DNA of 64,000 nt from the NCBI GenBank assembly GCA_965247095.1, contig OZ251997.1, positions 736,001 to 800,000 on the forward strand. The letters run 5' to 3'. Positions within the stretch are counted from its first letter, which is position 1. Each line of letters starts with the position of its first letter. The stretch comes from Candidatus Multivorans sp. (GTDB lineage: Bacteria; Acidobacteriota; Thermoanaerobaculia; Multivoradales; Multivoraceae). The notes beneath the pieces are model-generated. The model was not told the origin of the DNA. It saw only the letters and a list, made by a program, of their open reading frames with translations, and made no database searches. Position numbers and translations under genes: made by a program. This document shows, piece by piece, positions 1 through 64,000 of the stretch.

Positions 1-628
1 CGCCGATCACGTCGCTGTGGCCGTTCAGATACTTGGTCGTCGAGTGGATCACCGCATCGGCCCCCCACTCGATCGGCCGCTGGAGTGCGGGCGACATGAA
101 GGTGTTGTCGGCGACGACCAGCGCGCCGGCCCGTTTTGCGTGCCGGCAGACGGCTTCCAGATCGGTGATCCGAAGCAGCGGGTTGCTCGGCGTCTCGACC
201 AGGACCAGCTTCGGGCGGGAAGCGAGAGCCGCCGCCATGGCCTTCGCGTCCGTCAGGTCGACGAACTCGACCTGGAGCAGGCCGCGCCGCTGGAGCTGGT
301 CGAAGAGCCGGAACGTGCCGCCGTAGCAGTCGTGCGCGGCGACGACCCGGTCGCCCGGGTCGAGCAGTTGGCACACCAGAGTGACCGCGGCCATGCCGGA
401 GGCGGTGACGACCGCGCCCTGGCCGCCCTCGGCCTCCGCGAGCGCCTCGGCGAGTGCGGAGCGCGTCGGGTTGCCGGAGCGCGTGTAGTCGTACGGCCGC
501 TTGCCGTCCAGCCCGGTAAATGTGAAGTTGGCCGACAGGTGGAGCGGCGGAACGACCGCGCCGTGCTGCGTGTCGGTCGCGAGCGCCGCCCGCACGGCGC
601 GGGTTGCCGGGTGGTGGTTCGAAGTCAT
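1..628 (-). CDS. metB: Cystathionine gamma-synthase / Cys-Met PLP-dependent enzyme (5' part; runs off the window start)
   Basis: Manual translation from ATG at 628: MTSNHHPATRAVRAALATDTQHGAVVPPLHLSANFTF...YDYTRSGNPTR, later WLETPSNP. Not in the ORF track because the stop lies outside the window. Sits downstream of a SAM riboswitch. Confidence 0.9.
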   Translation of the reverse strand, partial: MTSNHHPATRAVRAALATDTQHGAVVPPLHLSANFTFTGLDGKRPYDYTRSGNPTRSALAEALAEAEGGQGAVVTASGMAAVTLVCQLLDPGDRVVAAHDCYGGTFRLFDQLQRRGLLQVEFVDLTDAKAMAAALASRPKLVLVETPSNPLLRITDLEAVCRHAKRAGALVVADNTFMSPALQRPIEWGADAVIHSTTKYLNGHSDVIG

Positions 629-755
629 GTGAGTCTCCGGCCGAGAAGGGGGTTGGTGGGTCTCGCAAGCGAGACGGATTCAACGCTCTCTCAAGAAGAC
701 TTCTACGGAGAGTGAACCGGAGGAGGCGCCGAGTCCGCGGAGTGCGGCTCGTTGG

Positions 756-876
756 CTCATCTCTCGGTAGCCCCAAAGGAGGGACTCCCGTAGGAGTTGG
801 CACCTTCCCGAGGTTGCGAAGCCCCGGTGGTTGCCCCGGCTTCAACGGGCCCAATCCCTCGGCCGGTCTCGATGAG
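756..876 (-). ncRNA. SAM-I (S-box) riboswitch
   Basis: Minus strand reads CTCATCGAGACCGGCCGAGGGATTGGGCCCGTTGAAGCCGGGGCAACC...GGTGCCAACTCC...GAGATGAG: P1 CTCATC/GATGAG plus the GAGGGA, GCAACC and GGTGCCAA conserved blocks, upstream of metB. Confidence 0.92.
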
Positions 877-1095
877 TGCTCCGGCGACGGGAACCGCAAC
901 GGAGCGCCGGTGATGGTAGCAGATCGCCAATTGGGGCGTTGGCAAGGTCGGAGCAGGTGGCCTGCTATACTGCCGTCACCCGCGGACCGAACCACGGTCG
1001 ACGTTGATTGAAGTGCAGCGCCGACCGTTCTCGCTTTTTTTGACTTGGTTGCCCGCACTTCCAGTTCCGGGAGTGCATTCACTAGGAGACTTGGG

Positions 1096-4000
1096 ATGAG
1101 GAACTTGGCTGATCGTATCTTGGCGCACGCTCTCCCCGCGCTTGCTCTTGTCTTGTGTGCATCCGGCGCCTGGGCGCAGGCCACGGGCCAATTGAGCGGC
1201 TTCGTCACCAACAACGAGGGCGACGCCCTGCCGGGCGTCAGCGTCACGGTGACCAACGTCGCCACGAATCAGTCCCGACTGGCGATGACCGGCCAGGACG
1301 GGTACTTCGCGGCGCCGCTGCTGCCGCCGGGCGACTACAACGTCACGGCGGCGCTTGAGGGCTTCGTCCAGTTGAGCCAGGAAGGCGTCCGGGTCACCGC
1401 CGCCGAGAACGCCCGGATCAGCATGGCGCTCTCGGTCGGCGAGTTCTCGGAGACGATGACGGTCACCGGCGAGACACCGCTGATCGAGACCTCGAACGCG
1501 ACCTTGGGCATCGTCGTCGACGAGGTGAAGATCGTCCAGCTACCGCTCAACGGCCGGAACTTCACCCAGTTGGGCACCCTGATCCCAGGTGTGGTCGAGC
1601 CGCCGGCCCGCCTCGGCGGTGCGCGCGGCGACGCGGACGCCGGGATCAACGGGTTCGGCGCCGTCACCGCTGGCTTCAGCGTCAACGGCGTGCGCAGCCA
1701 GTCGAACAACTTCCTGCTCGACGGGGCCGCGAACAACGACACCTTCAACACCGGTTTCGTGGTGCGGCCGCCTCCCGATGCGATCGAGGAGTTCAAGATC
1801 CTGACCCACTCCTACACGGCGGAGTTCGGCCGCAGCGCCGGCTCGATCGTCAACGTGGTGACCAAGTCGGGCGGCAACAGCCTCCAGGGCAGCGTGTGGG
1901 AGTTCAACCGCGACGATTCGTTCGAGTCTCGGAACTACTTCTCGCCCCCGGATCAGGACAAGCCGACGTTGGCGCAGGACCAGTTCGGCGGCAGCATGGG
2001 CGGGCCGATGATCACGGACAGGCTGTTCGGCTTTGGCTACTACGAGGGATTCCGCAACACGCGCGGCACGACCCAGAACATCGCCGTCATGTCCCCCGCG
2101 CAGCGCATGGGGGACTTCTCCGGCGGCAACACGATCAATGATCCGATGACCGGCGATCCCTTCCCGGGCAACGTGATCCCGGCCGACCGGCTGAGCCCGA
2201 TTGCGGTCAGGCTGATCAACGACTTCATGCCGCTCGCGAACGTGGGCGGCCGGTACATCGTGTCGCCCGACGTGACCGACGACCGCGACCAGTTCGGGCT
2301 GCGGCTGGACTACCGGATCGCGGACTCGCAGAACGTCCTGCTGCGTGTGCTCAGGAGCAACTCGGACCGCTTCGAGCCGCCCACGGTGCGGCCGACCGGC
2401 AACGCGGCGGCGGCGCAACTCGACGACTACATGCTGTCCCATACCGCCACGGCGGGGTCGAACGTCTTCAACCAGGTGCGGCTGCTGTCGAGCCGGATCG
2501 ACGCGGAGCCGGTAGTCACCAGCGGCCTCACGAATTCCGAGTACGGCATCAACCTGCCGAACATCAACGAGTTGGCGATCGGTCTGCCGCAGTTCTCGAT
2601 CTCGGGCTTCCCGAGCATGGGCGATCGCAGCCAGCCCTTCGTCAAGCGGGAGAACGAGGTCGATCAGTTCACGGACGACCTCACGATCCTGCGCGGCCGC
2701 CACACGATCAAGACGGGCGTGGACGTGCGCAAGGAGAAGATGTTCATCGGCTTCATCAACCGGCCGAACGGCGACTTCACCTTCAACGGCCGCCACACCG
2801 GCAGCGCCGCGGCCGACTTCCTGCTCGGGCTGCCCTCGCGGGTCCGCACCGCGGTGCCGGGCGCCGACTCGATCAACGAGGGCGATGGCTGGCTGTACTC
2901 CGGGTACCTCCAGGACGAGATCCGGGTCACGCCGCGGATGACCCTGAATCTCGGCCTCAGGTACGAGTTGGCAACGCCCTTCGAGGACAGCGGCGATGGG
3001 CTGAACAGCTTCCGGCCCGGCCAGCAGTCCACGCGCTTCCCGGATGCCCCCACCGGCCTGGTCTACCCGGGCGACGCGGGGGTGCCGAAGGGAACGTACG
3101 ACACGGACTCGAACAACTTCGCGCCGCGGCTGGCGCTGGTCTGGGATCCCGAGGGCGAAGGCCGCTCGAGCGTCCGCGCCGGCTGGGGGCTGTTCTTCGA
3201 CAGCCTGCCGGGCCAGGGCGACTTCTTCCAGAACTCGGTCCTGGCGCCGCCGTTCAACCCGCTGGTCCAGCTCGACGCGCCGCCCACGGTGGTGACCCTT
3301 GCGGACCCGCTCGCGAACCTCGAAGGCGGCCCGACGAGTTTTCCGCCAGGGATCATCTTCATCGGCTGGGGCTCGGAGTTCACCACGCCGAACTACCAGC
3401 ACTTCAACCTCACCTATCAGCGCCAGCTCGGGCAGAACATCGGCCTCGAGGTGGGCTGGGTCGGGTCGCGGGGCCGGAACCTGCCGATCTTCATGGAGGT
3501 CAATCCGCGGGTGGTCGAGCCTGGCCAGACCACGCTCGGGCCGCGCACCTTCCGGGCTTTCAGCCTGGTGCGGCCGACCTTCACGGTGGCGAAGTCCTCG
3601 TACGACGCGTTGCAGGCGAGTGTGCGGATGCGGCCCACCCGCGGCCTCAACTTCCTCTTCTCGTACACCTACGGCCATGCGGAAGATCACGTCTCGGGGC
3701 TCAACATCGGCGGCGAGGAGCGGCCGATCGTTCCGGTCGACCTGGAGCGGCCGAGTTCGATCGACCGGGCGCTGGAGCGTGAGCGGGGCGATGCGCTGTT
3801 CGATGTCCGGCACCGGCTGGTGCTCAGCTTCGGCTACGACCTGCCGTCGCTCGAGAACAGCAGCGGCTTCGTGCGCGGACTGTTCGGCAACTGGCAGTTG
3901 AACGGCATCCTCCAGTCCCAGACCGGGTACCCGTTCCCGATCAGGGTGCGCGGCGACGACATCCGGGGTCTGACCTCGCGACCGGATCAGGTTTGCGACC

Positions 4001-4335
4001 CGAACCAGGGTGCGCCGAACACGGTCGACAAGTGGTTCAACACGGAGTGCTTCGTGCCGCTGAGCCTGGCCGAGACCGCCACGCGGCACGGCAACGCCCG
4101 CCGGAACACCATCCGCGGACCGGACTTCGAGCGCATCGACCTGTCGCTGATCAAGAACGTCCCGCTGGGCGGTGGAGACCGTTCGCTGCAGCTCCGGGTC
4201 GAGGCGTTCAACGTCTTCGACCGGGTCAACTTCGCCCAGCCGGGGAACCGGGTCGGAGACCGGGGCTACGGCGCCATTACGTCGACCAACGGTGACGGAA
4301 GGATCGTGCAGCTCGGGGTCAAGTACAACTTCTGA
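1096..4335 (+). CDS. TonB-dependent receptor (Oar-like, carboxypeptidase-regulatory-like N-domain)
   Basis: Signal peptide ending AWAQ, LPLNGRNF, NNFLLDG, AIEEFKILT..Y.AEFGR motifs, C-terminal QLGVKYNF; AGGAG RBS before ATG 1096. Confidence 0.92.
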   Translation: MRNLADRILAHALPALALVLCASGAWAQATGQLSGFVTNNEGDALPGVSVTVTNVATNQSRLAMTGQDGYFAAPLLPPGDYNVTAALEGFVQLSQEGVRVTAAENARISMALSVGEFSETMTVTGETPLIETSNATLGIVVDEVKIVQLPLNGRNFTQLGTLIPGVVEPPARLGGARGDADAGINGFGAVTAGFSVNGVRSQSNNFLLDGAANNDTFNTGFVVRPPPDAIEEFKILTHSYTAEFGRSAGSIVNVVTKSGGNSLQGSVWEFNRDDSFESRNYFSPPDQDKPTLAQDQFGGSMGGPMITDRLFGFGYYEGFRNTRGTTQNIAVMSPAQRMGDFSGGNTINDPMTGDPFPGNVIPADRLSPIAVRLINDFMPLANVGGRYIVSPDVTDDRDQFGLRLDYRIADSQNVLLRVLRSNSDRFEPPTVRPTGNAAAAQLDDYMLSHTATAGSNVFNQVRLLSSRIDAEPVVTSGLTNSEYGINLPNINELAIGLPQFSISGFPSMGDRSQPFVKRENEVDQFTDDLTILRGRHTIKTGVDVRKEKMFIGFINRPNGDFTFNGRHTGSAAADFLLGLPSRVRTAVPGADSINEGDGWLYSGYLQDEIRVTPRMTLNLGLRYELATPFEDSGDGLNSFRPGQQSTRFPDAPTGLVYPGDAGVPKGTYDTDSNNFAPRLALVWDPEGEGRSSVRAGWGLFFDSLPGQGDFFQNSVLAPPFNPLVQLDAPPTVVTLADPLANLEGGPTSFPPGIIFIGWGSEFTTPNYQHFNLTYQRQLGQNIGLEVGWVGSRGRNLPIFMEVNPRVVEPGQTTLGPRTFRAFSLVRPTFTVAKSSYDALQASVRMRPTRGLNFLFSYTYGHAEDHVSGLNIGGEERPIVPVDLERPSSIDRALERERGDALFDVRHRLVLSFGYDLPSLENSSGFVRGLFGNWQLNGILQSQTGYPFPIRVRGDDIRGLTSRPDQVCDPNQGAPNTVDKWFNTECFVPLSLAETATRHGNARRNTIRGPDFERIDLSLIKNVPLGGGDRSLQLRVEAFNVFDRVNFAQPGNRVGDRGYGAITSTNGDGRIVQLGVKYNF

Positions 4336-4348
4336 TCAGCCGGGGCTC

Positions 4349-4381
4349 TCGCCCGCATCCTGAAGCCCGGGGTGCGGGCGA
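4349..4381. terminator. Hairpin between convergent genes (shares core with the REP-like family)
   Basis: TCGCCCGCATCC...GGGGTGCGGGCGA inverted repeat between stops at 4335 and 4393; no U-tract. Confidence 0.45.
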
Positions 4382-4392
4382 CTCGCCGGCGC

Positions 4393-4677
4393 TCAGCCGG
4401 TCGGGTTCGCCTTGCCCTGGTGTACGAACCAGAGGTTGCGGGAGTAGACGAGTAGACCGAAGCTTTGGCCCGCGATGAAGACCGGATCGCGCCGCCACAG
4501 GGCGTAGCTTAGAAGCACCAGGCCGCCGCCCAGACTCAGGTACCAGAAGACAGTCGGGACGACGCTCTGCCGGCGGCGCTCCGTGGCGATCCACTGGACG
4601 AGAAAGCGGGAGGCGAAGAGGGCCTGCCCGCCGAAGCCGATGGCTATCCAGAGGTTCTCGAGCGTGAGTGACGGCAT
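4393..4677 (-). CDS. Lipid A biosynthesis N-terminal (LAB_N) domain membrane protein
   Basis: GFGGQALFASRFLVQW..SVVP..FWYLSL.G...DPVFI.GQ...VY.RNL motif. Confidence 0.88.
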   Translation of the reverse strand: MPSLTLENLWIAIGFGGQALFASRFLVQWIATERRRQSVVPTVFWYLSLGGGLVLLSYALWRRDPVFIAGQSFGLLVYSRNLWFVHQGKANPTG

Positions 4678-5396
4678 GGTGGGCTCTCCAGGGGGTGGGC
4701 GGTGGCGGAAACGGCGCGCCGTCGGTACCAGGAGACGCCGAACAGGTCCAGGACGCCGCGCAGGAAGCGGCCGCGGATGTTGTACTTGCTCTTGCCGCGA
4801 GTGCGCGGACGGTGTCCAATCGGGATCTCAGCGTAGTTGCCGCCGTGCCTCAAGGCCAGCACTGGCAGGAAGCGGTGCAGGCCGTCGAAGGCGGGCAGGT
4901 CGTCGACGACGGCGGCGCGGTAGCCCTTGAGCGCGCAGCCGATGTCGGTGCAGGGGTCGCCGAGGACCAGTCGCCGGGCCCGGTTGGAGACCCGGCTCGC
5001 CAGTCGTCGCGGAAGTGTGTCGCGGCGCTTCGCCCGGATGCCCGATGCCACATCGTGGTCCTCAAGGAGAGCAACGATGGTCGGAATGTCGGCGGGGTCG
5101 TTCTGCAGATCGGCGTCCATGGTCACGATCAGAGGCGCGCGCGCGGCGCGTATCCCCACGAGCAGGGCCGCCGACTGGCCGGCGTGACGGTCGAGGCTGA
5201 AGATTCGCACCCTCGCATCGCTCTCTGCCAGTGCAGCGAGTTCGTCGCGGCTGCCGTCCGTGCTCAGGTCGTCAACGAGGATCAACTCGTAGTCGAAGCC
5301 AGCGGCGACCATTGCGTCGGCTGTCTCTCCGGCCAGACGTTTCAAGTTACCCGCTTCGTTGAAGACGGGGGCGACGATTGAGAGCTGCGGCGTCAT
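4644..5396 (-). CDS. Glycosyltransferase family 2 (polyprenol-phosphate glycosyltransferase, ArnC/DPM-like)
   Basis: LSIVAPVFNE, VDDLSTDGS, MDADLQNDP, HRFLP, HRPR..G.SKY; usual partner of LAB_N. Confidence 0.88.
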   Translation of the reverse strand: MTPQLSIVAPVFNEAGNLKRLAGETADAMVAAGFDYELILVDDLSTDGSRDELAALAESDARVRIFSLDRHAGQSAALLVGIRAARAPLIVTMDADLQNDPADIPTIVALLEDHDVASGIRAKRRDTLPRRLASRVSNRARRLVLGDPCTDIGCALKGYRAAVVDDLPAFDGLHRFLPVLALRHGGNYAEIPIGHRPRTRGKSKYNIRGRFLRGVLDLFGVSWYRRRAVSATAHPLESPPCRHSRSRTSG

Positions 5397-5418
5397 GGCG
5401 GTACTTTCGCGAATCCTA

Positions 5419-6066
5419 GTGGTTTCCGTTGATACCCTGCCGCCCGTGCTGCTCATCGTGCGCCACGGCGAGACCGCCTCGAACGCGGCCCGGATCGTTC
5501 AGGTGCCGGAGACGCCGCTCAACCAGCGAGGCATGGCGCAGGCGGAGCGCCTGGCGGCGAGGCTGGTGAACCATCACCGGGAGCGTCCCATCGGGTGCGT
5601 CGTTGCCAGCCACCTGCGACGCGCCGAGATGACCGCCGAGCCGGTGGCCGCGGCTCTCGGCCTGCCGCTGATCATCGAGCCCCTGCTAGCCGAGCGCAAC
5701 TTCGGCGACCTGCGTGGAAGGGCGTACGCCGACCTCGGTCTCGACATCATGGAACCCGGCTACGAACCGCCGGCGGGGGAGGACTGGCCGTCGTTCCACC
5801 GGCGGGTCACCCGGGCCTGGAGCAGGATTCGTGAGCTCGCCCGGGCAACCGAAGGCGACAGCGTCTTCGTCACCCACGGCCTCGTCTGCCACTCCCTGGC
5901 GCTGCATCACCTGGTTCTTGGCGACGGTGTGGAGCAGCCCGATCGTTGGGGAAACACCTCGGTCACCCACGTCGAGGATCGGGCGCCGTGGAGAGCGACC
6001 CGGATCAACTGCTGCGACCACCTCGACGCGACGACCGCCGACGGCGGTCAGATGTCCGGCATCTGA
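5419..6066 (+). CDS. Histidine phosphatase (phosphoglycerate mutase-like) family
   Basis: RHGET catalytic motif, L.ERNFG, VTHG; start codon uncertain. Confidence 0.85.
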   Translation: MVSVDTLPPVLLIVRHGETASNAARIVQVPETPLNQRGMAQAERLAARLVNHHRERPIGCVVASHLRRAEMTAEPVAAALGLPLIIEPLLAERNFGDLRGRAYADLGLDIMEPGYEPPAGEDWPSFHRRVTRAWSRIRELARATEGDSVFVTHGLVCHSLALHHLVLGDGVEQPDRWGNTSVTHVEDRAPWRATRINCCDHLDATTADGGQMSGI

Positions 6067-6264
6067 CGCCGCCACGGCGGCGCCCCGACCGCGCCGATCC
6101 TTCAGCCGTCGGACCGGGGCTCGGATAAAGTTCCGGCGACCGCGCCGGCTCGGGAAGAACCGAGGCGGGTGGCGGGTTGGAGAAGGCGTGGACGGGGCCA
6201 CCCGTGCGCGAATCCGAGGCTTGTCCCTCCCTGGCCAGAACCCCTGCTGGCGCCCATCCAGGAA

Positions 6265-7353
<1,089 letters not shown>

Positions 7354-7374
7354 AGTCGCTTCGGAGCGCGATCG

Positions 7375-8376
7375 ATGTGGTTCTTCCGGCGTAACGAAAC
7401 CGCGGACCAGGAGCGGCAGGAGGCGACCCTCTCGCCTGAGCTGCTGGCGCGGATCAAGACGATCCAGCTTCGCACCCAGCGCCTGGTGACCGACGCCCTC
7501 GCGGGCGAGTACCACAGCGCCTTCAAGGGGCGGGGCATGGAGTTCGAGCAGGTGCGCGAGTACACGGCGGGGGACGACATCCGCCACATCGACTGGAACG
7601 TGACGGCGAGGATGTCGAGCCCCTTCGTCAAGGAGCACCGGGAGGAGCGGGAGCTGACAGTCATGCTGATCGTCGACGTCAGTTCGTCGGGCGCCTTCGG
7701 CACCGCTGAGAAGCAGAAGCGCGAGGTCGTCGCCGAAGTCGCCGCCGTGCTCGCCTACCTCGCGATCCAGAACAACGACCGGGTGGGGATGATCATCTTC
7801 TCGGACCGGATCGAGCACTTCATTCCGCCCAAGAAGGGACGTTCCCACGTCTGGCGCGTGATCCGGGAGGTGCTGAGCTTCCGCCCGACGGGCCGGGGCA
7901 CCGACCTCGACGGCGCTCTGGACTACCTGGGCCGCGTGGTGAGGCGCCGGTCGGTGGGCTTCGTCATCTCGGACTTCCTGGACGAGGGCTTCGCCGAGCG
8001 CTTGCGCGTTGCGGCTCGCCGCCACGACCTGACCGCGATCCGTGTCCTTGACCAGCGCGAAGTCAGCCTGCCGCGGATGGGTCTGGTCGAACTCGAGGAC
8101 GCGGAGACCGGGGAGACGATCGTGATCGACACGGCGAGCCGGCGGGTTTCGGAGAGCTTCGCCCGTCTGGCCCGAGAGGATCTGAAGCGGCGTTCCGAGC
8201 AGTTCCGCCAGGCCGGCGTCGGCGAGATCCAGATCTGGGCGGACCGTCCATGGATTGATCCGATCGTCCGCTACCTGCGGGCGCGCGAACACGGATGGCG
8301 CGATCCCGCGCCATCCGTGAACCAGTCCGTGGGCCCGTCATCGGGCGCACGGATGGCACAGACGGTGCGGACGTAG
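7375..8376 (+). CDS. DUF58 / vWA-like MoxR partner protein
   Basis: GEYHSAFKGRGMEFEQVREY..GDDIRHIDWNVTAR, VDVSSS; position after moxR. Confidence 0.92.
   Translation: MWFFRRNETADQERQEATLSPELLARIKTIQLRTQRLVTDALAGEYHSAFKGRGMEFEQVREYTAGDDIRHIDWNVTARMSSPFVKEHREERELTVMLIVDVSSSGAFGTAEKQKREVVAEVAAVLAYLAIQNNDRVGMIIFSDRIEHFIPPKKGRSHVWRVIREVLSFRPTGRGTDLDGALDYLGRVVRRRSVGFVISDFLDEGFAERLRVAARRHDLTAIRVLDQREVSLPRMGLVELEDAETGETIVIDTASRRVSESFARLAREDLKRRSEQFRQAGVGEIQIWADRPWIDPIVRYLRAREHGWRDPAPSVNQSVGPSSGARMAQTVRT
8290..8359 (+). repeat. Double-hairpin repeat family B (~66 bp); second copy at 9225-9291
   Basis: TGGCGCGA.CCCGCGCCA...GAACCAGTCCGTG.GCCCGTCATCGGGCGCACGGATGGCAC in both places. Confidence 0.88.
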
Positions 8377-8390
8377 GAGCGGGAGCGGAC

Positions 8391-9521
8391 GTGAGTTCGA
8401 ATCCTCACCTTCGTCGCGGGCGTGTCGCGGCGGCTGCCGCAGCGGCCGTGTTGGTGCTGCCTCTCCTGCTCGCGTGCGGGGCCGCGGACGAGCAGGCGGG
8501 CACCGGGGAGGCGCCGAAGCCGCCCGCCGAGCTGCGGGCCGCGGTCGACCGCGCCACCGCCACGACGGGCGACCTGATCACCTATGAAGTGGAAGTCGAG
8601 CGCGACCCGGACGTGAACGTCGAGTTGGCCGATCCCGGAATCGACATCGCGGGCTTCCGGATCGTTGACCTCGGCCAGGATTCGCCGGAGACTCTTGCGT
8701 CGGGCCGGATCCTGGAACGCCGCAGGTTCCAGCTCCGCGCCGATCTGGTCGGTTCCTACGTGCTGCCGGCACTCTCCGCTACCTACAGCGGTCCTGCCGG
8801 TGACGGGGGCGACCTCGAGACACCGGAGATCCCGGTTGAAGTCGAGTCGGTGCTGCCAGCGGACGGGACCGAGGTGACGGACATCCGCGACATCAAGCCG
8901 CTGCTGCGGGTCGGGAGCGGCAGGCCGTGGCTGTGGTGGCTCGGACTTGCCGTCGCGGTTCTCGCGCTGGCGATAGCGGCATGGTGGTGGCGCCGTCGCC
9001 GGGGAAGCGGGGGCGATGCTCCGGAAGTGCCTCGGATTCCGCCCTACGACCTGGCGATCCAGGAGTTGGAGCGGCTGCGGCGAACCGACTTATCGAACCT
9101 GCGGGAACTGCGCCGCTACTACTTCGCCGTCTCGGCGGTCGTTCGGGCGTACGTTGAGGGTCGCTTCGGCCTGAACGCGACCGACCTGACGACGGAGGAG
9201 ATCCTGAGCCGGTTGGGTGCACCCGGTTGGCGCGACCCCGCGCCAAGCGCGAACCAGTCCGTGCGCCCGTCATCGGGCGCACGGATGGCACTGATCCGGC
9301 TCGATCCGGTACAGGCGAAGCGCCTGGAGCGGTTCCTGGTCGCCACGGACCAGGTCAAGTTCGCGGCCCACCTGCCCCTGCCCGAGGAGATCGACCGCAC
9401 CTACGAGCAGGCTCTGGGCTTCGTGCGGGCGACCGGGAGGCCCAAGGACGATGCCGGCGACGACGGCGGCAACGCGGAGGCCCCTGCGTCGGCGCCTGAC
9501 CAGGCGGGGAAGGCGGCATGA
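8391..9521 (+). CDS. Bat-operon membrane protein (BatD-like/DUF4381-like), probable lipoprotein
   Basis: LLLAC lipobox, IRDIKP followed by a TM helix, R.Y.E.RF...A...TTEE, D.VKFA motifs; start uncertain. Confidence 0.7.
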   Translation: MSSNPHLRRGRVAAAAAAAVLVLPLLLACGAADEQAGTGEAPKPPAELRAAVDRATATTGDLITYEVEVERDPDVNVELADPGIDIAGFRIVDLGQDSPETLASGRILERRRFQLRADLVGSYVLPALSATYSGPAGDGGDLETPEIPVEVESVLPADGTEVTDIRDIKPLLRVGSGRPWLWWLGLAVAVLALAIAAWWWRRRRGSGGDAPEVPRIPPYDLAIQELERLRRTDLSNLRELRRYYFAVSAVVRAYVEGRFGLNATDLTTEEILSRLGAPGWRDPAPSANQSVRPSSGARMALIRLDPVQAKRLERFLVATDQVKFAAHLPLPEEIDRTYEQALGFVRATGRPKDDAGDDGGNAEAPASAPDQAGKAA

Positions 9522-10591
9522 ACGAGCAACTCCTGTTCGCCGATGCCCGCTGGCTTTGGGTGCTGCTGCCGCTGTACGTGATCTGGTCGCTCCTGTGGTG
9601 GCTTCGGCCGCGCTGGCGTCATCTGGCGGCGCGGCGCGGTTTCTCCATCGGACGGAAGGCAGCGGGCAGGACGGCCGTTGCCTACTCGTCGCTCGTGCAT
9701 GCGCGCCAGGCGGCGAGCTCGGGAACGCCGATGGCCCGTCGCCTGGTGTCGGTGCTGCGTCTCGTGGTCGTCGCCCTGGTGCTGCTCGCCGTGATGCGTC
9801 CCCAGACCGGGCGTGCGCTCACCGAGGTGAGCACGGAGGGCATCGACATCGTGCTCGTCATCGACACTTCGGGGTCGATGAGGGCGCTCGACCTCGACGC
9901 CCACGAGCGCTCGCTGAGTCGCCGGAGGGACCGTCTGGAGGTGGCCAAGGGAGTGGTCGAGACCTTCATCGCAGCCCGGCCGAACGACCGCATCGGCCTC
10001 GTCGTGTTCGGCGAGGAGGCCTTCACGCAGTGTCCGCTGACTCTCGACCACGGCATTGCCGCGACCTTCCTCGAGCAGTTGGAGATCGGCATGGCGGGCG
10101 ACGCCACGGCGATCGGATCGGCCGTCGGGGTGGCGACCAAGCGCCTCAAGGACTCGGAGGCCGAATCGAAGGTCGCGGTCCTGCTGACGGACGGCCGGAG
10201 CAACGCCGGCGCCCTGACGCCGCTGCGGTCCGCCGAGGCGGCGGCGGCGCTCGGGGTCAAGCTCTACACGATCGGCGTCGGCACCCGCGGTCAGGCGCCC
10301 ATCGTGGTGGAGACGCGGTTCGGTCCGCGCGTGGTCTACGAGGACGTGGAGATCGACGAGGACACTCTGCGGCAGATGGCGACTGTCACCGGCGGCGGCT
10401 ACTTCCGGGCCGAAGATGTGGCGGGGCTGGAGGAGATCTACGAGCGGATCGACGAACTCGAGAAGACCGAGATCACCCAGGAGTCCTACATGGAGTACGA
10501 GGAGAGTTTCGCCTGGCTGGTGACGCCGGCGGTGTTCCTGCTCCTGCTCGAAGTGGTGCTGCTCGACACCCGCCTGAGGAAGTTGCCGTGA
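9518..10591 (+). CDS. batA: BatA-like vWA domain protein
   Basis: EGIDIVLVIDTSGSM (MIDAS), DRIGLVVF...AFTQCPLTLD, LLTDGRSN, IDELEKTEI. Confidence 0.88.
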   Translation: MNEQLLFADARWLWVLLPLYVIWSLLWWLRPRWRHLAARRGFSIGRKAAGRTAVAYSSLVHARQAASSGTPMARRLVSVLRLVVVALVLLAVMRPQTGRALTEVSTEGIDIVLVIDTSGSMRALDLDAHERSLSRRRDRLEVAKGVVETFIAARPNDRIGLVVFGEEAFTQCPLTLDHGIAATFLEQLEIGMAGDATAIGSAVGVATKRLKDSEAESKVAVLLTDGRSNAGALTPLRSAEAAAALGVKLYTIGVGTRGQAPIVVETRFGPRVVYEDVEIDEDTLRQMATVTGGGYFRAEDVAGLEEIYERIDELEKTEITQESYMEYEESFAWLVTPAVFLLLLEVVLLDTRLRKLP

Positions 10592-11754
10592 GGGGCAACC
10601 GGATGAGACCCGTGTCGGCCCGGCGCCGCGGTGAGCACCGGGGCCGAACGCTGCTGGCGCTCGTGCCGGTCGCGTTCCTCGTGCTCGGTTGCGAGGTCCG
10701 CACGGGACGGCCGGACGCGCTCTGGCTGCTGTGGCTGGGGCCGGGCCTGCTGCTCTTCTACGTCTACGCGTTCCGCACCCGAGACCGGTTGCTCGGCCGC
10801 TTCGCCTCGCGCGAGATGCTGGCGGTCCTGGTCGCCGGGGTCAGCCGGCCGCGGCGTCGTCTGAAGGCGTTTCTCATGCTGGTCGCGCTGCTCGCCCTGG
10901 TAGCGTCTCTTGCCCAGCCCCGCTGGGGCTTCGTCTGGGAGGAGGTCCACCGCGAGGGCGTCGACATCGTGGTCGCTCTCGATGTCTCGGACTCGATGCT
11001 GGTGCGTGACGCGGAGGCGGGCGGCGAACTCAGCCGCCTCGAGCGCGCCAAGCGCGAGATCGCCGACCTGCTTCAACGCCTGGAGGGCGATCGCATCGCC
11101 CTGGTGGCCTTTGCCGGCGAGGCCTTCCTGGAACTGCCGCTGACGCTCGACTACTCGGCGGCCGCTCTCTTTCTGGAGGCCATGGCGCCGGATCTGATTC
11201 CAACCAAGGGCACCGCGATCGGTGAGGCGCTCCGGGTCTCGCTCGATGCGTTCGACCGGGTCGCCGCGGTCGGATCACGGCAGTCGCGCGCCGTGATCCT
11301 GATCACCGACGGCGAGGATCATCTCGGCGAGGCGCAGGAAGTCGCTGAGGCCGCCGCCGCGGCCGGCGTGCGGATATTCGCGATCGGCATTGGTCGCGAC
11401 GAGGGCGCGCCCATCCCCAGGGAGGGCGGTGGTTTCCGCACCGACCGCCGGGGCGAGATCATCCTCAGCCGGCTGGACGAGTCGGCGCTGCAGCGGATCG
11501 CCCTGACCACCGGCGGCCGCTACGTCCGCTCGGTGACCGGTGATGTGGACCTGGAGCAGATCTACGCCCAGGGCATCAAGGCACAGCTACAAGACCAGGA
11601 ACTCGGCTCCAGCCGCCGCCAGCGCTGGCAGGAGCGCTTCCAGTGGCTGCTGGTCATCGCACTGGTCGCGCTGATGCTGGAACCGCTGATCAGCGACCGT
11701 TTGCGGCGGCGCGACGTGACGCTCGAGGGAGGCGACCATGCAGCCGCGGCGTGA
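10588..11754 (+). CDS. batB: BatB-like vWA domain protein
   Basis: LAQPRWG, GVDIVVALDVSDSM, DRIALVAFAG, LITDGEDH, ERFQW; GTG start overlaps the batA stop (the ORF-track start 9451 is too long). Confidence 0.85.
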   Translation: MRGNRMRPVSARRRGEHRGRTLLALVPVAFLVLGCEVRTGRPDALWLLWLGPGLLLFYVYAFRTRDRLLGRFASREMLAVLVAGVSRPRRRLKAFLMLVALLALVASLAQPRWGFVWEEVHREGVDIVVALDVSDSMLVRDAEAGGELSRLERAKREIADLLQRLEGDRIALVAFAGEAFLELPLTLDYSAAALFLEAMAPDLIPTKGTAIGEALRVSLDAFDRVAAVGSRQSRAVILITDGEDHLGEAQEVAEAAAAAGVRIFAIGIGRDEGAPIPREGGGFRTDRRGEIILSRLDESALQRIALTTGGRYVRSVTGDVDLEQIYAQGIKAQLQDQELGSSRRQRWQERFQWLLVIALVALMLEPLISDRLRRRDVTLEGGDHAAAA

Positions 11755-12619
11755 GGCCCGCTTCGAGCCGCTCGTTCTCCTTGCGTGGGGGCTGTTGCTT
11801 CCGCTCACCGCGGGTGCACAGCCACCGGCCGGGGGGCCGCCGCAACCGCCTCCGCCGCAGGCGGCGCCCGAGACGCCGCCGGTCGAGTACGCCTCGCCCT
11901 ACGATGCGTTCGACGCCGGCGCCTACGCCCAGGCCCTCGACGACTTCGTGGACCGGCAGACCAGACAGCCCGACGACCCGGAACTGAGCCTCAACGTCGG
12001 CGCCGCGCACTACAAGTTGAACGATTTCGAGTCCGCAGACGCCCAGTTCTACCGCGCCGCGGCGATCGGCGACGACGGGTTGCGGGCCCAGTCGCTCTAC
12101 AACCTCGGCAACAGCGCCTACCGCCAGGGCAAGCTGGAAGATGCGATCGACTTCTACATGGCCTCCCTGGAGGCGAATCCGGACGACCTGGACACGAAGT
12201 TCAATCTGGAGTTCGTGCGCGAGGAGCTGAAGAAGCAGCAACAGCAGCAGCAGAACCAGGAGCAGCAGGACCAGGAACAGCAGAGCCAGGAGGGCGCCGA
12301 GCAGCAATCGGAGGACTCGGACCAGGGCGGAGGCGAGCAGCCCGAAGACCAGCAGCAGGACCCCGGCGCCCAGGGCCAGGACCAGCCGGAGGACCAGGGG
12401 CCGCAGGACAGCGACGGCGACGGCATCCCCGACGCGGCGGATTCACCGCCCGAGGAGGATGGCTCCGACCCCGGCAACCAGGGCGGGCCCCAGGAACCGC
12501 GGCCGGGCATGACGCCGGAGGAGGCCGAGCGCTACCTCCAGGCACTGGAGGAGGGGCGCCTCGACCCGAATCGGCGGGGTCAGCGCGGACGCAGCGGCCG
12601 TCAGGCGAAGGACTGGTAG
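11738..12619 (+). CDS. batC: BatC-like TPR protein with Gln/Asp-rich tail
   Basis: YNLGNSAYRQG TPR, D.DTKFNLE, Q-rich linker, MTPEEAERYL, terminal KDW. Confidence 0.85.
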   Translation: MQPRREARFEPLVLLAWGLLLPLTAGAQPPAGGPPQPPPPQAAPETPPVEYASPYDAFDAGAYAQALDDFVDRQTRQPDDPELSLNVGAAHYKLNDFESADAQFYRAAAIGDDGLRAQSLYNLGNSAYRQGKLEDAIDFYMASLEANPDDLDTKFNLEFVREELKKQQQQQQNQEQQDQEQQSQEGAEQQSEDSDQGGGEQPEDQQQDPGAQGQDQPEDQGPQDSDGDGIPDAADSPPEEDGSDPGNQGGPQEPRPGMTPEEAERYLQALEEGRLDPNRRGQRGRSGRQAKDW

Positions 12620-12623
12620 GTCG

Positions 12624-14480
12624 ATGGGTGGCAGGAGACGACCGTTCCCTCCGCCGACCAGGAGGCGCTCTGTCGCCCTCGGCTGGTCTGCGGTCCTTTG
12701 TGCGTCGTTCTTGGCCGTGCCGGGGGCAACGGCGGTCGGGGCACAGGAACCGCGGACGATCCAGGTCACGGTGGACCGCAACCAGGTCGCTCTCGGGACC
12801 CAGATCTACCTGACGATCATGCTCAACGGCGCCCCCGACGAGCCGCCGAGGCTGCCCGAGCTGCCGGACTTCCGGGTCGTGTCGCGTGGTGAAGAGCGGC
12901 AAACCCAGATCATCAACGGCAGGGTCAGCAACAACACCTCGTACAACTACCTGCTGATCCCGGTACGGGCCGGTACGTTCGAGGTTGGACCGGCAGTCGC
13001 ACTGGTCAACGGTGTGGAGGTCAGGAGCCAGCCATTCACGGTCCAGGTCACGGCTGCCGAGGAAGACGGCGGTGAGCAGAACCGGGATCTCTTCGTCACC
13101 GCTTCCGTCTCCACCGACCAGCCGTGGCAGGGGCAGCAGGTGATCTACACGTGGCGCTTCTACAGCCGGGTGCGCGTCGGTCAGGGGTCGATCGAGTCGA
13201 TGGACTTCGGCGGTGACGTGGTGGCCGAAGACTTGGGCGAGGTACGCCAGTTCACGGCCGCGATCGAGGGCGTCCAGTACACGGTGAACGAGGTGCGCAA
13301 GGCGCTCTTCCCGCAGCGGGCCGGCGAGATCGTGCTGCCGCCGACCCAGCTCAGCGTGGAGGTGCTGGTGGAGGAGCCGCGCCGGCAGAGCCGGCGACGC
13401 GGCATCTTCGACGACTTCGACAGTCTGCTCGGTCGCGGTGGACGCTGGGAGACGAAGTACCTGGTCACGGAACCCGTGACCCTCAACGTGCGGCCGCTGC
13501 CACCGGCGCCCGCGGGCTGGAACGGTCTGGTCGGAGACTTCGATATCAGTGCCTCGTTGAGCCGGCGCGAGCTGCAGGTGGGACAGTCGGCCACGCTGGA
13601 TGTGCGGGTCGCCGGCGCCGGCAACGTGCAGCTCCTCGCGGAACCCGAGTTTCCCGAACTGCCGGTGTTCAAGATCTACCCGGATCAGCCGACCAGCACC
13701 GTCGACAACAGCGGCCGCCTGCTCAGCGGGCGCAAGGTCTTTCGCCGAGCGCTGGTGCCTCTCGTGGTCGGCGCGCTCGACATTCCGCCGCTCGAGCTCG
13801 TCTACTTCGACCCGGAGCTTGGCGAGTACGTGGAGCGTTCGACGGATCGCATCGACCTGGACGTGACTCCGGCGGATGGCGAGGAAGAGCTGATGCTCAC
13901 CGAATCCCTGGCGCCGACCACCGGCAAGGTGGCGGTGCGGATCCTCGCCGACGACATTCTGCCGGTCCGCCGGACGGCTGCCGGCATCGTGTCCGCCGCC
14001 CCTCAGGGCTGGCGGGCGTGGTTATGGCTGGCCGGCGGCGTACTCCCGCCGATGCTGTACCTGATCCTGCTGACCCAGTACCGGCGCGAGCGACGGTACG
14101 CCGCCGACAGGACCTTGCGCGGGCGCCAGCAGGCCCTGCGCCGGGCCCTGGCCGCGGCGAAGAAGCTGCCATCCGGATCGGGAGCGGCAGCGGCAGTAGC
14201 GGCCGAGGCTTCCAGGGTGCTGCGGTCCTACGTGGGCGACAAGTTGGGCATTGAGGGTGCGGCCCTGACGCCGACCGAAGCGGAGACGGCGCTGGTTCAG
14301 GCCGGCGTGGCGCCAGGCGTGGCGGCGCACTGCCGGGCGGAACTGGAACGGTTCGAGGCGGCCCAGTACGGCGTGGCGGCGGTCTCCGGGGGCGCCGGGG
14401 CAGCGAGTGGCGGTGCGGAGGACGGCTTGAGCGAGTTGATCCGGACCATCGACCGGCAGTTCCGGGGGAGAAGGGCGTGA
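12624..14480 (+). CDS. batD: BatD family protein
   Basis: QIING, VG.F.I.ASL, G.GN, YFDP..G.Y motifs; C-terminal TM helix; operon position. Confidence 0.85.
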   Translation: MGGRRRPFPPPTRRRSVALGWSAVLCASFLAVPGATAVGAQEPRTIQVTVDRNQVALGTQIYLTIMLNGAPDEPPRLPELPDFRVVSRGEERQTQIINGRVSNNTSYNYLLIPVRAGTFEVGPAVALVNGVEVRSQPFTVQVTAAEEDGGEQNRDLFVTASVSTDQPWQGQQVIYTWRFYSRVRVGQGSIESMDFGGDVVAEDLGEVRQFTAAIEGVQYTVNEVRKALFPQRAGEIVLPPTQLSVEVLVEEPRRQSRRRGIFDDFDSLLGRGGRWETKYLVTEPVTLNVRPLPPAPAGWNGLVGDFDISASLSRRELQVGQSATLDVRVAGAGNVQLLAEPEFPELPVFKIYPDQPTSTVDNSGRLLSGRKVFRRALVPLVVGALDIPPLELVYFDPELGEYVERSTDRIDLDVTPADGEEELMLTESLAPTTGKVAVRILADDILPVRRTAAGIVSAAPQGWRAWLWLAGGVLPPMLYLILLTQYRRERRYAADRTLRGRQQALRRALAAAKKLPSGSGAAAAVAAEASRVLRSYVGDKLGIEGAALTPTEAETALVQAGVAPGVAAHCRAELERFEAAQYGVAAVSGGAGAASGGAEDGLSELIRTIDRQFRGRRA

Positions 14481-15283
14481 GGCGGGGTTTCGCGTTTTTG
14501 TTTGTTCTTGTGGCTGCGGCGGGATCCATCGCCGGGCAGCCGGCGCCGTTGCCCATCGTCACCGAGGCCGCGGCCGCCGACGAGACGCCGGAGGCGCCGG
14601 AACCGGCGGAGCTCTGGGTCAACGGCAATGCCGCCTACGAGGCCGGAGACTTCGAGATGGCGGTGTCGCTATACCGCGAAATGGAGGGCATGGGGGTCGA
14701 GAATGGTCACCTCCACTACAACCTCGGGAACGCCTACCTGCGCGCCGGCGCACTGGGACAGGCGATCGCTTCCTACCGCCGTTCGCTTCGCCTGTTGCCG
14801 CGCGACGAGGATGCTCTCGCCAACCTGGCGTTCGCTCGCCGCAGCGCCCGCGACGAGATCGCTCCGCCGGAGCCTCCGGTACTGCTGCGGACCCTGCTGT
14901 TCTGGCACTACAGCCTGGCGCCGGCCGAGGTTCTTCGCAGCGTCGTGCTGGTCAGCGCGGCGTTCTGGATCGTGCTCGCCCTGCGCCTCTACCGGCGCGC
15001 GTCGGAGGTGCTCCGGTGGTCCGCCGCCTGTCTGCTTGTGGTCGGGCTCGCGCTGGGCGGCTCGCTCGTCGCCCACGCGACCTTCGCGCCCGCCACAGCC
15101 GTCGTCCTGCCGCAGGAGATCGACCTCCACGCCGCCGCCGGGGACGGCTCGGTTGTCCGCTTCCGTCTCCATGCCGGCACCGAGGTACAGGTCATCGAGC
15201 AGCGCCCGGAGTGGATCCGCATCGAACTGCCGGACGGTCAGCGGGGCTGGTCGAGACGGGAGTACGTGGAACTTGTAGAGTGA
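14477..15283 (+). CDS. batE: BatE-like TPR + SH3 protein
   Basis: GNAAYEAGDF, HYNLGNAY..G..G.AI..Y.R, C-terminal LHAGTEV...W..I.LPDG..GW. Confidence 0.85.
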   Translation: MRRGFAFLFVLVAAAGSIAGQPAPLPIVTEAAAADETPEAPEPAELWVNGNAAYEAGDFEMAVSLYREMEGMGVENGHLHYNLGNAYLRAGALGQAIASYRRSLRLLPRDEDALANLAFARRSARDEIAPPEPPVLLRTLLFWHYSLAPAEVLRSVVLVSAAFWIVLALRLYRRASEVLRWSAACLLVVGLALGGSLVAHATFAPATAVVLPQEIDLHAAAGDGSVVRFRLHAGTEVQVIEQRPEWIRIELPDGQRGWSRREYVELVE

Positions 15284-15313
15284 GCGCAGCGCAGATGTCC
15301 TGAGGAGAATCGC

Positions 15314-15565
15314 ATGAGACGCATGTACTCGGTTACAGCAGTTTGGGACGAGGAGGCCGAGGTGTTCTACTGCGAGAGCGACATTGAAGGCCTACATATC
15401 GAGGCGGCTACGCTTAAGGAGTTCCAGAGCCTGATTGCCGAGCACGCGCCTGAGCTGATCATCGCGAACCACTTGAAGCCGAGGGACATCGCGAGGATGT
15501 CGCTCGGGGATCTCATCCCGGCAATTCTGTTGCAAGCACAGGTTCCAGCGGGGCACGCAGCTTGA
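15314..15565 (+). CDS. DUF1902 / HicB-like antitoxin
   Basis: V.A.WD.EA.V....SDI.GL..EA.T pattern; GAGGAG RBS; adjacent to HicA. Confidence 0.8.
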   Translation: MRRMYSVTAVWDEEAEVFYCESDIEGLHIEAATLKEFQSLIAEHAPELIIANHLKPRDIARMSLGDLIPAILLQAQVPAGHAA

Positions 15566-15566
15566 C

Positions 15567-15764
15567 GTGGCGCGGGGCTTCTACCGGCAGGTAGTCCAGC
15601 AGTTGTCGTTGCTCGGCTTTGAGCACATCAAGGGAGGCAAGGGCTCCCACGAGAAGTGGATTTCGGCGGCCGGAGAAAAGACACTGACGGTGCCGAGACG
15701 GCTCAAGAGTCGGCACACGGCAAACAACATCCTGAAGAGCGCCGGAAGCACCAAACGGCTCTGA
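15567..15764 (+). CDS. hicA: HicA family toxin (mRNA interferase)
   Basis: LGF.....GKGSHEKW...TVP......TAN.ILK.AG. Confidence 0.85.
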   Translation: MARGFYRQVVQQLSLLGFEHIKGGKGSHEKWISAAGEKTLTVPRRLKSRHTANNILKSAGSTKRL

Positions 15765-15768
15765 GCCG

Positions 15769-16446
15769 TCAGCGGTTCGCCGCGAAGCGACGTCCGACGA
15801 TCCCGAAGAACGCCGACACGAACCGGAACGTCAGGCCCCACACGACGTGCCGCTCGGGCTCGCCGACGACGACGCCGGGGAAGCTCACCTCGGGATAGGG
15901 CGGATGGCGGTAGTCGATGACCCGGGAAGGATCCTCAAACCAGGCCAGCGGCACCCAGAACGCCTCGGCGACTTCGTAGTTCAGGATCAGGTTGTTGCCC
16001 GTGCCCGCGTCGACCTCGTAGACGAAGGCCGCGATCCGGAGCTGCCGTCCCTGGCCGGCACGTTGCCCCGCTTGGTCGTCGAGCCGGCCGATCAGACGGG
16101 CGCCTTCGAGGGACAGGCCGACCTCTTCGTCCGTCTCGCGCTTCGCGGTTGCCTCAAGGTCCTGATCGCTCTCGTCGTGGCGGCCGCCGGGAAGCGCCAT
16201 TTGCCCCGACCAGGGATCCCCGGGTACGCGCGCTCGTTCGATGAACAACGCCTCAGGGCCCTCGGCCGATGGGCGAAGAACCATCGCGACACTGGCCTCG
16301 AACTCGGCCGGCGGGCGGATGAGGGCCTCGTGAGCCGCCAGCCGGCGGCGGATCGTGATGAGGTCGAGTGGGCCGGCGGGCTCGGCGGCGTCTTCGTAGC
16401 TTGCCGGTGCGACGGTGGCGTCGGGTGAGTGTGTTCTTGGCCGCAC
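15769..16446 (-). CDS. Nudix hydrolase (CoA pyrophosphatase, NudL-like)
   Basis: DPWSGQMALPGG..D..D.....TA.RET.EEVGL Nudix box, VWGLT; start uncertain. Confidence 0.85.
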   Translation of the reverse strand: MRPRTHSPDATVAPASYEDAAEPAGPLDLITIRRRLAAHEALIRPPAEFEASVAMVLRPSAEGPEALFIERARVPGDPWSGQMALPGGRHDESDQDLEATAKRETDEEVGLSLEGARLIGRLDDQAGQRAGQGRQLRIAAFVYEVDAGTGNNLILNYEVAEAFWVPLAWFEDPSRVIDYRHPPYPEVSFPGVVVGEPERHVVWGLTFRFVSAFFGIVGRRFAANR

Positions 16447-16559
16447 GATGGCGGTACCTTCGCACACTCCCGGGCTGAAGGTGTTCTTCCCCTCCAGCGG
16501 GCTTGACGAGTTGCTCGGCTTGGAGGGGCGACTGCGGCGCAAGCTAGCGCTCCGGAGCA

Positions 16560-16588
16560 TTGACATGTTCTCCACATGAAACTAGTGT
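16560..16588 (+). promoter_or_regulatory. Sigma70-type promoter of the fitA-vapC pair (probably leaderless)
   Basis: TTGACA (16560-65), 17 nt, TAGTGT (16583-88), 7 nt, ATG 16596; no SD; repeated ACATG motifs overlap it. Confidence 0.6.
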
Positions 16589-16595
16589 CTTGCAC

Positions 16596-16826
16596 ATGGA
16601 CAAGATGCTTCAGATCCGGAACGTTCCAGATGATGTCCATCGCCAGTTGAAGTCTCGGGCCGCCCGTGAAGGCGTCTCGATGTCGCACTTCGTCTTGCGA
16701 GAAATCGAGCGGATCCTTCAGCGACCCAGTCAGGAAGAGTTGCTGGCCGCGATCGCGCGGCTACCCGAAGTGACGCCCAAGGAGTCGCCGGCGGACGTTC
16801 TGCGCGAAGTGCGTGACGCTCGTTGA
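16596..16826 (+). CDS. FitA-like ribbon-helix-helix antitoxin
   Basis: LQIRNVPDDVHRQLKSRAAREGVSMS; overlaps the downstream PIN gene. Confidence 0.85.
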   Translation: MDKMLQIRNVPDDVHRQLKSRAAREGVSMSHFVLREIERILQRPSQEELLAAIARLPEVTPKESPADVLREVRDAR

Positions 16827-17212
16827 CGGTGCTCGATGCGTCCGCTGCCATTGAACTCTTGATGGGCGGGCCGCGCGGACGGCGGCTGAACGCTCGCCTT
16901 CGCTTAGAGCCGGTAGTCCAGGCTCCCCACCTGATCGATGTCGAAATAGCCCACACACTGCGACGGTACGTCTTGCGGGGAGAGTTCAGCGGCCAATGGT
17001 GCTCCAGCGCCCTGGATCGTTGGCAGGATCTGCGGGTGGATCGGTACGGGCATCTACCCTTCCTCAACCGGATCTGGCAGCTTCGTCACAACGTCTCGGC
17101 CTACGACGCGGTCTACGTCGCGCTCGCTGAGGCGCTCTCGACGGTGGTGTTGACGGCGGACCGACGGCTCGCCGACGTTCCGGGGCTCGAAGGGCGAATC
17201 GAACTCATCTGA
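16823..17212 (+). CDS. vapC: VapC (PIN domain) toxin
   Basis: VLDASA, AP.LID.E, N.SAYDA.YVALAE, LTADRRL. Confidence 0.9.
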   Translation: MTVLDASAAIELLMGGPRGRRLNARLRLEPVVQAPHLIDVEIAHTLRRYVLRGEFSGQWCSSALDRWQDLRVDRYGHLPFLNRIWQLRHNVSAYDAVYVALAEALSTVVLTADRRLADVPGLEGRIELI

Positions 17213-17293
17213 CGGCGACTTGAGTCGGGTGTGCTCCGCGGTGGACCAAGCCTGGCAGCCAGATCGGGCTCCTCAGGTTCTGCTCCGGTCGTC

Positions 17294-18400
17294 CTATGCG
17301 CCGAACGTCGCCTGTAGCCAGGCGATCAGGACCTGGTTGAACTCCTCGGGCTTCTCCTGCTGGGTCCAGTGGCCGCAGTCCTTGATCGTGTGCTTGTCGA
17401 TGTTCGGCACCAGCGCTTCGATGCCGTCGGCGGAGGAGGGAGGCAGGACGACGTCGTTCTCGGCGCCGATGTAGAGGCAGGGCTGCTCGATCTTCTCGCC
17501 TTTGTCCTTCATCAACTCCCAGTTGCGGTCGATGTTGCGGTACCAGTTGACGCCGCCGGTGAAGCCGGTACGTTCGTAGGTGGTGACGAAATGGGCCAGT
17601 TCTTCCTCGGTGAGCAGGAGTTCGCCGCGCAAGTCGTCTGCCGTTCCGTGCTTGATGATCTTAAGCAACTGGAACTTCCGCTCCGGCGCGTCGGCCGGGA
17701 GCTTGTTGAAGGCTTCGGCATCCCACGTGCCGCGGCGCATGAAGGTGCGGAAGGACTTCTCCGTATCCGCCTCGAGCACCTCTTCCGCCTTGTAGGGCTC
17801 CTGGAAGGCGACGACGTAGTTGTCCTCGCCGCGTACGCGGCGGAGGATCTCGATCGGCGCTACGGGCGGTTGGAGGCCGGTGGGCGTGTTCATGCCGACG
17901 ACGCCGAGGACGCGGTCCGAGTGCAGCCGCGGCATCGCCCAGACCACGGCGCCGCCCCAGTCGTGGCCGACGAAGACCGCCTTCTCGATCCCCCGGGCGT
18001 CGAGGAGCCCGACCAGGTCGGCGCACAACTCGGCGATGTTGTAGGCCTTGATCGCCAGTGGACGCTGGGTGTTGCCGTAGCCCCTCTGATCGGGCGCCAG
18101 GACACGGAAACCGGCTGCCGACACCACCGGCAACTGGTGGCGCCAGGAGTAGGCGAGTTCCGGGAAGCCGTGGCTGAAGACGATCGGCACGCCTTCGGTG
18201 CCCGCCTCGTAGACGGCCATCCGCAGGCCGCCGTTGGTGCGGATGTAGTTGGGGTCGGGCCAGGTCGGGGCCTCGTGTTCGGCGGCCGCTGAGGTTCCCG
18301 CCTTCGTGGCGAGCGCGGCGACGCCCACGGCCGAACCGGCGATCAGGGTACGTCGGGTCATCGGTGCGTCGGAGTCGCTGGAATCGTCGTGCGTGGTCAT
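17294..18400 (-). CDS. Alpha/beta hydrolase, epoxide hydrolase family, with twin-arginine signal
   Basis: HGFPE...SWRHQ, PDQRGYG, VGHDWG nucleophile, NWYRN, GHWTQQEKP; N-terminal TRRTLI. Confidence 0.9.
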   Translation of the reverse strand: MTTHDDSSDSDAPMTRRTLIAGSAVGVAALATKAGTSAAAEHEAPTWPDPNYIRTNGGLRMAVYEAGTEGVPIVFSHGFPELAYSWRHQLPVVSAAGFRVLAPDQRGYGNTQRPLAIKAYNIAELCADLVGLLDARGIEKAVFVGHDWGGAVVWAMPRLHSDRVLGVVGMNTPTGLQPPVAPIEILRRVRGEDNYVVAFQEPYKAEEVLEADTEKSFRTFMRRGTWDAEAFNKLPADAPERKFQLLKIIKHGTADDLRGELLLTEEELAHFVTTYERTGFTGGVNWYRNIDRNWELMKDKGEKIEQPCLYIGAENDVVLPPSSADGIEALVPNIDKHTIKDCGHWTQQEKPEEFNQVLIAWLQATFGA

Positions 18401-18537
18401 GGCGGGGAATGGTAGCTGAGCGGCACAGCCCTCTCGCCCTCGGGCTTCAGCCTGTCCCGGACTCCGCGTTCGCCAGTGGAGGTGCCAGGCCGAATGGGAT
18501 GCGAGGAAGCTGGCGCGACATGGTAGTAGAAGAGGCC

Positions 18538-18870
18538 ATGAAGAGCTTATATCTGATCCTGTGTGTTCTCGGTACGGTGCTGCCCTGGTGGCAGCTCCAG
18601 CAGTTCTTCTTCGACGTGGGCGGTTTCGATCTGCTCGCCTTCGTCGGCGCGGCGGCAGAGAATCCGGTCGCGGCGGGTTTCAGCATCGACATCGTGATCT
18701 CGTCGGTCGTGTTCTGTACGTTCATATTTGGAGACGGTCGGCGGCGCGGCATGACCAACCTGTGGGTCTACGTCGCCGCGAACCTGCTGGTCGGGCTCTC
18801 CCTGGCGCTGCCGCTCTACCTCTATCGCCGCACCGTGGCCATCGAGGCGGAGCGCGTCTGGGCGGCCTGA
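18538..18870 (+). CDS. DUF2834 family membrane protein
   Basis: YL.L...G..LPW..., D..IS.., VG.S..LPLYLY pattern. Confidence 0.75.
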   Translation: MKSLYLILCVLGTVLPWWQLQQFFFDVGGFDLLAFVGAAAENPVAAGFSIDIVISSVVFCTFIFGDGRRRGMTNLWVYVAANLLVGLSLALPLYLYRRTVAIEAERVWAA

Positions 18871-18891
18871 ACTGAGCGGCGTTCGCCCGAA

Positions 18892-19380
18892 TCAGGAGCC
18901 CGACGGCCAGGGTTTTGTACGGATCACCCGCCCAACGTCGCCGGGACCGGCGATCCTGCGCTGAACCTGCAGGACCTCGCCCATTCGCTCGTGGATCTCG
19001 GGCGGGAATGGCGTGCTGCGGCGCGTGTCCAGATCGATGTGGATGCTCAGCAGCTCGTGCGTCGCGGCGACGTACCCCTCGTCGGCGTGCACCATGCGCA
19101 TGAAGGTGTGGTACTTCTTGTCGTCGAAGCCGAGCAGCTCCGCTTCGACGATGATCGGCGCGCCCTCGGGCAACTCCCTCAGCCAGGTGAGGTGGCTGTC
19201 GATCGAGAAAGTCGAGCGCCGGTTTGACTTGCGGTAGGTCCGATCGACGCCCAGGAACGCGGTCCAGGGGCCGGTTGCGTCGTCGAACACGACCAGGTAG
19301 TAGCCGGCATTCATGTGGCCGTTGTGGTCGATCCACGCCGGAAGGACCGTTGCGGTCCAGATCTGCTGTGGGTCGGTCAT
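18892..19380 (-). CDS. Acyl-CoA thioesterase (hotdog fold, 4HBT/CdhB-like)
   Basis: WIDHNGHMN..YY..FD.A, H...LRE motifs. Confidence 0.85.
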   Translation of the reverse strand: MTDPQQIWTATVLPAWIDHNGHMNAGYYLVVFDDATGPWTAFLGVDRTYRKSNRRSTFSIDSHLTWLRELPEGAPIIVEAELLGFDDKKYHTFMRMVHADEGYVAATHELLSIHIDLDTRRSTPFPPEIHERMGEVLQVQRRIAGPGDVGRVIRTKPWPSGS

Positions 19381-19387
19381 GCTGGCC

Positions 19388-19804
19388 TCACAGGACGCGG
19401 AAGCCCTCCCGCCGTGCGGCGGTGGAGAGTCGATCGTCACTGCAGACCAGGTCGAGCGTCTCCGGAACATCGGACGCAACCGTCAGCGCCGCAGCCAACT
19501 GTAGAGCGTCCGCGCCTCGCAGGCGGTGAAACCGGAGCAGCCTGACAGCACGCTGGCGCACCTCCTCGACGGGAGCAACCTCCAGCCAGTCGCCCGCTAG
19601 GAGACGAAGCTGGTCCATGGGTTCGGCCATTCCGCCCTCCAGGCGGCCTTCGCGATCGAGACGGCTCAGCGCGGACGTGCACTCGATCACCGTGGCCCAC
19701 CAAGTGACGAGTTCAGGGTCCTGTTCGAAGATGGCGCGACGTTCGGGCGTTCTGCGTTCGTCTACGAGCAACGACACGATGGCGGAGGAGTCCCAGTACT
19801 TCAG
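19388..19804 (-). CDS. vapC: VapC (PIN domain) toxin
   Basis: KYWDSSAIV, LRGADALQLAAA, D.RL..AA.REGF; the conserved N-terminus requires a start near CTG 19804. Confidence 0.85.
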   Translation of the reverse strand: MKYWDSSAIVSLLVDERRTPERRAIFEQDPELVTWWATVIECTSALSRLDREGRLEGGMAEPMDQLRLLAGDWLEVAPVEEVRQRAVRLLRFHRLRGADALQLAAALTVASDVPETLDLVCSDDRLSTAARREGFRVL

Positions 19805-20100
19805 CGGCTTCCCCTGCGCTCGGCCACGACGATCTCGCTTGCGCTCAATCCCTCAGCCAGCTTGGGCAGCGGTCTACTGAGGAAGCGTTCCACGTCGATC
19901 CGCGCGCGCGGGGGCGTCGCGACCCCTCGACGGACGAGTTCCGCGGCCACCTCGTCCATCCTCATGTCGCCGAGTCGACAGGGCTCGATGCGTGCCACGG
20001 GCTCCCCGCGGTGAGTGATCAGGACGGTCTCACCGCGGCGGACATCGTTCAGCAGACTGCTGAACCCGTTCTTCGCTTCGCTGACGCTCGCTCGCTTCAT
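19801..20100 (-). CDS. Phd/YefM family antitoxin
   Basis: MKRASVSEAKNGFSSLL..V..GE.VLIT.RG.PVARI; the ORF-track start 20460 is too long. Confidence 0.88.
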   Translation of the reverse strand: MKRASVSEAKNGFSSLLNDVRRGETVLITHRGEPVARIEPCRLGDMRMDEVAAELVRRGVATPPRARIDVERFLSRPLPKLAEGLSASEIVVAERRGSR

Positions 20101-20106
20101 CTGGTT

Positions 20107-20135
20107 ATTCTGGCCATGTTGATCAGGCCTGTCAA
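20107..20135 (-). promoter_or_regulatory. Sigma70-type promoter of phd-vapC (probably leaderless)
   Basis: Minus strand TTGACA, 17 nt, CAGAAT, 6 nt, ATG 20100. Confidence 0.6.
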
Positions 20136-20174
20136 GCCTCTTCGATCCGGTGTGATCCGAACGGCGAGGCCCTG

Positions 20175-21771
20175 GGGCGTGCGCAGTGCTTTCCAATCCT
20201 GAAATGAGCGTGAACGGGACCGTCATGGAGAGTCGAGTCGGGTCGGTCTCGGGGTAGTTCTGGGGCGGCAGACGGTTCTGCACCGTCTGCCGCCTAGGGT
20301 AGCGCCCGCTGCGAGGCCGCGGCGGTTGCGGGCGTTGTGTTCCGGCCTGGGCCGATGGTGTTGTGCGGTGTATGGCATCGGGCTGCGCGGTCTGCGGTTC
20401 AGGCGCTCCGGCGCCGGTGGGGATCGGACTCCCGGTCGATGAGTTCAAAGAGTCTGGCACGAGCCAGCTTGAGGGCGATCGCGGCGTCGAGGTCGCTCGT
20501 GGCGCCGGCCTGGTCTTGGAGGGCGGCGATGGTGACGCCGGGCCTGAGGTACCGCTCCGCGTCCGGCAGGGACTTGAGCTTCTCGAACGGCGTCATGGTG
20601 TCCTGGTAGCGGTAGCGTTTCCTGGTGCGGCCCTTCCTGTCGGTGACCTCGGTGGGAAACAGGCACGGGCGATGGAAGTTGAGGAAGGGGGTGAGCACAT
20701 CGCGTGCGAAGACGTTGATCTCGCGGGCGAAGAGCTTGGGGATGTGCCGGTATCCGAACTGGCGCCGGATCACGTTGCCGTTCTTGCTCTCGACCAGGGC
20801 GTTGTCGTTGGTGTGCCGGCTGCGGGACTTGGTGAACTCGGGGACGTGCAGTTGGTTGAGCATCTCGGCGACCTTGCGGTTGATGTACTCGGAGCCGTTG
20901 TCGGCGTGGAAGCCCAGCACCTTGAAGGGGCAGGACTCGATGAGCTCCTTGAGCACCGGCACGAGACACCGTTGGGAGATGGCCCGTACCGTCGCCACGT
21001 GCTCCCACTGCAACACCTCGTCCACGAGGTTGATGTGGTACACGCCCTTCTCGCCGTCTTTGTCCCCCTGATGCACCGTGTCCACCCGCAGGTAGCCCGG
21101 CTTCCCCTCCGGCTGGGGCTTGCGTCGTTCCCCGATCCCGACCGCGGTCGACCGCGTCTTCTTGAACGTCGTCCGGCGCCGCTGGTAGGTGGTCGACTTG
21201 CGCAGGTTGTAGAACTGGCCGTTCGAGATCACAGCCAGACGCTCGAAGCGCTCGTCGCCGTACACCTCGAACTGGCGCCGCATCACCGCCCGCGTGCTGT
21301 GACCGCACATCTGGCCCAGTGCCGCGTCGACCTCGGCGAGAAGGCCGATGTCGGCCTTCGTGTAACGCCGCCCGAATGCGTGAGGCGGCGCACCGCGGCG
21401 GTCCTCGATGCGGCCCGTCTCCCGGTGCTGCCGGATCAGCCGCGTCAACTGCGACTCGGACTTCCCGGTCATCTTCATCAGGTAGCGCCGAATCATGCCC
21501 TTGTCGCGCCTCACAAGCGCCCGGTAGCGGAACCTGACCAGCGTCTCACGGATGAACTCGTACGTCGATCCGCGGTCCACCACCACGAAGTCCACCGCCT
21601 CGTTGCCGGCCACGAAACTGCGGACCTCACAAAGAGTCTGAAGTCGGCCTGTCTGGAGCGTCACGATCATCCTCCGATGATCCCCGATACCGGCGCTTCA
21701 CGCTCACTTCTCGCTGGATTCACGCACCCCGCTCACGCTCACTTCTCGCTGGACAGCTCTTGCGCTTGACA
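20175..21771 (-). mobile_element. Insertion sequence (DDE/integrase-core; IS481/IS1202-like), boundaries approximate
   Basis: Transposase flanked by repeated subterminal motif TCACGCTCACTTCTCGCTGGA (two copies, ~21698-21753) and an imperfect inverted copy TCCAATCCTGAAATGAGCGTGAA (~20192-20214); right end ...GCTTGACA; no target duplication found. Confidence 0.65.
20399..21670 (-). CDS. DDE transposase, integrase core domain
   Basis: PGYLRVDTVHQG, FHADNGSEYIN, FTKSR....NDNALVESKN, NFHRP, TPFEKL. Confidence 0.9.
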   Translation of the reverse strand: MIVTLQTGRLQTLCEVRSFVAGNEAVDFVVVDRGSTYEFIRETLVRFRYRALVRRDKGMIRRYLMKMTGKSESQLTRLIRQHRETGRIEDRRGAPPHAFGRRYTKADIGLLAEVDAALGQMCGHSTRAVMRRQFEVYGDERFERLAVISNGQFYNLRKSTTYQRRRTTFKKTRSTAVGIGERRKPQPEGKPGYLRVDTVHQGDKDGEKGVYHINLVDEVLQWEHVATVRAISQRCLVPVLKELIESCPFKVLGFHADNGSEYINRKVAEMLNQLHVPEFTKSRSRHTNDNALVESKNGNVIRRQFGYRHIPKLFAREINVFARDVLTPFLNFHRPCLFPTEVTDRKGRTRKRYRYQDTMTPFEKLKSLPDAERYLRPGVTIAALQDQAGATSDLDAAIALKLARARLFELIDRESDPHRRRSA

Positions 21772-21794
21772 CGGTGAGCCCGAGCGCGCACAAT
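21766..21794 (+). promoter_or_regulatory. Putative promoter of the lysine operon
   Basis: TTGACA (21766-71), 17 nt, CACAAT (21789-94). Confidence 0.55.
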
Positions 21795-21858
21795 CCGCGC
21801 TCACCCCCTTTTCCTGAGCCGCTCCCTTCCGGGCTGGCACCGCGCGAAGAACCGCGAC

Positions 21859-21951
21859 ATGACTCACCGGACACACGCCTCGTCTCTGCTCAAGCGGCTG
21901 CACAAGCCGGGCGCGAAGCCCCGGCTCCAGGACTGGGCGCCTTACCCATAG
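21859..21951 (+). CDS. Putative leader peptide (30 aa, three Lys codons) of the lysine operon
   Basis: MTHRTHASSLLKRLHKPGAKPRLQDWAPYP*; lies between the promoter and a terminator upstream of homocitrate synthase. Confidence 0.55.
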   Translation: MTHRTHASSLLKRLHKPGAKPRLQDWAPYP

Positions 21952-21975
21952 AGTTCCTTCGTAGATAGACCTTTC

Positions 21976-22011
21976 GGCCGGCCGTCCAGTTCTGGGCGCG
22001 CCGGCCTTTTT
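21976..22011 (+). terminator. Intrinsic terminator/attenuator in the lysine operon leader
   Basis: GGCCGGCCGTCCAG-TT-CTGGGCGCGCCGGCC followed by TTTTT, 21 nt before ATG 22033. Confidence 0.8.
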
Positions 22012-22032
22012 GTCGGTAGAGGAGCAAAGTTC

Positions 22033-23214
22033 ATGGCCTCTCATCCAGCAACCGTCGACTCCCATCCGGCGATCATCGAATCGACCCTTCGCGAAGGCGA
22101 GCAGTTCGCCAACGCCTTCTTCGACAGTGAGCAGAAGGTGGAGATCGCGTCCCTGCTCGACGCGTTTGGGGTCGAGTACCTCGAGCTCACTTCGCCGGCG
22201 GCCAGCCGTCGCAGCCGGGACGACTGCGAACGCGTGGCGAAGCTCGGGCTCCGCGCGAAGGTGCTGACCCACACCCGCTGTCACCTGGGCGACGCGAAGC
22301 TGGCCCTCGAAACCGGCGTCGACGGCATCGACGTCGTGTTCGGCACCTCCCGCTACCTGCGGGAGTACTCGCACGGCAAGAGCATGAACGAGGTGATCGA
22401 GACCGCGGTCGAGGTCGTCGAGTACATTCGGTCGCACGATGTCGAGGTCCGCTTCAGCACCGAGGACTCGTTCCGCAGCGAGCTGGCCGACCTGATCCGC
22501 GCCTACCGGGCCGTGAACGCCGTCGGCGTGAACCGCGTGGGCGTCGCGGACACCGTCGGCGTCGCGAGTCCCCGGCAGGTCTACGACCTGGTTCGCCGGC
22601 TGCGCCAGGAAGTGGACTGCGATATCGAGTTCCACGGCCACAACGACACCGGTTGCGCGGTGGCCAACGCGTTCTGCGCCCTGGAGGCGGGGGCGACGCA
22701 CGTCGACACGTCGGTGCTCGGGATCGGCGAGCGGAACGGCATCACGCCGCTCGGGGGCCTGGTGGCGCGCCTCTACGCGGAGGATCCGGAAGCGATTCGC
22801 GCGCGCTACGACCTGCCGCTGCTGCGCGAGATCGAGAACTACGTCGCCTCCCTGGTCGAGGTCGACGTGCCGTTCAACAACTACATCACCGGCTACACGG
22901 CGTTCACGCACAAGGCGGGCATTCACGCGAAGGCGATCCTCAACGATCCGTCGAGCTACGAGATTCTCGATCCGGCGGACTTCGGGCTCGACCGGTACGT
23001 TCACGTCGCCCACCGGCTGACCGGGTGGAACGCGATCAAGTCCCGCGTCGAGCAGTTGCGGCTCGAGCTCAGCGATGCGCAGATCAAGGAAATCACCGCG
23101 CACATCAAGGCGCTGGCGGACGAGAAGCCGCTCAGTCTCTCGGACGTGGACACGCTGCTGCGCAACTACCACACGGCGGCGCCGGCGCCGGCGGTCGCCG
23201 GAGCGACCGGGTGA
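22033..23214 (+). CDS. Homocitrate synthase (Lys21/Thermus Hcs type)
   Basis: [70 protein letters not shown]. Confidence 0.92.
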
Positions 23215-24566
23215 GCGAGTCCGGTCGGCCGGCCGACACCGCCCGCGCCTTCGCGCAGAAGGCTCTGGCCCGGGCCAGCGGCCTGGAGACGGTGGCGGTC
23301 GGCGAGATCGTTGACGCGCGTCCCGACATCGTGCTCAGCCACGACAACACGGCGCCGATCGCCGAGATCTGGCGGCAGTTCGGGCAGTCGCGGGTCGCGA
23401 TTCCGGAGAGGATGGCCGTCACCCTCGACCACGCGGTGCCCGCGCCGACCGTGCGTCACGCCCAGAACCACGCAGAAGTTCGCGCCTTCGTCGCCGAGCA
23501 GGGCGTGGGCCACTTCTTCGAAATCGGTCGCGGCATCTGCCACCAGGTCCTGAGCGAGGAGGCGATTGTGCTGCCGGGCGACACCATCCTCGGCTCGGAT
23601 TCCCATACCCCGCACTTCGGCTGGCTGGGGGCGTTCGGCGCCGGCGTCGGCCGCAGCGAGATGGCCGTGCTGTGGGCCACCGGCGAACTCTGGCTGCGGG
23701 TGCCGGAGTCGCTGCGAATCCGGCTCGAGGGCGTGCTCGGCGAGTGGGTGACGACGAAGGACGTGGCGCTGACGCTGATCGGCGACCTGGGCGCCGACGG
23801 CGCGCTCTACCGCAGCGTCGAGTTCAGCGGTCCGGGGATCGCGACCCTGAGCCTCGACTCCCGCGCGGCACTGGTCAACATGATGGCCGAGATGGGGGCC
23901 AAGAACGCCTGGATGCCGCCGGACGGGGCTGTGTTCGACTACCTGGCGGAGCGTCTCATCGCGCGTCCGGGCCGGCGCCCGGGCCGCGGTGCTGAGTCGG
24001 GCGAGACCGCGGCCGAGGTTGCGGCGCGACTTGAGGAGCGGGCCCTCTACCCCGATCCAGACGCTGAATACGCGGCCGAGCACCGGCTCGATCTGTCCAC
24101 GGTGGAACCCCGGGTGGCGCGCCCGCACCAGGTGGACGACACGGTCCCGGTCGGGGAACTCGATTCGGTACGGGTGGGCCAGGCGTTCATCGGCACATGC
24201 ACGAACGGCCGCCTTGAGGATCTCGGCGCGGTTCACCGGGTGATGGCGGGGCGGCGCACCGCTCCGGGCACCCGGATGGTCATCGTCCCGGCCTCGAGCG
24301 AGGTCTGGAGCGAGGCCCTGGCGCGCGGCTGGGTGGCCGACCTGGCGGCCGCCGGCGCCGTCTTTGGGACCCCGGGCTGCGGCCCGTGCATGGGCAACCA
24401 CCTCGGCGTGCTGGCGCCGGGCGAGGTCTGCATCTCGGGCGCCAACCGGAACTTTCAGGGGCGGATGGGCGACCGCGGCGCGGAGATCTACCTCGCATCG
24501 CCCGCCGTCGTCGCGGCGAGCGCCGTCGCCGGCCGGATCGTCCACCCGCGGGAGGTGGTCGGGTGA
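23211..24566 (+). CDS. Homoaconitase / 3-isopropylmalate dehydratase-type large subunit
   Basis: [48 protein letters not shown]; GTG start overlaps the hcs stop. Confidence 0.9.
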
Positions 24567-25216
24567 ACGGCCCGGTCGATGTCGGGCGACCGTTCCGGGG
24601 CCGGGTCTTCCGTTACGGCGACCACGTGAACACGGACGTCATATTCCCGGGCCGCTACACCTACACGAAGAGCCGGCCGGAGGAGGTCGCGCCCCACGCG
24701 CTCGAGGACCTCGACCCGACGTTCGTTGCGCGTGTGCGGTTGGGCGACGTGATCGTCGCCGGCTGGAACTGGGGCTGCGGCTCGAGCCGCGAGCAGGCCG
24801 CGGTGTGCCTCCGCTACGTCGGGGTCGGCGCGGTGATCGCCCGGAGCTTCGGGCGCATCTTCTACCGCAACGCGCTGAACAACGGCCTGCTCGCGATCGT
24901 CTGCCCGGAGGCCGTCGATGCGTTGGAGGAGGGCGCGGAGGTGGAGGTCGATCTCGAGGGGTCGGTGATCCGCTGCCTCGGTGACTCCGAGTCCGCGAGC
25001 GCGGCTTCCGCACCTGGGCACCCGGGTGGCGCGACCTCATCCGGATCCGCGCGGCAACAGTTCGTCTTCGTCGAGTTCAGCCCCGCCGTGCGTTCGATGA
25101 TCGCGGCCGGCGGCCTGATCGAACAGACGAAGCGGCGCCTGGCGGCGAGCCCTGGCAAGGCGGGCGTCCCGCCCGGGCCTGGGAACGCGGGCGTCTCGCC
25201 CGCATCCGGCGATTGA
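24563..25216 (+). CDS. Homoaconitase / LeuD-type small subunit
   Basis: [37 protein letters not shown]. Confidence 0.9.
25178..25211 (+). repeat. REP-like palindromic repeat family A (34 bp)
   Basis: CCTGGGAACGCGGGCGTCTCGCCCGCATCCGGCG; identical inverted copy at 36050-36083, 2-mismatch copy at 25590-25623, degenerate copies at 25151-25177 and 27172-27234. Confidence 0.85.
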
Positions 25217-25228
25217 GATGACCCCCTC

Positions 25229-26329
25229 ATGAACTCCGCCACTCAGCCCATCCGCCTCGCCCGCATCGGCGGCGACGGCATCGGCCCCGAGGTTGTGGAC
25301 GCGGCGGTGCGGGTCGTTGACGCGGTCTGGGGCGGCGGGGTGGAATGGGTCGAAGCCGAGATGGGCTGGCATACCTTCGAGAGCACCGGCAGCGCGCTTC
25401 CGGAGGCAACAGTCGATCTCCTCGAAGGCTGTGCCGGCGCGCTGTTCGGCGCCGTCTCGTCGCCGAGCCATGCGGTGGCCGGGTATCGCAGCCCGATCGT
25501 CGAGCTGCGGCGGCGCCTCGATCTCTTCGCGAACGTGCGGCCGCTCCGCGCGATGGCTGGCGCGGACGGCTCCGACGCCGGCTCTCCGACCTGGAAACGC
25601 GGGCGTCTCGCCCGTATCCGGCGAAGTCCTGGCCGTTGGCCCGCAGTCGACGCCGTCGTCGTGCGCGAGAACACCGAGGGCCTCTACTCCGGCCGGGAGC
25701 ATTGGGAGAGCGAGGGCGAGGTAGCGATCGCCGAGCGGGTGATCAGCCGTGCCGCGACGGAACGGATCGCCCGCTTCGCCTGCGAACTGGCGACGTCACG
25801 CGCGGCCTCACATGGCAGGCCGGCCCGGCTCACCGTCGTCCACAAGGCGAACGTCCTACGCCTGAGCGACGGCCTGTTCCGCGAGACGGCGCTCGACGTC
25901 GCGGCCGGCTTTCCGGAGGTCGAGGTCGAGGAGCAACTCGTTGACTCCATGGTCTACCGGCTCATCCTGGAGCCGGAGCGCTACGACGTGATCGTGGCGC
26001 CGAACCTCTACGGCGACATTCTGAGCGACGCCGGCGTCGCCCTGGTCGGTGGATTGGGCGTAGTCGGCTCCGCCAACTGCGGCGAGCGCTTCTGCCTCGC
26101 CGAACCGGTCCACGGCAGCGCGCCGGACATCGCGGGGCAGGGGATCGCGAATCCGATCGCCGCAGTGTCCGCCGCGGCTCTGCTGCTGGAGCGAGTGGGC
26201 CTGGTGGACGGGGCCGCCCGTCTTGAGCGACTTCTTGCCGACCACCGCGCGGACGGACTGAGGACCCCCGACCGCGGCGGCGCGGCGACGACGGAGGAGG
26301 CGGTCGCGGATCTGCTGGCGCGGGTGTGA
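25229..26329 (+). CDS. Homoisocitrate / isopropylmalate dehydrogenase family
   Basis: GDGIGPEV, LFGAVSSP, Y.SPIV.LR, RENTEGLY, VHKANVL, PNLYGDILSD, EPVHGSAPDIAG. Confidence 0.9.
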   Translation: MNSATQPIRLARIGGDGIGPEVVDAAVRVVDAVWGGGVEWVEAEMGWHTFESTGSALPEATVDLLEGCAGALFGAVSSPSHAVAGYRSPIVELRRRLDLFANVRPLRAMAGADGSDAGSPTWKRGRLARIRRSPGRWPAVDAVVVRENTEGLYSGREHWESEGEVAIAERVISRAATERIARFACELATSRAASHGRPARLTVVHKANVLRLSDGLFRETALDVAAGFPEVEVEEQLVDSMVYRLILEPERYDVIVAPNLYGDILSDAGVALVGGLGVVGSANCGERFCLAEPVHGSAPDIAGQGIANPIAAVSAAALLLERVGLVDGAARLERLLADHRADGLRTPDRGGAATTEEAVADLLARV

Positions 26330-26373
26330 GCGGGTCGTGTCCGACCAGAAGCTCTTGCCCGGACACGACCCGC
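26330..26373 (+). terminator. 14-bp perfect inverted repeat directly after the lysine operon
   Basis: GCGGGTCGTGTCCG...CGGACACGACCCGC; no U-tract. Confidence 0.5.
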
Positions 26374-26430
26374 GGCTCGGAGTCGCGACTGTGAAGCGGT
26401 AGGCTCTTCGACTATAAGGGGTTCGAGGGA

Positions 26431-26745
26431 ATGATCGATCAGGAGACGCTCGACGAGATCATCCGGCGCGTCGTGGAGGCGGCCGAACCAGAGAGGATCG
26501 TCCTGTTCGGGTCCGCTGGGCGCGGCGACATGGGGCCGCACAGCGACGTGGACTTGCTGGTGGTTGCCAAGGGCGGTGATCGCTGGGATGTCACGACACG
26601 GGTCTATGAGCGGTTGGCAGGTGTGGGCGTGCCAGTCGACGCCGTCCTCGTGACGCCGGCGGATCTGGAGCGCTACAAGGACAGCCTCGGACTGGTCTAC
26701 AAGCCAGCCCTGGCTGAGGGACGGGTCGTGTATGAAGCCGCCTGA
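26431..26745 (+). CDS. Minimal nucleotidyltransferase (MNT) antitoxin
   Basis: LFGS..RG.....SDVDLLVV. Confidence 0.9.
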   Translation: MIDQETLDEIIRRVVEAAEPERIVLFGSAGRGDMGPHSDVDLLVVAKGGDRWDVTTRVYERLAGVGVPVDAVLVTPADLERYKDSLGLVYKPALAEGRVVYEAA

Positions 26746-27124
26746 GCGCTTTCCGCCCGACGATCCCCGCGAGTGGTTGAACCGCGCCCGAAGCAATCTG
26801 GAGCTGGCGCGAGCCAGGAGACCGGGTGTATATCTAGAAGACCTTTGTTTCGAGTTGCAGCAGGCCGCCGAGAAGGCGATCAAGGCGGTCATACTCTCGC
26901 GCGGAATCGAACCTCCGTACACTCACGATCTGGCCGCCTTGCGGTCCGTGCTGGAGGATGGTGGCGAGGAGATTCCGGGCGCGGTCCAGCGCTGCGTGCG
27001 ACTAACCGTCTATGCGGTCGGGGCGCGCTACCCGGCCCTCAAACAGGCTGTGACCGAGCAGGAGTACCTGGACGCTATGGAGATCGCCGAGACGGTCGTC
27101 CGATGGGCTGGAGAGAACTGGTGA
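26732..27124 (+). CDS. HEPN domain protein
   Basis: W...A...L, CF..QQAAEKAIKA, THDL, Y....RYP; overlaps MNT. Confidence 0.9.
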   Translation: MKPPERFPPDDPREWLNRARSNLELARARRPGVYLEDLCFELQQAAEKAIKAVILSRGIEPPYTHDLAALRSVLEDGGEEIPGAVQRCVRLTVYAVGARYPALKQAVTEQEYLDAMEIAETVVRWAGENW

Positions 27125-27171
27125 GTCCTCTTCGTGGTTGTCGAGTCAGTTGTCTGCGCTGACCTGATCGA

Positions 27172-27234
27172 GATGCGGGCAAGATGCCCGCGTTCCCAGA
27201 GGTTCGGATGCGGGCAGGATGCCCGCGTTCCCTG
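27172..27234 (-). repeat. Two tandem intergenic copies of REP-like family A
   Basis: GATGCGGGCA(A/G)GATGCCCGCGTTCCC twice between convergent genes. Confidence 0.8.
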
Positions 27235-27259
27235 AGGCCTCGGCTGTGGCCGCGCAGCC

Positions 27260-30640
<3,381 letters not shown>

Positions 30641-30715
30641 GGTGCGGCGGGGGTCCCTGTGACCAAGCGGCGTGCTCCTTCGCTCAAGGCTGCCAGAGAT
30701 AGTTGAACTTGACGA

Positions 30716-32200
30716 TCAGCTCGCGGCGGGCGGTTCCCGGTCGCTTAAGGTCGGAGCGTCCCAGTTGTGGTTGTAGACAACGAAGAGGTTGGCGCCGGGC
30801 TTGTAGATCCAGTTGAAGCGCACGTTGATGCCGGCCAGCTCTGCTTCGTCGTTGTACTGGGCGAGGGTATTGAGGCGCGGGTCCGGGCTGAAGGCGGCAT
30901 CGAGGCGGACGGTGTAGATCGTGGTGGTGAACTCGCCCTGCGGCAGCACGACATCGTTGAAGTTCCAGGAGAACTCGGTCAACAGATGGCGCGAGAGGCG
31001 GACGAAGTTCGACAGCATGAAGCTGCGGCGATCGCCGCTCATGAACTCACCGATGTTGATGTTGCCGCGCCAGGCGAACCGCCGCCCCTGGTTGGAGAAG
31101 CCCCGCAGAAAGATCGAGTTGAAGCGATACAGGCCCGCGGGGATCACGATTCCGGGGCGGATCTCGAAGGGTTCGAAGAGTTGCTCCACTTCGTCGACAA
31201 AGGCCAAGCGAAAACGGTCGTCCCCGGTGGTGCGCATCCCGATGGGCGCCACGAGGAGCCTGCGGCTTTCCACCCGGCCCAGACTCTCGCGCTCGAAGTA
31301 GTCGAGTTCGGCCTCGAGCGTCAGGCTGCGGACGACGCCGCGGTTGATCCGCGGTTCCCATCGTAGCCTCGGGTTGTAGCGGCGGAAGTCCCGACGCAGG
31401 AGAAAGCCGGCGCCGGGATTGAAGTCGCCTTGGGCCTCCATCAGATCGACGTTGGCGCGCAAGCTGCGCGCCGTGTAGCCGTAGCCGGTGCCGAAGGCGT
31501 CTCCGCTCCGCCCCTGATCCTCGCTGGCGGCCCCGAACAGGTAGAAGGCGGACTGCCGGTTCGGCTTGTAGTCGAGATCGACGCCGTAGAGCCGGTTCGT
31601 CCCGCCACCGCGCGGATCGAGTTGGGTGTAGATCATGCCGACACTGGAACGCTGCCCGAGATCGCGTTTGAGCCGGACGACACTGTGCTGGGTGGCGTCG
31701 GCCGCGGGCCGGTTCCCCGCCGCAGCGGCCTCGGTCCCTACGGTCAGCAGGCCGAGGTTCCAGGCGCCGGCCCGCCCGGTGAGACGGGTGCCGAGATCGA
31801 TGGGAACCTCTTCGCCGCCATCGAGACCGATGCGCCTGGAGAAGAAGGCATTCATCAGGGGAGGCTGATTGGCTCCCTGACTCGGCGGACCGAACTCGAA
31901 GATGCCCGCGTTCTCCAGGAAGAACTCCCTCTTCTCGGGAAAGAAGAGCGAGAAGCGGGTGAGGTCGATGCCGGTGAGGTCGCCGGCGAGCGAGACCCAA
32001 TGCGCTGCATACAGACGGCTGACGGCGCGCGGGCCGATCTCGCGTCCGATCGCCGCCCAGTAGCTCTCTTCGTTCGTCCGGCGGACGACCCGGCGAACGT
32101 TCAGCCCCCACGTGCTCTGCCCGGGGTCGAAGCGCAGGGTCGAGAAGGGGATCGCGACCTCGGCCTGCCAGCCCTCTGTCGTTCTCCTGGCCCCAGCCAC
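30716..32200 (-). pseudogene. Truncated DUF5916/CBM9-like outer membrane protein remnant
   Basis: Begins mid-domain (GW.AE.AIPF.TLRF, WG.N..R); jumps from GDLTG directly to LTRFSLFFPEKREFFLE; has FFSRRIG; no signal peptide or RBS and an atypical C-terminus. Confidence 0.6.
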
Positions 32201-32266
32201 CGGGGCTTGGCGGGCGTTGAGGCTGCCTGACGCGCCTGCCGGTGCTCCCGACCACTGCTCCTCTGC

Positions 32267-34126
32267 CTAGACCGACTTCGTCCGCTCGCCTGCCAGGCTG
32301 TACTCCTGGTGCCAGGTCGAGTCGCCGCCGTCGCCCTTGCGGTCAACGACCACGTCGACGAGGAAGGGTTCGCCGGCGCGCGTGGCCTCGATGCCGCGAC
32401 GGATCGCGGGGCGGAGGTCGGCCGCCGACTCGACGGTCACGCCGTCGACGCCCTGGCTTCGGGCGAGACCGGCGAAGTCGATGTCGGGATCGCCGAGGTG
32501 CATGCCGGTGTAGCGGTTCGCCTCCTTCATCTTGCCGTCGTAGCGGGCGTAGGCGAGGCGGACGGTCTGGTAGTTCCGGTTGTTCGTGACCACGGTGAGC
32601 ACGGGCACGCCGTAGCGAGCCTGGGTCCAGAAGCCGGAGGCGCTGTACATCACCGAGCCGTCGCCGATGTTGCAGACGACTTGGCGATCGGGCTGGCCGA
32701 GCTTGGCGCCGGTGGCGGCGCCGATGCCCCAGCCGAGCCCGGCGCCGGAGGTGGCGAGCCAGGTCTTCTCGTTGTCGCGGTGGCCGGTGGAGAAGAACTG
32801 GTTCGAACCGCTGAGGTTCTCGCTGACGATGATCGCGTTCGGATCGAGCTCGGCTTCGAGCACGTGGCCGAGCTCGTCGGCGTGGATCGGACTGCGGCCG
32901 ACGTTCGCCTGGTCGAGCTGGGGCGGCTTGCGCGCGGGATCCGGGCGCGAGGCGCGGATCTTATTGCGCCGCTCCTCCGTGGTCAGCGATTCGACCGCTT
33001 CGATCAGGGCTTCGGCGGCCAGCTTCGTGTTCGCGACGAGGGCGCGGCCGAACGGCCGGTCGCCGCCGATCGCGCCCGTGTTCAGGCCGATCCAGGCGTT
33101 CTGCGAGCCCTCGGCGTCGGGGCCGGCGGCGGCGGTGCCTCCGATGTCGCCGACGCCGATGCGCAGCACGAAGTCGCGGTCGCGGCTGCTGTAGCCGCCG
33201 GCATACAGCGGATGCATGCGCGGGAAGCTGTGGAACGGCCAGTTCACGTCGCCGACGGGTACCTGCAGCAGCTCGGCCAGCTCCAGCACCGCCTGCTGCG
33301 CGCCGGCCTTGCTGACCTCGTCGCCGACGTGGATGATCGGCGCCTCCGCCTCGATCAGCATCCGGGCAACCGCCTCGATGTCCTCGTCCCGGGCCGGAAT
33401 GTCGTCCGGGATGATGAAGGAGGCGCGGTCGTGGATCGCGGCGCTGACTCCCTTGGCCTCCAGGGCGTGGTTGGCCAGTGCGAGGTAGGTCGGGCCGCCG
33501 GGCGCGGTCGTCGCCACCTTGAAGGCGCGGCGGAGCATCACCGGGATCGAGCCGGGGTCGCGGGTCTCCCAGGACATCTTCGTGAACTGACGGTTCACGT
33601 CCTTCTGGTCGAAGCCGGGTCTGGGCGCCAGCAGCAGGTTGTCGTCCTGCATCTCGTTGTCGAGCAGGCCGGCGGTGACGATCAGGGCGGAGCCGTCCCG
33701 GCTCGAGTTGTAGAGCTGGCCGGCGGACTGCGCGGTGCCCGCGATCACGTGAACGTTGACCAGGGCAGGCTCGCCGGAGGCCTTGTGGTAGCCGTCGGCC
33801 ATCGAGATGACGATGCCCTCGTGCAGCCCCATGATGAGCTGCATGCCCGGGCGGTCCAGGAAGGCGTCGAAGAAGCCGACTTCGAACGAGCCGGGGTTCG
33901 TGAACAGGAAGCGGGTGCCGGCAGCGGCCATCTGCTCGACCATCAGCTCGCCGCCGGTACCTTGGGCCCGGCGGCTTCCCGAGTCCGCGTCGGCGTTCGC
34001 CGCGGCTGCCGCCGCGTTGGCGGTGGACTCGGCCACCGTGCCGGTCAGACCGAGCGCGGTCAGGGCCTGAATGAACCCGCGGCGCGAGAGATCGTTGCGG
34101 AGGAAGCGGTAGACCAGTTCGTTCAC
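32267..34126 (-). CDS. Thiamine-diphosphate-binding enzyme (benzoylformate decarboxylase-like) with twin-arginine leader
   Basis: F.NPGS.E, LHEG...MADGY, LGWG, IGDGS.MY...N..Y ThDP motif; N-terminal LSRRGFI; GGAGG RBS. Confidence 0.88.
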   Translation of the reverse strand: MNELVYRFLRNDLSRRGFIQALTALGLTGTVAESTANAAAAAANADADSGSRRAQGTGGELMVEQMAAAGTRFLFTNPGSFEVGFFDAFLDRPGMQLIMGLHEGIVISMADGYHKASGEPALVNVHVIAGTAQSAGQLYNSSRDGSALIVTAGLLDNEMQDDNLLLAPRPGFDQKDVNRQFTKMSWETRDPGSIPVMLRRAFKVATTAPGGPTYLALANHALEAKGVSAAIHDRASFIIPDDIPARDEDIEAVARMLIEAEAPIIHVGDEVSKAGAQQAVLELAELLQVPVGDVNWPFHSFPRMHPLYAGGYSSRDRDFVLRIGVGDIGGTAAAGPDAEGSQNAWIGLNTGAIGGDRPFGRALVANTKLAAEALIEAVESLTTEERRNKIRASRPDPARKPPQLDQANVGRSPIHADELGHVLEAELDPNAIIVSENLSGSNQFFSTGHRDNEKTWLATSGAGLGWGIGAATGAKLGQPDRQVVCNIGDGSVMYSASGFWTQARYGVPVLTVVTNNRNYQTVRLAYARYDGKMKEANRYTGMHLGDPDIDFAGLARSQGVDGVTVESAADLRPAIRRGIEATRAGEPFLVDVVVDRKGDGGDSTWHQEYSLAGERTKSV

Positions 34127-34290
34127 GGTGGGCCTCCCTTGTCGTCAGGATGTGGTTGCGTAAGCGTAGCAGCCGAGCCGGGTGTTCTTGGCGACGCGGA
34201 ACGCATTCGCTGCTATGATCTCGCGCCCAACGAGACCGCCGCGGCGCCCGAAGCGGGCCTTCAGGACGATGGAGCGGCGATGGAGGCGAC

Positions 34291-34530
34291 ATGCCCAGAA
34301 TCTGCCAGCTCACCGGCAAGAAGCCGCTCAGCGGCCATAACATCTCCCACGCGCACAACGTCACGAACAAGTGGCAGCGGCCGAACATTCAGGCCAAGCG
34401 GCTGTACGTGCCCGAACTCAAGCGGACGATCAAGCTCAAGGTGTCGACGCGCGCCCTACGATCGATCGACAAGAAGGGCCTGGTGCCCTATCTCAAGAGT
34501 CAGGGCCTGACACTGCGCGACATCACGTAG
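34291..34530 (+). CDS. rpmB: 50S ribosomal protein L28
   Basis: MPRICQLTGKKP..G.N.SHA.N.T.....PNIQ...L.VST..LR.IDKKG. Confidence 0.95.
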   Translation: MPRICQLTGKKPLSGHNISHAHNVTNKWQRPNIQAKRLYVPELKRTIKLKVSTRALRSIDKKGLVPYLKSQGLTLRDIT

Positions 34531-34542
34531 GCGGAAGCCGGC

Positions 34543-35994
34543 TCAGGGAGCGGGGTCGGCGGGCGGTTCCTCCGCAGCCGGCGCTGCTTCGCCCTCGTCA
34601 CGGCTGCCCAGATACTCGGGCAGCTTGATCCCGACGTTCTTCGTCAGCTCGTGCAGCGGCGGCAAGGAGCTGATCAGGCCGGAGATGAAGTCCGCTGTAG
34701 CGGTCTTGCCGTTCTCGCCGCGGCCGCTGTCCCACACGGTCACGTTGTCGATCTTGAGGCCCGCGATCGCCTTGACCTGCTCCTCGACCAGTTTTGGCAA
34801 CTGCTCGGTGACCAGCAGGAGCGCCGCGTTGTCGGCGCCGCCGATCGCGTTCACGATGTGGTCGAAGCCTTCGGCCTTCTTCTTGAGCACCGCCTCGATG
34901 CCCGCGGCTTCGGCCTCCATCAGAGCGCGCAGGCCATCGGCCTCGCCCTCCTTCAGTCGCCGGATGCGGTCCGCGTCGGCCTCCGTGAGTGACTGGATGC
35001 CGTCCGCCTCGCCCTTCTTCAGGCGACGGTTGCGTTCCGCCTCGGCCTCGGCCAGCGTGGCCATCTCTTCCTTCTTGATCTCGGCCGGCACGACGACATC
35101 GGCGCGCTGTGTGGCCTGTTCGCGGCTGGCGCGCGCGACTTCGGACTCTTCCTGGGCGGCGTATGCCTCCTGCAGCGCCTGCGCTGCCTTGACCTTCTCG
35201 GCGGCGGACGCGTTGCGCTCGGCCTCGGCCTCTTCCTTTCTTCGACTGGAGCCGGACTGGGCCACCCGCACGGCGGACTCGTTCTCCCCCTCCTGAGCCG
35301 TCGCCAGGGACCGGGCGACCTGGATGCGGCGGTCGCGCTCCGCGGCCGCGGCGCCGACCGCGCCGTCGCGCTCCTTCTCGGCGACCTTGACCTTCGCCTC
35401 GTTGATCGCCCGCGCGGCGGCCTCCTTGCCGAGCGCGTCGATGTAGCCGGACTCGTCCGTGATGTCCTGGATGTTCACGTTGATCAGCCGCAGGCCGACC
35501 TTCTTGAGCTCGACCTCGACGCCGTTCGAGATGTTCTCGATCAGCTTGTCGCGGTCGGCGTTGATCTCCTCGATCGGCATGGTCGCCAGGACGACCCGCA
35601 TCTGGCCGAAGATGATGTCGCGCGCGAGCGCGGAGATGCGATCCATCTGCATGCCCAGCACACGCTCGGCGGCGTTCTCCATCACCCCGGGCTCGGTCGA
35701 GATGCCGACCGTGAACGTCGAGGGGCAGTTGACCCGGATGTTCTGCTTGGAGAGCGCGCCGGTCAGGTTGATGTCCATCGTCATCGGCTCGAGATCGAGG
35801 AATTGGTGCGCCTGCAGCATCGGAATGATGAAGGCGGCGCCGCCGTGGTAGCACTTCGCCGAACCGGTGCCGCCGATCTTGCCGTAGACCACGAGAATGC
35901 GGTCCGACGGGCAGCGGCGGTAGCGGCTCGAGAGCGAGAAGATGAGGATGAGGCCCGCCGCTAAGGCGGACAGGATGAGGATGATCAGGTCCAC
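34543..35994 (-). CDS. Flotillin / SPFH domain protein
   Basis: N-terminal TM, RYRRCPSDRILVVYG, ALS.QNIRV, GL.LINVNI.DI.D, AE-rich coiled coil. Confidence 0.92.
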   Translation of the reverse strand: MDLIILILSALAAGLILIFSLSSRYRRCPSDRILVVYGKIGGTGSAKCYHGGAAFIIPMLQAHQFLDLEPMTMDINLTGALSKQNIRVNCPSTFTVGISTEPGVMENAAERVLGMQMDRISALARDIIFGQMRVVLATMPIEEINADRDKLIENISNGVEVELKKVGLRLINVNIQDITDESGYIDALGKEAAARAINEAKVKVAEKERDGAVGAAAAERDRRIQVARSLATAQEGENESAVRVAQSGSSRRKEEAEAERNASAAEKVKAAQALQEAYAAQEESEVARASREQATQRADVVVPAEIKKEEMATLAEAEAERNRRLKKGEADGIQSLTEADADRIRRLKEGEADGLRALMEAEAAGIEAVLKKKAEGFDHIVNAIGGADNAALLLVTEQLPKLVEEQVKAIAGLKIDNVTVWDSGRGENGKTATADFISGLISSLPPLHELTKNVGIKLPEYLGSRDEGEAAPAAEEPPADPAP

Positions 35995-36017
35995 GTGTTG
36001 ATTCTCCTAACGGATTA

Positions 36018-36644
36018 CTATTGTTCGTGCCGGTGTTGCCCGTGGCTGGCGCCGGATGCGGGCGAGACGCCCGCGTTCCCAGGTTCGGCGTCCAGAGGCG
36101 CGACCAGCAGGGTGTTGGGATCGAGGATGTCGACCACGCGGATGCGGGTCAGGGTGGGCAGGTCGGTGTCGTGGCGCGTCATCGCGGCGACCGTCCGCAG
36201 CCTGCCCTGGACCAGCACTTCGACCTGGCCGGGCTTCCTGAGACGGGCGCCGATCGGCGCGTAGACCTTGCCGGCTACGCCGACGGCGTTCTGGTAGTCC
36301 ACCGTGCCGCTGTGGCGCAGGCTCATCATGACGCGCATGATCAGGATCAGGATGCCGGCAAAGAGAAGACCGACGACGGTGCCGCCGATCGACGCGGCCA
36401 CGGTCGAATAGCCGGCCCGCATCAACACGACCCCGGTCCAGCCGAAGCCGGCCAAGAAACCGCTGACCGTCCGCATCGAGAGCAGGGAAGTGCCTTCGCC
36501 GTCGGCGGCGTCGAGCAGATCGTCGAGCCCGAAGACGGTGAGGACGACCTGAATCAGGAGGGCCAGGGCGGAGACGATGCCGAGTGCGTAGAAGACGCGG
36601 TACGCCCCTTCCAGTGAGCCCCACCAGTTGCTGACTGCCTCCAT
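36018..36644 (-). CDS. NfeD-like flotillin partner
   Basis: TM helices plus C-terminal OB-type G.VY..I....G.V.V.VQG; directly upstream of flotillin. Confidence 0.8.
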   Translation of the reverse strand: MEAVSNWWGSLEGAYRVFYALGIVSALALLIQVVLTVFGLDDLLDAADGEGTSLLSMRTVSGFLAGFGWTGVVLMRAGYSTVAASIGGTVVGLLFAGILILIMRVMMSLRHSGTVDYQNAVGVAGKVYAPIGARLRKPGQVEVLVQGRLRTVAAMTRHDTDLPTLTRIRVVDILDPNTLLVAPLDAEPGNAGVSPASGASHGQHRHEQ

Positions 36645-36690
36645 CGCTCCCTCTCCTTCTACGTGACTTTGGAGTCGTTTGTTGACGACA

Positions 36691-38040
36691 CTATGCGCTG
36701 TTCCCAGCCCGTTCGATGCCGCGCGCCTCATCGACCCGGAGCAGCAGCAGGCCGCCGACCAGGAAGAACACCAGAACGACCGCGATGCCGGCGCGCTGCC
36801 CGTAGCCGGCGGTGATGAGACCCAGCAGCAACGGGCCCAGAAACGCCGTCGCCTTGCCCGAAAAGGCGAAGAAGCCGAAGAACTCGGACTCGTAGCGCTT
36901 GGGCGCGAAGCGCCCCATCAACGACCGGCTCGCGGACTGGTTGGGACCCATGAACAGGCCCAGCACCAGCGCCGCGGCCCAGAACCAGGTCCGGTTCGGC
37001 GCCGCGACCGCGACCAGGGAGCAGACGAACAGGCCGATCAGGCTCCAGAGCACAGTGGCGCGGCCGCCTACCCGGTCGTCGACGAGGCCGAACAGGAACG
37101 CGCCCAGCCCGGCCGCCACGTTCAGCGCGATCCCGAACACGATCACTTCGCTGGTGTCCATGCCGAAGGTGCCGGCGGCGTAGACGCCGCCGAAGGCGAA
37201 CACGGTGATCAGGCCGTCGTTGTAGATCAGGCGCGCGACCAGGAAGCGGACAATGTCCTTGAAGTCACGGATCCGGGTCAGGGTGCGGCGGAGATCCTGG
37301 AAGACCCTGCGGACGGATGCGACTGCGCTGCCGGCGGACGTACCGGCACGCGGCGGGGCCTCATCGCGCAGCAGGACGAGCGCAGGCAGGCTGAAGAGCA
37401 GGAACCAAACCCCTACCAGCAGGTTCGAGGCGCGGATGTTGAAGCCGTCCTCGGTGCTGAGCGGAAGCCATGGCGCGCCCTCGCCGAGACCGATCAGCCC
37501 AAGCAGCGCGACGACCAGGCAAACCAGGCCGCCGGCGTAGCCGAGCCCCCAGGCGTAGCCCGAGATCCGTCCGATCGTCCGGGGCGTCGACAACTGGGGG
37601 AGGAAGGAGTTGTAGAACACCATGCCGACCTCGAAACCGACGTTCGCGATCACGAACAGCGCGAGTGCCGCCACAACGGCGTTGCCGCTTCCCGGGACGA
37701 CGAAGGTCAGCCAGGCGGTGGCGCCGACCGAGACCAGGGTGGCAACGGTCAGAAAGCGGCGGCGAAGGCCCGAGCGGTCCGCCATCGCCCCCAGCACCGG
37801 TGCGATCAGGGCGATGAGCAGGGAACTGATCGTGATCCCCCGCGACCACAGGGCAGTGCCCCGGTCCGCGTCTTCGGCAAACGTCTGCGAGAAGTAGGTC
37901 GCGTAGACGAAGGTCACCACGAGGGTGGTGAAGGCGGAGTTGGCCCAGTCGTAGACACACCAGGACGCCACCACCCCACGGCGGGCGGCGGGCTTCGATC
38001 CGCTGCCGCGGCTATCTAGAACGGTTCGTCCTCCCACCAC
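36691..38040 (-). CDS. MFS transporter (Atg22/UMF1-like)
   Basis: W..YDWANSAF, FYNSFLP, GRISG..W..GY.GG, Q.ASRSL, EFFGF; start uncertain. Confidence 0.88.
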   Translation of the reverse strand: MVGGRTVLDSRGSGSKPAARRGVVASWCVYDWANSAFTTLVVTFVYATYFSQTFAEDADRGTALWSRGITISSLLIALIAPVLGAMADRSGLRRRFLTVATLVSVGATAWLTFVVPGSGNAVVAALALFVIANVGFEVGMVFYNSFLPQLSTPRTIGRISGYAWGLGYAGGLVCLVVALLGLIGLGEGAPWLPLSTEDGFNIRASNLLVGVWFLLFSLPALVLLRDEAPPRAGTSAGSAVASVRRVFQDLRRTLTRIRDFKDIVRFLVARLIYNDGLITVFAFGGVYAAGTFGMDTSEVIVFGIALNVAAGLGAFLFGLVDDRVGGRATVLWSLIGLFVCSLVAVAAPNRTWFWAAALVLGLFMGPNQSASRSLMGRFAPKRYESEFFGFFAFSGKATAFLGPLLLGLITAGYGQRAGIAVVLVFFLVGGLLLLRVDEARGIERAGNSA

Positions 38041-38873
38041 GGGAAGTAGGGCGGCATGTCGGAGCTGACCTTCATCGGGAACTCGGCCGATCGCTTCTCG
38101 AGGAAGGAGGTGACGCCCTCTCTCGCGTCGTCGCTCCTGCCGCGCGTGTAGATGCCCTTCGACTCGACCCGGTGCGCGGCCATCGGCGATGGGGCGTCAA
38201 GCCCCTTCCACAGCATGTGCCGGGTGAGCGCAACCGACACCGGCGAGGTGTTCGCGGCGATCTCCGAGGCGAGTCCGCGGGCCGCCGGCAGCAGCTCGTC
38301 GGGCGGCAGGACACGGCTGACGAGACCGGCTTCGAGCGCCTCGGCGGCGGGGAACACACGCCCGGTCAGCGCCCACTCGGAGGCTTTGCCCATGCCCACC
38401 AGGCGGGGCAGAAAGTAGCTGCTGCAGGCCTCGGGCACCATGCCTCGGCGGACGAAGACGAAGCCCATTCGCGCCTCGGTCGAGGCCAGCCGGATGTCCA
38501 TCGGCAGGGTCATCGTGATCCCGATGCCGACCGCGGGGCCGTTGATCGCGGCGATGACCGGCTTGCGCGCCTTGTAGATCGCTAGCGCCAGAATGCCGCC
38601 GCCGTCACGGTAGGTGTCGATGCCCGCCTCCGGATGGGAGAACGTGTCGCCGCCGGAGGCCAGATCGGCGCCGGCGCAGAAGCCGCGCCCTTCGCCGGTG
38701 ACGATCACCGCGCGTACCGAATCGTCGCCGTCGGCGCGTTCGAGAGCGTCGATCATCTCCCGCATCATGTGGCCGTTGAAGGCGTTCAGGCGCTCGGGAC
38801 GATTCAGCGTCATCACCAGCACGCCGTCGTCTGTGTCGTAGCGGATCGTTTCGTAAGTGGGTTCCTGGGGCAT
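38016..38873 (-). CDS. Enoyl-CoA hydratase/isomerase (crotonase) family
   Basis: TLNRPERLNAF, GRGFCAGADL, KPVIAAINGPAVGIG.T..L..DIR, EGV..FLEKR. Confidence 0.92.
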   Translation of the reverse strand: MPQEPTYETIRYDTDDGVLVMTLNRPERLNAFNGHMMREMIDALERADGDDSVRAVIVTGEGRGFCAGADLASGGDTFSHPEAGIDTYRDGGGILALAIYKARKPVIAAINGPAVGIGITMTLPMDIRLASTEARMGFVFVRRGMVPEACSSYFLPRLVGMGKASEWALTGRVFPAAEALEAGLVSRVLPPDELLPAARGLASEIAANTSPVSVALTRHMLWKGLDAPSPMAAHRVESKGIYTRGRSDDAREGVTSFLEKRSAEFPMKVSSDMPPYFPWWEDEPF

Positions 38874-38902
38874 CTCGTCGTTCCTGCTGTCTACGTCCGC
38901 CG

Positions 38903-40162
38903 CTAGATGCCGGGCACCGGGAAGCGCAGGCAGAATCTCTCGATGTCCTGCCGCATGGCGTCCAGCCGTTCGTCGTCGCCGTGCCGTCGCAACGCGTCGA
39001 CGATCCACTCGGCGAGCAGCTTCATCTCGACTTCTTCCATGCCCCGCGTGGTCGCCGCGGGACTGCCGAGCCGGATGCCGCTCGGCCTGAGCGGCGGCCG
39101 GGGGTCGTCGGGGATGAGTTGCTTGTTCACCGTGATCGACACCTTGTCGAGGGTCTCTTCGGCGACGCGTCCGTCGATGCCGTAGCTCTTCTCGGTGTCG
39201 AGCACCATCATGTGGTTGTCGGTGCCGCCCGTCACCAGTTCGGCGCCCCGGTTGATCAGTTCCTCGGCCAGCACCTTCGCGTTGGTCAGCACCTGCCGGG
39301 CGTAGACCGCGAACTCGGGCTCGAGCGCCTTGCCGAGGGTGATCGCCAGCGCCGCCACGGCGTTCATGTGGGGTCCGCCCTGGAGGCCCGGGAACACCGC
39401 CTTGTCGATCTTCCGGCGGTGCTCCGCGCGGCAGAGGATCAGGCCGCTGCGGGGCCCGCGCAGGGTCTTGTGGCCGGTCGTCGTCATCACGTCGAAACCG
39501 TGGTCCATCGGGTTGGACATCGCGTTGCCGGCGATCAGACCGCCGATGTGCGATACATCGGCCATCGTGAGCGCGCCGACGTCGTCCGCGATCCGCTTGA
39601 ACTCGCGGTAGTCGTAGTCCCGCGGATAGGACGAGTAGCCGCAGAGGATCATCTTCGGCTGGTGCTCGCGGGCCTGGCCGAGTAGAGCGTCGAAGTCGAT
39701 CGCGCCGGCGTTGTCGGGATCCGTCTTGTAGCGGATGAAGTTGAAGACCCTGCCCATGTGGGACACCGGCGCCCCGTGCGTCAGGTGGCCACCGTGCGAA
39801 AGGTCCATCGCCAGCACCGTGTCGCCGGGGTCGAGGAACGCGAAGTAGGCCGCCTGGTTCATCGGCGAGCCCGAGAGCGCCTGCACGTTCGCGTGCTCGG
39901 CCCTGAACACCCGGCAGGCGCGTTCGATGGCCAGCCGCTCGACCGCGTCGGTGAACTCCTGCCCGCCGTAGTAGCGGCGGCCGGGGTAGCCCTCGGCGTA
40001 CTTGTTGGTCAGCACCGAGCCGTTGGCCGCGAACACCTCGGGGTAGGTGTAGTTCTCCGATGGAATCAGCTCGACGCCGCGTCGTTCGCGGTCTTCCTCG
40101 CCAATAATCGCCGCCCAGACCGCTGGATCGTTGCGCGCCAGCGCCTGTCGGTTGGAATCCAC
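38903..40162 (-). CDS. glyA: Serine hydroxymethyltransferase
   Basis: ELIPSEN, NKYAEGYPGRRYYGG, GGHLTHG, TT.HKTLRGPR, FPGLQGGP, SGIRLG. Confidence 0.96.
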   Translation of the reverse strand: MDSNRQALARNDPAVWAAIIGEEDRERRGVELIPSENYTYPEVFAANGSVLTNKYAEGYPGRRYYGGQEFTDAVERLAIERACRVFRAEHANVQALSGSPMNQAAYFAFLDPGDTVLAMDLSHGGHLTHGAPVSHMGRVFNFIRYKTDPDNAGAIDFDALLGQAREHQPKMILCGYSSYPRDYDYREFKRIADDVGALTMADVSHIGGLIAGNAMSNPMDHGFDVMTTTGHKTLRGPRSGLILCRAEHRRKIDKAVFPGLQGGPHMNAVAALAITLGKALEPEFAVYARQVLTNAKVLAEELINRGAELVTGGTDNHMMVLDTEKSYGIDGRVAEETLDKVSITVNKQLIPDDPRPPLRPSGIRLGSPAATTRGMEEVEMKLLAEWIVDALRRHGDDERLDAMRQDIERFCLRFPVPGI

Positions 40163-40219
40163 TGCGCTTGTGCTACTTCCCGGCCCGGGCCGGGGCTGAA
40201 CTCCGATCCGCCGTAGCCC

Positions 40220-40846
40220 TTACTGGACGGCCGCCTTGGCGGCCTCGAGCAGGACGGTTTCCGGCAGGCGAACCCTGTAGTCCGGATTCACGTAGTGGAA
40301 AGCGATCCGACCCTCGGTATCGAGCACGAAGACGGCAGGCACGGGCAGCATGTGGTGATCGTCCCCGGCGTAGTCTTCGAGGTCGAGCTTGTAGGACTCC
40401 CTGTAGCTCCGAACGATCTCCTCGTCGCGGAAGGCGATCCCGAACGCCTGCGAGGCCTTCATGCCCCGGTCGGAGAGCAGCCGGTACTTCAGCTCGTTCT
40501 TGTGGACGGTGGCCTGCAGTTGGTCCGCGATATCTGGTGAGATGGCGAACAACTGGTAGCCGAGGTTGATCAGATCCTGCTCGATTTCTTGCAACTGACC
40601 CAGTTGCGTATTGCAGTACGGTCACCAACCGCCGCGGTAGAAGATCAGGATCGTCGGCTTGGCCTTGGCCTCGGCGGCAAGGTCGACGACGCCGCCGTCC
40701 GCGGTGGGAAGTTGGACCTCGGGAACTGCACTGCCGACCAGAAGCGGTCGGATGCCGTCTGCCGACGTGGGAACATCGGCGGCCGAGGCGGAAGTAGCGG
40801 TGGCGCAGAGGAGAGCCGCGCCGGCAAGAATCGTCTGGGTTCTCAT
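40220..40846 (-). CDS. Peroxiredoxin-like (AhpC/TSA) selenoprotein, UxxC motif, with signal peptide
   Basis: Two in-frame ORFs join across TGA 40624-40622 to give FYRGGW-U-PYCNTQL...AISPD...LLSD...PVPAVF...YVNPDYRVR; hairpin just downstream of the UGA. Confidence 0.85.
40591..40607 (-). promoter_or_regulatory. Putative bacterial SECIS element
   Basis: GCAACTG-GGT-CAGTTGC perfect 7-bp stem with a G-containing loop, separated from the in-frame UGA by 14 nt. Confidence 0.7.
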
Positions 40847-40964
40847 GCGCGGCAGGGTATCACGCGGCCACTGTGCCGGAAGCGCCAATTCGCAGCGGCG
40901 GGCTTGATCCCTGCCGCGGTTGACGCACCGCTACCGGGTCCGCATACTCGCCGCGGTCCGGCCC

Positions 40965-41444
40965 ATGAACCATGACACCTACCGCAGCCTGATCGGCCGC
41001 TTCGCCACCGGCGTGACGGTGGTGACGACGAACGTCGGCGGCCGCCTGCACGGCATGACCGCGAACGCGGTGTGCTCGCTGTCGCTCGACCCGTTGCAGT
41101 TGCTCGTCTGTGTCGACCGAGAGTCGAATTGCTACGTGCAGATGCAGCGAGCGGAGGCCTTCGGCATCAACATCCTCGCCGCCGACCAGGAGGACATCTC
41201 CAACCGGTTCGCTCGCACCACGGAACCCACCGATGGCTCCCTGCTGGGTGTGGACTACCGGCTCGGCAGCCTGGGTGAACCCCTGATCGAGAATGCGCTG
41301 GTCCACCTAGAGTGCCGGATCGCGGAGCGTATCTGTGGCGGCGACCACATCATCGTGATCGGTGACGTGGTGGCCGGCGGGCAGGTGCGGGAGGCCGAAC
41401 CGTTGCTCTTCTACGGCGGCCGCTACGCCAGATTGGGAGATTGA
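40965..41444 (+). CDS. Flavin reductase family protein
   Basis: FATGVTVVT, GMTAN...SLSLDP, GGDH.I..G.V, PLLFY.G.Y. Confidence 0.92.
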   Translation: MNHDTYRSLIGRFATGVTVVTTNVGGRLHGMTANAVCSLSLDPLQLLVCVDRESNCYVQMQRAEAFGINILAADQEDISNRFARTTEPTDGSLLGVDYRLGSLGEPLIENALVHLECRIAERICGGDHIIVIGDVVAGGQVREAEPLLFYGGRYARLGD

Positions 41445-41473
41445 GCTCGTCCAGGCGCCGGCCAGTGCGGTCG

Positions 41474-42628
41474 TCAGGCCACGAGCGGACAGCTCGGGTC
41501 GAATTCCCGGTCGAGGGCGGCCAGGTCGACGATTGCCTCTCTGAGCACCTCGGGGGGCGTTGCGCCCTGCTCGATGCGGCGCAGCCACTGCATCGCCGGG
41601 TTGCCCTGTTCGAGGATCTCCTCGATCGGGCCGAGAAGGGCGCCGAAGCCGTGGCGGTGGGCGGTCTCGCGGGCGCTTTCCAGCATTGATGCGGCCCACT
41701 CCCGGAACGTGATGGTGCTGCCGTCGACCCAGTTTGTGCCCTCCGCTTCGAGGCTCGCGGTGCCCGCGGCGCGTTCGTTGGCGGCGGCGAGCTCTTCCAG
41801 CTCGCGCGACGATCGTCCGCGCAGGGGATCGAGTTCCGGCCGCTCCAGGACCTGCCACACCCGTGCCTCGTAGAGAGCGGTGACTGCCTGCAGGATGTCC
41901 GGATCGCTGATCCGGTCGCAGATCCTGAGCTCCAGGCGATCCAGAACCCTGGGCGTAGCGGGTCCGTTCGGCCGGATGCCGAGCCAGAGGTGACGTCGAT
42001 TCTGCATCGTGCCGATCTCGAGCTGTTCGTTCATCCAGGTGGCGAACGAGGAAGCGTCGGGGAAGAAGGGAACCCGCTCGGGGGTCAGGGGGAAGCGCAG
42101 CCAGCGCGCCGAGTGCTGCCCGGTCGTCTCGCCGGCCCGAAAGGGTGACGCGGCGGTCAGGGCGAGGAACACCGAGGCCTCGAGCCGCAGGACCCGGTAG
42201 GCGCGCAGCAGCTCCTCCGGGTCCTCTATCCCTAGGTTGATGTGCGTCGAAGCGGTGACGACGCGGGTGCCGTAGGTGTCGCGGATGTAGCGGTAGTACG
42301 GGTTCTCGGGATCCGAAATGTAGAACGAGTCGAGATCGGCGAGGGCCAGCGCGCCTCCCGGCACCAGGGTGCAGCCATGCTTCGCCTCCAGGTAGCGCCG
42401 GAGTGCGCACCGCTTCGCCATCAGGCGGTCGGTGAGGACCTGGTAGTTCCGGTACGGAGCGGTCGTGAACTCGACGTTGCGGCCGTCCGGCTCCGTTGTG
42501 TAGCCGTCCAGGGCGGCACTTACGTGCGGTGAGAGCGGCAGCACGTGGCCGTCGCGGGTGCCGGTGTAGACCTCCTCCTCGAGGCCCTTCAGCAACTGAC
42601 GATGCAACGGATGGTGGTCGGCGGTCAT
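41474..42628 (-). CDS. gshA: Glutamate--cysteine ligase, cyanobacterial-type
   Basis: LLKGLEEEVYTG, EPD.RNVE, YG..VVTAS.HIN.G, LAL.A.SPF, N.RHLW...RPNG, RLELRICD. Confidence 0.82.
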   Translation of the reverse strand: MTADHHPLHRQLLKGLEEEVYTGTRDGHVLPLSPHVSAALDGYTTEPDGRNVEFTTAPYRNYQVLTDRLMAKRCALRRYLEAKHGCTLVPGGALALADLDSFYISDPENPYYRYIRDTYGTRVVTASTHINLGIEDPEELLRAYRVLRLEASVFLALTAASPFRAGETTGQHSARWLRFPLTPERVPFFPDASSFATWMNEQLEIGTMQNRRHLWLGIRPNGPATPRVLDRLELRICDRISDPDILQAVTALYEARVWQVLERPELDPLRGRSSRELEELAAANERAAGTASLEAEGTNWVDGSTITFREWAASMLESARETAHRHGFGALLGPIEEILEQGNPAMQWLRRIEQGATPPEVLREAIVDLAALDREFDPSCPLVA

Positions 42629-42897
42629 GGGGAACTCAGGCGCAGCACGGGCAGCTGCCAATCCGTGAAGCGCTGAGCGACGGAGATGCCGCGGCGCCGG
42701 TTGAGGCGCGACTCTAGCAATTTCGGCGAGGCGCTATCGCCGTTGCTGCGATCGCCCTCATGGAGATACGGGGCAGGACGTGCGTCGGCGCCAGGGGCGT
42801 CGTGGTCGCCGACCGCGACGGCGAGGGCGCCGGAGCGGTGGCGAGTGAGATCGGTGAAGGCGCGATCGAGCAGGAGCGCTTCCTCATCCTCCCGCAC
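42625..42897 (-). CDS. Hypothetical protein
   Basis: Stop overlaps the gshA start (ATGA); no recognisable motif. Confidence 0.25.
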   Translation of the reverse strand: MREDEEALLLDRAFTDLTRHRSGALAVAVGDHDAPGADARPAPYLHEGDRSNGDSASPKLLESRLNRRRGISVAQRFTDWQLPVLRLSSP

Positions 42898-42972
42898 CCG
42901 GTATGAGGCGTTTCCGGGAGCGATTCGTCGCCGGATCGTAGGGCCGTCCGCGAGCGCCCCGACAGGAGGCTG

Positions 42973-43371
42973 CTACTGCTCTTCCGCGCCGCCGAGGACG
43001 CGAGCGCCCAGGTGGGCGCTGGGCAGGAAGAGGAGGATGCCGACGACCCAGAACCAGAGCGGGGACGGGATCGTGGCCATGTTGTAGATCCCGGCGATGA
43101 GAAAGAAGGCGCCGACGATGAGGGCCAACCGCCGCTTCGCCTGCCGCGCGATGCGCGCCGCCGTTCCGCCGCCGATAAACGCGCCCGCGGCCCAGGCGGT
43201 GAGGACGAAGGCCATGTTCACGGCCGGGATGTCGCCCGGTTCGATCAACGCCCGGTCGGTCGGCACCCCTTCGGGCACCGGAAGCAGGGTGATCGCCGCG
43301 ATCTGAACCATGCTGATCACGATGCCGCCGACGATCAGGCCGGCGGGAACGGCGAGGACGGTTCTCAGCAT
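42973..43371 (-). CDS. Hypothetical 4-TM membrane protein
   Basis: AAGGAG RBS, four hydrophobic segments, P.P.WF motif. Confidence 0.75.
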   Translation of the reverse strand: MLRTVLAVPAGLIVGGIVISMVQIAAITLLPVPEGVPTDRALIEPGDIPAVNMAFVLTAWAAGAFIGGGTAARIARQAKRRLALIVGAFFLIAGIYNMATIPSPLWFWVVGILLFLPSAHLGARVLGGAEEQ

Positions 43372-43488
43372 GTCTTTCGTTGCTCCTTAGCCCGTGAGGG
43401 CCTCCGGCGAGCGGCTGAATTCCGTGACGCTCGGGCGAGCGAGAACTATACTGCCCGGCTCACAACTGAAGTCCAAGGAGTCTTGCCG

Positions 43489-44412
43489 ATGAAGATCGCT
43501 GTTGAGTTCCCGAGTGTGGTCTACCGGGAGGGGCCGGAGGCCGTTGCCCGTCTCGCCGGCGCGATGGACGAGATCGGTTTCGATCAACTGGACATCTTCG
43601 ACCACGTGGTCATGGGCCACGACACCGAGGGTCGGGAGAAGAACCGCTACCCGGCCAAGATGCCGATCATGGAGGCGTTCGCCACCCTCGGGTACATGGC
43701 GGCCTGCACTACCCGGATCGGGCTCGGCACCGAGGTGCTGGTGCTGCCGCAGCGCGACCCGGTCTTGACCGCGAAGCAGGCGTCGACCCTGGACACGCTC
43801 TCCGGCGGCCGCCTCCGTCTGGGTCTCGGGATCGGTTGGCAGGAATCGGAGTACGACGCGATGGGGCAGGACTTCCACAACCGCGGGCGGCGCATGGACG
43901 AGGCGATCGCCGTGCTCCGCGCCTGCTGGGGTCAGGACCCGATCGATTTCGAGGGTGAGTTCTATTGCGTGGAGGCGATGGCGATGGAGCCGAAGCCGCC
44001 GCGCGGGGCGGATCTGCCGATCTGGATCGGCGGCCACAGCGAAGCGGCTTTCCGCCGCGCGGGCCGGTTCGGCGACGGCTGGATGGGTGTCGCCTCGGAG
44101 GAGCTGTTCGAGACCGGAGATCAGGCGATCGCCTCGGTCCGTGACCACGCGGAGAAGGCGGGTCGCGATCCAGAGGCGCTCGGGTTCCAGGCCCAGGTCT
44201 CGCCACCGCCGCGACCGGGGAACGAGGGCGACCGCACCTTCTATACCGAGCCGGACCGCGTCACAGCGGCGGCCGCGAAGCTGGGCGAGTTGGGGTTCGG
44301 CGGCGTGGCTCTCAACCTGACCGGTCTCTTCCTGGCCGGGGCCCGCAGCGTCGATGCGATGATCGACGGCGCGGGCGCCCTGCACGACAAGCTACGGGCC
44401 GAGCTGGGTTAG
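43489..44412 (+). CDS. LLM-class (luciferase-like, probably F420-dependent) oxidoreductase
   Basis: DHVV, T.RI.LGT.VLVLPQR.P...AKQ..TLD.LSGGR..LG.G.GW, PIWIGG; AAGGAG RBS. Confidence 0.9.
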   Translation: MKIAVEFPSVVYREGPEAVARLAGAMDEIGFDQLDIFDHVVMGHDTEGREKNRYPAKMPIMEAFATLGYMAACTTRIGLGTEVLVLPQRDPVLTAKQASTLDTLSGGRLRLGLGIGWQESEYDAMGQDFHNRGRRMDEAIAVLRACWGQDPIDFEGEFYCVEAMAMEPKPPRGADLPIWIGGHSEAAFRRAGRFGDGWMGVASEELFETGDQAIASVRDHAEKAGRDPEALGFQAQVSPPPRPGNEGDRTFYTEPDRVTAAAAKLGELGFGGVALNLTGLFLAGARSVDAMIDGAGALHDKLRAELG

Positions 44413-44429
44413 CCCGACCCGGTCCGCCC

Positions 44430-45020
44430 TCACTCCGAAGCCGACGACTCGGCCTCGGCCTGGTTGCGGCGCCACTGCCGGTAGGCGCCGATCATCAGCC
44501 AGGCGCCGGCTGCGAGCAGGCCCAGGGGCCAGAACTCCCACACGCGGCCGATGTCGTAGCCGAACGTGTGGTCGAGCAGCGCCAGGAAGCCGATGACGAA
44601 CAGGCCGGCGCCGGCCATGAGGCCGAGCTGCCCGTTGGCGGGCGGCTTCGGCGCGTCCTGCAGGCCGAGGTCGGTGCCGTGGCCGAGTTCGATCAGGGTG
44701 GCCTGCCGGTAGGCGTCGATGATGTTGAAGAGCCATACGAAGGCCACCACCATGCCCATCACCCCCTCCTCGGTGGCGAGGTAGATGGAACCGACCGCGA
44801 GCAGGAAGAGCACGATGCCGCGCTGGTAGAGGCCGTTGTAGATGTGGCCAAGCCCGGGGAAGAGGGCGAGGATCACGCTCACGACGTGGCGGGCGGTGAG
44901 GCCTCCCTGGGCGGGCGCCGCCGGCGGCGGTGGCGGCGGAGGGGCCGGTGCCGGGGCCGGCTCGTGGGCGGCAGTGGTGTCCTCGGTCTGCGACGGATCC
45001 TGTTCGTGTTCGGTGTTCAT
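44430..45020 (-). CDS. Membrane protein (LiaF/DUF5668-like) in an ECF operon
   Basis: PGLGH.YNG...RG, I.DAY..A, FWP motifs; GAGAGGAG RBS. Confidence 0.7.
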   Translation of the reverse strand: MNTEHEQDPSQTEDTTAAHEPAPAPAPPPPPPPAAPAQGGLTARHVVSVILALFPGLGHIYNGLYQRGIVLFLLAVGSIYLATEEGVMGMVVAFVWLFNIIDAYRQATLIELGHGTDLGLQDAPKPPANGQLGLMAGAGLFVIGFLALLDHTFGYDIGRVWEFWPLGLLAAGAWLMIGAYRQWRRNQAEAESSASE

Positions 45021-45715
45021 GCGGAACTCCTCTCCTGGTGGGTCTGCGAGCGGTTTCGAGTCGTTGGCGGTGGTTTGCCGTCACTGCCGGAATCGCTGAG
45101 CGGCCACAGGCCGGCCAGCTCACGGAAGGTCTCGGACGACGAGTCGACGGCGCCCTGGAACCAGGTTCTGACGCGGTCGGTGGGCAGATTCAGCGGCTCG
45201 GCGAAGAACCCGGCCGGGCGCCAGAGTCCCTGGAGGGCGCCGAGGCGCCGGCTCACCCCCGCCTGCACCGATGCGCCGACTTCCGCCGCCGGTTCGAGGA
45301 GATGCTCACCGGCCGTTGCGCCCAGGTTCGTCGCGGCCCTGCGGCCGGCGGCGACCGGGTCGCCGAGGACGAGGGTCAGGGCGACCGCGAGCAGGTAGCT
45401 GGCGGCGAGAGCTATGCCGGTTCCGGGCCGGGCGGTGAGGATCGCGTGTCGGCGAGCCGGGCTGCGCGCGGGGATCTCGCGCAACCGCTGCATCAGGGCC
45501 GGTGACGGTTCGAGTTCGGACCACACCAGCGATTCCAGCTCTACGGCGCGCGCCTCGCCGTCGCGGTCGTAGGTAGCGCCGACGGCGATCTCGAGCAGTC
45601 CGGCGCGGAGTTCGTCGGACATCGGGAGGTCGGCGCCGAGTTCGCCGATGCCTGGCGTCCGCTCCGGGCTCGCCGTTCCCGGGCGGGTATCCGTGTGCTG
45701 GTGCTCGCGGCTCAC
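45017..45715 (-). CDS. Putative anti-sigma factor (single TM)
   Basis: GTG start overlaps the sigma stop; EPSP.L..RL then a TM segment; function inferred from position. Confidence 0.5.
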   Translation of the reverse strand: MSREHQHTDTRPGTASPERTPGIGELGADLPMSDELRAGLLEIAVGATYDRDGEARAVELESLVWSELEPSPALMQRLREIPARSPARRHAILTARPGTGIALAASYLLAVALTLVLGDPVAAGRRAATNLGATAGEHLLEPAAEVGASVQAGVSRRLGALQGLWRPAGFFAEPLNLPTDRVRTWFQGAVDSSSETFRELAGLWPLSDSGSDGKPPPTTRNRSQTHQERSSA

Positions 45716-46329
45716 CTGTAGACCCCGTTGCGCTTCGGTGTGCGATCGCCCAGCGCGTGGCGCCGGTCGTCGATGCGTCGCATGAGCTCCAGGCGGGCGC
45801 GCCTCAGGCGGGACTTCATCGTTCCCTCGGGCAGGTCGAGGAAGGCGCAGATGTCGGCGTAGCTCAAGCCCTGCAGATCCCGCAGCATGAGGATCTCGGC
45901 GAACGCCTCCGGCATCTCCTCGAGCGTCTGGTAGACCATGCGCAGCCGCTCGCGACGTTCGGCGCGGGCCGCCGTGTCCATGCCGCCGGCCTGGCGCTTC
46001 AACAGCTCCTCCGAGACGACCACGGTCCGCCGCTCGGTGCGGGTCCGGCGGTAGTGGTCCACGCACAGGTTGCGGGACAGCCGGAGCGTCCAGCCGGCGA
46101 GCGGCACGTCGCCCCGGTAACGGCCGAGTTTGCGGTAGAGCTTCAGGAAGATCTCCTGGGTCAGATCCTCGGCTTCGGCGGTGTTGCCGGCGAACTGGAA
46201 GGCGATGTTGTAGATGCGGCGGCCGTAACGGTCGATCAGTTCGGTCCAGGCGTCGGCGTGCCCGGCGGCGGCGCGCCTCGCCAGGAACAGGTCGGGATTC
46301 GGGCTTGAAGTTTGTCGCGGAGTCGTCAT
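45712..46329 (-). CDS. ECF RNA polymerase sigma factor
   Basis: [29 protein letters not shown]...L....GT.KSRL.RAR. Confidence 0.92.
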
Positions 46330-46455
46330 TGGGGTCTGATCAGGAAGACGTGCGCCGGGCCGGATAAGTTCCGGATCGCGCCACGCGGGTCGCGTCACTC
46401 CGGATGCTGCATAATCCCGGTCCGCCGGGCGCCGGGCGCCTTTGGAGGAACCGCC

Positions 46456-48111
46456 ATGCCGGAACGACGACGCATCCTGGTCACCAGCGGCCTGCCCTAC
46501 GCCAACGGTCCGATCCACCTGGGCCACCTGGTGGAGGCTGTCCAGACGGACATCTGGTGCCGGGTGCAACGGATGCGCGGTCACGAGTGCTACTACGTAT
46601 GCGCCGAGGACGCGCACGGCACTCCGATCATGCTACGCGCCGAGCGGGAGGGAATCACGCCGGAGGAACTGATCGTCCGGCTGGCGGCCGAGCACCTGGA
46701 GGACTACAGAGCGTTCCAGGTCCACTTCGACAATTTCTACACCACCCACTCTCCGGAGAACCGGGAACTGGTGGAGGGCATCTACGGCCGTTTGCGCGAC
46801 CGGGGTTCCATCGACTGCCGGACGGTGCGGCAGTTCTACGACCCCGAACGGGAGATGTTCCTGCCGGACCGCTTCATCAAGGGCACCTGTCCGCGGTGCG
46901 GGGCGAAGGACCAGAACGGCGACAGTTGCGACGAGTGCGGCTCGACCTACACACCGGCGGACCTGATCGACCCGCGTTCGATCGTCACGGGCGCGCTGCC
47001 GGTCGAGCGGGAGTCGGAGCACTTCTTCCTCCGCCTCTCCGACTACCGGGAACTGCTCGAGGAGTGGGTAGGGGACGGCCGCCTGCAGAGCGAGGTCGTC
47101 AACAAGCTCCGCGAGTGGTTCGACGACGGGCTGCGGGACTGGGACATCTCGCGCGACGCGCCGTACTTCGGATTCGAGATCCCGGACGCGCCGAACAAGT
47201 ACTTCTACGTCTGGGTCGACGCGCCGATCGGGTACATGGCGAGCTTCCGCCAGTTTTGCGACCGCCAGGGCCTCGTCTTCGACGACTTCTGGGGTCCGGA
47301 CAGCGACGCCGAGCTGTACCACTTCATCGGCAAGGACATCCTCTACTTCCATTGCCTGTTCTGGCCGGCCATGCTTCACGGCGGCGGCTACCGGACGCCG
47401 TCTTCGGTCTTCGTTCACGGCTTCCTGACCGTCGACGGCGCCAAGATGTCCAAGTCGCGCGGCACCTTCGTGATGGCTCGCACCTACCTGAAGCATCTCG
47501 ATCCGGAGGCGTTCCGCTACTACATCGCCGCGAAGTTCAGCAACGGCCTGACCGACATCGACATCAACCTCGAGGACTTCGTTCTCCGCGTCAACTCCGA
47601 TCTGGTCGGCAAGGTGGTCAACATCGCCAGCCGCTGCGCCGGCTTTCTGCACCGGCAGTTCGACGGCCGGCTGGCGGCGTCGCTGGACGCGCCCGAACTC
47701 GCGGCGGCGGCCGCCTCCCAGGCGGAGGAGATCGCGGGACTCTACGAGGGCCGCGACTACAACCGGGCCCTGCGGCGTGTCATCGCCATGGCGGACCGGG
47801 CGAACCGCTACATCGACGACCGGCGACCCTGGGAACTGGCGCGCGATCCGGAGCGCGCCGCCGAGGTCCAGGCGGTGTGCACCACGGGCATCGAGTTGTT
47901 CCGTCAGTTGATCGTCTATCTCAAGCCCGTCGTGCCGACGATCGCGGCCCGGGCGGAGAGCTTTCTGGGCGTCGATCCGTTGGTCTGGGACGACGTCCAC
48001 ACGCCCTTGGTGGACCACGAGATCCTGCCCTTCAAGCCCCTGATCACCCGGGTGCAGTCGGAGCAGGTGGCCGCGATGATCGCCGCCTCGGGTGAGGGCG
48101 ACGCCGGGTGA
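46456..48111 (+). CDS. metG: Methionine--tRNA ligase (no C-terminal tRNA-binding domain)
   Basis: [18 protein letters not shown] Zn knuckle, [16 protein letters not shown]. Confidence 0.96.
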
Positions 48112-48115
48112 GGGC

Positions 48116-49389
<1,274 letters not shown>

Positions 49390-49393
<4 letters not shown>

Positions 49394-50361
49394 AACTGCT
49401 GGTGACCCGACCGATACCGGAGCAGGCGGTGGCGCGGTTGCGCGCCGAACCGGGGGTGGAGACCACCGTGCTCGAAGAGGACACAGCACTGGACCGCGAG
49501 GTGCTGCTTGAAGCGGCCGCGGGCGCGGACGTGATCCTGGCCCTGCTCACCGAGCGCATGGACGCGGAACTCTTCGATCGGTCGCCCAATCTGGGCATGG
49601 TGGCGAACATGGCGGTCGGCTTCGACAACGTCGACATCGACGCGGCGGCAGCGCGCGGAATCTGGGTCACGAACACGCCGGGAGTGCTCGACGGCGCCAC
49701 CGCGGACCTGGCGATGGCGCTGCTGCTGGCGGCCGCACGGCGGCTGCCGGAGGCCGAGCGTTTCCTGCGCGGCGGTCGCTACCGGCGCTGGGGACCGATG
49801 CTCCTGTGCGGCCAGGAGGTCCACGGCCGCACGCTCGGCATCCTCGGTATGGGCCGTATCGGCGAGGCGGTCGCCCGCCGCGCGCAGCTCGGGTTCGGCA
49901 TGGAGATTCTGTACTGGGACGAACGGGGCCGCCCGGACCTGGAGGAGGAACTCGGGGTTCGCAGAATCGATCTCGACACGCTCCTCGGCGCCGCGGACTT
50001 CGTCTCCATCCACCTGCCGCTGACCGAGGGCACGGCCGGGTTGATCGACGCCGAACGGCTCGCGCAGATGAAGCCGACCGCGGTGCTCGTCAACACCGCC
50101 CGCGGGCCGGTCGTCGACGAAGCGGCTCTGGCCGCGGCGCTCCGCTCGGGCGCCATCTGGGCCGCCGGCCTCGACGTGTTCGAACGCGAACCGGAAGTTC
50201 ATCCGGACCTGCTCGAGCTCGACAACGCGGTCCTTCTGCCCCACATCGCGAGCGCCTCGATCCCGACCCGTCTGGCCATGGCCGAACTCGCCGTGGACAA
50301 CGTCCTGGCCCTGCACCGCGGTGGAGAGCCGCCGACGCCGGTCGTCCGCGGGACACGCTAG
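49390..50361 (+). CDS. D-2-hydroxyacid dehydrogenase (glyoxylate/hydroxypyruvate reductase)
   Basis: AVGFDNVD, VTNTPGVL, LGILGMGRIG, VNTARG.VVDE, AGLDVFE.EP, LPHIAS. Confidence 0.92.
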
Positions 50362-50364
50362 GGA

Positions 50365-50979
50365 GTGATTCCACTCGCGGCAGCGCTCGCGGCGCCGGTT
50401 CTCGGAGCGATGTTCTACGGGGCGTTGCATCCCCGGCCGGCCGCCACCCGGTTGGTGGACGGGCTGGTGTACCTGGCGGTACCGCTAGTGGTGGCGTTGC
50501 AGGTGCTGCCGCAGTCGTGGGACGCGCGCGAACTGCTGAACCTCGTGGCGCTTGCGGCGGGCGCCGGCCTGTACTTCGTGCTCGAGCGGGTTTCGAGGGC
50601 GCTTGCCGCCCACGCGGACAACGCGGCGATCCTGGTTGCCGTTTCGGGCCTGGTGCTGCATGCGTTCCTCGAGGGTGCGGCCCTGGCCCCCGGGAAGGAT
50701 TCGGACGCCTTCTTCGTCTATGCCGTCGTCCTGCATCGCTTGCCGATCGGACTCGTGATCTGGTGGTTGATCCGGCCGCGGCACGGAAGGACGGCCGCGT
50801 CCATCGGCATCGGGGTCGTTGTCGTCGCGACCCTGGCCGGGGCGATTGGCGGAGGAGTCGTTTCGTTCACTGGAGACGGCAGCCTGGACCTGTACCAGGC
50901 CTTCGTCGCCGGCTCGCTACTGCACGTCGTCTTCCACCAGGGGCGCAGCGATCACCGGCATCACGATCACGGCATCTAG
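50365..50979 (+). CDS. ZIP-like metal transporter / His-rich membrane protein
   Basis: HAFLEG and LHRLP TM motifs, GSLLHV..H, terminal HRHHDH. Confidence 0.55.
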   Translation: MIPLAAALAAPVLGAMFYGALHPRPAATRLVDGLVYLAVPLVVALQVLPQSWDARELLNLVALAAGAGLYFVLERVSRALAAHADNAAILVAVSGLVLHAFLEGAALAPGKDSDAFFVYAVVLHRLPIGLVIWWLIRPRHGRTAASIGIGVVVVATLAGAIGGGVVSFTGDGSLDLYQAFVAGSLLHVVFHQGRSDHRHHDHGI

Positions 50980-50982
50980 CTC

Positions 50983-51663
50983 CTAGCCGCTGACGCGGAA
51001 CGAGCGGGCGACGCGGAAGCCGGTGTCGTCGGCCGCGAAGCCGGTGTCGTCGGCCGCGAAGTCGGCGGATTCGCGCTTCCGGAGGCGGTAGTGGAGTTCG
51101 CACGCCTCGGTACGGAACGAGCCGCCGCAGAGCGTTCGGCGGCGTTCGTCGCCGTCCGCGCCGGAGGCGACCCATTCCCACACGCTGCCCAACATGCCGT
51201 GGAGACCGAAGCCGTTCGCGCCCCTGCGTTCGGGCGGTTGGACAACCCCGTCCGAGTTGCCGGCGTGCCAGCAACGTCGGTCGATCGATTCCGGCGTGGC
51301 GTTCCATGGGGGAACCTCGTCGGCCGCGGAACCGCCGCGGCAGGCATAGCGCCACTCGACTTCGGTCGGCAGCCGCATGGGTTTGCGCGAGACCTCCGCG
51401 TACCACAGGCAGTAGGCGTCGGCCTGCCGCCAGCTCACTCCCGCGGCGAGGTCGCGATCGCCCGCTGACAGCGGTGATCGCTGGTAGCCGGGATCGAAGG
51501 CCTCGAACTGCTCGTTCGTCACCGGCCACTTGCTGAGGTAGAAGGGGTCGACCGCAACCACCCGGCCGCCCACCCGGATCTCGCCACCCGGGATCAACCA
51601 CAGGATGGTGCGCGGAACGTGGGCGTAGGAGCGGGGCAGCGGTCGGCGCGCGGTGCTGGCCAC
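50983..51663 (-). CDS. Formylglycine-generating enzyme-like (SUMF1/NirV) domain protein
   Basis: PVTNEQF, VSW..A..YC.W, RLPTE.EW.YA, N.FGL..M.G.VWEW, GGSF, GFRVA. Confidence 0.88.
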   Translation of the reverse strand: MASTARRPLPRSYAHVPRTILWLIPGGEIRVGGRVVAVDPFYLSKWPVTNEQFEAFDPGYQRSPLSAGDRDLAAGVSWRQADAYCLWYAEVSRKPMRLPTEVEWRYACRGGSAADEVPPWNATPESIDRRCWHAGNSDGVVQPPERRGANGFGLHGMLGSVWEWVASGADGDERRRTLCGGSFRTEACELHYRLRKRESADFAADDTGFAADDTGFRVARSFRVSG

Positions 51664-51783
51664 GGGCTAGGAGGCTGCGCCGCACAACGACACAAAGTGA
51701 GTTGTGCGGTGCAGCGTCATAGTGAGGTGGGGGCTAAGGGCCAAACACGGAGTCTGCGACGGGTTTGGCGGCTCTACCGGAAG

Positions 51784-53151
51784 TCAGGAGGGTCGGCCGA
51801 ACACCTTGGGCGTCGGCATCCGGGCGCGGATTGCGTCGAGTTCCTCGACCGTCACGGTCGAAATGCCGCTCTTCAGGCAGTGGGATTCCACCGAGCGGAC
51901 GACCATGCCGCGAACGAAGGCCGGCACCCGCTTCATCCGCGCTTCCGCCTCGGGCGCCCAGGCGATGCTGGTGGAGGTGTTCTCGCCGTAGCGGGAAAGG
52001 GACGCGAGCCCGGTTCGGTCCCCGAACGCCGCGAGTTGTTCTGGCGAGAAGGAACCGGGGTCGTGGGTGCACAGCGGATCTTCCGCCATCAGGTCGCCGG
52101 TCATGCCGTAGGCGCGGGCGCGGCAGCCACCGCAGACCGACTGCAGCTCGCAGGAACCGCAGCGTCCGCCGAGGTCCTTGCGGCGCCGGATGTCCTGGAA
52201 CAGGTCGGAGTCGTTCCAGACCGCGGACAGCGTCGAGCGCTTCAGGTTGCCGCCGAAGACGGGCAGGTAGGGGCACGGCGTGACATCGCCGTTCGGGCGG
52301 ATCCCCATGTAGTGGGTGCCGGCCGGGCAGCCGCCGGCGCCGCCGTCGAAGGCCTTGAGGAAGGGCGAGTCGGGATCGCCGGACAGCAGTTGACGAACGT
52401 AGTGCGGCGCGCACTTCGCGTTGACCACCATGCGGCCGCGGTAGTTGCGCTGAATCTGTTCCAGGGAGGCGAGGACCTCGTCGTAGTCGGACGGCGAGAG
52501 ATCGGACACGAACTGGCCGCGACCCGTGGGCACCAGGAAGTAGAGGTTCCAGACCCGGGCCTGGAGTTCGGTATAGGCGAACTCGGCGATCTCCTCCAGT
52601 TCCCCGAGGTTGTGTGCCCCGGCGGTGGTCTGGATGATGAAGGGAAGACCGGCTGCGGCCAGGTGCCGGGCGCCGTCGACCGTGTTCTGCCAGGCGCCGC
52701 GGACGCGGCGGAAGCCGTCGTGGACCGCCGGGTCCAGCGCGTCCAGCGACAGGGCGAGACCGCGGACTCCTTCGCCGGCCAGGATGCGGGCCAGGTTCTC
52801 GGTGATCCGGACGCCGTTGCTGCCGACCACGACCCACAGATCGCGCTCGGCGGCGTAGCGGACGATGTCGAGGATGTCGCGCCGCAGCAGCGGCTCGCCG
52901 CCTGTGAGGATGACCAGGGCCTCGGGCGCGAACTCGCAGATGTCGTCGATCACCTTCCGGCACTGGTCGGTGGAGAGTTCCGAGCGGTCGGCGAAGTTGG
53001 CGGTCTCGACCAGCGGCTTGCCGCCGGCGTCGAGGTAGCAGTGCTCGCAGGCCAGGTTGCAGCGGTAGGTCAGATTCCAGGAGATCACGTAGGGGCGGGC
53101 GAACGCCGTCGGCGTGGCGCTGGTCGGCCGTTCGAGGGGTGACAGGGTCAT
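51784..53151 (-). CDS. Radical SAM/SPASM enzyme (NirJ/AhbD-like) with C-terminal PCP_red-like domain
   Basis: WNLT..CNLACEHC, TGGEPLLR.D, LVPTGRG, CPAG...G.V.PC...C..C...CGGCRARA...EDPLC; tail W.PEAE.R..RVP.FVR. Confidence 0.88.
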   Translation of the reverse strand: MTLSPLERPTSATPTAFARPYVISWNLTYRCNLACEHCYLDAGGKPLVETANFADRSELSTDQCRKVIDDICEFAPEALVILTGGEPLLRRDILDIVRYAAERDLWVVVGSNGVRITENLARILAGEGVRGLALSLDALDPAVHDGFRRVRGAWQNTVDGARHLAAAGLPFIIQTTAGAHNLGELEEIAEFAYTELQARVWNLYFLVPTGRGQFVSDLSPSDYDEVLASLEQIQRNYRGRMVVNAKCAPHYVRQLLSGDPDSPFLKAFDGGAGGCPAGTHYMGIRPNGDVTPCPYLPVFGGNLKRSTLSAVWNDSDLFQDIRRRKDLGGRCGSCELQSVCGGCRARAYGMTGDLMAEDPLCTHDPGSFSPEQLAAFGDRTGLASLSRYGENTSTSIAWAPEAEARMKRVPAFVRGMVVRSVESHCLKSGISTVTVEELDAIRARMPTPKVFGRPS

Positions 53152-53175
53152 GGCGAGAGCCTGGTGCGAACCCGA

Positions 53176-53652
53176 TCAGGCGATGCCGAAGAAGGAGCGG
53201 GCGCGCTCCAGCACGCCCGCGTCGACCTCGTCGTAGCCATGGTCGAGAGCGAACTTCTCGATTCCGGCGACCGCCGAAGTGCGCACGATGTCGGGGATGT
53301 TCGCCAGCCGTTCGCGGGCCTCGGCGGTCCAGGGGATGCCTCCCGATTCACCGTTGCCGGTAACGCTTGGGCTGCCAACTTCGTCTTCGGACTGGGTAGT
53401 CGGCATGCCCATCTCGGCCAGCATGCCGGTAAAGGGACACTTCGAGGATGTCGCCCCGGCCTCCGTGCCGGTCTCGGGGCCGATCCGCACGCCGAGGGCG
53501 CCGACCACCTGGGTCTCGTGGGGATTGGTCATCATCGCCATCTCGGCAGAGCAGGTGGGACAGGCATAGACCAGGGCGACGGAACCGCCATCGGGGCCCA
53601 GGGCGTGCTTCAGCTTCATCTGCTCGTCGCAGGGTACGCAGAGGAATTTCAT
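53176..53652 (-). CDS. Small Cys-rich protein (CxxC/CxxC, CPF) with PCP_red-like domain
   Basis: MKFLCVPCD...CPTC...NP.ETQ.V, KCPF, WT.EA..RL..IP..VR......IE..A...G; AAGGA RBS. Confidence 0.8.
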   Translation of the reverse strand: MKFLCVPCDEQMKLKHALGPDGGSVALVYACPTCSAEMAMMTNPHETQVVGALGVRIGPETGTEAGATSSKCPFTGMLAEMGMPTTQSEDEVGSPSVTGNGESGGIPWTAEARERLANIPDIVRTSAVAGIEKFALDHGYDEVDAGVLERARSFFGIA

Positions 53653-53674
53653 CCTTGGTCTCAGTCGGCGGAAA

Positions 53675-54547
53675 TCAGGTCGTCTTGGCGAGGCAGTTCA
53701 GGATCGAAGCCGCGGCCTCGTCGATCGCGCGGAGGACCGGTCCTGGGGCCAAGTCCGCTTCACCGGCATCGGAGGCCGCAGCCAGTCGCGGGTCGAACGG
53801 TACCTTAGCCAGGCAGGGGAGTCCAAGCGCGGGCGCTTCGCCGGCCGCGCCATCGAACAGGGGGCGGACCCCGTCGCAGGTTCCGCAGTAGTAGCCGCTC
53901 ATGTTTTCGATGTACCCGAGCACCTCGTTCGGCGTCGTGCCGAGCGCCGCCGCCGAGCGCGCAACGACCCCGCGTGCCAGCGCGGCAGGAATCGTGACGA
54001 GCACGAAGCGCGCGGCCGGTCCAAGGACCTCGGCGTACTGCAGGGTACGCTCGGCGCCGGGCGGCAGGTCGACCAGGAGAAAATCGAGACGACCCCAGTC
54101 CACCAGGCCGAGCAACTGCTGGAACAGGTTGAACTCGCGGGTTGCGCGCCAGACGTGGGAGTCGCCCTTCGCGACGCTCTCGAACTCGAGGTGCTCCGAT
54201 TCGGGCACCATGGAGCCCACCGACACCACTCCGAGGCCATGAGGCGTGCGGGGCAGGGCCATGCCCCGATCGCCAGGCAGCAGCGGAACGTGTTCCAGTC
54301 CGGCCAGCCGGGCCTGGCAGGGTCCGTTCAGGTCGGCATCGAGGATCGCGCATTGGAGTCCCGCGCGCCCGAGCGCCAGAGCGAGCTGCATGGTCAGGGT
54401 GCTCTTGCCGACGCCTCCCTTGCCCGAACCGATGGCGACCACATGGTCGATGCCGGCCGTGGCCTCGGCGATGCGCTCCCGCTGCTGGAGAACCTGCCCG
54501 AGAACGTCGGAACCGCCGTCTCCGGCGACGTCGAAGTAGGTCCTCAT
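53675..54547 (-). CDS. Mrp/NBP35 (ApbC) P-loop ATPase, Fe-S carrier
   Basis: SGKGGVGKST, LDADLNGP, W..LD.L.VDLPPG, ENMS.Y.C..C, PFDP. Confidence 0.88.
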   Translation of the reverse strand: MRTYFDVAGDGGSDVLGQVLQQRERIAEATAGIDHVVAIGSGKGGVGKSTLTMQLALALGRAGLQCAILDADLNGPCQARLAGLEHVPLLPGDRGMALPRTPHGLGVVSVGSMVPESEHLEFESVAKGDSHVWRATREFNLFQQLLGLVDWGRLDFLLVDLPPGAERTLQYAEVLGPAARFVLVTIPAALARGVVARSAAALGTTPNEVLGYIENMSGYYCGTCDGVRPLFDGAAGEAPALGLPCLAKVPFDPRLAAASDAGEADLAPGPVLRAIDEAAASILNCLAKTT

Positions 54548-55392
54548 GGCCGGCGGACGCGGTCGAGAAGGCCGGTTCGTCTCGCCAAAGAGCTTGCCTC
54601 GGCGCGCAGCCGCCCACGGAGGTCGAGTTCCGGAAAGGCGGCGCGCTGAAAGATGAGCCCATCGTTCACGATCCAGGGGCGGCTGCGACCGAAGGCGTGA
54701 CGATGTCTCTTCATGTAGACGAGTTCGAAACCGTTCTTCGCAAGCAGGCCGACCAGCTCCAGAGGACGGATACCAAACTGCCAGTACCAATGGTTGTCCC
54801 GCTCCAGCCGTCCGTCCTCGTCGCGGTGGTCATGCTTGTCAAACCACGCCTCCAGCCTGGCGCGCGTGTTCCAATGGTCTTCCCAAACGTAGACATTCTT
54901 GTAGTACCAGTCCAGGCCGCGATCGACAAACCGTATGGTCCGTGCAGTCTTCAACCAGTTCTGATTGAAGACAATCAGAACGTCGGTATGCGGCAGCCAG
55001 TTCAGCAGGAACCTGTCCCAGTCCGGCTTGACCTGATGCAGCAGGATGTCGTACATGATGAGGGCATCGACCTCACCTACCGCGTCGAGCGCCTGCTGTG
55101 AGCCGAGCATCGCCTCGACGAGCTCCACTCTGGGATGTTCCTTCGCGCGCTCCTGGGTCAGAGGAGTCAGGTTGCCGTCGACGATCACCGCTCTCCCGAG
55201 CTCGTTTCCGCAGAGTTCGGCGGCGTGGAACGTGTAGGCGCCGTCGACGCCCCAGCAGGCGCCAAGGTCGGCGAAGGACCGGAAGTCGGTGAGCTCGTAG
55301 GCCGTCTCGAGCAGCTCGAGTTTCTCCGGTTTTGGCTGAACCTCGGACTGCGCTCCGACTGGCATTTCTTCGGAGCTGAGGCGGGCGAACAT
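54544..55392 (-). CDS. Hypothetical protein, possible class I SAM methyltransferase fold
   Basis: ADLGACWG motif I-like, D...YD.LLH; stop overlaps the mrp start; more AT-rich than neighbours. Confidence 0.55.
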   Translation of the reverse strand: MFARLSSEEMPVGAQSEVQPKPEKLELLETAYELTDFRSFADLGACWGVDGAYTFHAAELCGNELGRAVIVDGNLTPLTQERAKEHPRVELVEAMLGSQQALDAVGEVDALIMYDILLHQVKPDWDRFLLNWLPHTDVLIVFNQNWLKTARTIRFVDRGLDWYYKNVYVWEDHWNTRARLEAWFDKHDHRDEDGRLERDNHWYWQFGIRPLELVGLLAKNGFELVYMKRHRHAFGRSRPWIVNDGLIFQRAAFPELDLRGRLRAEASSLARRTGLLDRVRRP

Positions 55393-55428
55393 GGGGGCAG
55401 CCTAACAGGGGGAGGCGACGCTAGCTGG

Positions 55429-56358
55429 TCACGACCGAGCGGCGTCACTTTCGTATCGAAGGGTCTTCCGCGCCGCCTGGAAGCCGCAGTCTTCGAGCCG
55501 ATCCGCCAGTGGTTCGCGGCGGTGCACCCGCGGCAGGTAGAGCGGTCGTTTGCAATCGTTGGCGGCGAAGGCGAGGAGCGGCCCAAGAAGAGCCGGCACC
55601 GGCCGCTTGCCGCCGATCGCGAGGATCTCGCAGGGTGTGGAGCCGGCGGGCAGGCCGGCGGCCGATCTGGAAACCGGCGGCCGGGCGATGAACGGCAGGG
55701 GGTCGTCGGCGTCCTGGGCGCTTCGATAGAGGAGATAGGCCTCGAAGCCGCGGTCGGTGGCGATGCCGACGCCCAGTGCTCGCTCGCGCAGGTTGCGGAT
55801 CGTCTGGGCGGAGCGCTGCCAGCAACGATTCAGTTCCGAGGCATCGGCGAACTCGGCACTGGCTGTGATCTCCGACGGGGCAACAGTCCCGACCAGGTCG
55901 AGGAAGGGGCCGGCCGCGGGCCTCGCGGACTGCTGGATGTAGTCGATGAGGGTTTCTGCTTCGGCGAAACCGCAGGCCCTGAGGAAACGGTGGGCGGCAA
56001 CGGCCTCCGCCGGGACTTCGACGAGCATGCGGGTCGGCTCGAGGATCGCCATCTTCTGGCTGAGCGAAGTCATCATGTGGCGGGCATGGCCCTGCCGGCG
56101 GTGGTCCGGGTGGACCGCAACGTGGAGCACGAGGCTGGCCGTGGGCTCTCGCTTCGCCGCGATCAGCACGCCGATCGGGTCGCTGCCCGCGAACGCGACC
56201 ATGCAACTGCTGGTCCAGAGGTTGATCTCCCTGGAGAGCCGCTTCATGTGGTCGACTGTGAGCCGCCACGGGACGGCGCCGGGTCCCACGTTGCAGCGGT
56301 GGAACGCCTCGACGATCAGGGGCACGTCGTCAGAGCGGCAGAAGCGGTACGCAGGCAC
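55429..56358 (-). CDS. GNAT family N-acetyltransferase
   Basis: VAVHPDHRRQGHA acetyl-CoA binding motif, LEV...A..F...CGF-like segment; start uncertain. Confidence 0.75.
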   Translation of the reverse strand: MPAYRFCRSDDVPLIVEAFHRCNVGPGAVPWRLTVDHMKRLSREINLWTSSCMVAFAGSDPIGVLIAAKREPTASLVLHVAVHPDHRRQGHARHMMTSLSQKMAILEPTRMLVEVPAEAVAAHRFLRACGFAEAETLIDYIQQSARPAAGPFLDLVGTVAPSEITASAEFADASELNRCWQRSAQTIRNLRERALGVGIATDRGFEAYLLYRSAQDADDPLPFIARPPVSRSAAGLPAGSTPCEILAIGGKRPVPALLGPLLAFAANDCKRPLYLPRVHRREPLADRLEDCGFQAARKTLRYESDAARS

Positions 56359-56362
56359 CGGC

Positions 56363-57733
56363 CTACTCGGTCCGCGGGCCGGCAGGCGCCCCAAGCGCGG
56401 CCGGAGCGGGGGGCGCGCCGGTCGGCGCCTGCTCCGGCAGGCGCAGCAGCGCGAGGATCAGCATGGCGGAAACGTACATGGAGATGAAGACGGTGAAGGC
56501 GAGGTCGTAGCTCCCGAAGCGGTCGAAGACGTACCCCGCGAAGGGTACGCCGAGGATCTGGATCGGCAGAAGCATCGGGCTCATCAGACCCATGACCCGG
56601 CCGAACGATCGCCGTCCGAAGCAGGCGCCGATCAGCGTCCCCCAGAGGGGCATCATCCCGCCCATGCCGAGTCCGAAAACCGCCGCGGCGCCGATCAAGG
56701 CCGGGTAACTCTCGGCCCGGAGCAGGGCCGTTGTGCCGGTGGTCTGCAGACCGATCGCCAGCCACAACGCGCCGCGGCTGCTCAAACGATCGCCGATCCA
56801 ACCGAACACGACCTTGCCCAGCACGCCCATCGCGGCGATGGCGGAGAGGCTGAAAGCGGCCCGGATCGGTGCGAAACCCAGGTCCGTGGCGTGGGCGATG
56901 ATGTGGGTGAGAATCGCCGAGTTGGAGCAGAAGTTCATCGACACCACCAGGGCGATGACCCAGAAGTTGCGGTTGGCGAGGGGCTCGACCCAGTCGAGGC
57001 GCCGGCGCCTCGGCGGCGCGCCGGCGAACGTCGGGGCCGGCGCGACCGGTTCGACTCCGGCCGGGCCTTCACCCGGGGCAGGGGTCGGGGTCCATTCCGG
57101 CGCCATGGAGGTCGCGTCTCCGTCGGGGTGCAGGCCGATGTCCTCCGGCCGGTCGACGACCCAGCGGCGCACCGCCGGCAGCACGAACAGCAGGGTCAGC
57201 GCGCCGTAGAGCACGAACGTGCCACGCCAGCCGATCAGCCCGATCAGCCGGGTGGCGACGGGCGCCATGACGACGCCGGACAGGGAGATGCCCATCGTGG
57301 CTATGCCCAGAGCCATGGAGCGCCGGCGAACGAACCAATTGGCGACCAGGGTCGACGCGGTCACGCCTCCGACCAGGGCGGCCCCCAGGGCCAGGAAGGT
57401 GCCGAGGACGAGGTAGAACTGGACCAGGTTCTGGACCGTGGCGGTCAGCAGGAGTCCGGTCGCCAGCAGCCAGACGCCGGCCGTCATCGTCCGCTTGGCG
57501 TGGCCGTGGTCCAGGGCGTGCCCCAGGAAGGGCGCGACCAGGCCGTTGGTGATGCCGAAGACGGCGAGGCCGATGCCGACGCCCGTTCGCCCGCCGCCGA
57601 ACTCGGCTGTCAGGGCGACGAAGAAGACGCCGAAGGAGTAGAAGCCGAAGCCGACCGAGACGAAGAGCGACAGGAAGCAGACGCCGATGATCTTCCAGCC
57701 GTGGAAGACCGCGCTGGCGGGAGGGGGCCGCAA
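56363..57733 (-). CDS. MFS transporter (OFA/monocarboxylate-like)
   Basis: FHGW.I, NWF.RRR..ALGI, P...GL.PDG, GWIGDR, FG...FG...G, 12 TM pattern. Confidence 0.88.
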   Translation of the reverse strand: MRPPPASAVFHGWKIIGVCFLSLFVSVGFGFYSFGVFFVALTAEFGGGRTGVGIGLAVFGITNGLVAPFLGHALDHGHAKRTMTAGVWLLATGLLLTATVQNLVQFYLVLGTFLALGAALVGGVTASTLVANWFVRRRSMALGIATMGISLSGVVMAPVATRLIGLIGWRGTFVLYGALTLLFVLPAVRRWVVDRPEDIGLHPDGDATSMAPEWTPTPAPGEGPAGVEPVAPAPTFAGAPPRRRRLDWVEPLANRNFWVIALVVSMNFCSNSAILTHIIAHATDLGFAPIRAAFSLSAIAAMGVLGKVVFGWIGDRLSSRGALWLAIGLQTTGTTALLRAESYPALIGAAAVFGLGMGGMMPLWGTLIGACFGRRSFGRVMGLMSPMLLPIQILGVPFAGYVFDRFGSYDLAFTVFISMYVSAMLILALLRLPEQAPTGAPPAPAALGAPAGPRTE

Positions 57734-57767
57734 GCTGCTAAGCCAGCAGGTCGTCCAGCCTGAGAAC

Positions 57768-59933
57768 TCAGGCTTCCGGTTCGCCGGCCTTGCGCTTCTC
57801 GTCGAGTGCCGACATCAGGCCGACCTCGTTCAGGTACGTGCCGGCCTTCGCGTCCTTGGCCGCCTCGACCTGTGCCTTGCTCGCGCCGGCTTCGGCGAGA
57901 GCGGAGAAGGGACACCGTCCGGCGGCTGTCGCGGCCTTCGTCTCGGCATCGGCGACCTCGGTCGCCTGGGTCCCTTCGCCCTTGCCGATCTCGTAGGCCG
58001 CGATCATCTGCTCCATCAGTTCGTGGCCCAGTTCGATGCCCTCTTCGACGGTCTTGATCCCGATCCGCGAGATGTGCTTCTCGCGGGCCACCAGCTCGAC
58101 GCGCTCCTGGGTCCGGTCCCGCATGAAGCCGGCGGGCACCCGGAGAATGCGGGAGGTGGCGTCGGCCGTCCACTCGTAGCTCGAGAGCAGCGGCACCCGA
58201 TCGCCGTCGCGGGCGATCAGCTTCCGCTCGTCGGATGCCGCTTCGGTGGCGCCGTTGTCGTTCGTTGCGGCCGCCTGCTCACGGGCCTCGATCGTCACCG
58301 GCTCGCCGGTCTCGTCCTCGATCTGCGCGCGGGCGAACTCGAAGGTGACGGTCGGCAGCTTGCTCATCCGCGCCTTCTTCTCGATCCGGGCCTTGGCGCG
58401 ACGGCGCCGGTACAGGTCCTCGATCGTCTTGAGGGCCAGACGGGCGTCCGCGGTCCACTTCAGCTTGCGGCCGTCGTAGGTCATCTCGACTTCCAGACCG
58501 CCTTCCATCTCGGCGATCCGTTCGAGCATCTCCTCGGTGATCTGCTCGAAGGACTTAGCTCCGCAGACGCCGCAGCGGACCGGATCCGGCTCGGCCGAGG
58601 TCACGCCGCACTTGCGGCAGATGAAGGTGGGCCGGCTGCGCGCGAGCTGCAGGCCGACCTGCTCGGCCAGCGCCTCCGTCTCGCGAGCGGTGTACTTGGG
58701 CATGTAGCGGTCCATCGCCTCGTCCAGCACGTCGCTCGAGATCACGCTGTGGCCCTGCTCGACCGCCAGCCGGTAGAGCGCGGTGCGGGCGATGCCGCGC
58801 ACCTGCTCGGGGACGCGCTTGAAACGCTCCTCGGCCTCGGGCGTCCAGCGGATGCTCTCCTCGGCCTTCACGTCGAGTTCCGGGTACTCGAGACGCGTGG
58901 TCAGCAGGAGGTCGCAGGGGCAGGAGCGGAGAAGGTTCTCGGCGTTGCTGCCGAGGCCGGTCTCGTTCTCGTCGCTGTGGACGCCGATGCGGCCGATGAC
59001 CAACATCCAGGGATCGATCTTGCGGGCGTGGTCGAGGACCTTCTGGAACGCTTTGCCGTCGAGCAGGGTCTTCGTCAACTCGACCCCGACCTCGGTCGCC
59101 ATCGTCTCGGCGACGTCCAGGTGGGACTGGTAGATCTGCGCCAGGCCGGTATCGATGATCTCTTCGTGGAGCTGGTTCTGCTCCTCGAAGCGGAAGACCT
59201 TCGCGGCCCGCTCGGTCAGCACGTTGACCACGCCCTTGAACACCGAGTAGTGCAGGTACGGGTCGTAGACCGAGATCGCCTCGACCTTCTTGCCGAACCG
59301 CTCGGCCAGGTCGATGGCGGTCATCAGAGCGCCGAAGGACTGGGGCGAGCCGTCGACGCCGACCAGGATCGTGTCGCGGCCGTCGGCCTCGGCTTCTGCG
59401 TGGTTGCCGTTGCCGTTGCCGTTGCTCCCCGAAACTCGGGCCGGCAGGCGCTTGATCACCAGCACGTCCTTGTCGGCGCTGCGGGCCACCCGCTCGCAGA
59501 CCGAGCCGATCTGCGTGTCGCGGACGCGGCCGATGCCCATCACGCCGAGCACCGTCAGGTCGTAGCCGGACTCGCGGATGTCGCGCACGATCTCGACGTG
59601 GTGCTTGCCGTCCATCATCTTCGGCTCGAACTCGAGGTCGGCTTCGTCGCAGACGGCCTTCATCGGCTCGAGGTAGCTCTCCGAGATGAGCTCCAGCCCC
59701 ATCGTGATCAGGGAGTCGTGGATCTTCCGCTGGCGGTCGAGTTCCGTCTCCTCGAGGTACTCCTCGGGCAGCGTGTACTCCATCTGCTTGAAGCGGTAGT
59801 CGTGCATGCTCGCCGCGTAGACGTGGCAGCCGACCATCCTGGAGTCGAACTTCCGGCCCAGTTCGACCGCGGAGGCGATTGCCTGGTTGGAGTAGTCCGA
59901 GTTGTCGAGCGGGACGTAGATCGTCTTGTACAT
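57768..59933 (-). CDS. Multidomain universal stress protein: 2x USP + 3x PCP_red-like + rubredoxin-like CxxC/CxxC + CPF
   Basis: MYKTIYVPLDNS and ILVGVDGS USP starts, IGSVCERV / LGSNAENL; three WT.(E/D)A repeats; CRKCG...CGVCG; RCPF. Confidence 0.85.
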   Translation of the reverse strand: MYKTIYVPLDNSDYSNQAIASAVELGRKFDSRMVGCHVYAASMHDYRFKQMEYTLPEEYLEETELDRQRKIHDSLITMGLELISESYLEPMKAVCDEADLEFEPKMMDGKHHVEIVRDIRESGYDLTVLGVMGIGRVRDTQIGSVCERVARSADKDVLVIKRLPARVSGSNGNGNGNHAEAEADGRDTILVGVDGSPQSFGALMTAIDLAERFGKKVEAISVYDPYLHYSVFKGVVNVLTERAAKVFRFEEQNQLHEEIIDTGLAQIYQSHLDVAETMATEVGVELTKTLLDGKAFQKVLDHARKIDPWMLVIGRIGVHSDENETGLGSNAENLLRSCPCDLLLTTRLEYPELDVKAEESIRWTPEAEERFKRVPEQVRGIARTALYRLAVEQGHSVISSDVLDEAMDRYMPKYTARETEALAEQVGLQLARSRPTFICRKCGVTSAEPDPVRCGVCGAKSFEQITEEMLERIAEMEGGLEVEMTYDGRKLKWTADARLALKTIEDLYRRRRAKARIEKKARMSKLPTVTFEFARAQIEDETGEPVTIEAREQAAATNDNGATEAASDERKLIARDGDRVPLLSSYEWTADATSRILRVPAGFMRDRTQERVELVAREKHISRIGIKTVEEGIELGHELMEQMIAAYEIGKGEGTQATEVADAETKAATAAGRCPFSALAEAGASKAQVEAAKDAKAGTYLNEVGLMSALDEKRKAGEPEA

Positions 59934-60004
59934 GGGGTTTCTCTTCTTTTGACGGAGTGTCGGTTCCGAGAGAGGAGGCTATCGATGCCTGAATGGGGCT
60001 GCGG

Positions 60005-61816
60005 TCAGACGGCGGGGGCCTCGGTACCCGCGAGGGCGGTCTCCTCGCCGGCCGATGCCTGGTTCGCGCGGCGGCGGACCAGGAACACGACGAGCAATTC
60101 GATCACGAGCACGATGAAGGCGGCGCGCAGCACCGGGATGGTCGCTGCCTGCTTCACGGTGGGTTCGGTGTAGACGTAGAACCAGGACGACACGGCGCGC
60201 TTGTTGCCGCGTTCCCGGTTGAAACCGTCCCAGACGCTGAAGGCGATCGGCGTGTACTGCTGCTCGGCGAAGCTGACGCCGGCGCGTGACGCGCGGCGGC
60301 GCCTATAAGTCACGGTCCACTCGCCCTGGTCGTAGGAGGTCACGGCCTCGACGATATCCGCCTCGGTCGGCTCGACCGCGTCGCTGCCGCGGCCCCGGAA
60401 GGTGTCCGCAACGCCATAGGTCAGGTTGACGAACCAGAGGTCGACCGGGTTCGAGCTGTCGCCGAACAGGAAGTACGGCTTGAGCTGGGGCGTCTTCTCG
60501 GGCGCGAGCGAGGCCGGGAACTGGAGCGCCACCGCATCCGAGAACTCGGCGCCGTCGCCGCCGGTATCGCCGCCACCGCCGAAGAAGTCGTCGTCCGTGC
60601 CGAAGAAGTCGTCGGCGCTGTCGTCGACGGTCTCGACGCCGAAGAACCCGGCATCGTCCTCGGGCGCCACCTCTTCGATGCCGAAGAAGCCTGCGTCGTC
60701 CTCGGGCTCCTCCTCGACGCCGAAGAAGCCGCCGTCTTCGCCTCCGTCACTGTCTCCCGAGTCGATGTCGTTGTCCTCGTCCCACATCGGTACGTCCAGC
60801 GAGGGGTTGTTCCTGCCGGTGTTGTCGGCGCGCAGGTCGTTCCAGCGCACCCGGAAGGCGATCTCGCCGCGGTTGTAGACGGCCTGAGCCTCGATCGAGG
60901 TCACGGACGGATAGAAGTTGCGACCCGGTTCGGTGATCTGGCCGACCAGGGGGAAGCGGGTCATCGGCGCGGTCTCGAACAGGGCGTCGAGCGCTTCCGC
61001 GTCCTGCAGGTCGATCGCCTCCTCGGTCCATGCGGCGGTGATCAGGGTGCCGTAGCCGGGGTCGTCGCCGTCGCCCAGGGAGTACACGTAGTTCACCAGG
61101 TGCTGCCGGTCCTCTTCTTCCAGCGAGTCGGCGTACGACGGCATCGGGGTGCCGTTCAGCCCGGTGGAGAAGGTGCGGTAGATGTCCTCCTTGGTCGCGC
61201 CGCCGCGGAAGGTCCAGCGCTGGGTCAGATCGGCGGCCTTGATCAGGTCGTTCTTGTCGTTGACCAGGGTCGGCGCCGAGTTTCCGTCGCCGCGGCCGAC
61301 CTCGCCGTGACAGGCGGCGCAGCCCTGCTCCTCGTACAGCAGCCGGCCGCGGGCGATGGACTCCTCGGTCGACTCGAGCGGCCGGGGGATGTCGATGGGC
61401 TCGCCGTAGCGGTCGGGATTCTCGAAGTCGGGCGAGAAGGACTTGATGTAGTAGATGACGTTCTGGACCTCCGCGTTCGTCAGGTCCGGCCAGCCCGGCA
61501 TCGACGTGTAGGGGAGGCCGGTCTCGATCACGCGGCGCAGGTCGTCGTCCGTGGGAAGCATCCCGTTCGGCGTGGCGCGGAACTTGTACTTGCCGGACGT
61601 GAAGTCGCGCGGCTTGGGCTTGACGCGCAGGGTGGCGTAACCGTTGCCGTCGCCGGCATCGCCGTGGCACTGGCCGCAGTACGTGTCGTAGACCACCTTG
61701 CCGGCCGCCCGCTGTTCCTCGGCGCCGAGGTCGACCTGGGCGGCCAGGGGCGCGACCAGCAGGACGGCGCCGACCCCTACGGCCGGTACGGACGCGAGAA
61801 TGTGACGCACGGACAT
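60005..61816 (-). CDS. Diheme cytochrome c fused to a DOMON-like (ethylbenzene dehydrogenase gamma-type) heme domain, C-terminal TM anchor
   Basis: Signal peptide, CGQCH..G.G.G..PRDFT.G.YKFR, CAACH, GT.MP, F...W.D, SDAVA.QFP, G.W.V...R, AF.VWDG...ERG.K. Confidence 0.85.
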   Translation of the reverse strand: MSVRHILASVPAVGVGAVLLVAPLAAQVDLGAEEQRAAGKVVYDTYCGQCHGDAGDGNGYATLRVKPKPRDFTSGKYKFRATPNGMLPTDDDLRRVIETGLPYTSMPGWPDLTNAEVQNVIYYIKSFSPDFENPDRYGEPIDIPRPLESTEESIARGRLLYEEQGCAACHGEVGRGDGNSAPTLVNDKNDLIKAADLTQRWTFRGGATKEDIYRTFSTGLNGTPMPSYADSLEEEDRQHLVNYVYSLGDGDDPGYGTLITAAWTEEAIDLQDAEALDALFETAPMTRFPLVGQITEPGRNFYPSVTSIEAQAVYNRGEIAFRVRWNDLRADNTGRNNPSLDVPMWDEDNDIDSGDSDGGEDGGFFGVEEEPEDDAGFFGIEEVAPEDDAGFFGVETVDDSADDFFGTDDDFFGGGGDTGGDGAEFSDAVALQFPASLAPEKTPQLKPYFLFGDSSNPVDLWFVNLTYGVADTFRGRGSDAVEPTEADIVEAVTSYDQGEWTVTYRRRRASRAGVSFAEQQYTPIAFSVWDGFNRERGNKRAVSSWFYVYTEPTVKQAATIPVLRAAFIVLVIELLVVFLVRRRANQASAGEETALAGTEAPAV

Positions 61817-62634
61817 CAGTGCTGCCCCAGAGCGCGCGGCTCGTAGCCGTTGAAGTCGTAGATGAACAGGTTGACGTCCCACATCTCCTCGGTGGTGAGA
61901 AACTTCTCCCACGCCGGCATGGCGCTGTCCCAGGGGGTGCCCGCCGCAGGCAGACCGGGTCCGCCCATGGCGATCCGCCAGTGGACGAAGGAGGACTGCA
62001 GGATCGGCAGCGTGCCGACATCGTTGAAGTTGCTGGGCGCCGGGTTCAGGCCGTGGGCGAACATGCCGTCGCCGCCCATGCCGTCGCCGTGGCACCAGAA
62101 GCAGTTCTCGTAGTAGACGCGACGGCCGTTCTCCAGGTGCTCCTCGTACGCCTCCGGGTCGTCTTCGTGAAGGTGGGTGTACGGGTTGTCGGCGGTCGCC
62201 ATGTCGATCGTCTCGTCGTGGACCGTGATCTCCGTTGGCGGCGCCGGATGCACCTCGCGCCCGAATCCGGGCGCCTCGAGCGGTACGTTCATGTCCGCGT
62301 AGACGTTGTAGGCGGCCAGGGCGGGCAGCGCCACGAGTACCGCGGCCAGAAGCGGCCGGCGCCGTGGTTCAAGGATGAGCCGCTTGATCGGTACTGTGGT
62401 CTCGGACAGGCGCTCGCGGCTCGACGAGGCGTAGCAGACCAGAGCGAGCGTCGCGATCCCCAGGTAGATCGTCGCCACCGACTGCGGGATCGGTACGGCG
62501 AAGCCGAACTTGAAGAAGGCCCAGAGCGCGATCCAACTGAAGAGCAGCCAGGCGAGTGTGTTGGCCCGGCGCCAGGCCAGCACGCCGGCGACCGCGGCCA
62601 GGGCAAGAAGAACCGGTAGGTTGAGTCCCATCAT
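61816..62634 (-). CDS. Membrane-anchored monoheme cytochrome c
   Basis: N-terminal TM helices, R..HPAPP, ENCFWCHGD..G.G, WRI..GGPGLP...PW.SAMPAWE. Confidence 0.88.
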   Translation of the reverse strand: MMGLNLPVLLALAAVAGVLAWRRANTLAWLLFSWIALWAFFKFGFAVPIPQSVATIYLGIATLALVCYASSSRERLSETTVPIKRLILEPRRRPLLAAVLVALPALAAYNVYADMNVPLEAPGFGREVHPAPPTEITVHDETIDMATADNPYTHLHEDDPEAYEEHLENGRRVYYENCFWCHGDGMGGDGMFAHGLNPAPSNFNDVGTLPILQSSFVHWRIAMGGPGLPAAGTPWDSAMPAWEKFLTTEEMWDVNLFIYDFNGYEPRALGQH

Positions 62635-62665
62635 GATTGAGTCGGTTCCGTGAAGGTTCGGGGGC

Positions 62666-63151
62666 TCAGTAGCCGAGTTCGGCGTCCAGGGTCACGGACG
62701 GCGTTCCGCCCAGGCTCTGCAGCCAAGCGATCACGGCCTTGATTTCGTCATCGGAGAGATTGATCGGCGGCTCATTCATCGGCTGCATCCCGTCCTCGTA
62801 TCCGGGAACGACGAACTTCCCCGGTTCGTAGAGAGACTGCGCCAGATACTCGACATCGGACAGCCCCTCGATTCGCGTCGCCGCGCGCTGTCCGATACCA
62901 CCCAGATCCGGATAGCGGCTTGGTCCGCTGGAACCGATCTGGTGGCAGGCGGCGAGGCATTGACCCTTGCCGTTGGCCAGCTCGTTGCCGACCTCGATGA
63001 GATCCTCGGTCGTCATGTCGGCGTCGATCAGCACCGGCGGCGGAGGGTGTACTTCCTTCTGGGGCACGATCTGGCCCAGGTACATGTAGAAGGCCGTGGT
63101 GCCCAACACCAGGAGGACCATCTTGAGCGGCATCGGGACGTTCAGCTTCAT
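62666..63151 (-). CDS. Membrane-anchored cytochrome c with CxxxCH motif
   Basis: TM, VPQ....PP, GKGQCLAACH, R.PDL, EYL..SL..P..FVV.GY...M, EI.AVIA.LQS.GG. Confidence 0.85.
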   Translation of the reverse strand: MKLNVPMPLKMVLLVLGTTAFYMYLGQIVPQKEVHPPPPVLIDADMTTEDLIEVGNELANGKGQCLAACHQIGSSGPSRYPDLGGIGQRAATRIEGLSDVEYLAQSLYEPGKFVVPGYEDGMQPMNEPPINLSDDEIKAVIAWLQSLGGTPSVTLDAELGY

Positions 63152-64000
63152 GCCGTCCGCCCCTCCTTGAGCCGGCCGTCGGCTTCAGTGGCGGTCTTCG
63201 GCTGCCAGGGCTTCTTGCCGGCGAGGCTGCTGAGCCAGAAGACGACGCCGAGCAGGCCGAAGAAGATGAGAACGGTGACGGAGACAACCCGGGTGGCGAA
63301 GCCCAGGCTCGGAGTGTATGCCTCCGGAGAGGTGTCGAGGACCACGCCGTACACGTGCCACTCCTGTCGCAGGCCGGAGCGGACGTAGCCCATCAGGCCC
63401 ATCAGCCAGGTGAAGCTCAGCGCGATGAAGATCAGCGCGTACTGCGAGATCGCGGGCATCTTGCCCCATTGCGTCTCGCCGGGCCGCCTGGCGTTCCGGT
63501 ACAGAGGCAGGTCGATGATGGTGATCACGGCCATCGCCGCGAGCACCGAGTAGACCTGGGGTATTGCGAATCGGACTCGCATCGCGGCGTCGACGGTCTG
63601 GTGGTAGCCGTAGACGCCGAAGAAGATGACCAGCGCGGCGGTAGCGGCGAAGACCACCACCTGGGCGCGGCTCAGGAGCTGCCTCCGCGGGTGAATCGAC
63701 TGCTTGCCGGTTCGCCGGTAGAGCAGGAAGCTCATGTAGGTCGACAGGATGAGGATGTTGACCGCCGTGTTCTTGGCCGACATCTGACCCAGATAGGAGA
63801 GCTGCGGGTGGCTGCTGCCGCCCATCGCGGCGATCTCGGAAACGGACGAGATCGCATAGCGAGGCGTTGCCCAGACGGCGAAACAGAGGGCGATCGCGAT
63901 CAGCAGCCACTTGATGAACTTCTGAAAGTGGGCTGTGCCCTCGATCCGACCCATCCCCAGCCACAGGTAGTAGTTCGCGCCCAGGAACAGGTTGCCGATC
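63148..64000 (-). CDS. Cytochrome bd-like oxidase subunit I-related membrane protein (3' part; runs off the window end)
   Basis: Frame stays open to 64000 (IGNLFLGANYYLWLGM...), G.MSAKNTAVN, WLMGLMGYVRSGLRQEWHVYG resembling the CydA C-terminal GRQPW region. Confidence 0.7.
   Translation of the reverse strand, partial: IGNLFLGANYYLWLGMGRIEGTAHFQKFIKWLLIAIALCFAVWATPRYAISSVSEIAAMGGSSHPQLSYLGQMSAKNTAVNILILSTYMSFLLYRRTGKQSIHPRRQLLSRAQVVVFAATAALVIFFGVYGYHQTVDAAMRVRFAIPQVYSVLAAMAVITIIDLPLYRNARRPGETQWGKMPAISQYALIFIALSFTWLMGLMGYVRSGLRQEWHVYGVVLDTSPEAYTPSLGFATRVVSVTVLIFFGLLGVVFWLSSLAGKKPWQPKTATEADGRLKEGRTA

Follow-up and report, generated by a model that had tools for sequence, protein, structure and literature searches.

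We describe a gene of Candidatus Multivorans that very probably encodes a thioredoxin-fold 'Prx-like' thiol:disulfide oxidoreductase, predicted to be exported, in which the attacking residue is selenocysteine (Sec; U75-P-Y-C78). On comparative data, Sec appears by far the best reading of the in-frame TGA at residue 75. The TGA is conserved in relatives, the hairpin that follows it covaries, and the gene is under purifying selection in both of its halves, all of which bears out the Sec recoding of UGA first proposed from the letters of this DNA (hereafter the sequence-only reading).

Gene structure and conservation of the TGA

Read with TGA as U, positions 40846..40220 on the minus strand of the 64-kb window (the whole stretch of DNA analysed here) form a single 208-codon gene with an in-frame TGA. 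The read-through frame of 208 residues passes through ...FYRGGWUPYCN... and ends at a TAA, and apart from the TGA the window's copy has no further stops or frameshifts. The sequence-only reading had noticed that the open reading frame list splits the gene in two, as table 11 indeed does (40622..40888, 88 aa, and 40220..40594, 124 aa), and had placed the TGA at 40624-40622 exactly on the first Cys position of WCPYC. This placement stands both in the minus-strand read and in alignment to Cys homologs, where the residue-75 column is Cys in FYRGGWCPYC/FC (full-length homologs, 47-57% identity) and the homologs align end to end with the read-through protein. That the frame continues past the TGA is likewise borne out, by the 208-residue reading and by the conservation of both halves as protein. 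The features are as follows, where the 38 'TGA forms' are 37 related loci and the window.

40220..40846, minus strand: whole gene, read as a selenoprotein gene; 208 codons and TAA; Prx-like (AhpC/TSA-Redoxin fold) UxxC protein
40781..40846, minus strand: predicted Sec-pathway signal peptide, residues 1-22 (MRTQTILAGAALLCATATSASA); a rule-based reading, with cleavage predicted after A-S-A
40622..40624, minus strand: in-frame TGA at residue 75, opening UxxC and interpreted as selenocysteine; TGA in the same column in relatives
40613..40615, minus strand: TGC, Cys78, second (putatively resolving) residue of UxxC; codon invariant in 38/38 TGA forms
40591..40607, minus strand: bSECIS-type hairpin, 7-bp stem GCAACUG/CAGUUGC with apical loop GGU, from folding and covariation
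40553..40635, minus strand: candidate extended element, with a possible lower helix and suppressed synonymous variation, from RNAalifold and synonymous diversity
40220..40594, minus strand: artefactual 124-aa ORF of the table-11 list, with its TTG start within the 3' arm of the hairpin
40622..40888, minus strand: artefactual 88-aa ORF of the table-11 list, the N-terminal fragment up to the TGA, ending ...FYRGGW

Public gene calls repeat the downstream half of this split. Each of the 22 database hits with at least 81% identity is a 124-aa fragment (22 clusters of exactly 124 aa, 81-98% identity), and the NCBIfam selenoprotein models score below their cut-offs (NF040769, 42.8 against 120 bits; PrxU NF040737, 19.6 against 270; WAxxUGC NF041054, 17.8 against 300), just as the sequence-only reading had anticipated in saying that annotation pipelines would miss the gene. 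In every public call seen for the clade, the 124-aa product is a truncated gene without the active site. A promoter and terminator scan of 39900-41200 returned nothing on the gene's strand.

Among 80 related loci the aligned column holds TGA in 37 and TGT or TGC in the other 43. The TGA-bearing relatives are all labelled Acidobacteriota, at 50-96% identity (L001-L034 at 80-96%, and the more distant L035, L038 and L041 at 50%, 57% and 56%), and the 43 Cys-codon loci belong to other phyla. TGC or TGT in close relatives was the observation by which the sequence-only reading could have been overturned; what the 34 loci at 80-96% identity carry, in 34 of 34 cases, is TGA, as do the three more distant acidobacterial loci. 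The assemblies carrying it are independent, with closed 4-5 Mb chromosomes among them. In the 34 close loci the tblastn match covers residues 1-208 in 25 and ends at 193-201 in eight, and in L034 it is limited to residues 64-208. L030 has TCG at the position of the window's stop codon and a match ending at residue 193, and L032 has a frameshift upstream; TGA and hairpin are still present in all three of L030, L032 and L034.

Selection was gauged against the window's copy. For most of L002-L031 and L033, the 48 codons upstream of the TGA give dN of ~0.08-0.17 and dS of ~0.4-0.76, and the 133 codons downstream give dN of ~0.03-0.10 and dS of ~0.2-0.6; purifying selection acts on both sides of the TGA. 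In a tree built by a quick method, from which four loci missed by the motif pattern (Cys forms) were left out, the Sec forms fall in three groups within an unresolved polytomy, and a single origin of these forms is neither indicated nor contradicted.

The hairpin downstream of the TGA

On the minus strand the region reads ...GGT TGG TGA CCG TAC TGC AAT AC GCAACTG GGT CAGTTGC..., that is, a 14-nt spacer (40621-40608), a 5' arm (40607-40601), the loop GGT (40600-40598) and a 3' arm (40597-40591). The perfect hairpin that the sequence-only reading had reported 14 nt past the TGA is thus present at 40607-40591, with 7 bp and a GGU loop. Its loop starts 21 nt after the UGA (14-nt spacer and 7-nt arm), a distance identical in 38/38 TGA forms, and the local folding energy of the window's hairpin is -8.9 kcal/mol (23-nt segment). 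It is important to note that, in a single sequence, such a hairpin is only suggestive: of the window's 1383 TGA triplets, 27 (2.0%) have a comparable one after them (counted as a perfect 7-bp hairpin with G at the first two loop positions and the loop 16-37 nt downstream), and folding in a 71-nt context is unremarkable (z = -1.24). The stem's codons, moreover, spell Q-L-G-Q/E-L and are by nature partly self-complementary.

Comparison among relatives takes the hairpin far beyond chance, since an in-register stem of 7-8 bp is found in 38/38 TGA forms (loop GGU in 35, GGC in 3) and one of at least 7 bp in only one of the 39 Cys forms tested (L047, with an AGC loop), and since the changes in the stem are compensatory. 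A further Cys form, L053, folds with a shifted 5-nt loop. Mean local energies are -9.1 kcal/mol for the TGA forms against -3.5 for the 39 Cys forms, and the 8-bp stem variants (8 bp in L024, L038 and L041) reach -11.4 to -12.3 kcal/mol. All 84 covariation cells are paired, with four of the seven pairs changed on both sides and none broken; the score was reached by 0/500 shuffles, and controls slid along the alignment have 8-43% of cells paired. The stems come in only three variants (a 35-sequence clade that includes the window, L035, and L038/L041), so the 38 hairpins are not independent and the covariation amounts to two or three evolutionary events.

PMC13188914 gives a bSECIS model with a loop of 3-9 nt and a stem of 4-16 bp, one G or more among the apical loop's two opening positions (usually G then G or U), a distance of 16-37 nt from the UGA, and a minimum free energy no higher than -7.5 kcal/mol. 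Against these published values, the element here has a 3-nt loop and a 7-bp stem, GGU or GGC in the loop (35 and 3 of the 38 TGA forms), a distance of 21 nt and an energy of -8.9 kcal/mol. The description of the hairpin as SECIS-like is therefore upheld by agreement with all four constraints and by covariation. Rfam recorded no SECIS family here: at the gathering threshold the whole window yielded only a SAM riboswitch, located elsewhere, and a permissive search of 40450-40750 gave a single lncRNA hit at chance level.

Like the SECIS of E. coli fdhF type and the bSECIS consensus, the hairpin lies within the open reading frame just past the UGA, and with the consensus it shares a small apical loop starting G then G, 21 nt from the UGA, and an energy below -7.5 kcal/mol. 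The fdhF SECIS has a bulged U, whereas here the stem is a plain 7 bp without a bulge, the loop is very small at 3 nt, and SelB binding is putative. A second difference from the fdhF type is that constraint at the nucleotide level seems here to reach ~+66 nt (codons 89-96). Synonymous variation is suppressed just after the TGA: outside L030, L032 and L034, which this analysis did not include, synonymous codon diversity is 0.068 in codons 76-85 and 0.016 in codons 89-96, against 0.223 gene-wide. The RNAalifold consensus adds a possible lower helix, CUGGUG.CC around the UGA with GG.UACCAG in codons 96-98; all eight inner pairs form in 38/38 TGA forms but also in 14/39 Cys forms, and we therefore regard this helix as weak and do not count it as evidence. 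It is tempting to speculate that, within Acidobacteriota (Candidatus Multivoraceae and its neighbours), a Cys ancestor gave rise to the Sec form, and that the recoding signal is longer than the minimal hairpin, with the UGA embedded in a long-range lower helix and codons 89-96 (~+40 to +66 nt) under nucleotide-level selection. We think this rather unlikely; if true, it would mean an extended or composite SECIS, or an added element that sets the balance between Sec insertion and termination, in a protein destined for export.

Competing explanations for the codon

Genes for Sec synthesis and insertion were sought within the DNA at hand. No selA, selB, selC or selD was found in the 64-kb window (ARAGORN, Rfam and a Pfam scan of 54 ORFs), and tblastn with E. 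coli SelA, SelB and SelD had no hits in the 1.43 Mb made up of the window and the 80 loci. By ARAGORN, the window contains no tRNA and the 37 TGA-bearing loci only tRNA-Ala and tRNA-Leu. Because these sequences cover small parts of 4-5 Mb genomes, the negatives carry no weight against a Sec trait, and Sec use by Acidobacteria is on record (3 families and 4 selenoproteins; PMC1794560).

The alternative to which we give most room, though it is very unlikely, is that translation places an ordinary amino acid at the UGA, whether the hairpin takes part or not: either Cys by a tRNA-Sec-like tRNA(Cys) acting as opal suppressor or Trp or Cys by near-cognate read-through, which would make the product a CxxC-type protein and not a selenoprotein. 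PMC5389517 reports that deltaproteobacteria have tRNA-Sec-like tRNA(Cys) species, possible opal suppressors, and that Acidobacteria have unusual suppressor-like allo-tRNAs, and no Sec machinery was found in the window or the loci searched; but no suppressor tRNA was seen in the window or the 37 TGA-bearing loci either, a plain TGY gives Cys at no cost and is used by 43 of the 80 relatives, and a UGA kept together with a SECIS-type hairpin with GGY loop in 38 sequences is the signature of SelB-dependent Sec insertion. Reassignment of UGA throughout the lineage (e.g. to Trp or Gly) has nothing to recommend it beyond the in-frame TGA itself. TGA is the window's ordinary stop: it closes 29 of the 41 ORFs with Pfam support, whose domain matches agree with their ending there, so that recoding is local and not a changed code of the organism. 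When the window was scanned for further in-frame TGAs flanked on either side by coding signal, all that emerged were neighbouring genes sharing a frame, albeit with an insensitive filter on GC3 that missed the target gene too. We assign reassignment a negligible probability.

Were the TGA a real stop, the locus would be a split gene, with a 74-residue exported peptide followed by a separate 124-residue protein starting from the TTG at 40594. The table-11 calls are exactly two ORFs and public gene callers give the 124-aa piece, but the break would fall inside the active-site motif, leaving strand 65-69 and the loop that leads into the active site on one chain and C78 with the remaining fold on the other, and a Pfam domain match crosses the TGA. 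Furthermore, the TTG is CTG in L038 and L041, with no in-frame ATG, GTG or TTG seen by eye in the 75 nt past the TGA, and the covariation and GGY loop of the hairpin would be left without a role, so that this arrangement seems extremely improbable. Met in one sequence alone, an in-frame stop would normally point to a pseudogene, a recent nonsense mutation or a sequencing error. Here, however, 38 independent assemblies have the TGA, at protein identities as low as 50%, and an artefact common to different projects and technologies is implausible; dN/dS lies well under 1 to either side, and the window's copy is otherwise free of stops and frameshifts. There is thus hardly any chance that the TGA is an accident of mutation or sequencing, and Sec remains the reading we adopt for residue 75.

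Protein fold, family and export

Pfam matches to AhpC-TSA (2.5e-26) and Redoxin (8.2e-19) span residues 37-190 across the TGA, the PF00578 match scoring 92.5 bits (cut-off 26) over residues 37-183. An AF2 model (pLDDT 90.4) places residue 75 directly before helix 76-85 and shows an extra helical insert at residues 142-160. The best fold matches in the PDB are BCP/PrxQ/AhpE peroxiredoxins and ResA-type oxidoreductases, and the closest sequence match there is the BCP 2cx3 (2e-06). In the alignment to 2cx3, SPVC stands against UPYC, so that the peroxidatic Cys corresponds to C78 and the conserved Ser/Thr position to Sec75. In a weak second segment (2.7 bits) the R of KRAVF in BCP, which we take to be the catalytic peroxiredoxin Arg, is aligned with P170 in VPAVF.

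The fold called 'peroxiredoxin-like' in the sequence-only reading is thus confirmed; the motif, however, is a thioredoxin-type UxxC and not the TxxC/TxxU of true peroxiredoxins. Membership in peroxiredoxins proper was rejected, as Sec75 occupies the Thr/Ser position three before the peroxidatic Cys, and a Prx/Trx fold with UxxC points to a thiol:disulfide oxidoreductase type rather than to a TxxC peroxidase. Although 3hjp Bcp4 (TM 0.91, normalised to the target), AhpE and PrxQ are the best structural matches, identity to true peroxiredoxins (BCP/PrxQ, AhpE, and the selenoprotein Prx with TxxU) is only 14-22%, and the catalytic arrangement, UxxC with a likely cis-Pro, looks thioredoxin-type and not peroxidase-type. 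The ResA/TlpA/DsbE proteins, exported Trx-fold CxxC proteins reduced by a membrane electron relay, are comparable in that export is predicted here too, and are matched weakly (NCBIfam ResA 1e-05; PDB 4nmu and 1st9); but scores lie far below the family cut-offs (ResA 25.5 against 170 bits), there are no adjacent cytochrome-maturation genes, and the 142-160 insert is extra. SelL and SelL-related proteins (NF040769) share the Prx-like fold and a Sec-containing redox motif and are the second-best NCBIfam hit (4.3e-11), yet membership was rejected at 42.8 bits against the cut-off of 120. The SelL motif is UxxU (PMC2398784).

The gene belongs to a kind of selenoprotein already known, the predicted Prx-like UxxC family. 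PMC13188914 lists a Prx-like thiol:disulfide oxidoreductase (PF00578, UxxC/UxxU) as a selenoprotein family 'predicted with high confidence', and the GOS survey includes a 'Prx-like 1' (pfam00578, UxxC; PMC2398784). As those sources describe the family, the resemblance extends from PF00578, Sec at the first position of UxxC and abundant CxxC homologs to a coding-region stem-loop past the UGA and a substrate yet to be characterised; here too Sec takes the column of the first Cys in CxxC homologs. The present gene differs from the listed members in its host, Candidatus Multivorans and related Thermoanaerobaculia (Acidobacteriota), and in its predicted N-terminal signal peptide. It may be a separate subfamily, the family likeness being one of motif and domain rather than of comparison with the reference member WP_010940744.1 (PMC13188914).

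By eye, the N-terminus, MRTQTILAGAALLCATATSASA|AD, with one basic residue, a hydrophobic core and A-x-A, is a signal peptide by rule; in the window it divides as MRTQ / TILAGAALLCATATS / ASA|A. It lacks a twin-Arg, Cys14 is not preceded by a lipobox-like small residue, and residues 1-21 have low pLDDT in the structure model. Relatives keep M(R/K)T..., the hydrophobic core and A/V-x-A before A(D/E)VP. The full-length Cys homologs, which carry the NCBI name 'peroxiredoxin-like family protein' (presumably CDD group PRX_like2), likewise begin with a hydrophobic segment. The N-terminus reads as a Sec-pathway signal peptide, and by this rule-based reading the protein would be exported.

We hypothesize that a translating ribosome would arrive at UGA-75, where the hairpin (7 bp, GGU loop, 21 nt downstream), acting as a bacterial SECIS, would recruit SelB with GTP and Sec-tRNA(Sec), leading to Sec insertion and not termination. 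The signal peptide would take the unfolded chain through the Sec translocon and be removed by signal peptidase I. Once the protein is in the periplasm, U75, which begins helix 76-85 from its N-terminal end, would as a selenolate attack a disulfide, or possibly a peroxide or sulfenic acid, Cys78 would resolve the intermediate as a selenenylsulfide, and a membrane reductant of DsbD/CcdA type would recycle the enzyme.

The finding leaves knowledge of selenoprotein families and of the recoding mechanism unchanged. For annotation it corrects a systematic error, by which the enzyme is reported as a 124-residue fragment without its active site, and the alignment provides a clear example from nature of Cys and Sec replacing each other, with the SECIS limited to Sec forms, L047 being the sole Cys form that folds in register. 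A literature search for 'Candidatus Multivorans', 'Multivoraceae' and two species names returned nothing. For the organisms themselves, the gene implies selenium use by Candidatus Multivorans and related Thermoanaerobaculia, which bears on their trace-element needs and redox biology.

Reading frame, gene calls and relatives

The gene occupies 40846..40220 on the minus strand, where its frame runs from an ATG at 40846 to a TAA at 40222-40220 with a sole interruption, a TGA at 40624-40622. It is split into two ORFs, as the sequence-only reading had described, and the coordinates which that reading gave are all correct.

40622..40888, minus strand: N-terminal ORF piece of 88 aa, ending in ...FYRGGW (table 11)
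40220..40594, minus strand: C-terminal ORF piece of 124 aa with a TTG start (table 11)
40607-40591, minus strand: hairpin GCAACTG-GGT-CAGTTGC, a perfect 7-bp stem with a 3-nt loop, 14 nt after the TGA

With TGA read as selenocysteine (U), the product is a 208-residue protein containing ...FYRGGWUPYCNTQLGQLQ.... TGA is the stop of 29 of the 41 Pfam-supported ORFs in the window and hence a normal stop in this genome, which argues for local recoding and not an altered code. In a set of 5.8 billion proteins, the 22 listed matches at 81-98% identity are each exactly 124 aa long, at 59-60% query cover; these entries are the downstream fragment of the selenoprotein as called by gene finders, and annotation pipelines do miss the gene, as had been anticipated. 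Full-length proteins among the matches listed reach at most 58% identity and are all from other phyla, those with names being a 'peroxiredoxin-like family protein' or 'AhpC/TSA family protein'.

Of the 80 related loci found by homology search, 37 have TGA as the active-site codon and the other 43 have TGT or TGC; these 43 belong to Ignavibacteriota, Pseudomonadota, Bacteroidota, Planctomycetota, Verrucomicrobiota and further groups. Cysteine codons in close relatives would have spoken for a sequencing error or a recent nonsense mutation; all of the loci at 80-96% identity (L001-L034) carry TGA. These loci bear the labels Candidatus Multivorans, Thermoanaerobaculia, Holophagales, Vicinamibacteraceae or Acidobacteria MAG, and many are closed chromosomes of 4-5 Mb. 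TGA recurs in the more distant L035 (50%), L038 (57%, Candidatus Multivoraceae) and L041 (56%). Compared with the window, most of L002-L031 and L033 give dN of 0.08-0.17 and dS of 0.40-0.76 over the 48 codons before the TGA, and dN of 0.03-0.10 and dS of 0.2-0.6 over the 133 codons after it; both halves of the gene are therefore kept as protein.

Three copies are imperfect, which may reflect assembly errors or decay. In L032 (about 7368-7968) a frameshift precedes the TGA; homology of L034 (10001-10435) begins only at residue 64; and in L030 TCG stands where the window has its stop, with the match ending at residue 193. A quick tree places the selenocysteine forms in three groups, namely a 35-row clade (support 100), the pair L038 and L041 (95), and L035 by itself, within an unresolved polytomy that also contains cysteine forms; judged from these sequences, they may have a single origin. 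The taxonomic labels of the MAGs are inconsistent: L012, labelled Vicinamibacteraceae, nests within the Candidatus Multivorans/Thermoanaerobaculia clade and has the same syntenic block as those loci at 85% identity.

The hairpin and nucleotide-level constraint

Taken alone the hairpin is weak evidence, because a comparable one follows 27 of the 1383 TGA triplets in the window at SECIS distance (2.0%), and folding of its 71-nt context is not unusual (z = -1.24). Among relatives, all 38 TGA forms (the window and 37 loci) have a stem of 7-8 bp in the same register, with loop GGU in 35 and GGC in 3, versus an in-register stem of at least 7 bp in only one of 39 cysteine forms (L047, loop AGC); in L053 the stem is shifted. 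Mean local energy is -9.1 kcal/mol in TGA forms vs -3.5 in cysteine forms (n=39). The model of the bacterial SECIS (bSECIS), the hairpin guiding selenocysteine insertion at UGA, specifies a loop of 3-9 nt that lies 16-37 nt from the UGA, a stem of 4-16 bp, a G at loop position 1 or 2 and an MFE of -7.5 or lower (PMC13188914). The hairpin lies within all of these limits, and the SECIS-like element proposed from the sequence is thus upheld.

The stem exists in three variants: GCAACUG/CAGUUGC, GCAGUUG/CAACUGC (L035) and (C)UCAGCUC/GAGCUGA(G) (L038, L041). In the alignment of TGA forms used for scoring, 84 of 84 cells are paired, with both-side changes in four of seven pairs and none broken; the covariation score was reached by 0 of 500 shuffles, and a shift of the partner by 1-3 columns lowers pairing to 8-43%. 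This covariation is real but shallow, since no more than two or three independent events lie behind the variants. Also predicted is a lower helix around the UGA (CUGGUG.CC with GG.UACCAG), which is intact in all 38 TGA forms but also in 14 of 39 cysteine forms; conservation of GGW and GYQ in the protein largely accounts for this helix, and it is given no weight as evidence for recoding.

For the gene as a whole, synonymous codon diversity is 0.223 across the 31 distinct close sequences; it dips to 0.068 in codons 76-85 and 0.016 in codons 89-96, the two lowest 10-codon windows of the gene. The first dip is attributable to the spacer and hairpin. Codons 89-96 (40559-40582, minus strand, GAGCAGGAUCUGAUCAACCUCGGC) have the lowest synonymous variation of the gene, a constraint beyond what the SECIS hairpin explains and a loose end worth following.

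Protein family, active site and export

Pfam matches to AhpC/TSA (2.5e-26) and Redoxin (8.2e-19) cover residues 37-190, spanning the TGA. All NCBIfam matches are sub-threshold: BCP-type thiol peroxidase (50.8 bits, cut-off 140), SelL-related (42.8, cut-off 120), ResA (25.5, cut-off 170) and PrxU (19.6, cut-off 270); these scores rule out membership in the SelL-related and PrxU families. When 16 full-length homologs are aligned, the TGA column is Cys, within FYRGGWCPYC/FC (one has WCAYC), which places the TGA at the first-Cys position as claimed. The AlphaFold2 model (pLDDT 90.4, pTM 0.84) has a thioredoxin/peroxiredoxin fold with residue 75 immediately before helix 76-85. The PDB structures closest in fold are BCP/PrxQ/AhpE peroxiredoxins (3hjp, TM 0.91 on target), with ResA-type oxidoreductases also present, at identities of 14-22%.

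A phmmer comparison with the BCP 2cx3 (2e-06) aligns its peroxidatic SPVC to UPYC, so that C78 is the counterpart of the peroxidatic Cys and U75 that of the conserved Ser/Thr, the known relation of Trx-type CxxC to Prx-type TxxC motifs. The BCP Arg before AVF aligns to Pro170, in a weak second segment. A true peroxiredoxin is ruled out because the TxxC feature is absent. The description 'peroxiredoxin-like with UxxC' stands for the fold and the UPYC motif, but the predicted chemistry is thioredoxin-like: a selenolate nucleophile at the helix N-terminus would be resolved by C78.

The N-terminus, MRTQTILAGAALLCATATSASA followed by ADVP, combines a single basic residue with a hydrophobic core and A-S-A, by rule the signal peptide that it had appeared to be; neither a twin-arginine nor a lipobox-like residue before Cys14 is present in it. 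On these features export via the Sec pathway is likely. The A/V-x-A before A(D/E)VP is kept in relatives, cysteine homologs also start with hydrophobic segments, and the model shows residues 1-21 as disordered.

Genomic setting and probable selenocysteine use

glyA is next downstream on the same strand in L001-L034, followed by enoyl-CoA hydratase and MFS transporter genes in 33 loci (L020, a 3-kb contig, ends inside glyA). In the window glyA starts 57 nt past the selenoprotein stop, with no terminator-like site found between them on that strand. A divergent flavin reductase gene adjoins upstream in the window and L001. Most of L002-L030 and L032-L034 have 4-5.5 kb of extra DNA between the two genes, before locus position 10001; L020, L023 and L029 have too little upstream sequence to judge this spacing, and L031 has no flavin reductase match. 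The neighbourhood in window and loci gives no hint of substrate or reductant. Other features of the window are as follows.

754-878, minus strand: SAM riboswitch (Rfam RF00162, 73.2 bits, complete model)
6169-15283, plus strand: MoxR-type AAA ATPase, DUF58, two VWA, TPR proteins, BatD and a TPR-SH3 protein
16823-17212, plus strand: PIN-domain protein
22033-26329, plus strand: consecutive homocitrate/isopropylmalate-synthase-like, aconitase (large and small subunit) and isocitrate/isopropylmalate dehydrogenase genes
26431-26745, plus strand: small nucleotidyltransferase (NTP_transf_2/Polbeta)
51784-59933, minus strand: three neighbouring PCP_red-domain proteins (protochlorophyllide reductase 57 kD subunit-like)
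60005-63151, minus strand: c-type cytochrome cluster, one with an ethylbenzene-dehydrogenase-like (EB_dh) haem-binding domain

The gene under riboswitch control would lie downstream on the minus strand, near or past the window start. The run at 6169-15283 resembles the Bat 'aerotolerance' operon, and that at 22033-26329 is an amino-acid biosynthesis cluster of Leu or Lys-AAA type, whose ORF starts overlap because calling from the earliest possible start codon makes the ORFs too long. PIN-domain proteins and small nucleotidyltransferases are typical toxin-antitoxin components. Of the three PCP_red proteins one is small; the other two are fusions, one with a radical SAM/SPASM enzyme and one with tandem universal stress protein domains. 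GNAT and MFS transporter genes lie between the three.

Neither a tRNA nor an Rfam tRNA-Sec was found in the 64-kb window, nor a sel gene among its 54 scanned ORFs; the 37 TGA-bearing loci yielded only tRNA-Ala and tRNA-Leu, without tRNA-Sec, and E. coli SelA/B/D had no match in the 1.43 Mb of window and loci. Selenocysteine use is on record in some Acidobacteria, with 3 families and 4 selenoproteins (PMC1794560). 'Prx-like thiol:disulfide oxidoreductase' (PF00578; UxxC/UxxU) is a high-confidence predicted prokaryotic selenoprotein family (PMC13188914), and in the GOS survey (PMC2398784) 'Prx-like 1' (pfam00578, UxxC) is an abundant marine family with 225 selenocysteine sequences and 2,740 cysteine homologs. 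The stated features of the thiol:disulfide oxidoreductase family, namely domain, motif, cysteine homologs and SECIS, are all shared by our gene, which may belong to it or form a separate subfamily. No paper came up in a literature search by genus, family and species name.

This UGA very probably encodes selenocysteine, and we regard the interval as a genuine selenoprotein gene, conserved and wrongly annotated, whose bacterial SECIS looks canonical. It adds to a kind of selenoprotein already known, in a little-studied acidobacterial lineage.

Follow-up and report, generated by a model that had tools for sequence, protein, structure and literature searches.

We analysed a window, that is, the whole 64,000-nucleotide stretch of DNA, and Pfam searches together with an ORF check identified twelve gene products on the minus strand between positions 50983 and 64000 (Table 1). 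The original prediction had described a co-directional minus-strand run with stop/start overlaps, and both features were confirmed: all twelve named products were found in place, and four-base overlaps occur at 63148/63151, 61816/61819 and 54544/54547. The genes up to 64000 are real, but the operon is longer, and the cluster as then outlined makes up only its distal end. Reading the sequence past 64000, which had been proposed as a check, revealed upstream the rest of the bd-like gene, followed by genes for a cytochrome c, a molybdopterin-like/Fe-S ActB-like protein and an ActA-like protein. The region is best explained as the distal end of a single respiratory gene cluster together with cytoplasmic helper genes. 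The respiratory part, located in periplasm and membrane, comprises the ActA-like and ActB-like proteins, three monohaem cytochromes c, a dihaem cytochrome c-EB_dh and the bd-like subunit. The helper genes fall into two modules. One, a protein with two USP and three PCP_red domains plus a GNAT, stays with the oxidase genes in the split clusters examined, and the other, an Mrp ATPase, CysPCP and an AhbD-type radical SAM-PCP_red protein, lies elsewhere in the genome in some clusters. USP-PCP_red, GNAT, Mrp, CysPCP and the radical SAM protein form the conserved core, and the MFS, hyp282 and FGE-like genes are variable.

Table 1. Features of the gene cluster, listed from the upstream end
Feature	Position	Strand	Remarks
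ActA-like (ActA/QrcA-like) pentahaem cytochrome c	outside window, upstream of 64000	minus	
ActB-like protein	outside window, upstream of 64000	minus	1135 aa; Fe-S / molybdopterin-like
Cytochrome bd-like membrane subunit, C-terminal 283 codons	63148..64000	minus	full ORF 645 aa, to window-equivalent 65085
Monohaem cytochrome c, membrane-anchored, 161 aa	62666..63151	minus	Cytochrom_C 5.4e-07; one TM segment
Monohaem cytochrome c, polytopic, 272 aa, CFWCH	61816..62634	minus	Cytochrome_CBB3 6.9e-07
Dihaem cytochrome c-EB_dh (DOMON-like), C-terminal anchor, ~604 aa	60005..61819	minus	Pfam
USP-PCP_red: cytoplasmic tandem-USP, three PCP_red domains, CxxC...CxxC ribbon, 721 aa	57768..59933	minus	
MFS transporter, 456 aa, variable passenger	56363..57733	minus	MFS_1 1e-43
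GNAT acetyltransferase, 321 aa, uncharacterised C-terminal half	55429..56394	minus	Acetyltransf_7/_1; core
Hypothetical (hyp282), 282 aa, variable	54544..55392	minus	without family
Mrp/NBP35/NUBPL-type P-loop ATPase, ~290 aa	53675..54547	minus	ParA/NUBPL 1.2e-49; core; true start probably 54547
CysPCP, 158 aa, four-Cys ribbon, Cys-Pro-Phe, C-terminal PCP_red	53176..53652	minus	PCP_red 8.3e-12; core
Radical SAM/SPASM, AhbD/NirJ clade, C-terminal PCP_red, 455 aa	51784..53151	minus	Pfam; core
FGE-sulfatase-domain protein, 226 aa	50983..51663	minus	FGE-sulfatase 1.2e-28; peripheral, recurrent, not core

The full bd-like ORF matched the Pfam family Cyt_bd_oxida_I (6.8e-26, profile positions 2-240 of 418), the only such match in the genome; the fragment within the window (63148-63999) gave no Pfam match by itself. 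A crude hydropathy scan indicated at least 12 transmembrane segments, and H98 and E185 aligned with H21 and E108 of Geobacillus CydA. Because no quinol loop could be aligned and a motif scan found no CxxCH, the subunit resembles the OR-N family. The 161-aa cytochrome c, which has orthologues next to the bd-like gene in two more phylum-level samples, carries CLAACH (CX3CH) at residue 65. The CxxxCH motif reported earlier is thus real in the window protein, but of the 21 sequences aligned only two carry it, those of the window and L030, and CxxCH stands in the remaining 19. The 272-aa cytochrome c has four hydrophobic segments, and its position in the gene order is kept across distant clusters. 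The dihaem protein matched Cytochrom_C (3.7e-21, two stretches) and EB_dh (1.2e-13), contains CGQCH and CAACH, and hit the NCBIfam model DMSO_red_II_gam below cut-off (2.9e-21); its 696-aa ORF over-extends, and the length in Table 1 follows from the likely start. Pfam and NCBIfam searches showed that the ActB-like protein is a fused QrcB/QrcC-like protein with Fe-S domains and a TAT-type N-terminus. All NCBIfam scores of the Act-like proteins were below cut-off, save that of the TAT-variant domain TIGR04519, and a Pfam search of the window and upstream genes found no NrfD-type ActC.

Among the helper proteins, USP-PCP_red matched Usp (5.1e-38) and PCP_red (3.5e-21 over three stretches), gave an AlphaFold model with a pLDDT of 72, and is encoded near bd-like/cytochrome genes in distant clusters. 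GNAT orthologues with 32-43% identity, conserved from residue 16 onward, are encoded between the USP-PCP_red and Mrp genes in distant Acidobacteriota and also in G408, from a second phylum-level sample. The best NCBIfam models for Mrp were MrpORP and ApbC, both below cut-off. Across 19 sequences, conservation reaches 90% or more both in its Walker A motif GKGGVGKS and at C221-x2-C224, and its gene is directly upstream of CysPCP in most loci. In CysPCP, C5, C8, C31, C34, C72-P73-F74 and the PCP_red residues are invariant in 18 sequences, and its PCP_red part aligns with the last 60 residues of ChlB/BchB and with the stand-alone proteins 2L09 and 2KRU. The radical SAM protein matched Radical_SAM (3.8e-23), SPASM (3e-10) and PCP_red (1.6e-11) in Pfam, and AhbD (290.9 bits, cut-off 500), NirJ2 (280.4) and TIGR04053 (266.1) in NCBIfam; its predicted structure has a pLDDT of 83. 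Its invariant cysteines are C31/C35/C38 and C331, C334, C340, C343 and C361, and the latter form CX2CX5CX2CX17C, which is given as the AhbD auxiliary-cluster motif in the available part of PMC10114771. The genome encodes five PCP_red domains, all inside the cluster, and in the own-phylum sample the domain was detected nowhere but in the 22 cluster genomes and one 569-aa ORF of G160. To our knowledge, PCP_red is found elsewhere only at the C-terminus of BchB/ChlB, a tetrapyrrole-reducing enzyme subunit, and in stand-alone proteins without known function.

The MFS, hypothetical and FGE-like proteins had also been assigned to the maturation set, an assignment that was not upheld, since all three lie outside the conserved set, with MFS and the hypothetical protein missing from distant clusters. 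MFS was matched in most loci with a radical SAM protein of 87% identity or more, and in no locus under that value. Hyp282, which has no Pfam or NCBIfam match, was matched in 21 of 57 loci, every one with a radical SAM protein at least 88% identical. The FGE-like gene adjoins the radical SAM gene in relatives with at least 87% identity and is missing from most distant clusters, among the distant versions of the own phylum being matched only in G022; FGE-family genes occur near the module in G022 and G511.

The co-inheritance of these genes was assessed in three phylum-level sets totalling 523 genomes (301 from the own phylum, 121 from the phylum of G302 and 101 from the phylum of G301). A bd-like orthologue was present in 35 of the 523 and radical SAM-PCP_red in 34, all within the 35. 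The accessory genes therefore track the bd-like gene, as the original prediction had required (34/35 versus 0/488 genomes), in counts that include kin, and so are not independent, and that draw on two outside samples supplied without completeness figures. Within the own phylum, bd-like, radical SAM-PCP_red and USP-PCP_red genes occurred in the identical 22 of 301 genomes (20/299 without the unpublished genomes G049 and G152). A full-length CysPCP profile match was obtained in 19 of these 22, a partial one in one more, and none in non-cluster genomes. The next-best radical SAM matches in this phylum were at most 40% identical and stopped before the PCP_red part. In the phylum of G302, radical SAM-PCP_red was found in 6/121 genomes and bd-like in 7/121, with six in common, and in the phylum of G301 both were found in the same six of 101, one radical SAM gene being split. 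The bd-like-bearing genome G364, represented by a 9.3-kb contig with fragmentary matches, yielded no radical SAM protein at E <= 1e-80.

Distribution within families is patchy (f13, 2/4; f14, 1/15; f15, 1/2), and the cluster is therefore not one clade. The bd-like and radical SAM genes also co-occur when unlinked, at distances of 1.30 Mb (G457), 0.97 Mb (G486) and 0.58 Mb (G304), or on separate contigs (G256, G124, G022, G325 and G417). The order bd-like, cytochrome c, cytochrome c, c2-EB_dh, USP-PCP_red, GNAT, Mrp, CysPCP, radical SAM is kept at 42-72% identity in Vicinamibacterales and Thermoanaerobaculia loci, and G408 has the same genes with the radical SAM gene on the opposite strand. These data establish which genes and domains the module contains, that their order is conserved and that they are co-inherited; we found no description of the module in the literature.

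The host is a soil-type acidobacterium. Its genome encodes HemA, C/D, L, E, Y, H and F, the HemF gene adjoining that of HemH. No ChdC and no AhbA/B-type domain were found in the genome; HemW scored above cut-off, a HemN-like paralogue was sub-threshold, and no further members of that group were found there. Across the own phylum, ChdC is distributed independently of the cluster, with strong matches in 5 of the 22 cluster genomes.

Since the helper genes are found only alongside the bd-like enzyme, they probably supply its haem. On balance, we slightly favour the view that they form a dedicated cytoplasmic line that would finish haem and hand it over to an OR-N-like bd-type complex, with the haem chemistry suggested by family resemblance. 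The radical SAM enzyme may act on the propionate side chains of an iron tetrapyrrole by radical chemistry of the AhbD type, and the PCP_red domains may be shared tetrapyrrole-binding or partner-docking modules. CysPCP could hold haem transiently through its invariant Cys-Pro-Phe, Mrp could load or gate Fe-S clusters, and USP-PCP_red and GNAT might connect the membrane complex to the delivery. Each step of this hand-over is proposed here, as are the substrate, the product and the binding. The earlier idea of a maturation system was thus sound in linking the downstream genes to the bd-like/cytochrome c genes, as their co-occurrence indicates, but its "special" cofactor found no support as worded. 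Transcript contigs from two RNA-library runs of one study, 90-99% identical over parts of radical SAM, the CysPCP-Mrp junction, hyp282, USP-PCP_red, ActB and ActA, lend the favoured reading weak support. Several observations count against it: the radical SAM protein scores below every curated NCBIfam cut-off, and its fold is closest to generic SPASM enzymes, mostly peptide or protein modifiers (PqqE, SuiB, SkfB, CteB-type and anSME). Moreover, alignment of the EB_dh part revealed no invariant Met, Lys or His as haem b ligand, and neither the variable inserts nor the surroundings of unlinked radical SAM genes show a recurring tetrapyrrole-pathway gene. In the available part of a DPOR review, the named substrate-binding residues lie upstream of the PCP_red part.

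The radical SAM protein could instead be a general O2-independent haem b synthase, working with docking partners as a coprohaem decarboxylase of the AhbD type. It would then make ordinary haem b when O2 is scarce and be co-selected with a low-O2 oxidase rather than dedicated to it. AhbD is indeed its best family, with an identical auxiliary Cys motif. HemF is O2-dependent, and the host's own route runs via HemF, with no ChdC and just HemW and the sub-threshold HemN-like paralogue; in G298, moreover, a ChdC gene lies ~5 kb from the radical SAM gene. However, a general synthase would not be expected to track one oxidase, yet all 34 genomes with radical SAM-PCP_red have bd-like and none of the 488 without bd-like has it. 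AhbD-like matches without PCP_red occur in 61 other Acidobacteriota genomes, five cluster genomes have a strong ChdC too, and the host genome, with its HemF and HemH genes side by side, shows no evident coprohaem route. We consider this explanation unlikely. The related objection that the protein is simply the genome's ordinary AhbD was tested and does not hold, given the lack of an AhbA/B-type domain, the presence of HemE/F/Y/H and the bd-like-bound distribution.

The solved folds closest to the radical SAM protein, together with its eight-Cys SPASM region, would also suit a protein-modifying maturase acting on Cys in the Cys-Pro-Phe of CysPCP, in the CP-bearing tails of USP-PCP_red or in one of the complex's subunits, with PCP_red serving recognition or docking. 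CPF is invariant amid variable linkers and CP motifs occur in some USP-PCP_red tails, but CPF is missing from most of them. The SPASM enzyme anSME has its aerobic counterpart in FGE, and FGE-family genes lie near the module in three lineages. Profiles nevertheless favour AhbD/NirJ2 (E ~1e-86) over peptide maturases (1e-41 or weaker), and in the low-GC sample the radical SAM protein is on its own, fused to three PCP_red domains and lacking a CysPCP gene beside it. We regard this account as improbable. Still less probable is a set of regulatory or assembly helpers without haem chemistry, in which USP-PCP_red and GNAT form a nucleotide-sensing/acetylation switch, Mrp supplies Fe-S clusters to the ActB-like protein and the radical SAM protein is unrelated. 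USP1 does carry a nucleotide-binding-type motif (G-2x-G-9x-GS, with G130 and G143 invariant), the USP and GNAT genes usually adjoin, a mycobacterial USP is acetylated by a GNAT, and the ActB-like protein has Fe-S domains and a TAT-type N-terminus. In split clusters (L036, L043, L046 and G256), however, Mrp goes with CysPCP and radical SAM, not with ActB, and G408 has Mrp yet no ActA or ActB match in its 27.6-kb contig. This account also leaves the perfect co-occurrence of the radical SAM protein itself unexplained.

Compared with known systems, the radical SAM protein shares CX3CX2C, the auxiliary motif CX2CX5CX2CX17C and its best NCBIfam families with AhbD (TIGR04545) and NirJ/NirJ2. It differs in its extra PCP_red domain, its score (290.9 bits against a cut-off of 500), a genome without an AhbA/B-type domain, and its co-inheritance with a bd-like oxidase gene rather than a sirohaem pathway. 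The PCP_red domain is the same as the BchB/ChlB C-terminal domain, 2L09 and 2KRU (E 3.4e-09 to 2.8e-06 against PDB chains), but the cluster proteins lack the nitrogenase-like catalytic part and fuse PCP_red to USP, a Cys ribbon or radical SAM; a Pfam PCP_red search found no BchB in the genome. Mrp resembles the Mrp/ApbC/NBP35/NUBPL carriers (PF10609, 169 bits; deviant Walker A; conserved CxxC), but falls below the ApbC and MrpORP cut-offs and is usually directly upstream of CysPCP. The cluster recalls alternative complex III (ActABCDEF)/Qrc in its pentahaem ActA/QrcA-like protein and in the QrcB/QrcC-like fusion, whose N-terminus is of the TAT-variant type, but it has a bd-like subunit in place of the NrfD-type membrane subunit.

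The OR-N-type bd-like "terminal oxidase" of Nitrospirota (Murali, Gennis and Hemp, 10.1101/2021.01.16.426971; Ca. Manganitrophaceae, PMC9040806; Nitrospirales, PMC12342949) is alike: in the available portions of these sources, cytochromes c, a periplasmic protein of the cytochrome b type and components resembling ACIII are encoded alongside a CydA-superfamily subunit that has neither a quinol site nor a c-haem motif. The likeness carries no subfamily placement. The same portions mention no accessory radical SAM, PCP_red, USP or Mrp genes, and the present cluster differs in having ActA/ActB-like genes without NrfD-type ActC and in its acidobacterial host. HemW, described in the available part of PMC10114771 as a radical SAM family haem chaperone that delivers haem b into NarI, belongs to the HemN fold family, not SPASM, and the genome has its own HemW above cut-off. 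It is nevertheless likewise a cytoplasmic radical SAM family protein serving a membrane respiratory haem protein and, as far as that part of the source describes it, provides a precedent for dedicated hand-over.

The original prediction listed a minus-strand run of respiratory and accessory genes between 50983 and 64000, and Pfam and NCBIfam searches bore out each product. The host genome consists of a single contig of 4.62 Mb with about 68% GC and is 98.96% complete. Past the window end, upstream of the bd-like gene, we found genes for a cytochrome c, an ActB/QrcBC-like Fe-S protein (1135 aa) whose N-terminus is of the TAT-variant type, and an ActA/QrcA-like cytochrome with five haems. Because the respiratory genes continue beyond the window, the run from 50983 to 64000 represents the distal two-thirds of a 16-gene, one-strand cluster. 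A promoter and terminator scan of this 68% GC DNA returned 0 promoter-like and 2 terminator-like sites, below the counts in shuffled sequence, and is uninformative at such a GC content. Short RNA-library contigs of a close relative, all from one study, cover helper and respiratory genes, which hints weakly at expression; coverage was missing from two X2 bins and three X1 bins, which is not evidence of silence.

Genes of the cluster within the window (positions beyond 64000 are window-equivalent)
Product	Position	Strand	Support
FGE-like protein	50983-51663	minus	PF03781, 100.9 bits
Radical SAM/SPASM protein with C-terminal PCP_red, 455 aa (rSAM)	51784-53151	minus	Pfam, NCBIfam
Cys-rich PCP_red protein, 158 aa (CysPCP)	53176-53652	minus	Pfam
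Mrp/NUBPL ATPase		minus	PF10609, 169.4 bits
Hypothetical protein, 282 aa	54544-55392	minus	No family (Pfam, NCBIfam)
GNAT		minus	Pfam
MFS transporter		minus	Pfam
USP-PCP_red, 721 aa, two USP and three PCP_red domains	57768-59933	minus	PF00582, 131 bits, 2 stretches
Dihaem cytochrome c fused to EB_dh domain		minus	Pfam
Monohaem cytochromes c (two)		minus	Pfam
bd-like subunit, C-terminal part inside window	63148-65085	minus	Whole 645-aa ORF against cytochrome bd subunit I, 6.8e-26

A plus-strand SCO1/SenC gene and genes for a 393-aa cytochrome c and a NosD-like beta-helix protein lie upstream of ActA (fetched stretch L002:6837-10043, window-equivalent 70837-74043), a trio that suggests copper handling. 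They were ruled out as parts of the system, since none had a match in any distant locus.

To assess whether the accessory genes are inherited with the bd-like gene, we performed a presence/absence search of 301 genomes of Acidobacteriota, 121 of the phylum of genome G302 and 101 of the phylum of genome G301. A bd-like orthologue was present in 22 of the 301 acidobacterial genomes (20 of 299 without the unpublished G049 and G152), and rSAM with its PCP_red part was present in exactly those 22; the next-best rSAM matches reached at most 40% identity and ended before the PCP_red part. USP-PCP_red occurred in the identical 22 genomes. The CysPCP profile matched over its whole length in 19 of these genomes and partially in one, and elsewhere its sole hit was the end of a G160 ORF of 569 aa. 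These 22 genomes fall into 16 genera and are patchy inside families (2 of 4 in f13, 1 of 15 in f14 and 1 of 2 in f15). The G160 site (G160:C1:1875171-1875350), the only PCP_red match among the 301 genomes outside the 22, served as an internal positive control; the ORF is probably BchB, as expected of a phototroph.

Within the phylum of G302, rSAM-PCP_red was found in 6 and the bd-like gene in 7 of 121 genomes, with both in 6; the seventh bd-like genome, G364, gave fragmentary matches only, on a 9.3-kb contig. Both genes were found in the same 6 of 101 genomes of the phylum of G301, one rSAM gene being split. No bd-like match was found in G305, a genome of unknown completeness. Pooled, rSAM-PCP_red was present in 34 of 35 bd-like genomes versus 0 of 488 others, counts that span related, non-independent genomes and two outside samples of unstated completeness; the co-occurrence that the original prediction expected in other genomes was therefore found. 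The distance between the rSAM and bd-like genes is 1.30 Mb in G457, 0.97 Mb in G486 and 0.58 Mb in G304, and in several further genomes the two are on separate contigs, indicating that their co-occurrence is not mere physical linkage. This co-inheritance makes a functional tie between the helpers and the bd-like complex very likely.

Gene order was compared across 57 loci and 33 stretches retrieved from further genomes. The usual order was ActA, ActB, cytochrome c, bd-like, cytochrome c, cytochrome c, dihaem cytochrome c-EB_dh, USP-PCP_red, GNAT, Mrp, CysPCP and rSAM; more divergent versions were without ActA and ActB. Where clusters were split, USP-PCP_red and GNAT remained with the oxidase genes, and Mrp, CysPCP and rSAM moved as a group (G256 and loci L036, L043 and L046). 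In the low-GC sample, rSAM stood isolated among unrelated genes and USP-PCP_red was still near the bd-like genes. The MFS gene was restricted to loci with rSAM at least 76% identical and the 282-aa hypothetical gene to those at least 88% identical, and the FGE-like gene adjoined rSAM only where identity reached at least 87%. The genes inserted between the modules were unrelated ones, namely transporters, kinases and transposases, with haem-copper oxidase genes in two genomes, and no recurring tetrapyrrole genes were found among them.

Several loci had features of their own. FGE-sulfatase-family genes occurred near the module in three lineages: in the window, beside cluster genes in G022 (L078:17397-17990), and 3.5 kb upstream of rSAM in G511 (L099:4722-5738); most other versions were without one. 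The cluster regions of G005 and G282 (L067:2173-6088 and L068:9747-13589) contained COX2, COX3, COX1 and a CarboxypepD_reg protein, and G005 additionally had an NrfD-type gene at L067:11769-13217 together with another radical SAM/SPASM gene of shorter length (L067:8637-9737). The low-GC rSAM proteins, 644-679 aa long, bore three fused PCP_red domains (L096:9449-11380, L099:9253-11289 and L097:7793-9692), and in G486 the gene was divided in two, the radical SAM portion being 294 aa and the PCP_red portion 347 aa. Contig G129:C1 carried a second rSAM-PCP_red copy (L074:8763-10495, 63% identity) alongside a CysPCP whose N-terminus diverges, far from the bd-like cluster and adjoining genes for an IS91-type transposase and a 1586-aa subtilase. 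A strong ChdC gene lay about 5 kb from rSAM-PCP_red in G298 (G298:C47:75257-75826), and in G208 a weak Chlor_dismutase-family match (G208:C17:42170-42625) was located roughly 5 kb past ActA.

The bd-like protein scored 91.2 bits against PF01654 (gathering score 26.2), covering only profile positions 2-240 of 418. It was the sole Cyt_bd_oxida_I match in the whole genome, which also encodes one haem-copper oxidase. Alignment with Geobacillus CydA (5DOQ) placed H98 at H21 and E185 at E108. Among 19 orthologues, E185 was invariant and H98 was conserved in at least 90%. These residues correspond to the helix-1 His and the second proton-channel Glu, H19 and E107 of E. coli CydA. In the pairwise alignment with CydA, Y178 occupied the E101 position of the first channel Glu (E99/E101). 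Alignments to solved CydA chains ended near residue 243 and took in only the first four or five helices, leaving the Q-loop with its haem b558 ligands unaligned; these features would fit, though they do not prove, a form lacking a quinol site. A crude scan showed at least 12 hydrophobic segments, and no CxxCH was found in the protein. An NrfD-type quinol-binding subunit (ActC/ActF) had no match among the 16 cluster genes.

Two of the accompanying cytochromes showed unusual features. The 161-aa cytochrome c (62666-63151) has a CX3CH motif, CLAACH in the window and CLIGCH in locus L030, in place of the CxxCH found in 19 of 21 aligned orthologues, and several distant orthologues are longer with a second haem motif. 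The dihaem cytochrome c-EB_dh protein has a strongly acidic insert at residues ~395-455 (window ~60450-60640, minus strand), with repeated DDAGFFG(V/I)E and DDFFG units, between its cytochrome c domains and the Pfam-matched EB_dh part.

Among the helpers, rSAM had AhbD, NirJ2 and TIGR04053 as its best NCBIfam families and scored 290.9 bits against AhbD (TIGR04545), below the cut-off of 500. Its cysteines C31/C35/C38 (CX3CX2C) and C331/C334/C340/C343/C361 (CX2CX5CX2CX17C) were invariant in 35 sequences. We define rSAM-PCP_red as a distinct clade within the AhbD/NirJ radical SAM group. The cluster accounts for all five PCP_red domains in the genome; three exceeded 32.5 bits against PF08369 and two were weaker, and the whole-protein scores of the three proteins were all above cut-off. 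A profile search of solved structures matched PCP_red only to BchB/ChlB and a pair of stand-alone proteins without known function, with the CysPCP domain aligning to the final 60 residues of ChlB/BchB as well as to the stand-alone pair. CysPCP also has an invariant four-Cys ribbon and, within variable linkers, an invariant C72-P73-F74 (n = 18), which presumably recalls the haem-regulatory motif (CP plus a hydrophobic residue, with thiolate haem binding) and is taken as a lead only.

The Mrp protein conserved a deviant Walker A (GKGGVGKS) and the cluster-bridging CxxC (C221-x2-C224) in at least 90% of sequences and fell below the ApbC and MrpORP equivalog cut-offs. The G130-xx-G133-x9-G143-S144 of USP-PCP_red (model pLDDT 72), read from its sequence, corresponds to G-2x-G-9x-G(S/T), the motif of ATP-binding universal stress proteins. 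The FGE-like protein, inspected by eye, seems to have a single Cys after GGSF; formylglycine-generating enzymes have a catalytic Cys pair after GGS. The ESM Atlas returned, as a lead only, 230-260-aa proteins joining a rubredoxin-type domain (RUBY_RBDX) to PCP_red (scores 0.81-0.88), mostly from Nitrospirota and Nitrospinota, phyla with known bd-like oxidases.

We next considered what the helpers might do. One explanation, a rival that we keep in view, is that rSAM is a general anaerobic haem synthase, as its AhbD-type motifs would allow. The genome encodes HemA, HemL, HemC/D, HemE, HemY, HemH and HemF, with HemW above cut-off, and the AhbA/B-type domain (PF17805) had 0 matches in this 98.96% complete genome, which rules out rSAM as its ordinary AhbD, the outcome that would have undone the original prediction. 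A role as ChdC replacement was likewise ruled out: a profile search found ChdC absent from this genome, and its distribution across the phylum (96 of 301 genomes, five of the 22 genomes with the cluster showing strong matches) is independent of the cluster.

Another explanation is a protein maturase. Foldseek with the rSAM model (pLDDT 83) returned SPASM enzymes in general, with no AhbD or NirJ entry among the listed matches, so the fold leaves the substrate class unsettled. A predicted complex of rSAM-PCP_red (with SAM and three 4Fe-4S clusters) and CysPCP scored 0.00, the partner fold being uncertain, and was uninformative both ways. The set might also comprise regulatory or Fe-S helpers, as the Mrp and universal stress protein domains bring to mind. 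The haem reading is preferred because the AhbD-type motifs of rSAM, the BchB/ChlB domain PCP_red and the Cys-Pro motif converge. The helpers would then serve the bd-like complex specifically, completing its haem and passing it on, a reading that we rate only slightly above an even chance. A bolder version, in which the AhbD-like rSAM makes a side-chain-modified haem (haem d-like or new), not haem b, as the OR-N active-site cofactor and the PCP_red proteins carry it, seems to us unlikely.

Nitrospira-type nitrite oxidisers and Mn-oxidising Nitrospirota are presumed to use bd-like (OR-N) complexes as their terminal oxidases. Our results place bd-like complexes in Acidobacteriota and two other phylum-level groups. 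A helper set found in our samples only in bd-like genomes, even when encoded some 1 Mb or farther away, offers a concrete handle on the haem of the complex: rSAM, the putative carriers and the putative Fe-S loader are open to expression and assay, and the haem can be compared with and without them. If the rubredoxin-PCP_red proteins share the system, the modified-haem version would also have consequences for the terminal oxidases of nitrite and Mn oxidisers. We know of no earlier functional context for PCP_red outside chlorophyll synthesis. Our search for literature linking "bd-like" with "radical SAM" found none, the supplement of the bd-superfamily preprint, with possible operon drawings, lying outside it; titles and opening lines of abstracts on PCP_red/PF08369 held nothing on such a module, nor was one described in the portions covered of the AhbD, cytochrome bd and NirJ literature.

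Compared with known systems, rSAM shares with AhbD both CX3CX2C and the auxiliary motif CX2CX5CX2CX17C, the latter quoted for AhbD in a review (PMC10114771), but differs in its score under the cut-off and the absent AhbA/B context. The OR-N family of bd-like oxidases, as defined in the preprint by Murali, Gennis and Hemp (10.1101/2021.01.16.426971), shares with our protein a subunit without c-haem motif, at least 12 segments falling within its range of 10-14 TM, and electron-transfer genes in the operon, here cytochromes c, EB_dh and ActAB-like proteins. The bd-like protein would thus be in keeping with the OR-N family. The ActA-like (5 CxxCH) and ActB-like genes are held in common with alternative complex III. 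Finally, the acidobacterial cluster resembles in gene content the Nitrospirota "terminal oxidase" clusters, in which genome analyses describe bd-like proteins with periplasmic cytochrome b or ACIII-like parts (PMC9040806, PMC12342949).

Follow-up and report, generated by a model that had tools for sequence, protein, structure and literature searches.

Introduction

PCP_red domains (Pfam PF08369) are found at the C-termini of BchB/ChlB of the dark protochlorophyllide reductase (DPOR) and of BchZ of COR, and each of these enzymes pairs with a NifH-like ATPase. According to the available text of PMC12022308, the substrate of BchB is contacted in trans by helix 398-420, which lies upstream of PCP_red. 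There and in the available text of PMC4071322, it is this helix that covers protochlorophyllide in trans, and not the PCP_red region (465-523). The DPOR literature searched, which comprised partial texts and excepted the two primary structure papers, nowhere places PCP_red at the L-protein interface or in contact with BchL, and it states no role for PCP_red within DPOR. Elsewhere, a survey of domain architectures found PCP_red often in several copies and fused to universal stress protein (USP), radical SAM (rSAM)/SPASM or rubredoxin-like domains, as expected for an adaptor module.

Operons of OR-N bd-like oxidases have been described with alternative electron donors (Murali et al., bioRxiv 10.1101/2021.01.16.426971; for Nitrospirota/Nitrospinota, PMC12342949 and PMC10839748; available text of each). 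The terms "radical" or "radical SAM" and "universal stress" do not occur in the available main text of any of these three papers.

Here we describe a locus of Candidatus Multivorans sp. (Acidobacteriota), contained in a window of 64,000 nucleotides (contig OZ251997.1, positions 736,001 to 800,000). All features given below lie on its minus strand, and coordinates are window positions. The genes for a USP-PCP_red protein, a GNAT protein, a divergent Mrp, a small zinc-ribbon protein and an rSAM enzyme are best explained as a conserved module accessory to a bd-like oxidase cluster of the OR-N type.

Five PCP_red Domains in Three Proteins

Three neighboring proteins match the PCP_red model, whose cut-off is 32.5 bits. 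The 721-aa USP-PCP_red protein (57768..59933; Pfam Usp 131.2 bits) reaches a whole-protein PCP_red score of 75.4 bits over three stretches. The 158-aa protein (53176..53652) matches at residues 108-152 (45.4 bits) and the rSAM enzyme (51784..53151) at its C-terminus, residues 398-441 (44.5 bits). A six-frame search of the genome (4,617,209 bases) found exactly five PCP_red matches, all in these three proteins, and no BchB. In that search the domain of the rSAM enzyme (51829-51960) scores 48.5 bits and that of the 158-aa protein (53197-53331) 47.8 bits. The USP protein carries copies U1 (58716..58847, residues about 363-406, 46.0 bits), U2 (58335..58457, residues about 493-533, 23.7 bits) and U3 (58041..58172, residues about 588-631, 31.8 bits), the last two individually below the single-domain cut-off. 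U2 is the weakest of the five; it is rich in Arg and Lys and its V/I-P motif is missing. A sequence-only reading of this DNA had quoted five motif strings from the three proteins, called the middle USP copy degenerate and likened the motif to the C-terminal domain of BchB/ChlB. All five strings are present in the translations where that reading placed them, the middle copy is indeed degenerate, and the likeness is borne out by both profile and structure.

AlphaFold gives the USP protein a strand-helix-helix-strand-helix pattern that recurs at residues 362-410, 492-542 and 587-649, and U2 is modelled with the same pattern as the other copies (pLDDT 77-86). The PCP_red model of the small protein (pLDDT >90) superposes on three solved structures, 2KRU, 2L09 and 2YNM chain D. 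Its fit to 2KRU, the BchB PCP_red domain, has an rmsd of 0.7 over 51 columns (Foldseek), and its fit to 2YNM chain D (ChlB) an rmsd of 1.1 over 49 columns. The five domains are true PCP_red domains and have the fold of the BchB/Asr4154 domain. All 24 same-genus genomes carry PCP_red matches (five in 22, three in two), and this conservation excludes a chance origin.

A separate consensus marks each of the five positions, for example 'RilRVPAGFMR.rTQeRiE' for U3, and is kept from Acidobacteriota to Myxococcota. In a quick maximum-likelihood tree of 118 PCP_red domains, U1 (20 domains, support 92), U2 (94), U3 (50) and the domain of the small protein (86) form single clades, while the 27 rSAM domains do not form one clade. 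On the best reading, the five would be ancient paralogues, each specific to its position, of the three-helix domain of roughly 45 residues that ends BchB and BchZ.

The USP protein consists of two USP domains followed by U1, a zinc-ribbon/rubredoxin-like Cys4 knuckle, U2, U3 and a disordered tail in which an LNEV motif is invariant. Mean column identity among 20 aligned orthologues is 64%, and a Cys-Pro motif in the tail is not conserved among them. The small protein, 134-190 aa long, folds into two domains and has 3484 near-length homologues. It has an N-terminal Cys4 zinc ribbon, a Cys-Pro(-Phe) motif, a disordered linker and the C-terminal PCP_red domain. Its residues C5, C8, C31, C34, C72 and P73 are invariant in 31 sequences. 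Both domains are modelled confidently by AlphaFold2 and the linkers at 57-72 and 82-103 have a pLDDT below 50.

Gene Order and the Divergent Mrp

The Mrp/NBP35-type P-loop ATPase (53675..54547, 290 aa; Pfam ParA/NUBPL 170.7 bits) carries a conserved N-terminal GDGGS motif, a Walker A GKGGVGKST and a CxxC. It does not reach the equivalog cut-offs of ApbC and MrpORP. The genome also has a canonical Mrp (335.5 bits), and the divergent protein is a dedicated second paralogue beside it.

Across the 80 loci examined for synteny, which come from several phyla, Mrp, the small gene and the rSAM gene succeed one another in a nearly fixed order. The small gene directly follows Mrp in 78 of 79 loci, the Mrp stop overlaps its start in 36 of 72, and the rSAM gene comes within 1.5 kb downstream in at least 73 of 78. 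The three PCP_red proteins and Mrp are tightly linked. Among the 58 loci whose upstream sequence extends for 9.5 kb or more, USP is present upstream in 43, GNAT in 44 and the cytochrome c-EB_dh fusion in 39. The trio is separate from the USP gene in 15 of these 58, and in three of the five annotated separate loci (L055, L087, L049) a haem-copper oxidase operon is near the trio instead.

The GNAT acetyltransferase-like gene (55429..56358, about 309 aa; Pfam Acetyltransf_7/1) is in most loci flanked by the USP gene and Mrp; its probable GTG start was inferred from the N-terminus M(S/T/P)AYRFCR of its orthologues. Two further genes occur here. A 282-aa protein (54544..55392) without a Pfam or NCBIfam match is restricted to close relatives, and an MFS transporter (56363..57733; MFS_1, 150 bits) to loci with about 75% identity or more. 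Judged by this distribution, both are lineage-specific inserts outside the conserved core.

Some loci depart from this order. In G141 a minimal cluster has the USP-PCP_red and rSAM-PCP_red genes beside the oxidase genes, and Mrp, the small protein and GNAT are not between them; since this assembly has 620 contigs, the missing genes could lie elsewhere. A second pair of small and rSAM genes in G163 has no adjacent Mrp. In G219 and G311 USP-PCP_red is the sole PCP_red protein, so that pairing with another PCP_red is impossible there; its neighbors are a B12-type rSAM and an ABC transporter, and no Mrp was seen.

Co-occurrence With a bd-Like Oxidase

Upstream of the USP gene lie a dihaem cytochrome c-EB_dh (haem b) fusion (60005..62095; Pfam Cytochrom_C, Cytochrome_CBB3, EB_dh), a membrane-anchored cytochrome c of 272 aa (61816..62634) and a cytochrome c of 161 aa (62666..63151), the latter two assigned by Pfam and synteny. 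The coordinates of the fusion are those of the maximal open reading frame, and its start is probably near 61.8 kb. Next comes the C-terminal part of a CydA-like membrane protein, resembling subunit I of cytochrome bd (63148..64000; Cyt_bd_oxida_I, 91.2 bits). This protein, 645 aa in full, continues past the window end (L096 148-2085). Its match covers profile positions 2-240 only, and its gene is the sole such gene in the genome. The cluster, which extends beyond the window, comprises a QrcBC/ActB-like subunit, c-type cytochromes, the CydA-like protein and the cytochrome c-EB_dh fusion; that the module belongs to it was absent from the sequence-only reading.

The CydA-like protein occurs in 22 of 301 Acidobacteriota genomes (20 of 299 when the unpublished G182 and G087 are left out). 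These 22 are exactly the 21 with at least three PCP_red matches plus G141, which has two; none of the other 279 has the protein. In a second phylum sample it is found in nine of 201 genomes, all with two to nine PCP_red matches, and in none of the 180 PCP_red-negative genomes. Both samples together give PCP_red in 31/31 CydA-like genomes and a CydA-like protein in 0/453 PCP_red-negative genomes. The PCP_red set is therefore probably an assembly or cofactor-making kit of the oxidase.

The Radical SAM Enzyme and Haem Synthesis

The rSAM/SPASM enzyme (Pfam Radical_SAM, SPASM, PCP_red) falls in the AhbD/NirJ2/TIGR04053 group. Its best NCBIfam models are AhbD (290.9 bits), NirJ2 (280.4 bits) and TIGR04053 (266.1 bits), and matches to MftC, PqqE and GeoRSP reach 121-146 bits. 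CX3CX2C and eight other Cys residues are invariant, and the tail MPTPKxFG is conserved. Because the score is under every curated cut-off, any substrate assignment is a guess. The genome encodes HemF, an oxygen-dependent enzyme and its only coproporphyrinogen oxidase, together with HemY and HemH, so haem b can be made aerobically without this rSAM. ChdC is absent from the genome, as is a true HemN (best match 139.1 bits, cut-off 324.95).

Possible Functions of the Module

We regard it as an even call that this is a cytoplasmic maturation or regulation module of the bd-like oxidase, in which PCP_red would be a tethered unit for docking to candidate partners. Three cytoplasmic proteins would carry PCP_red on flexible linkers, and these tethered units would gather the proteins of the module. 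The USP protein may act as a nucleotide-sensing scaffold. The Mrp paralogue and the translationally coupled zinc-ribbon protein may supply the rSAM enzyme with Fe-S clusters or electrons, and this enzyme would make or modify a tetrapyrrole (haem) cofactor or mature the oxidase otherwise. Against this proposal stand the guessed substrate, the aerobic haem b route, the trio found apart from USP and sometimes by a haem-copper oxidase operon, the G141 cluster and second G163 pair without adjacent Mrp, the sole USP-PCP_red of G219 and G311, and the rSAM domains that do not form one clade.

The sequence-only reading had proposed a possible docking code with Mrp as a plausible partner, an interpretation that is supported in part. 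The co-occurrence of the PCP_red proteins with Mrp is strong; for binding, there is a structure prediction of the Mrp dimer with the small protein. It scores 0.41 (runs 0.40, 0.41 and 0.44) against 0.05 for the best of three controls, with contact agreement among runs of at least 31% and partner pLDDT of at least 56, and gives weak support to a complex. In calibration 116 of 157 solved complexes attained the mark, as did two of 215 mismatched pairs; just 18 of the 157, but both passing mismatches, lay at or below 0.60. A related and possible, though clearly less probable, explanation is that PCP_red is a docking tag for SIMIBI-class Fe-S ATPases, BchL/BchX for BchB/BchZ and here the Mrp dimer as hub. 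The Mrp adjacency and start/stop overlap, the calibration-limited complex score and the shared presence of PCP_red in BchB and BchZ all favor it. So might the fold matches: the only DPOR chain among them, 2YNM chain D, stems from the complex with bound L-protein; this would suit a domain that is ordered in that complex, but is a hint only. The clusters of G141, G163, G219 and G311, where Mrp is not adjacent or not seen, and the DPOR literature argue against a tag for Mrp, and the prediction reports no interface that would single out the part of the small protein in contact with it.

It is rather unlikely that PCP_red binds or hands off tetrapyrroles, keeping substrate or product for DPOR, COR and the AhbD/NirJ-like rSAM, with the USP and small proteins carrying haem or porphyrin to the oxidase. 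All family-level enzymatic hosts are tetrapyrrole enzymes or their nearest relatives (BchB, BchZ, AhbD/NirJ2-like rSAM), one architecture (P0150) joins three PCP_red copies to Haem_oxygenas_2, and haem-rich oxidases accompany the module. The invariant Cys-Pro(-Phe) of the small protein presumably resembles haem regulatory motifs, but the Cys-Pro motif in the tail of the USP protein lacks conservation. A three-helix unit of 45 residues is also small for a porphyrin pocket, up to six copies per protein suit a scaffold better than a carrier, and the cover of protochlorophyllide in DPOR is formed by another helix. Less probable still is a general low-oxygen haem b enzyme (coprohaem or coproporphyrinogen decarboxylase), with USP as hypoxia switch and the oxidase link as co-regulation. 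AhbD is the best model, ChdC and a true HemN are absent, and AhbD homologues are known outside the AHB pathway (available text of PMC13564367). In Nitrospira marina, USP proteins beside electron-transport operons increase under low oxygen (PMC8115632). Such an enzyme should not track one oxidase as strictly as seen here, however; the score is far under the AhbD cut-off of 500, and with an oxygen-dependent HemY-type oxidase the pathway would still need oxygen. We give similarly little credence to a protein or peptide maturase that installs a cross-link or other modification in an oxidase subunit or the small protein, in the manner of other SPASM enzymes. The eight further invariant Cys in SPASM, the sizeable MftC, PqqE and GeoRSP matches and a small conserved protein directly upstream, like many RiPP-like systems, would fit, but the scores of the tetrapyrrole-type models are about double and the folded small protein is not a leader-core peptide.

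Comparison With Known Systems

The PCP_red domains described here share their Pfam family and three-helix fold with BchB/ChlB, BchZ and the stand-alone Asr4154 (2L09). As in BchB/ChlB, a small domain ends a long flexible linker and the W..A..R...(V/I)P..VR core is conserved. Unlike BchB and BchZ, the hosts are not nitrogenase-like, and five copies in position-specific classes are spread over three proteins. The rSAM enzyme resembles AhbD and NirJ/NirJ2, its highest-scoring curated models, in its CX3CX2C core and SPASM domain, with Cys enough for two auxiliary clusters. With 281-291 bits against cut-offs of 500 it is not an AhbD/NirJ2 equivalog. It differs further in its C-terminal PCP_red and MPTPKxFG tail, and its genomic ties are with an oxidase cluster, not with ahb or nir genes. 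The Mrp shares the NUBPL/ParA domain, Walker A and CxxC with Mrp/NBP35/ApbC carriers including MrpORP. It is divergent from the housekeeping copy (170 vs. 335 bits), lies under the ApbC and MrpORP cut-offs with its own GDGGS motif and, unlike known carriers, shows translational coupling with a PCP_red protein. The oxidase fits the OR-N type: as in OR-N bd-like oxidases, the CydA-like match is limited to the N-terminal core of Cyt_bd_oxida_I, and the gene stands with c-type cytochromes and an ActB/QrcBC-like subunit.

Association with a bd-like oxidase

The genes that carry the PCP_red domains form, with their neighbours, a conserved module accessory to a bd-like oxidase that is as yet uncharacterised, and this is the main new result of the analysis. 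All relevant genes in the window lie on the minus strand, and the row opens with a CydA-like gene, recognised by Pfam Cyt_bd_oxida_I, whose end lies in the window and which runs from 63148 past 64000. It is followed, by Pfam and NCBIfam annotation, by two cytochrome c genes (62666-63151 and 61816-62634), a cytochrome c-EB_dh fusion (60005-62095, maximal ORF), the gene of a 721-aa universal stress protein (USP; 57768-59933), an MFS transporter (56363-57733), a GNAT protein (55429-56358, start corrected), a 282-aa protein without family match (54544-55392), an Mrp/NBP35-type ATPase (53675-54547, start corrected), a 158-aa protein (53176-53652; hereafter the small protein), a radical SAM/SPASM enzyme (rSAM; 51784-53151) and an FGE-sulfatase-like protein (50983-51663). 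By locus comparison, the MFS, 282-aa and FGE-sulfatase-like genes are not part of the core and are confined to close relatives. The first two are inserted in the module there, the 282-aa gene with a stop that overlaps the start of Mrp. The FGE-sulfatase-like gene stands 3' of the rSAM gene solely in Multivorans-type loci, while a sulfatase is near in L042, another compared locus; it is probably unrelated to the module.

The 268-aa ORF at the end of the window is the C-terminal part of a 645-aa CydA-like protein, as seen from the sequence beyond the window. Of the 418 positions of the Cyt_bd_oxida_I profile, this protein matches only 2-240 (91.2 bits), and the gene for it is the sole one of its kind in the genome. 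Upstream of it are encoded a cytochrome c and a 1135-aa molybdopterin-like/4Fe-4S protein that resembles QrcB and QrcC (ActB-like) in fused form and has a TAT-variant signal. In L096, the locus extending past the window's end, the genes for this fused protein and a NosD-like beta-helix protein lie further upstream on the same strand (2721-6128 and 8628-10043). Where their texts were available, published sources describe the OR-N family as lacking a quinol site, its operons featuring alternative electron donors (10.1101/2021.01.16.426971). They call it an uncharacterised putative terminal oxidase, widespread, for example in nitrite oxidisers, whose subunits, cofactors and function have not yet been tested experimentally (PMC10839748, PMC12342949). 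The operon content fits this published description, and on these grounds the oxidase is taken as putatively OR-N-type.

Co-occurrence was counted in 301 Acidobacteriota genomes of at least 90% completeness. PCP_red was found in 28 of them and a CydA-like protein (E <= 1e-20) in 22 (20/299 without the unpublished genomes G182 and G087). These 22 are exactly the 21 genomes with at least three PCP_red matches plus G141, which has two, and none of the 279 remaining genomes has a CydA-like protein. The other six PCP_red-positive genomes have other architectures: G189 has true BchB and BchZ, as has G294 judging from its match pattern; G156 has a 91-aa stand-alone PCP_red protein, G292 a single weak match, and G219 and G311 a different USP arrangement, discussed below. 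In a second phylum, Myxococcota, to which locus L046 belongs, 9/201 genomes have a CydA-like protein, all with 2-9 PCP_red matches, and it occurs in 0/180 PCP_red-negative genomes. The pattern holds in two phyla, and it is given as counts without statistics, related genomes not being independent.

Gene order was compared in 80 loci kept from at least 562 confirmed. The Mrp gene stands immediately 5' of the small-protein gene in 78 of the 79 loci with enough sequence, and its stop overlaps the start of the small-protein gene by 4 nt in 36/72. The rSAM gene lies within 1.5 kb 3' of the small-protein gene in at least 73 of 78 loci; the two genes share a strand in 67 and lie on opposite strands in 6. 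Where at least 9.5 kb of upstream sequence was present (58 loci), the USP gene was found in 43, GNAT in 44 and cytochrome c-EB_dh in 39. The trio of Mrp, small protein and rSAM is also found apart from the USP/bd-like cluster, and in three of five such annotated loci (L055, L087, L049) an oppositely oriented COX1, COX2, COX3, COX4_pro operon follows 2-6 kb downstream. This haem-copper oxidase operon is a second tie of the trio to terminal oxidases.

No description of the module was found in the literature available, including the main texts of the OR-N papers, and among the listed papers joining at least three of bd-like, universal stress protein, radical SAM and Mrp none describes it. No publication was found that names Candidatus Multivorans.

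Three metatranscriptome libraries (studies P7 and P8) yielded contigs that align at 90-99% identity with parts of the genes for the rSAM, the small protein, Mrp, the 282-aa protein, the USP protein and cytochromes, and one contig bridges the junction of the small-protein and Mrp genes (53471-53809). Cover is partial, with parts such as 56144-57017 uncovered. DNA carry-over is possible, so that these matches no more than hint at expression of the genes by relatives in nature.

The PCP_red domains

The sequence-only reading had noticed five PCP_red-like domains in three neighbouring proteins and likened them to the C-terminal domain of BchB/ChlB. Both statements proved correct. Against Pfam PCP_red (PF08369, gathering cut-off 32.5 bits), all three proteins score above the cut-off: 75.4 bits for the USP protein (three stretches), 45.4 for the small protein and 44.5 for the rSAM C-terminus. 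A six-frame scan of the genome (4.6 Mb, 98.96% complete) returned exactly five matches (48.5, 47.8, 46.0, 31.8 and 23.7 bits), and the two below the cut-off are USP copies. The domains are present in 24/24 same-genus genomes, with five matches in 22 and three in 2, and in 9 of the 16 genera sampled within the order. The five domains are far from a chance motif, which the Pfam scores, the genome scan and the same-genus genomes rule out. The middle USP copy, read earlier as degenerate, is weak by sequence; its fold unit is nonetheless present in the AlphaFold model (mean pLDDT 69.6), where a strand-helix-helix-strand-helix unit occurs three times (residues 362-410, 492-542 and 587-649).

The small-protein copy has the three-helix fold of solved PCP_red domains. 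Foldseek aligned it with probability 1.00 to 2KRU (rmsd 0.7 over 51 columns), 2L09 (2.0 over 51) and 2YNM_D (1.1 over 49), and 2KRU and 2YNM_D bear out the likeness to BchB/ChlB. A profile built from 14 small-protein homologues matches residues 457-529 of the ChlB in 2YNM (E 7.4e-9), and also Asr4154 (2L09), the BchB domain (2KRU) and R. capsulatus BchB 465-523. The NCBIfam full-length equivalog DPOR_BchB reached only 47.3 bits (cut-off 490), over the C-terminal 50 residues. These are not photosynthesis genes, because the genome is without BchB. Phototrophy or a hidden DPOR was likewise ruled out, the genome being without a further PCP_red locus. The acidobacterial genome G189 does hold true BchN/BchB and BchZ genes (loci L097 and L098); its BchB and BchZ score 548 and 509 bits, and its BchZ carries a C-terminal PCP_red of 35.7 bits.

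The five domain positions were compared in 118 domains, with 20-31 orthologues each. Each position has a distinct consensus, conserved all the way from Acidobacteriota to Myxococcota. A quick maximum-likelihood tree puts the three USP copies in order and the small-protein copy into one clade each (supports 92, 94, 50 and 86), while the rSAM copies do not form one clade in this tree, their clade test being unfinished. Because of their own consensus and their own clades, we regard the copies as old paralogues under separate constraint, which, judged from sequence, would be compatible with distinct partners. The USP protein is about 60% identical between phyla, which is unusually high.

At E <= 0.001, a profile of the domain matched 2138 protein clusters, and the top ones contain 2-6 PCP_red copies. 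Among the first 80 of the 150 clusters listed, PCP_red was present in all 80, together with USP in 34, rSAM and/or SPASM in 3, rubredoxin-like domains in 7 and a haem-oxygenase-like domain in 1, and alone in 40. Fused forms are found by this profile search; small-protein residues 100-158 as query, a weak probe limited to longer proteins, gave none at E <= 0.001 among 212 candidates. USP and PCP_red occur together in clusters from Acidobacteriota, Pseudomonadota and Nitrospinota. In G219 (L100, 6017-8655) and G311 (L101, 6027-9315), a shorter USP-USP-PCP_red protein of 336-340 aa adjoins an rSAM-type gene and an ABC transporter. The rSAM-type gene matches B12-binding, Radical_SAM and DUF4070 in L100 and DUF4070 only in L101; a BchE reading of the B12-type enzyme found no support (81.6 bits, cut-off 481). 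The pairing of USP-PCP_red with a neighbouring radical SAM enzyme may recur more widely.

The USP protein, Mrp and the small protein

The USP protein matches PF00582 with 131.2 bits over two domains. Its G130, G133 and G143 are invariant and S144 is nearly so, and these residues would form the ATP motif G-2x-G-9x-G(S/T). Its C-terminal tail is otherwise disordered and variable, and the invariant LNEV within it (residues ~701-704, window 57810-57830) looks like a short linear binding motif.

The Mrp protein scores 170.7 bits against NUBPL-type ParA (PF10609, cut-off 27.1), which places it in the Mrp/NBP35 family. Its SGKGGVGKST (deviant Walker A), C218 and C221 (CxxC) are invariant in 31 sequences, and it has an N-terminal GDGGS motif of its own. 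It falls below the equivalog cut-offs of ApbC (99.9 vs 348) and MrpORP (165.6 vs 450) and is a second, divergent paralogue, at 170 bits vs 335 for the canonical copy in the same genome.

The small protein has 3484 near-length homologues (E <= 0.001), with C5, C8, C31, C34, C72 and P73 invariant. Its model (mean pLDDT 71.7) consists of a three-stranded zinc ribbon (pLDDT 82-88), disordered stretches at 57-72 and 82-103, a short helix at a Cys-Pro-Phe motif and the three-helix PCP_red (pLDDT > 90). The Cys-Pro(-Phe) at residues 72-74 (window 53420-53440) is invariant and presumably resembles haem regulatory motifs. A similar GRCPF in the USP tail (window 57870-57890) is not conserved; a haem-regulatory motif was dropped there and stays a lead for the small protein only.

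The radical SAM enzyme and haem supply

The rSAM matches Pfam Radical_SAM (82.9 bits) and SPASM (40.7 bits), and C31, C35 and C38 (CX3CX2C) with 8 further cysteines are invariant in 27 sequences. Its best models are AhbD (290.9-291.8 bits; haem b synthase equivalog TIGR04545, cut-off 500), NirJ2 (280.4) and TIGR04053 (266.1); it reaches none of these cut-offs. Peptide-maturase models of NCBIfam, which would speak for a maturase, score about half as much as these tetrapyrrole-type models. According to the text available, AhbD decarboxylates coprohaem and, as a SPASM enzyme, carries several [4Fe-4S] clusters (PMC13564367). The rSAM comprises two clades (~65% and ~40% identity), and PCP_red is C-terminal in both. 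The tail after it (window 51784-51830) strongly conserves IRARMPTPKxFG in the main clade, and the Myxococcota clade has a related FGK...P tail.

Such an enzyme might serve general haem supply. ChdC and true HemN were not found in the genome, and an AhbD-type enzyme could replace ChdC in a CPD haem pathway, yet HemF is present, and this is not our main reading. As HemF, a HemY-type oxidase and ferrochelatase are clustered at ~4.18 Mb, general haem b supply needs no such rSAM aerobically.

Docking and its alternatives

PCP_red had been proposed as a possible docking code linking its bearers, with Mrp as a plausible binding partner. That the bearers and Mrp form a shared unit is borne out by synteny and co-occurrence, while docking itself, and Mrp as the partner, are proposals. 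Among the complexes proposed, prediction covered the Mrp dimer with the small protein, both with alignments, and lends weak support: a score of 0.41 (runs 0.40, 0.41 and 0.44), with 0.05 for the best of three controls. Between runs, at least 31% of contacts are shared, with a partner pLDDT of no less than 56. In calibration, 116/157 solved complexes and 2/215 mismatched pairs reached the mark, and scores up to 0.60 held only 18 of the 157 solved complexes plus both passing mismatches. Since the prediction gave no interface, the contact could be made by the zinc ribbon rather than by PCP_red.

Mrp as a universal hub is at odds with other arrangements. In G141 a CydA-like gene and cytochromes c are followed directly by USP-USP-PCP_red (411 aa) and rSAM-PCP_red (420 aa; NirJ2 326 bits), without an intervening Mrp, small-protein or GNAT gene. 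A second small-protein and rSAM pair in G163 has no adjoining Mrp, and in G219 and G311 the sole PCP_red belongs to a USP protein whose neighbour is another type of rSAM. Proteins with 2-6 copies and fusions with USP, rSAM/SPASM and rubredoxin-like domains argue for a general adaptor role. PCP_red could instead bind tetrapyrrole, and in DPOR, according to the available text, BchB helix 398-420 reaches the substrate in trans (PMC12022308); PMC4071322 names it as the 'C-terminal helix' covering the cavity. This rival is weakened because that trans element is upstream of PCP_red.

As a general tag, PCP_red would recruit Fe-S enzymes acting in tetrapyrrole chemistry (DPOR, COR, this rSAM) to their ATPase or electron-delivery partners. 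The OR-N-type oxidase would then need a haem derivative or matured cofactor made O2-free by a dedicated PCP_red-tagged NirJ/AhbD-like rSAM, and the multi-copy USP protein would read the nucleotide state and gate assembly. We consider this full scheme a long shot. The five-gene cytoplasmic module, co-occurring with such an oxidase in every genome examined, supplies concrete maturation candidates and raises a testable idea, that the oxidase requires a radical-SAM-made tetrapyrrole.

PCP_red has so far been a structural-genomics orphan. The papers found that mention PCP_red or PF08369 include none on the function of the domain, as judged from their listing, and its role in DPOR is unstated in the available parts of the DPOR literature (PMC13474568, 10.1101/2025.02.17.634645, PMC12022308, PMC4071322, PMC7317204). 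Beside DPOR, the domain now gains a second, non-photosynthetic setting, in which its function is open to genetic and biochemical dissection.
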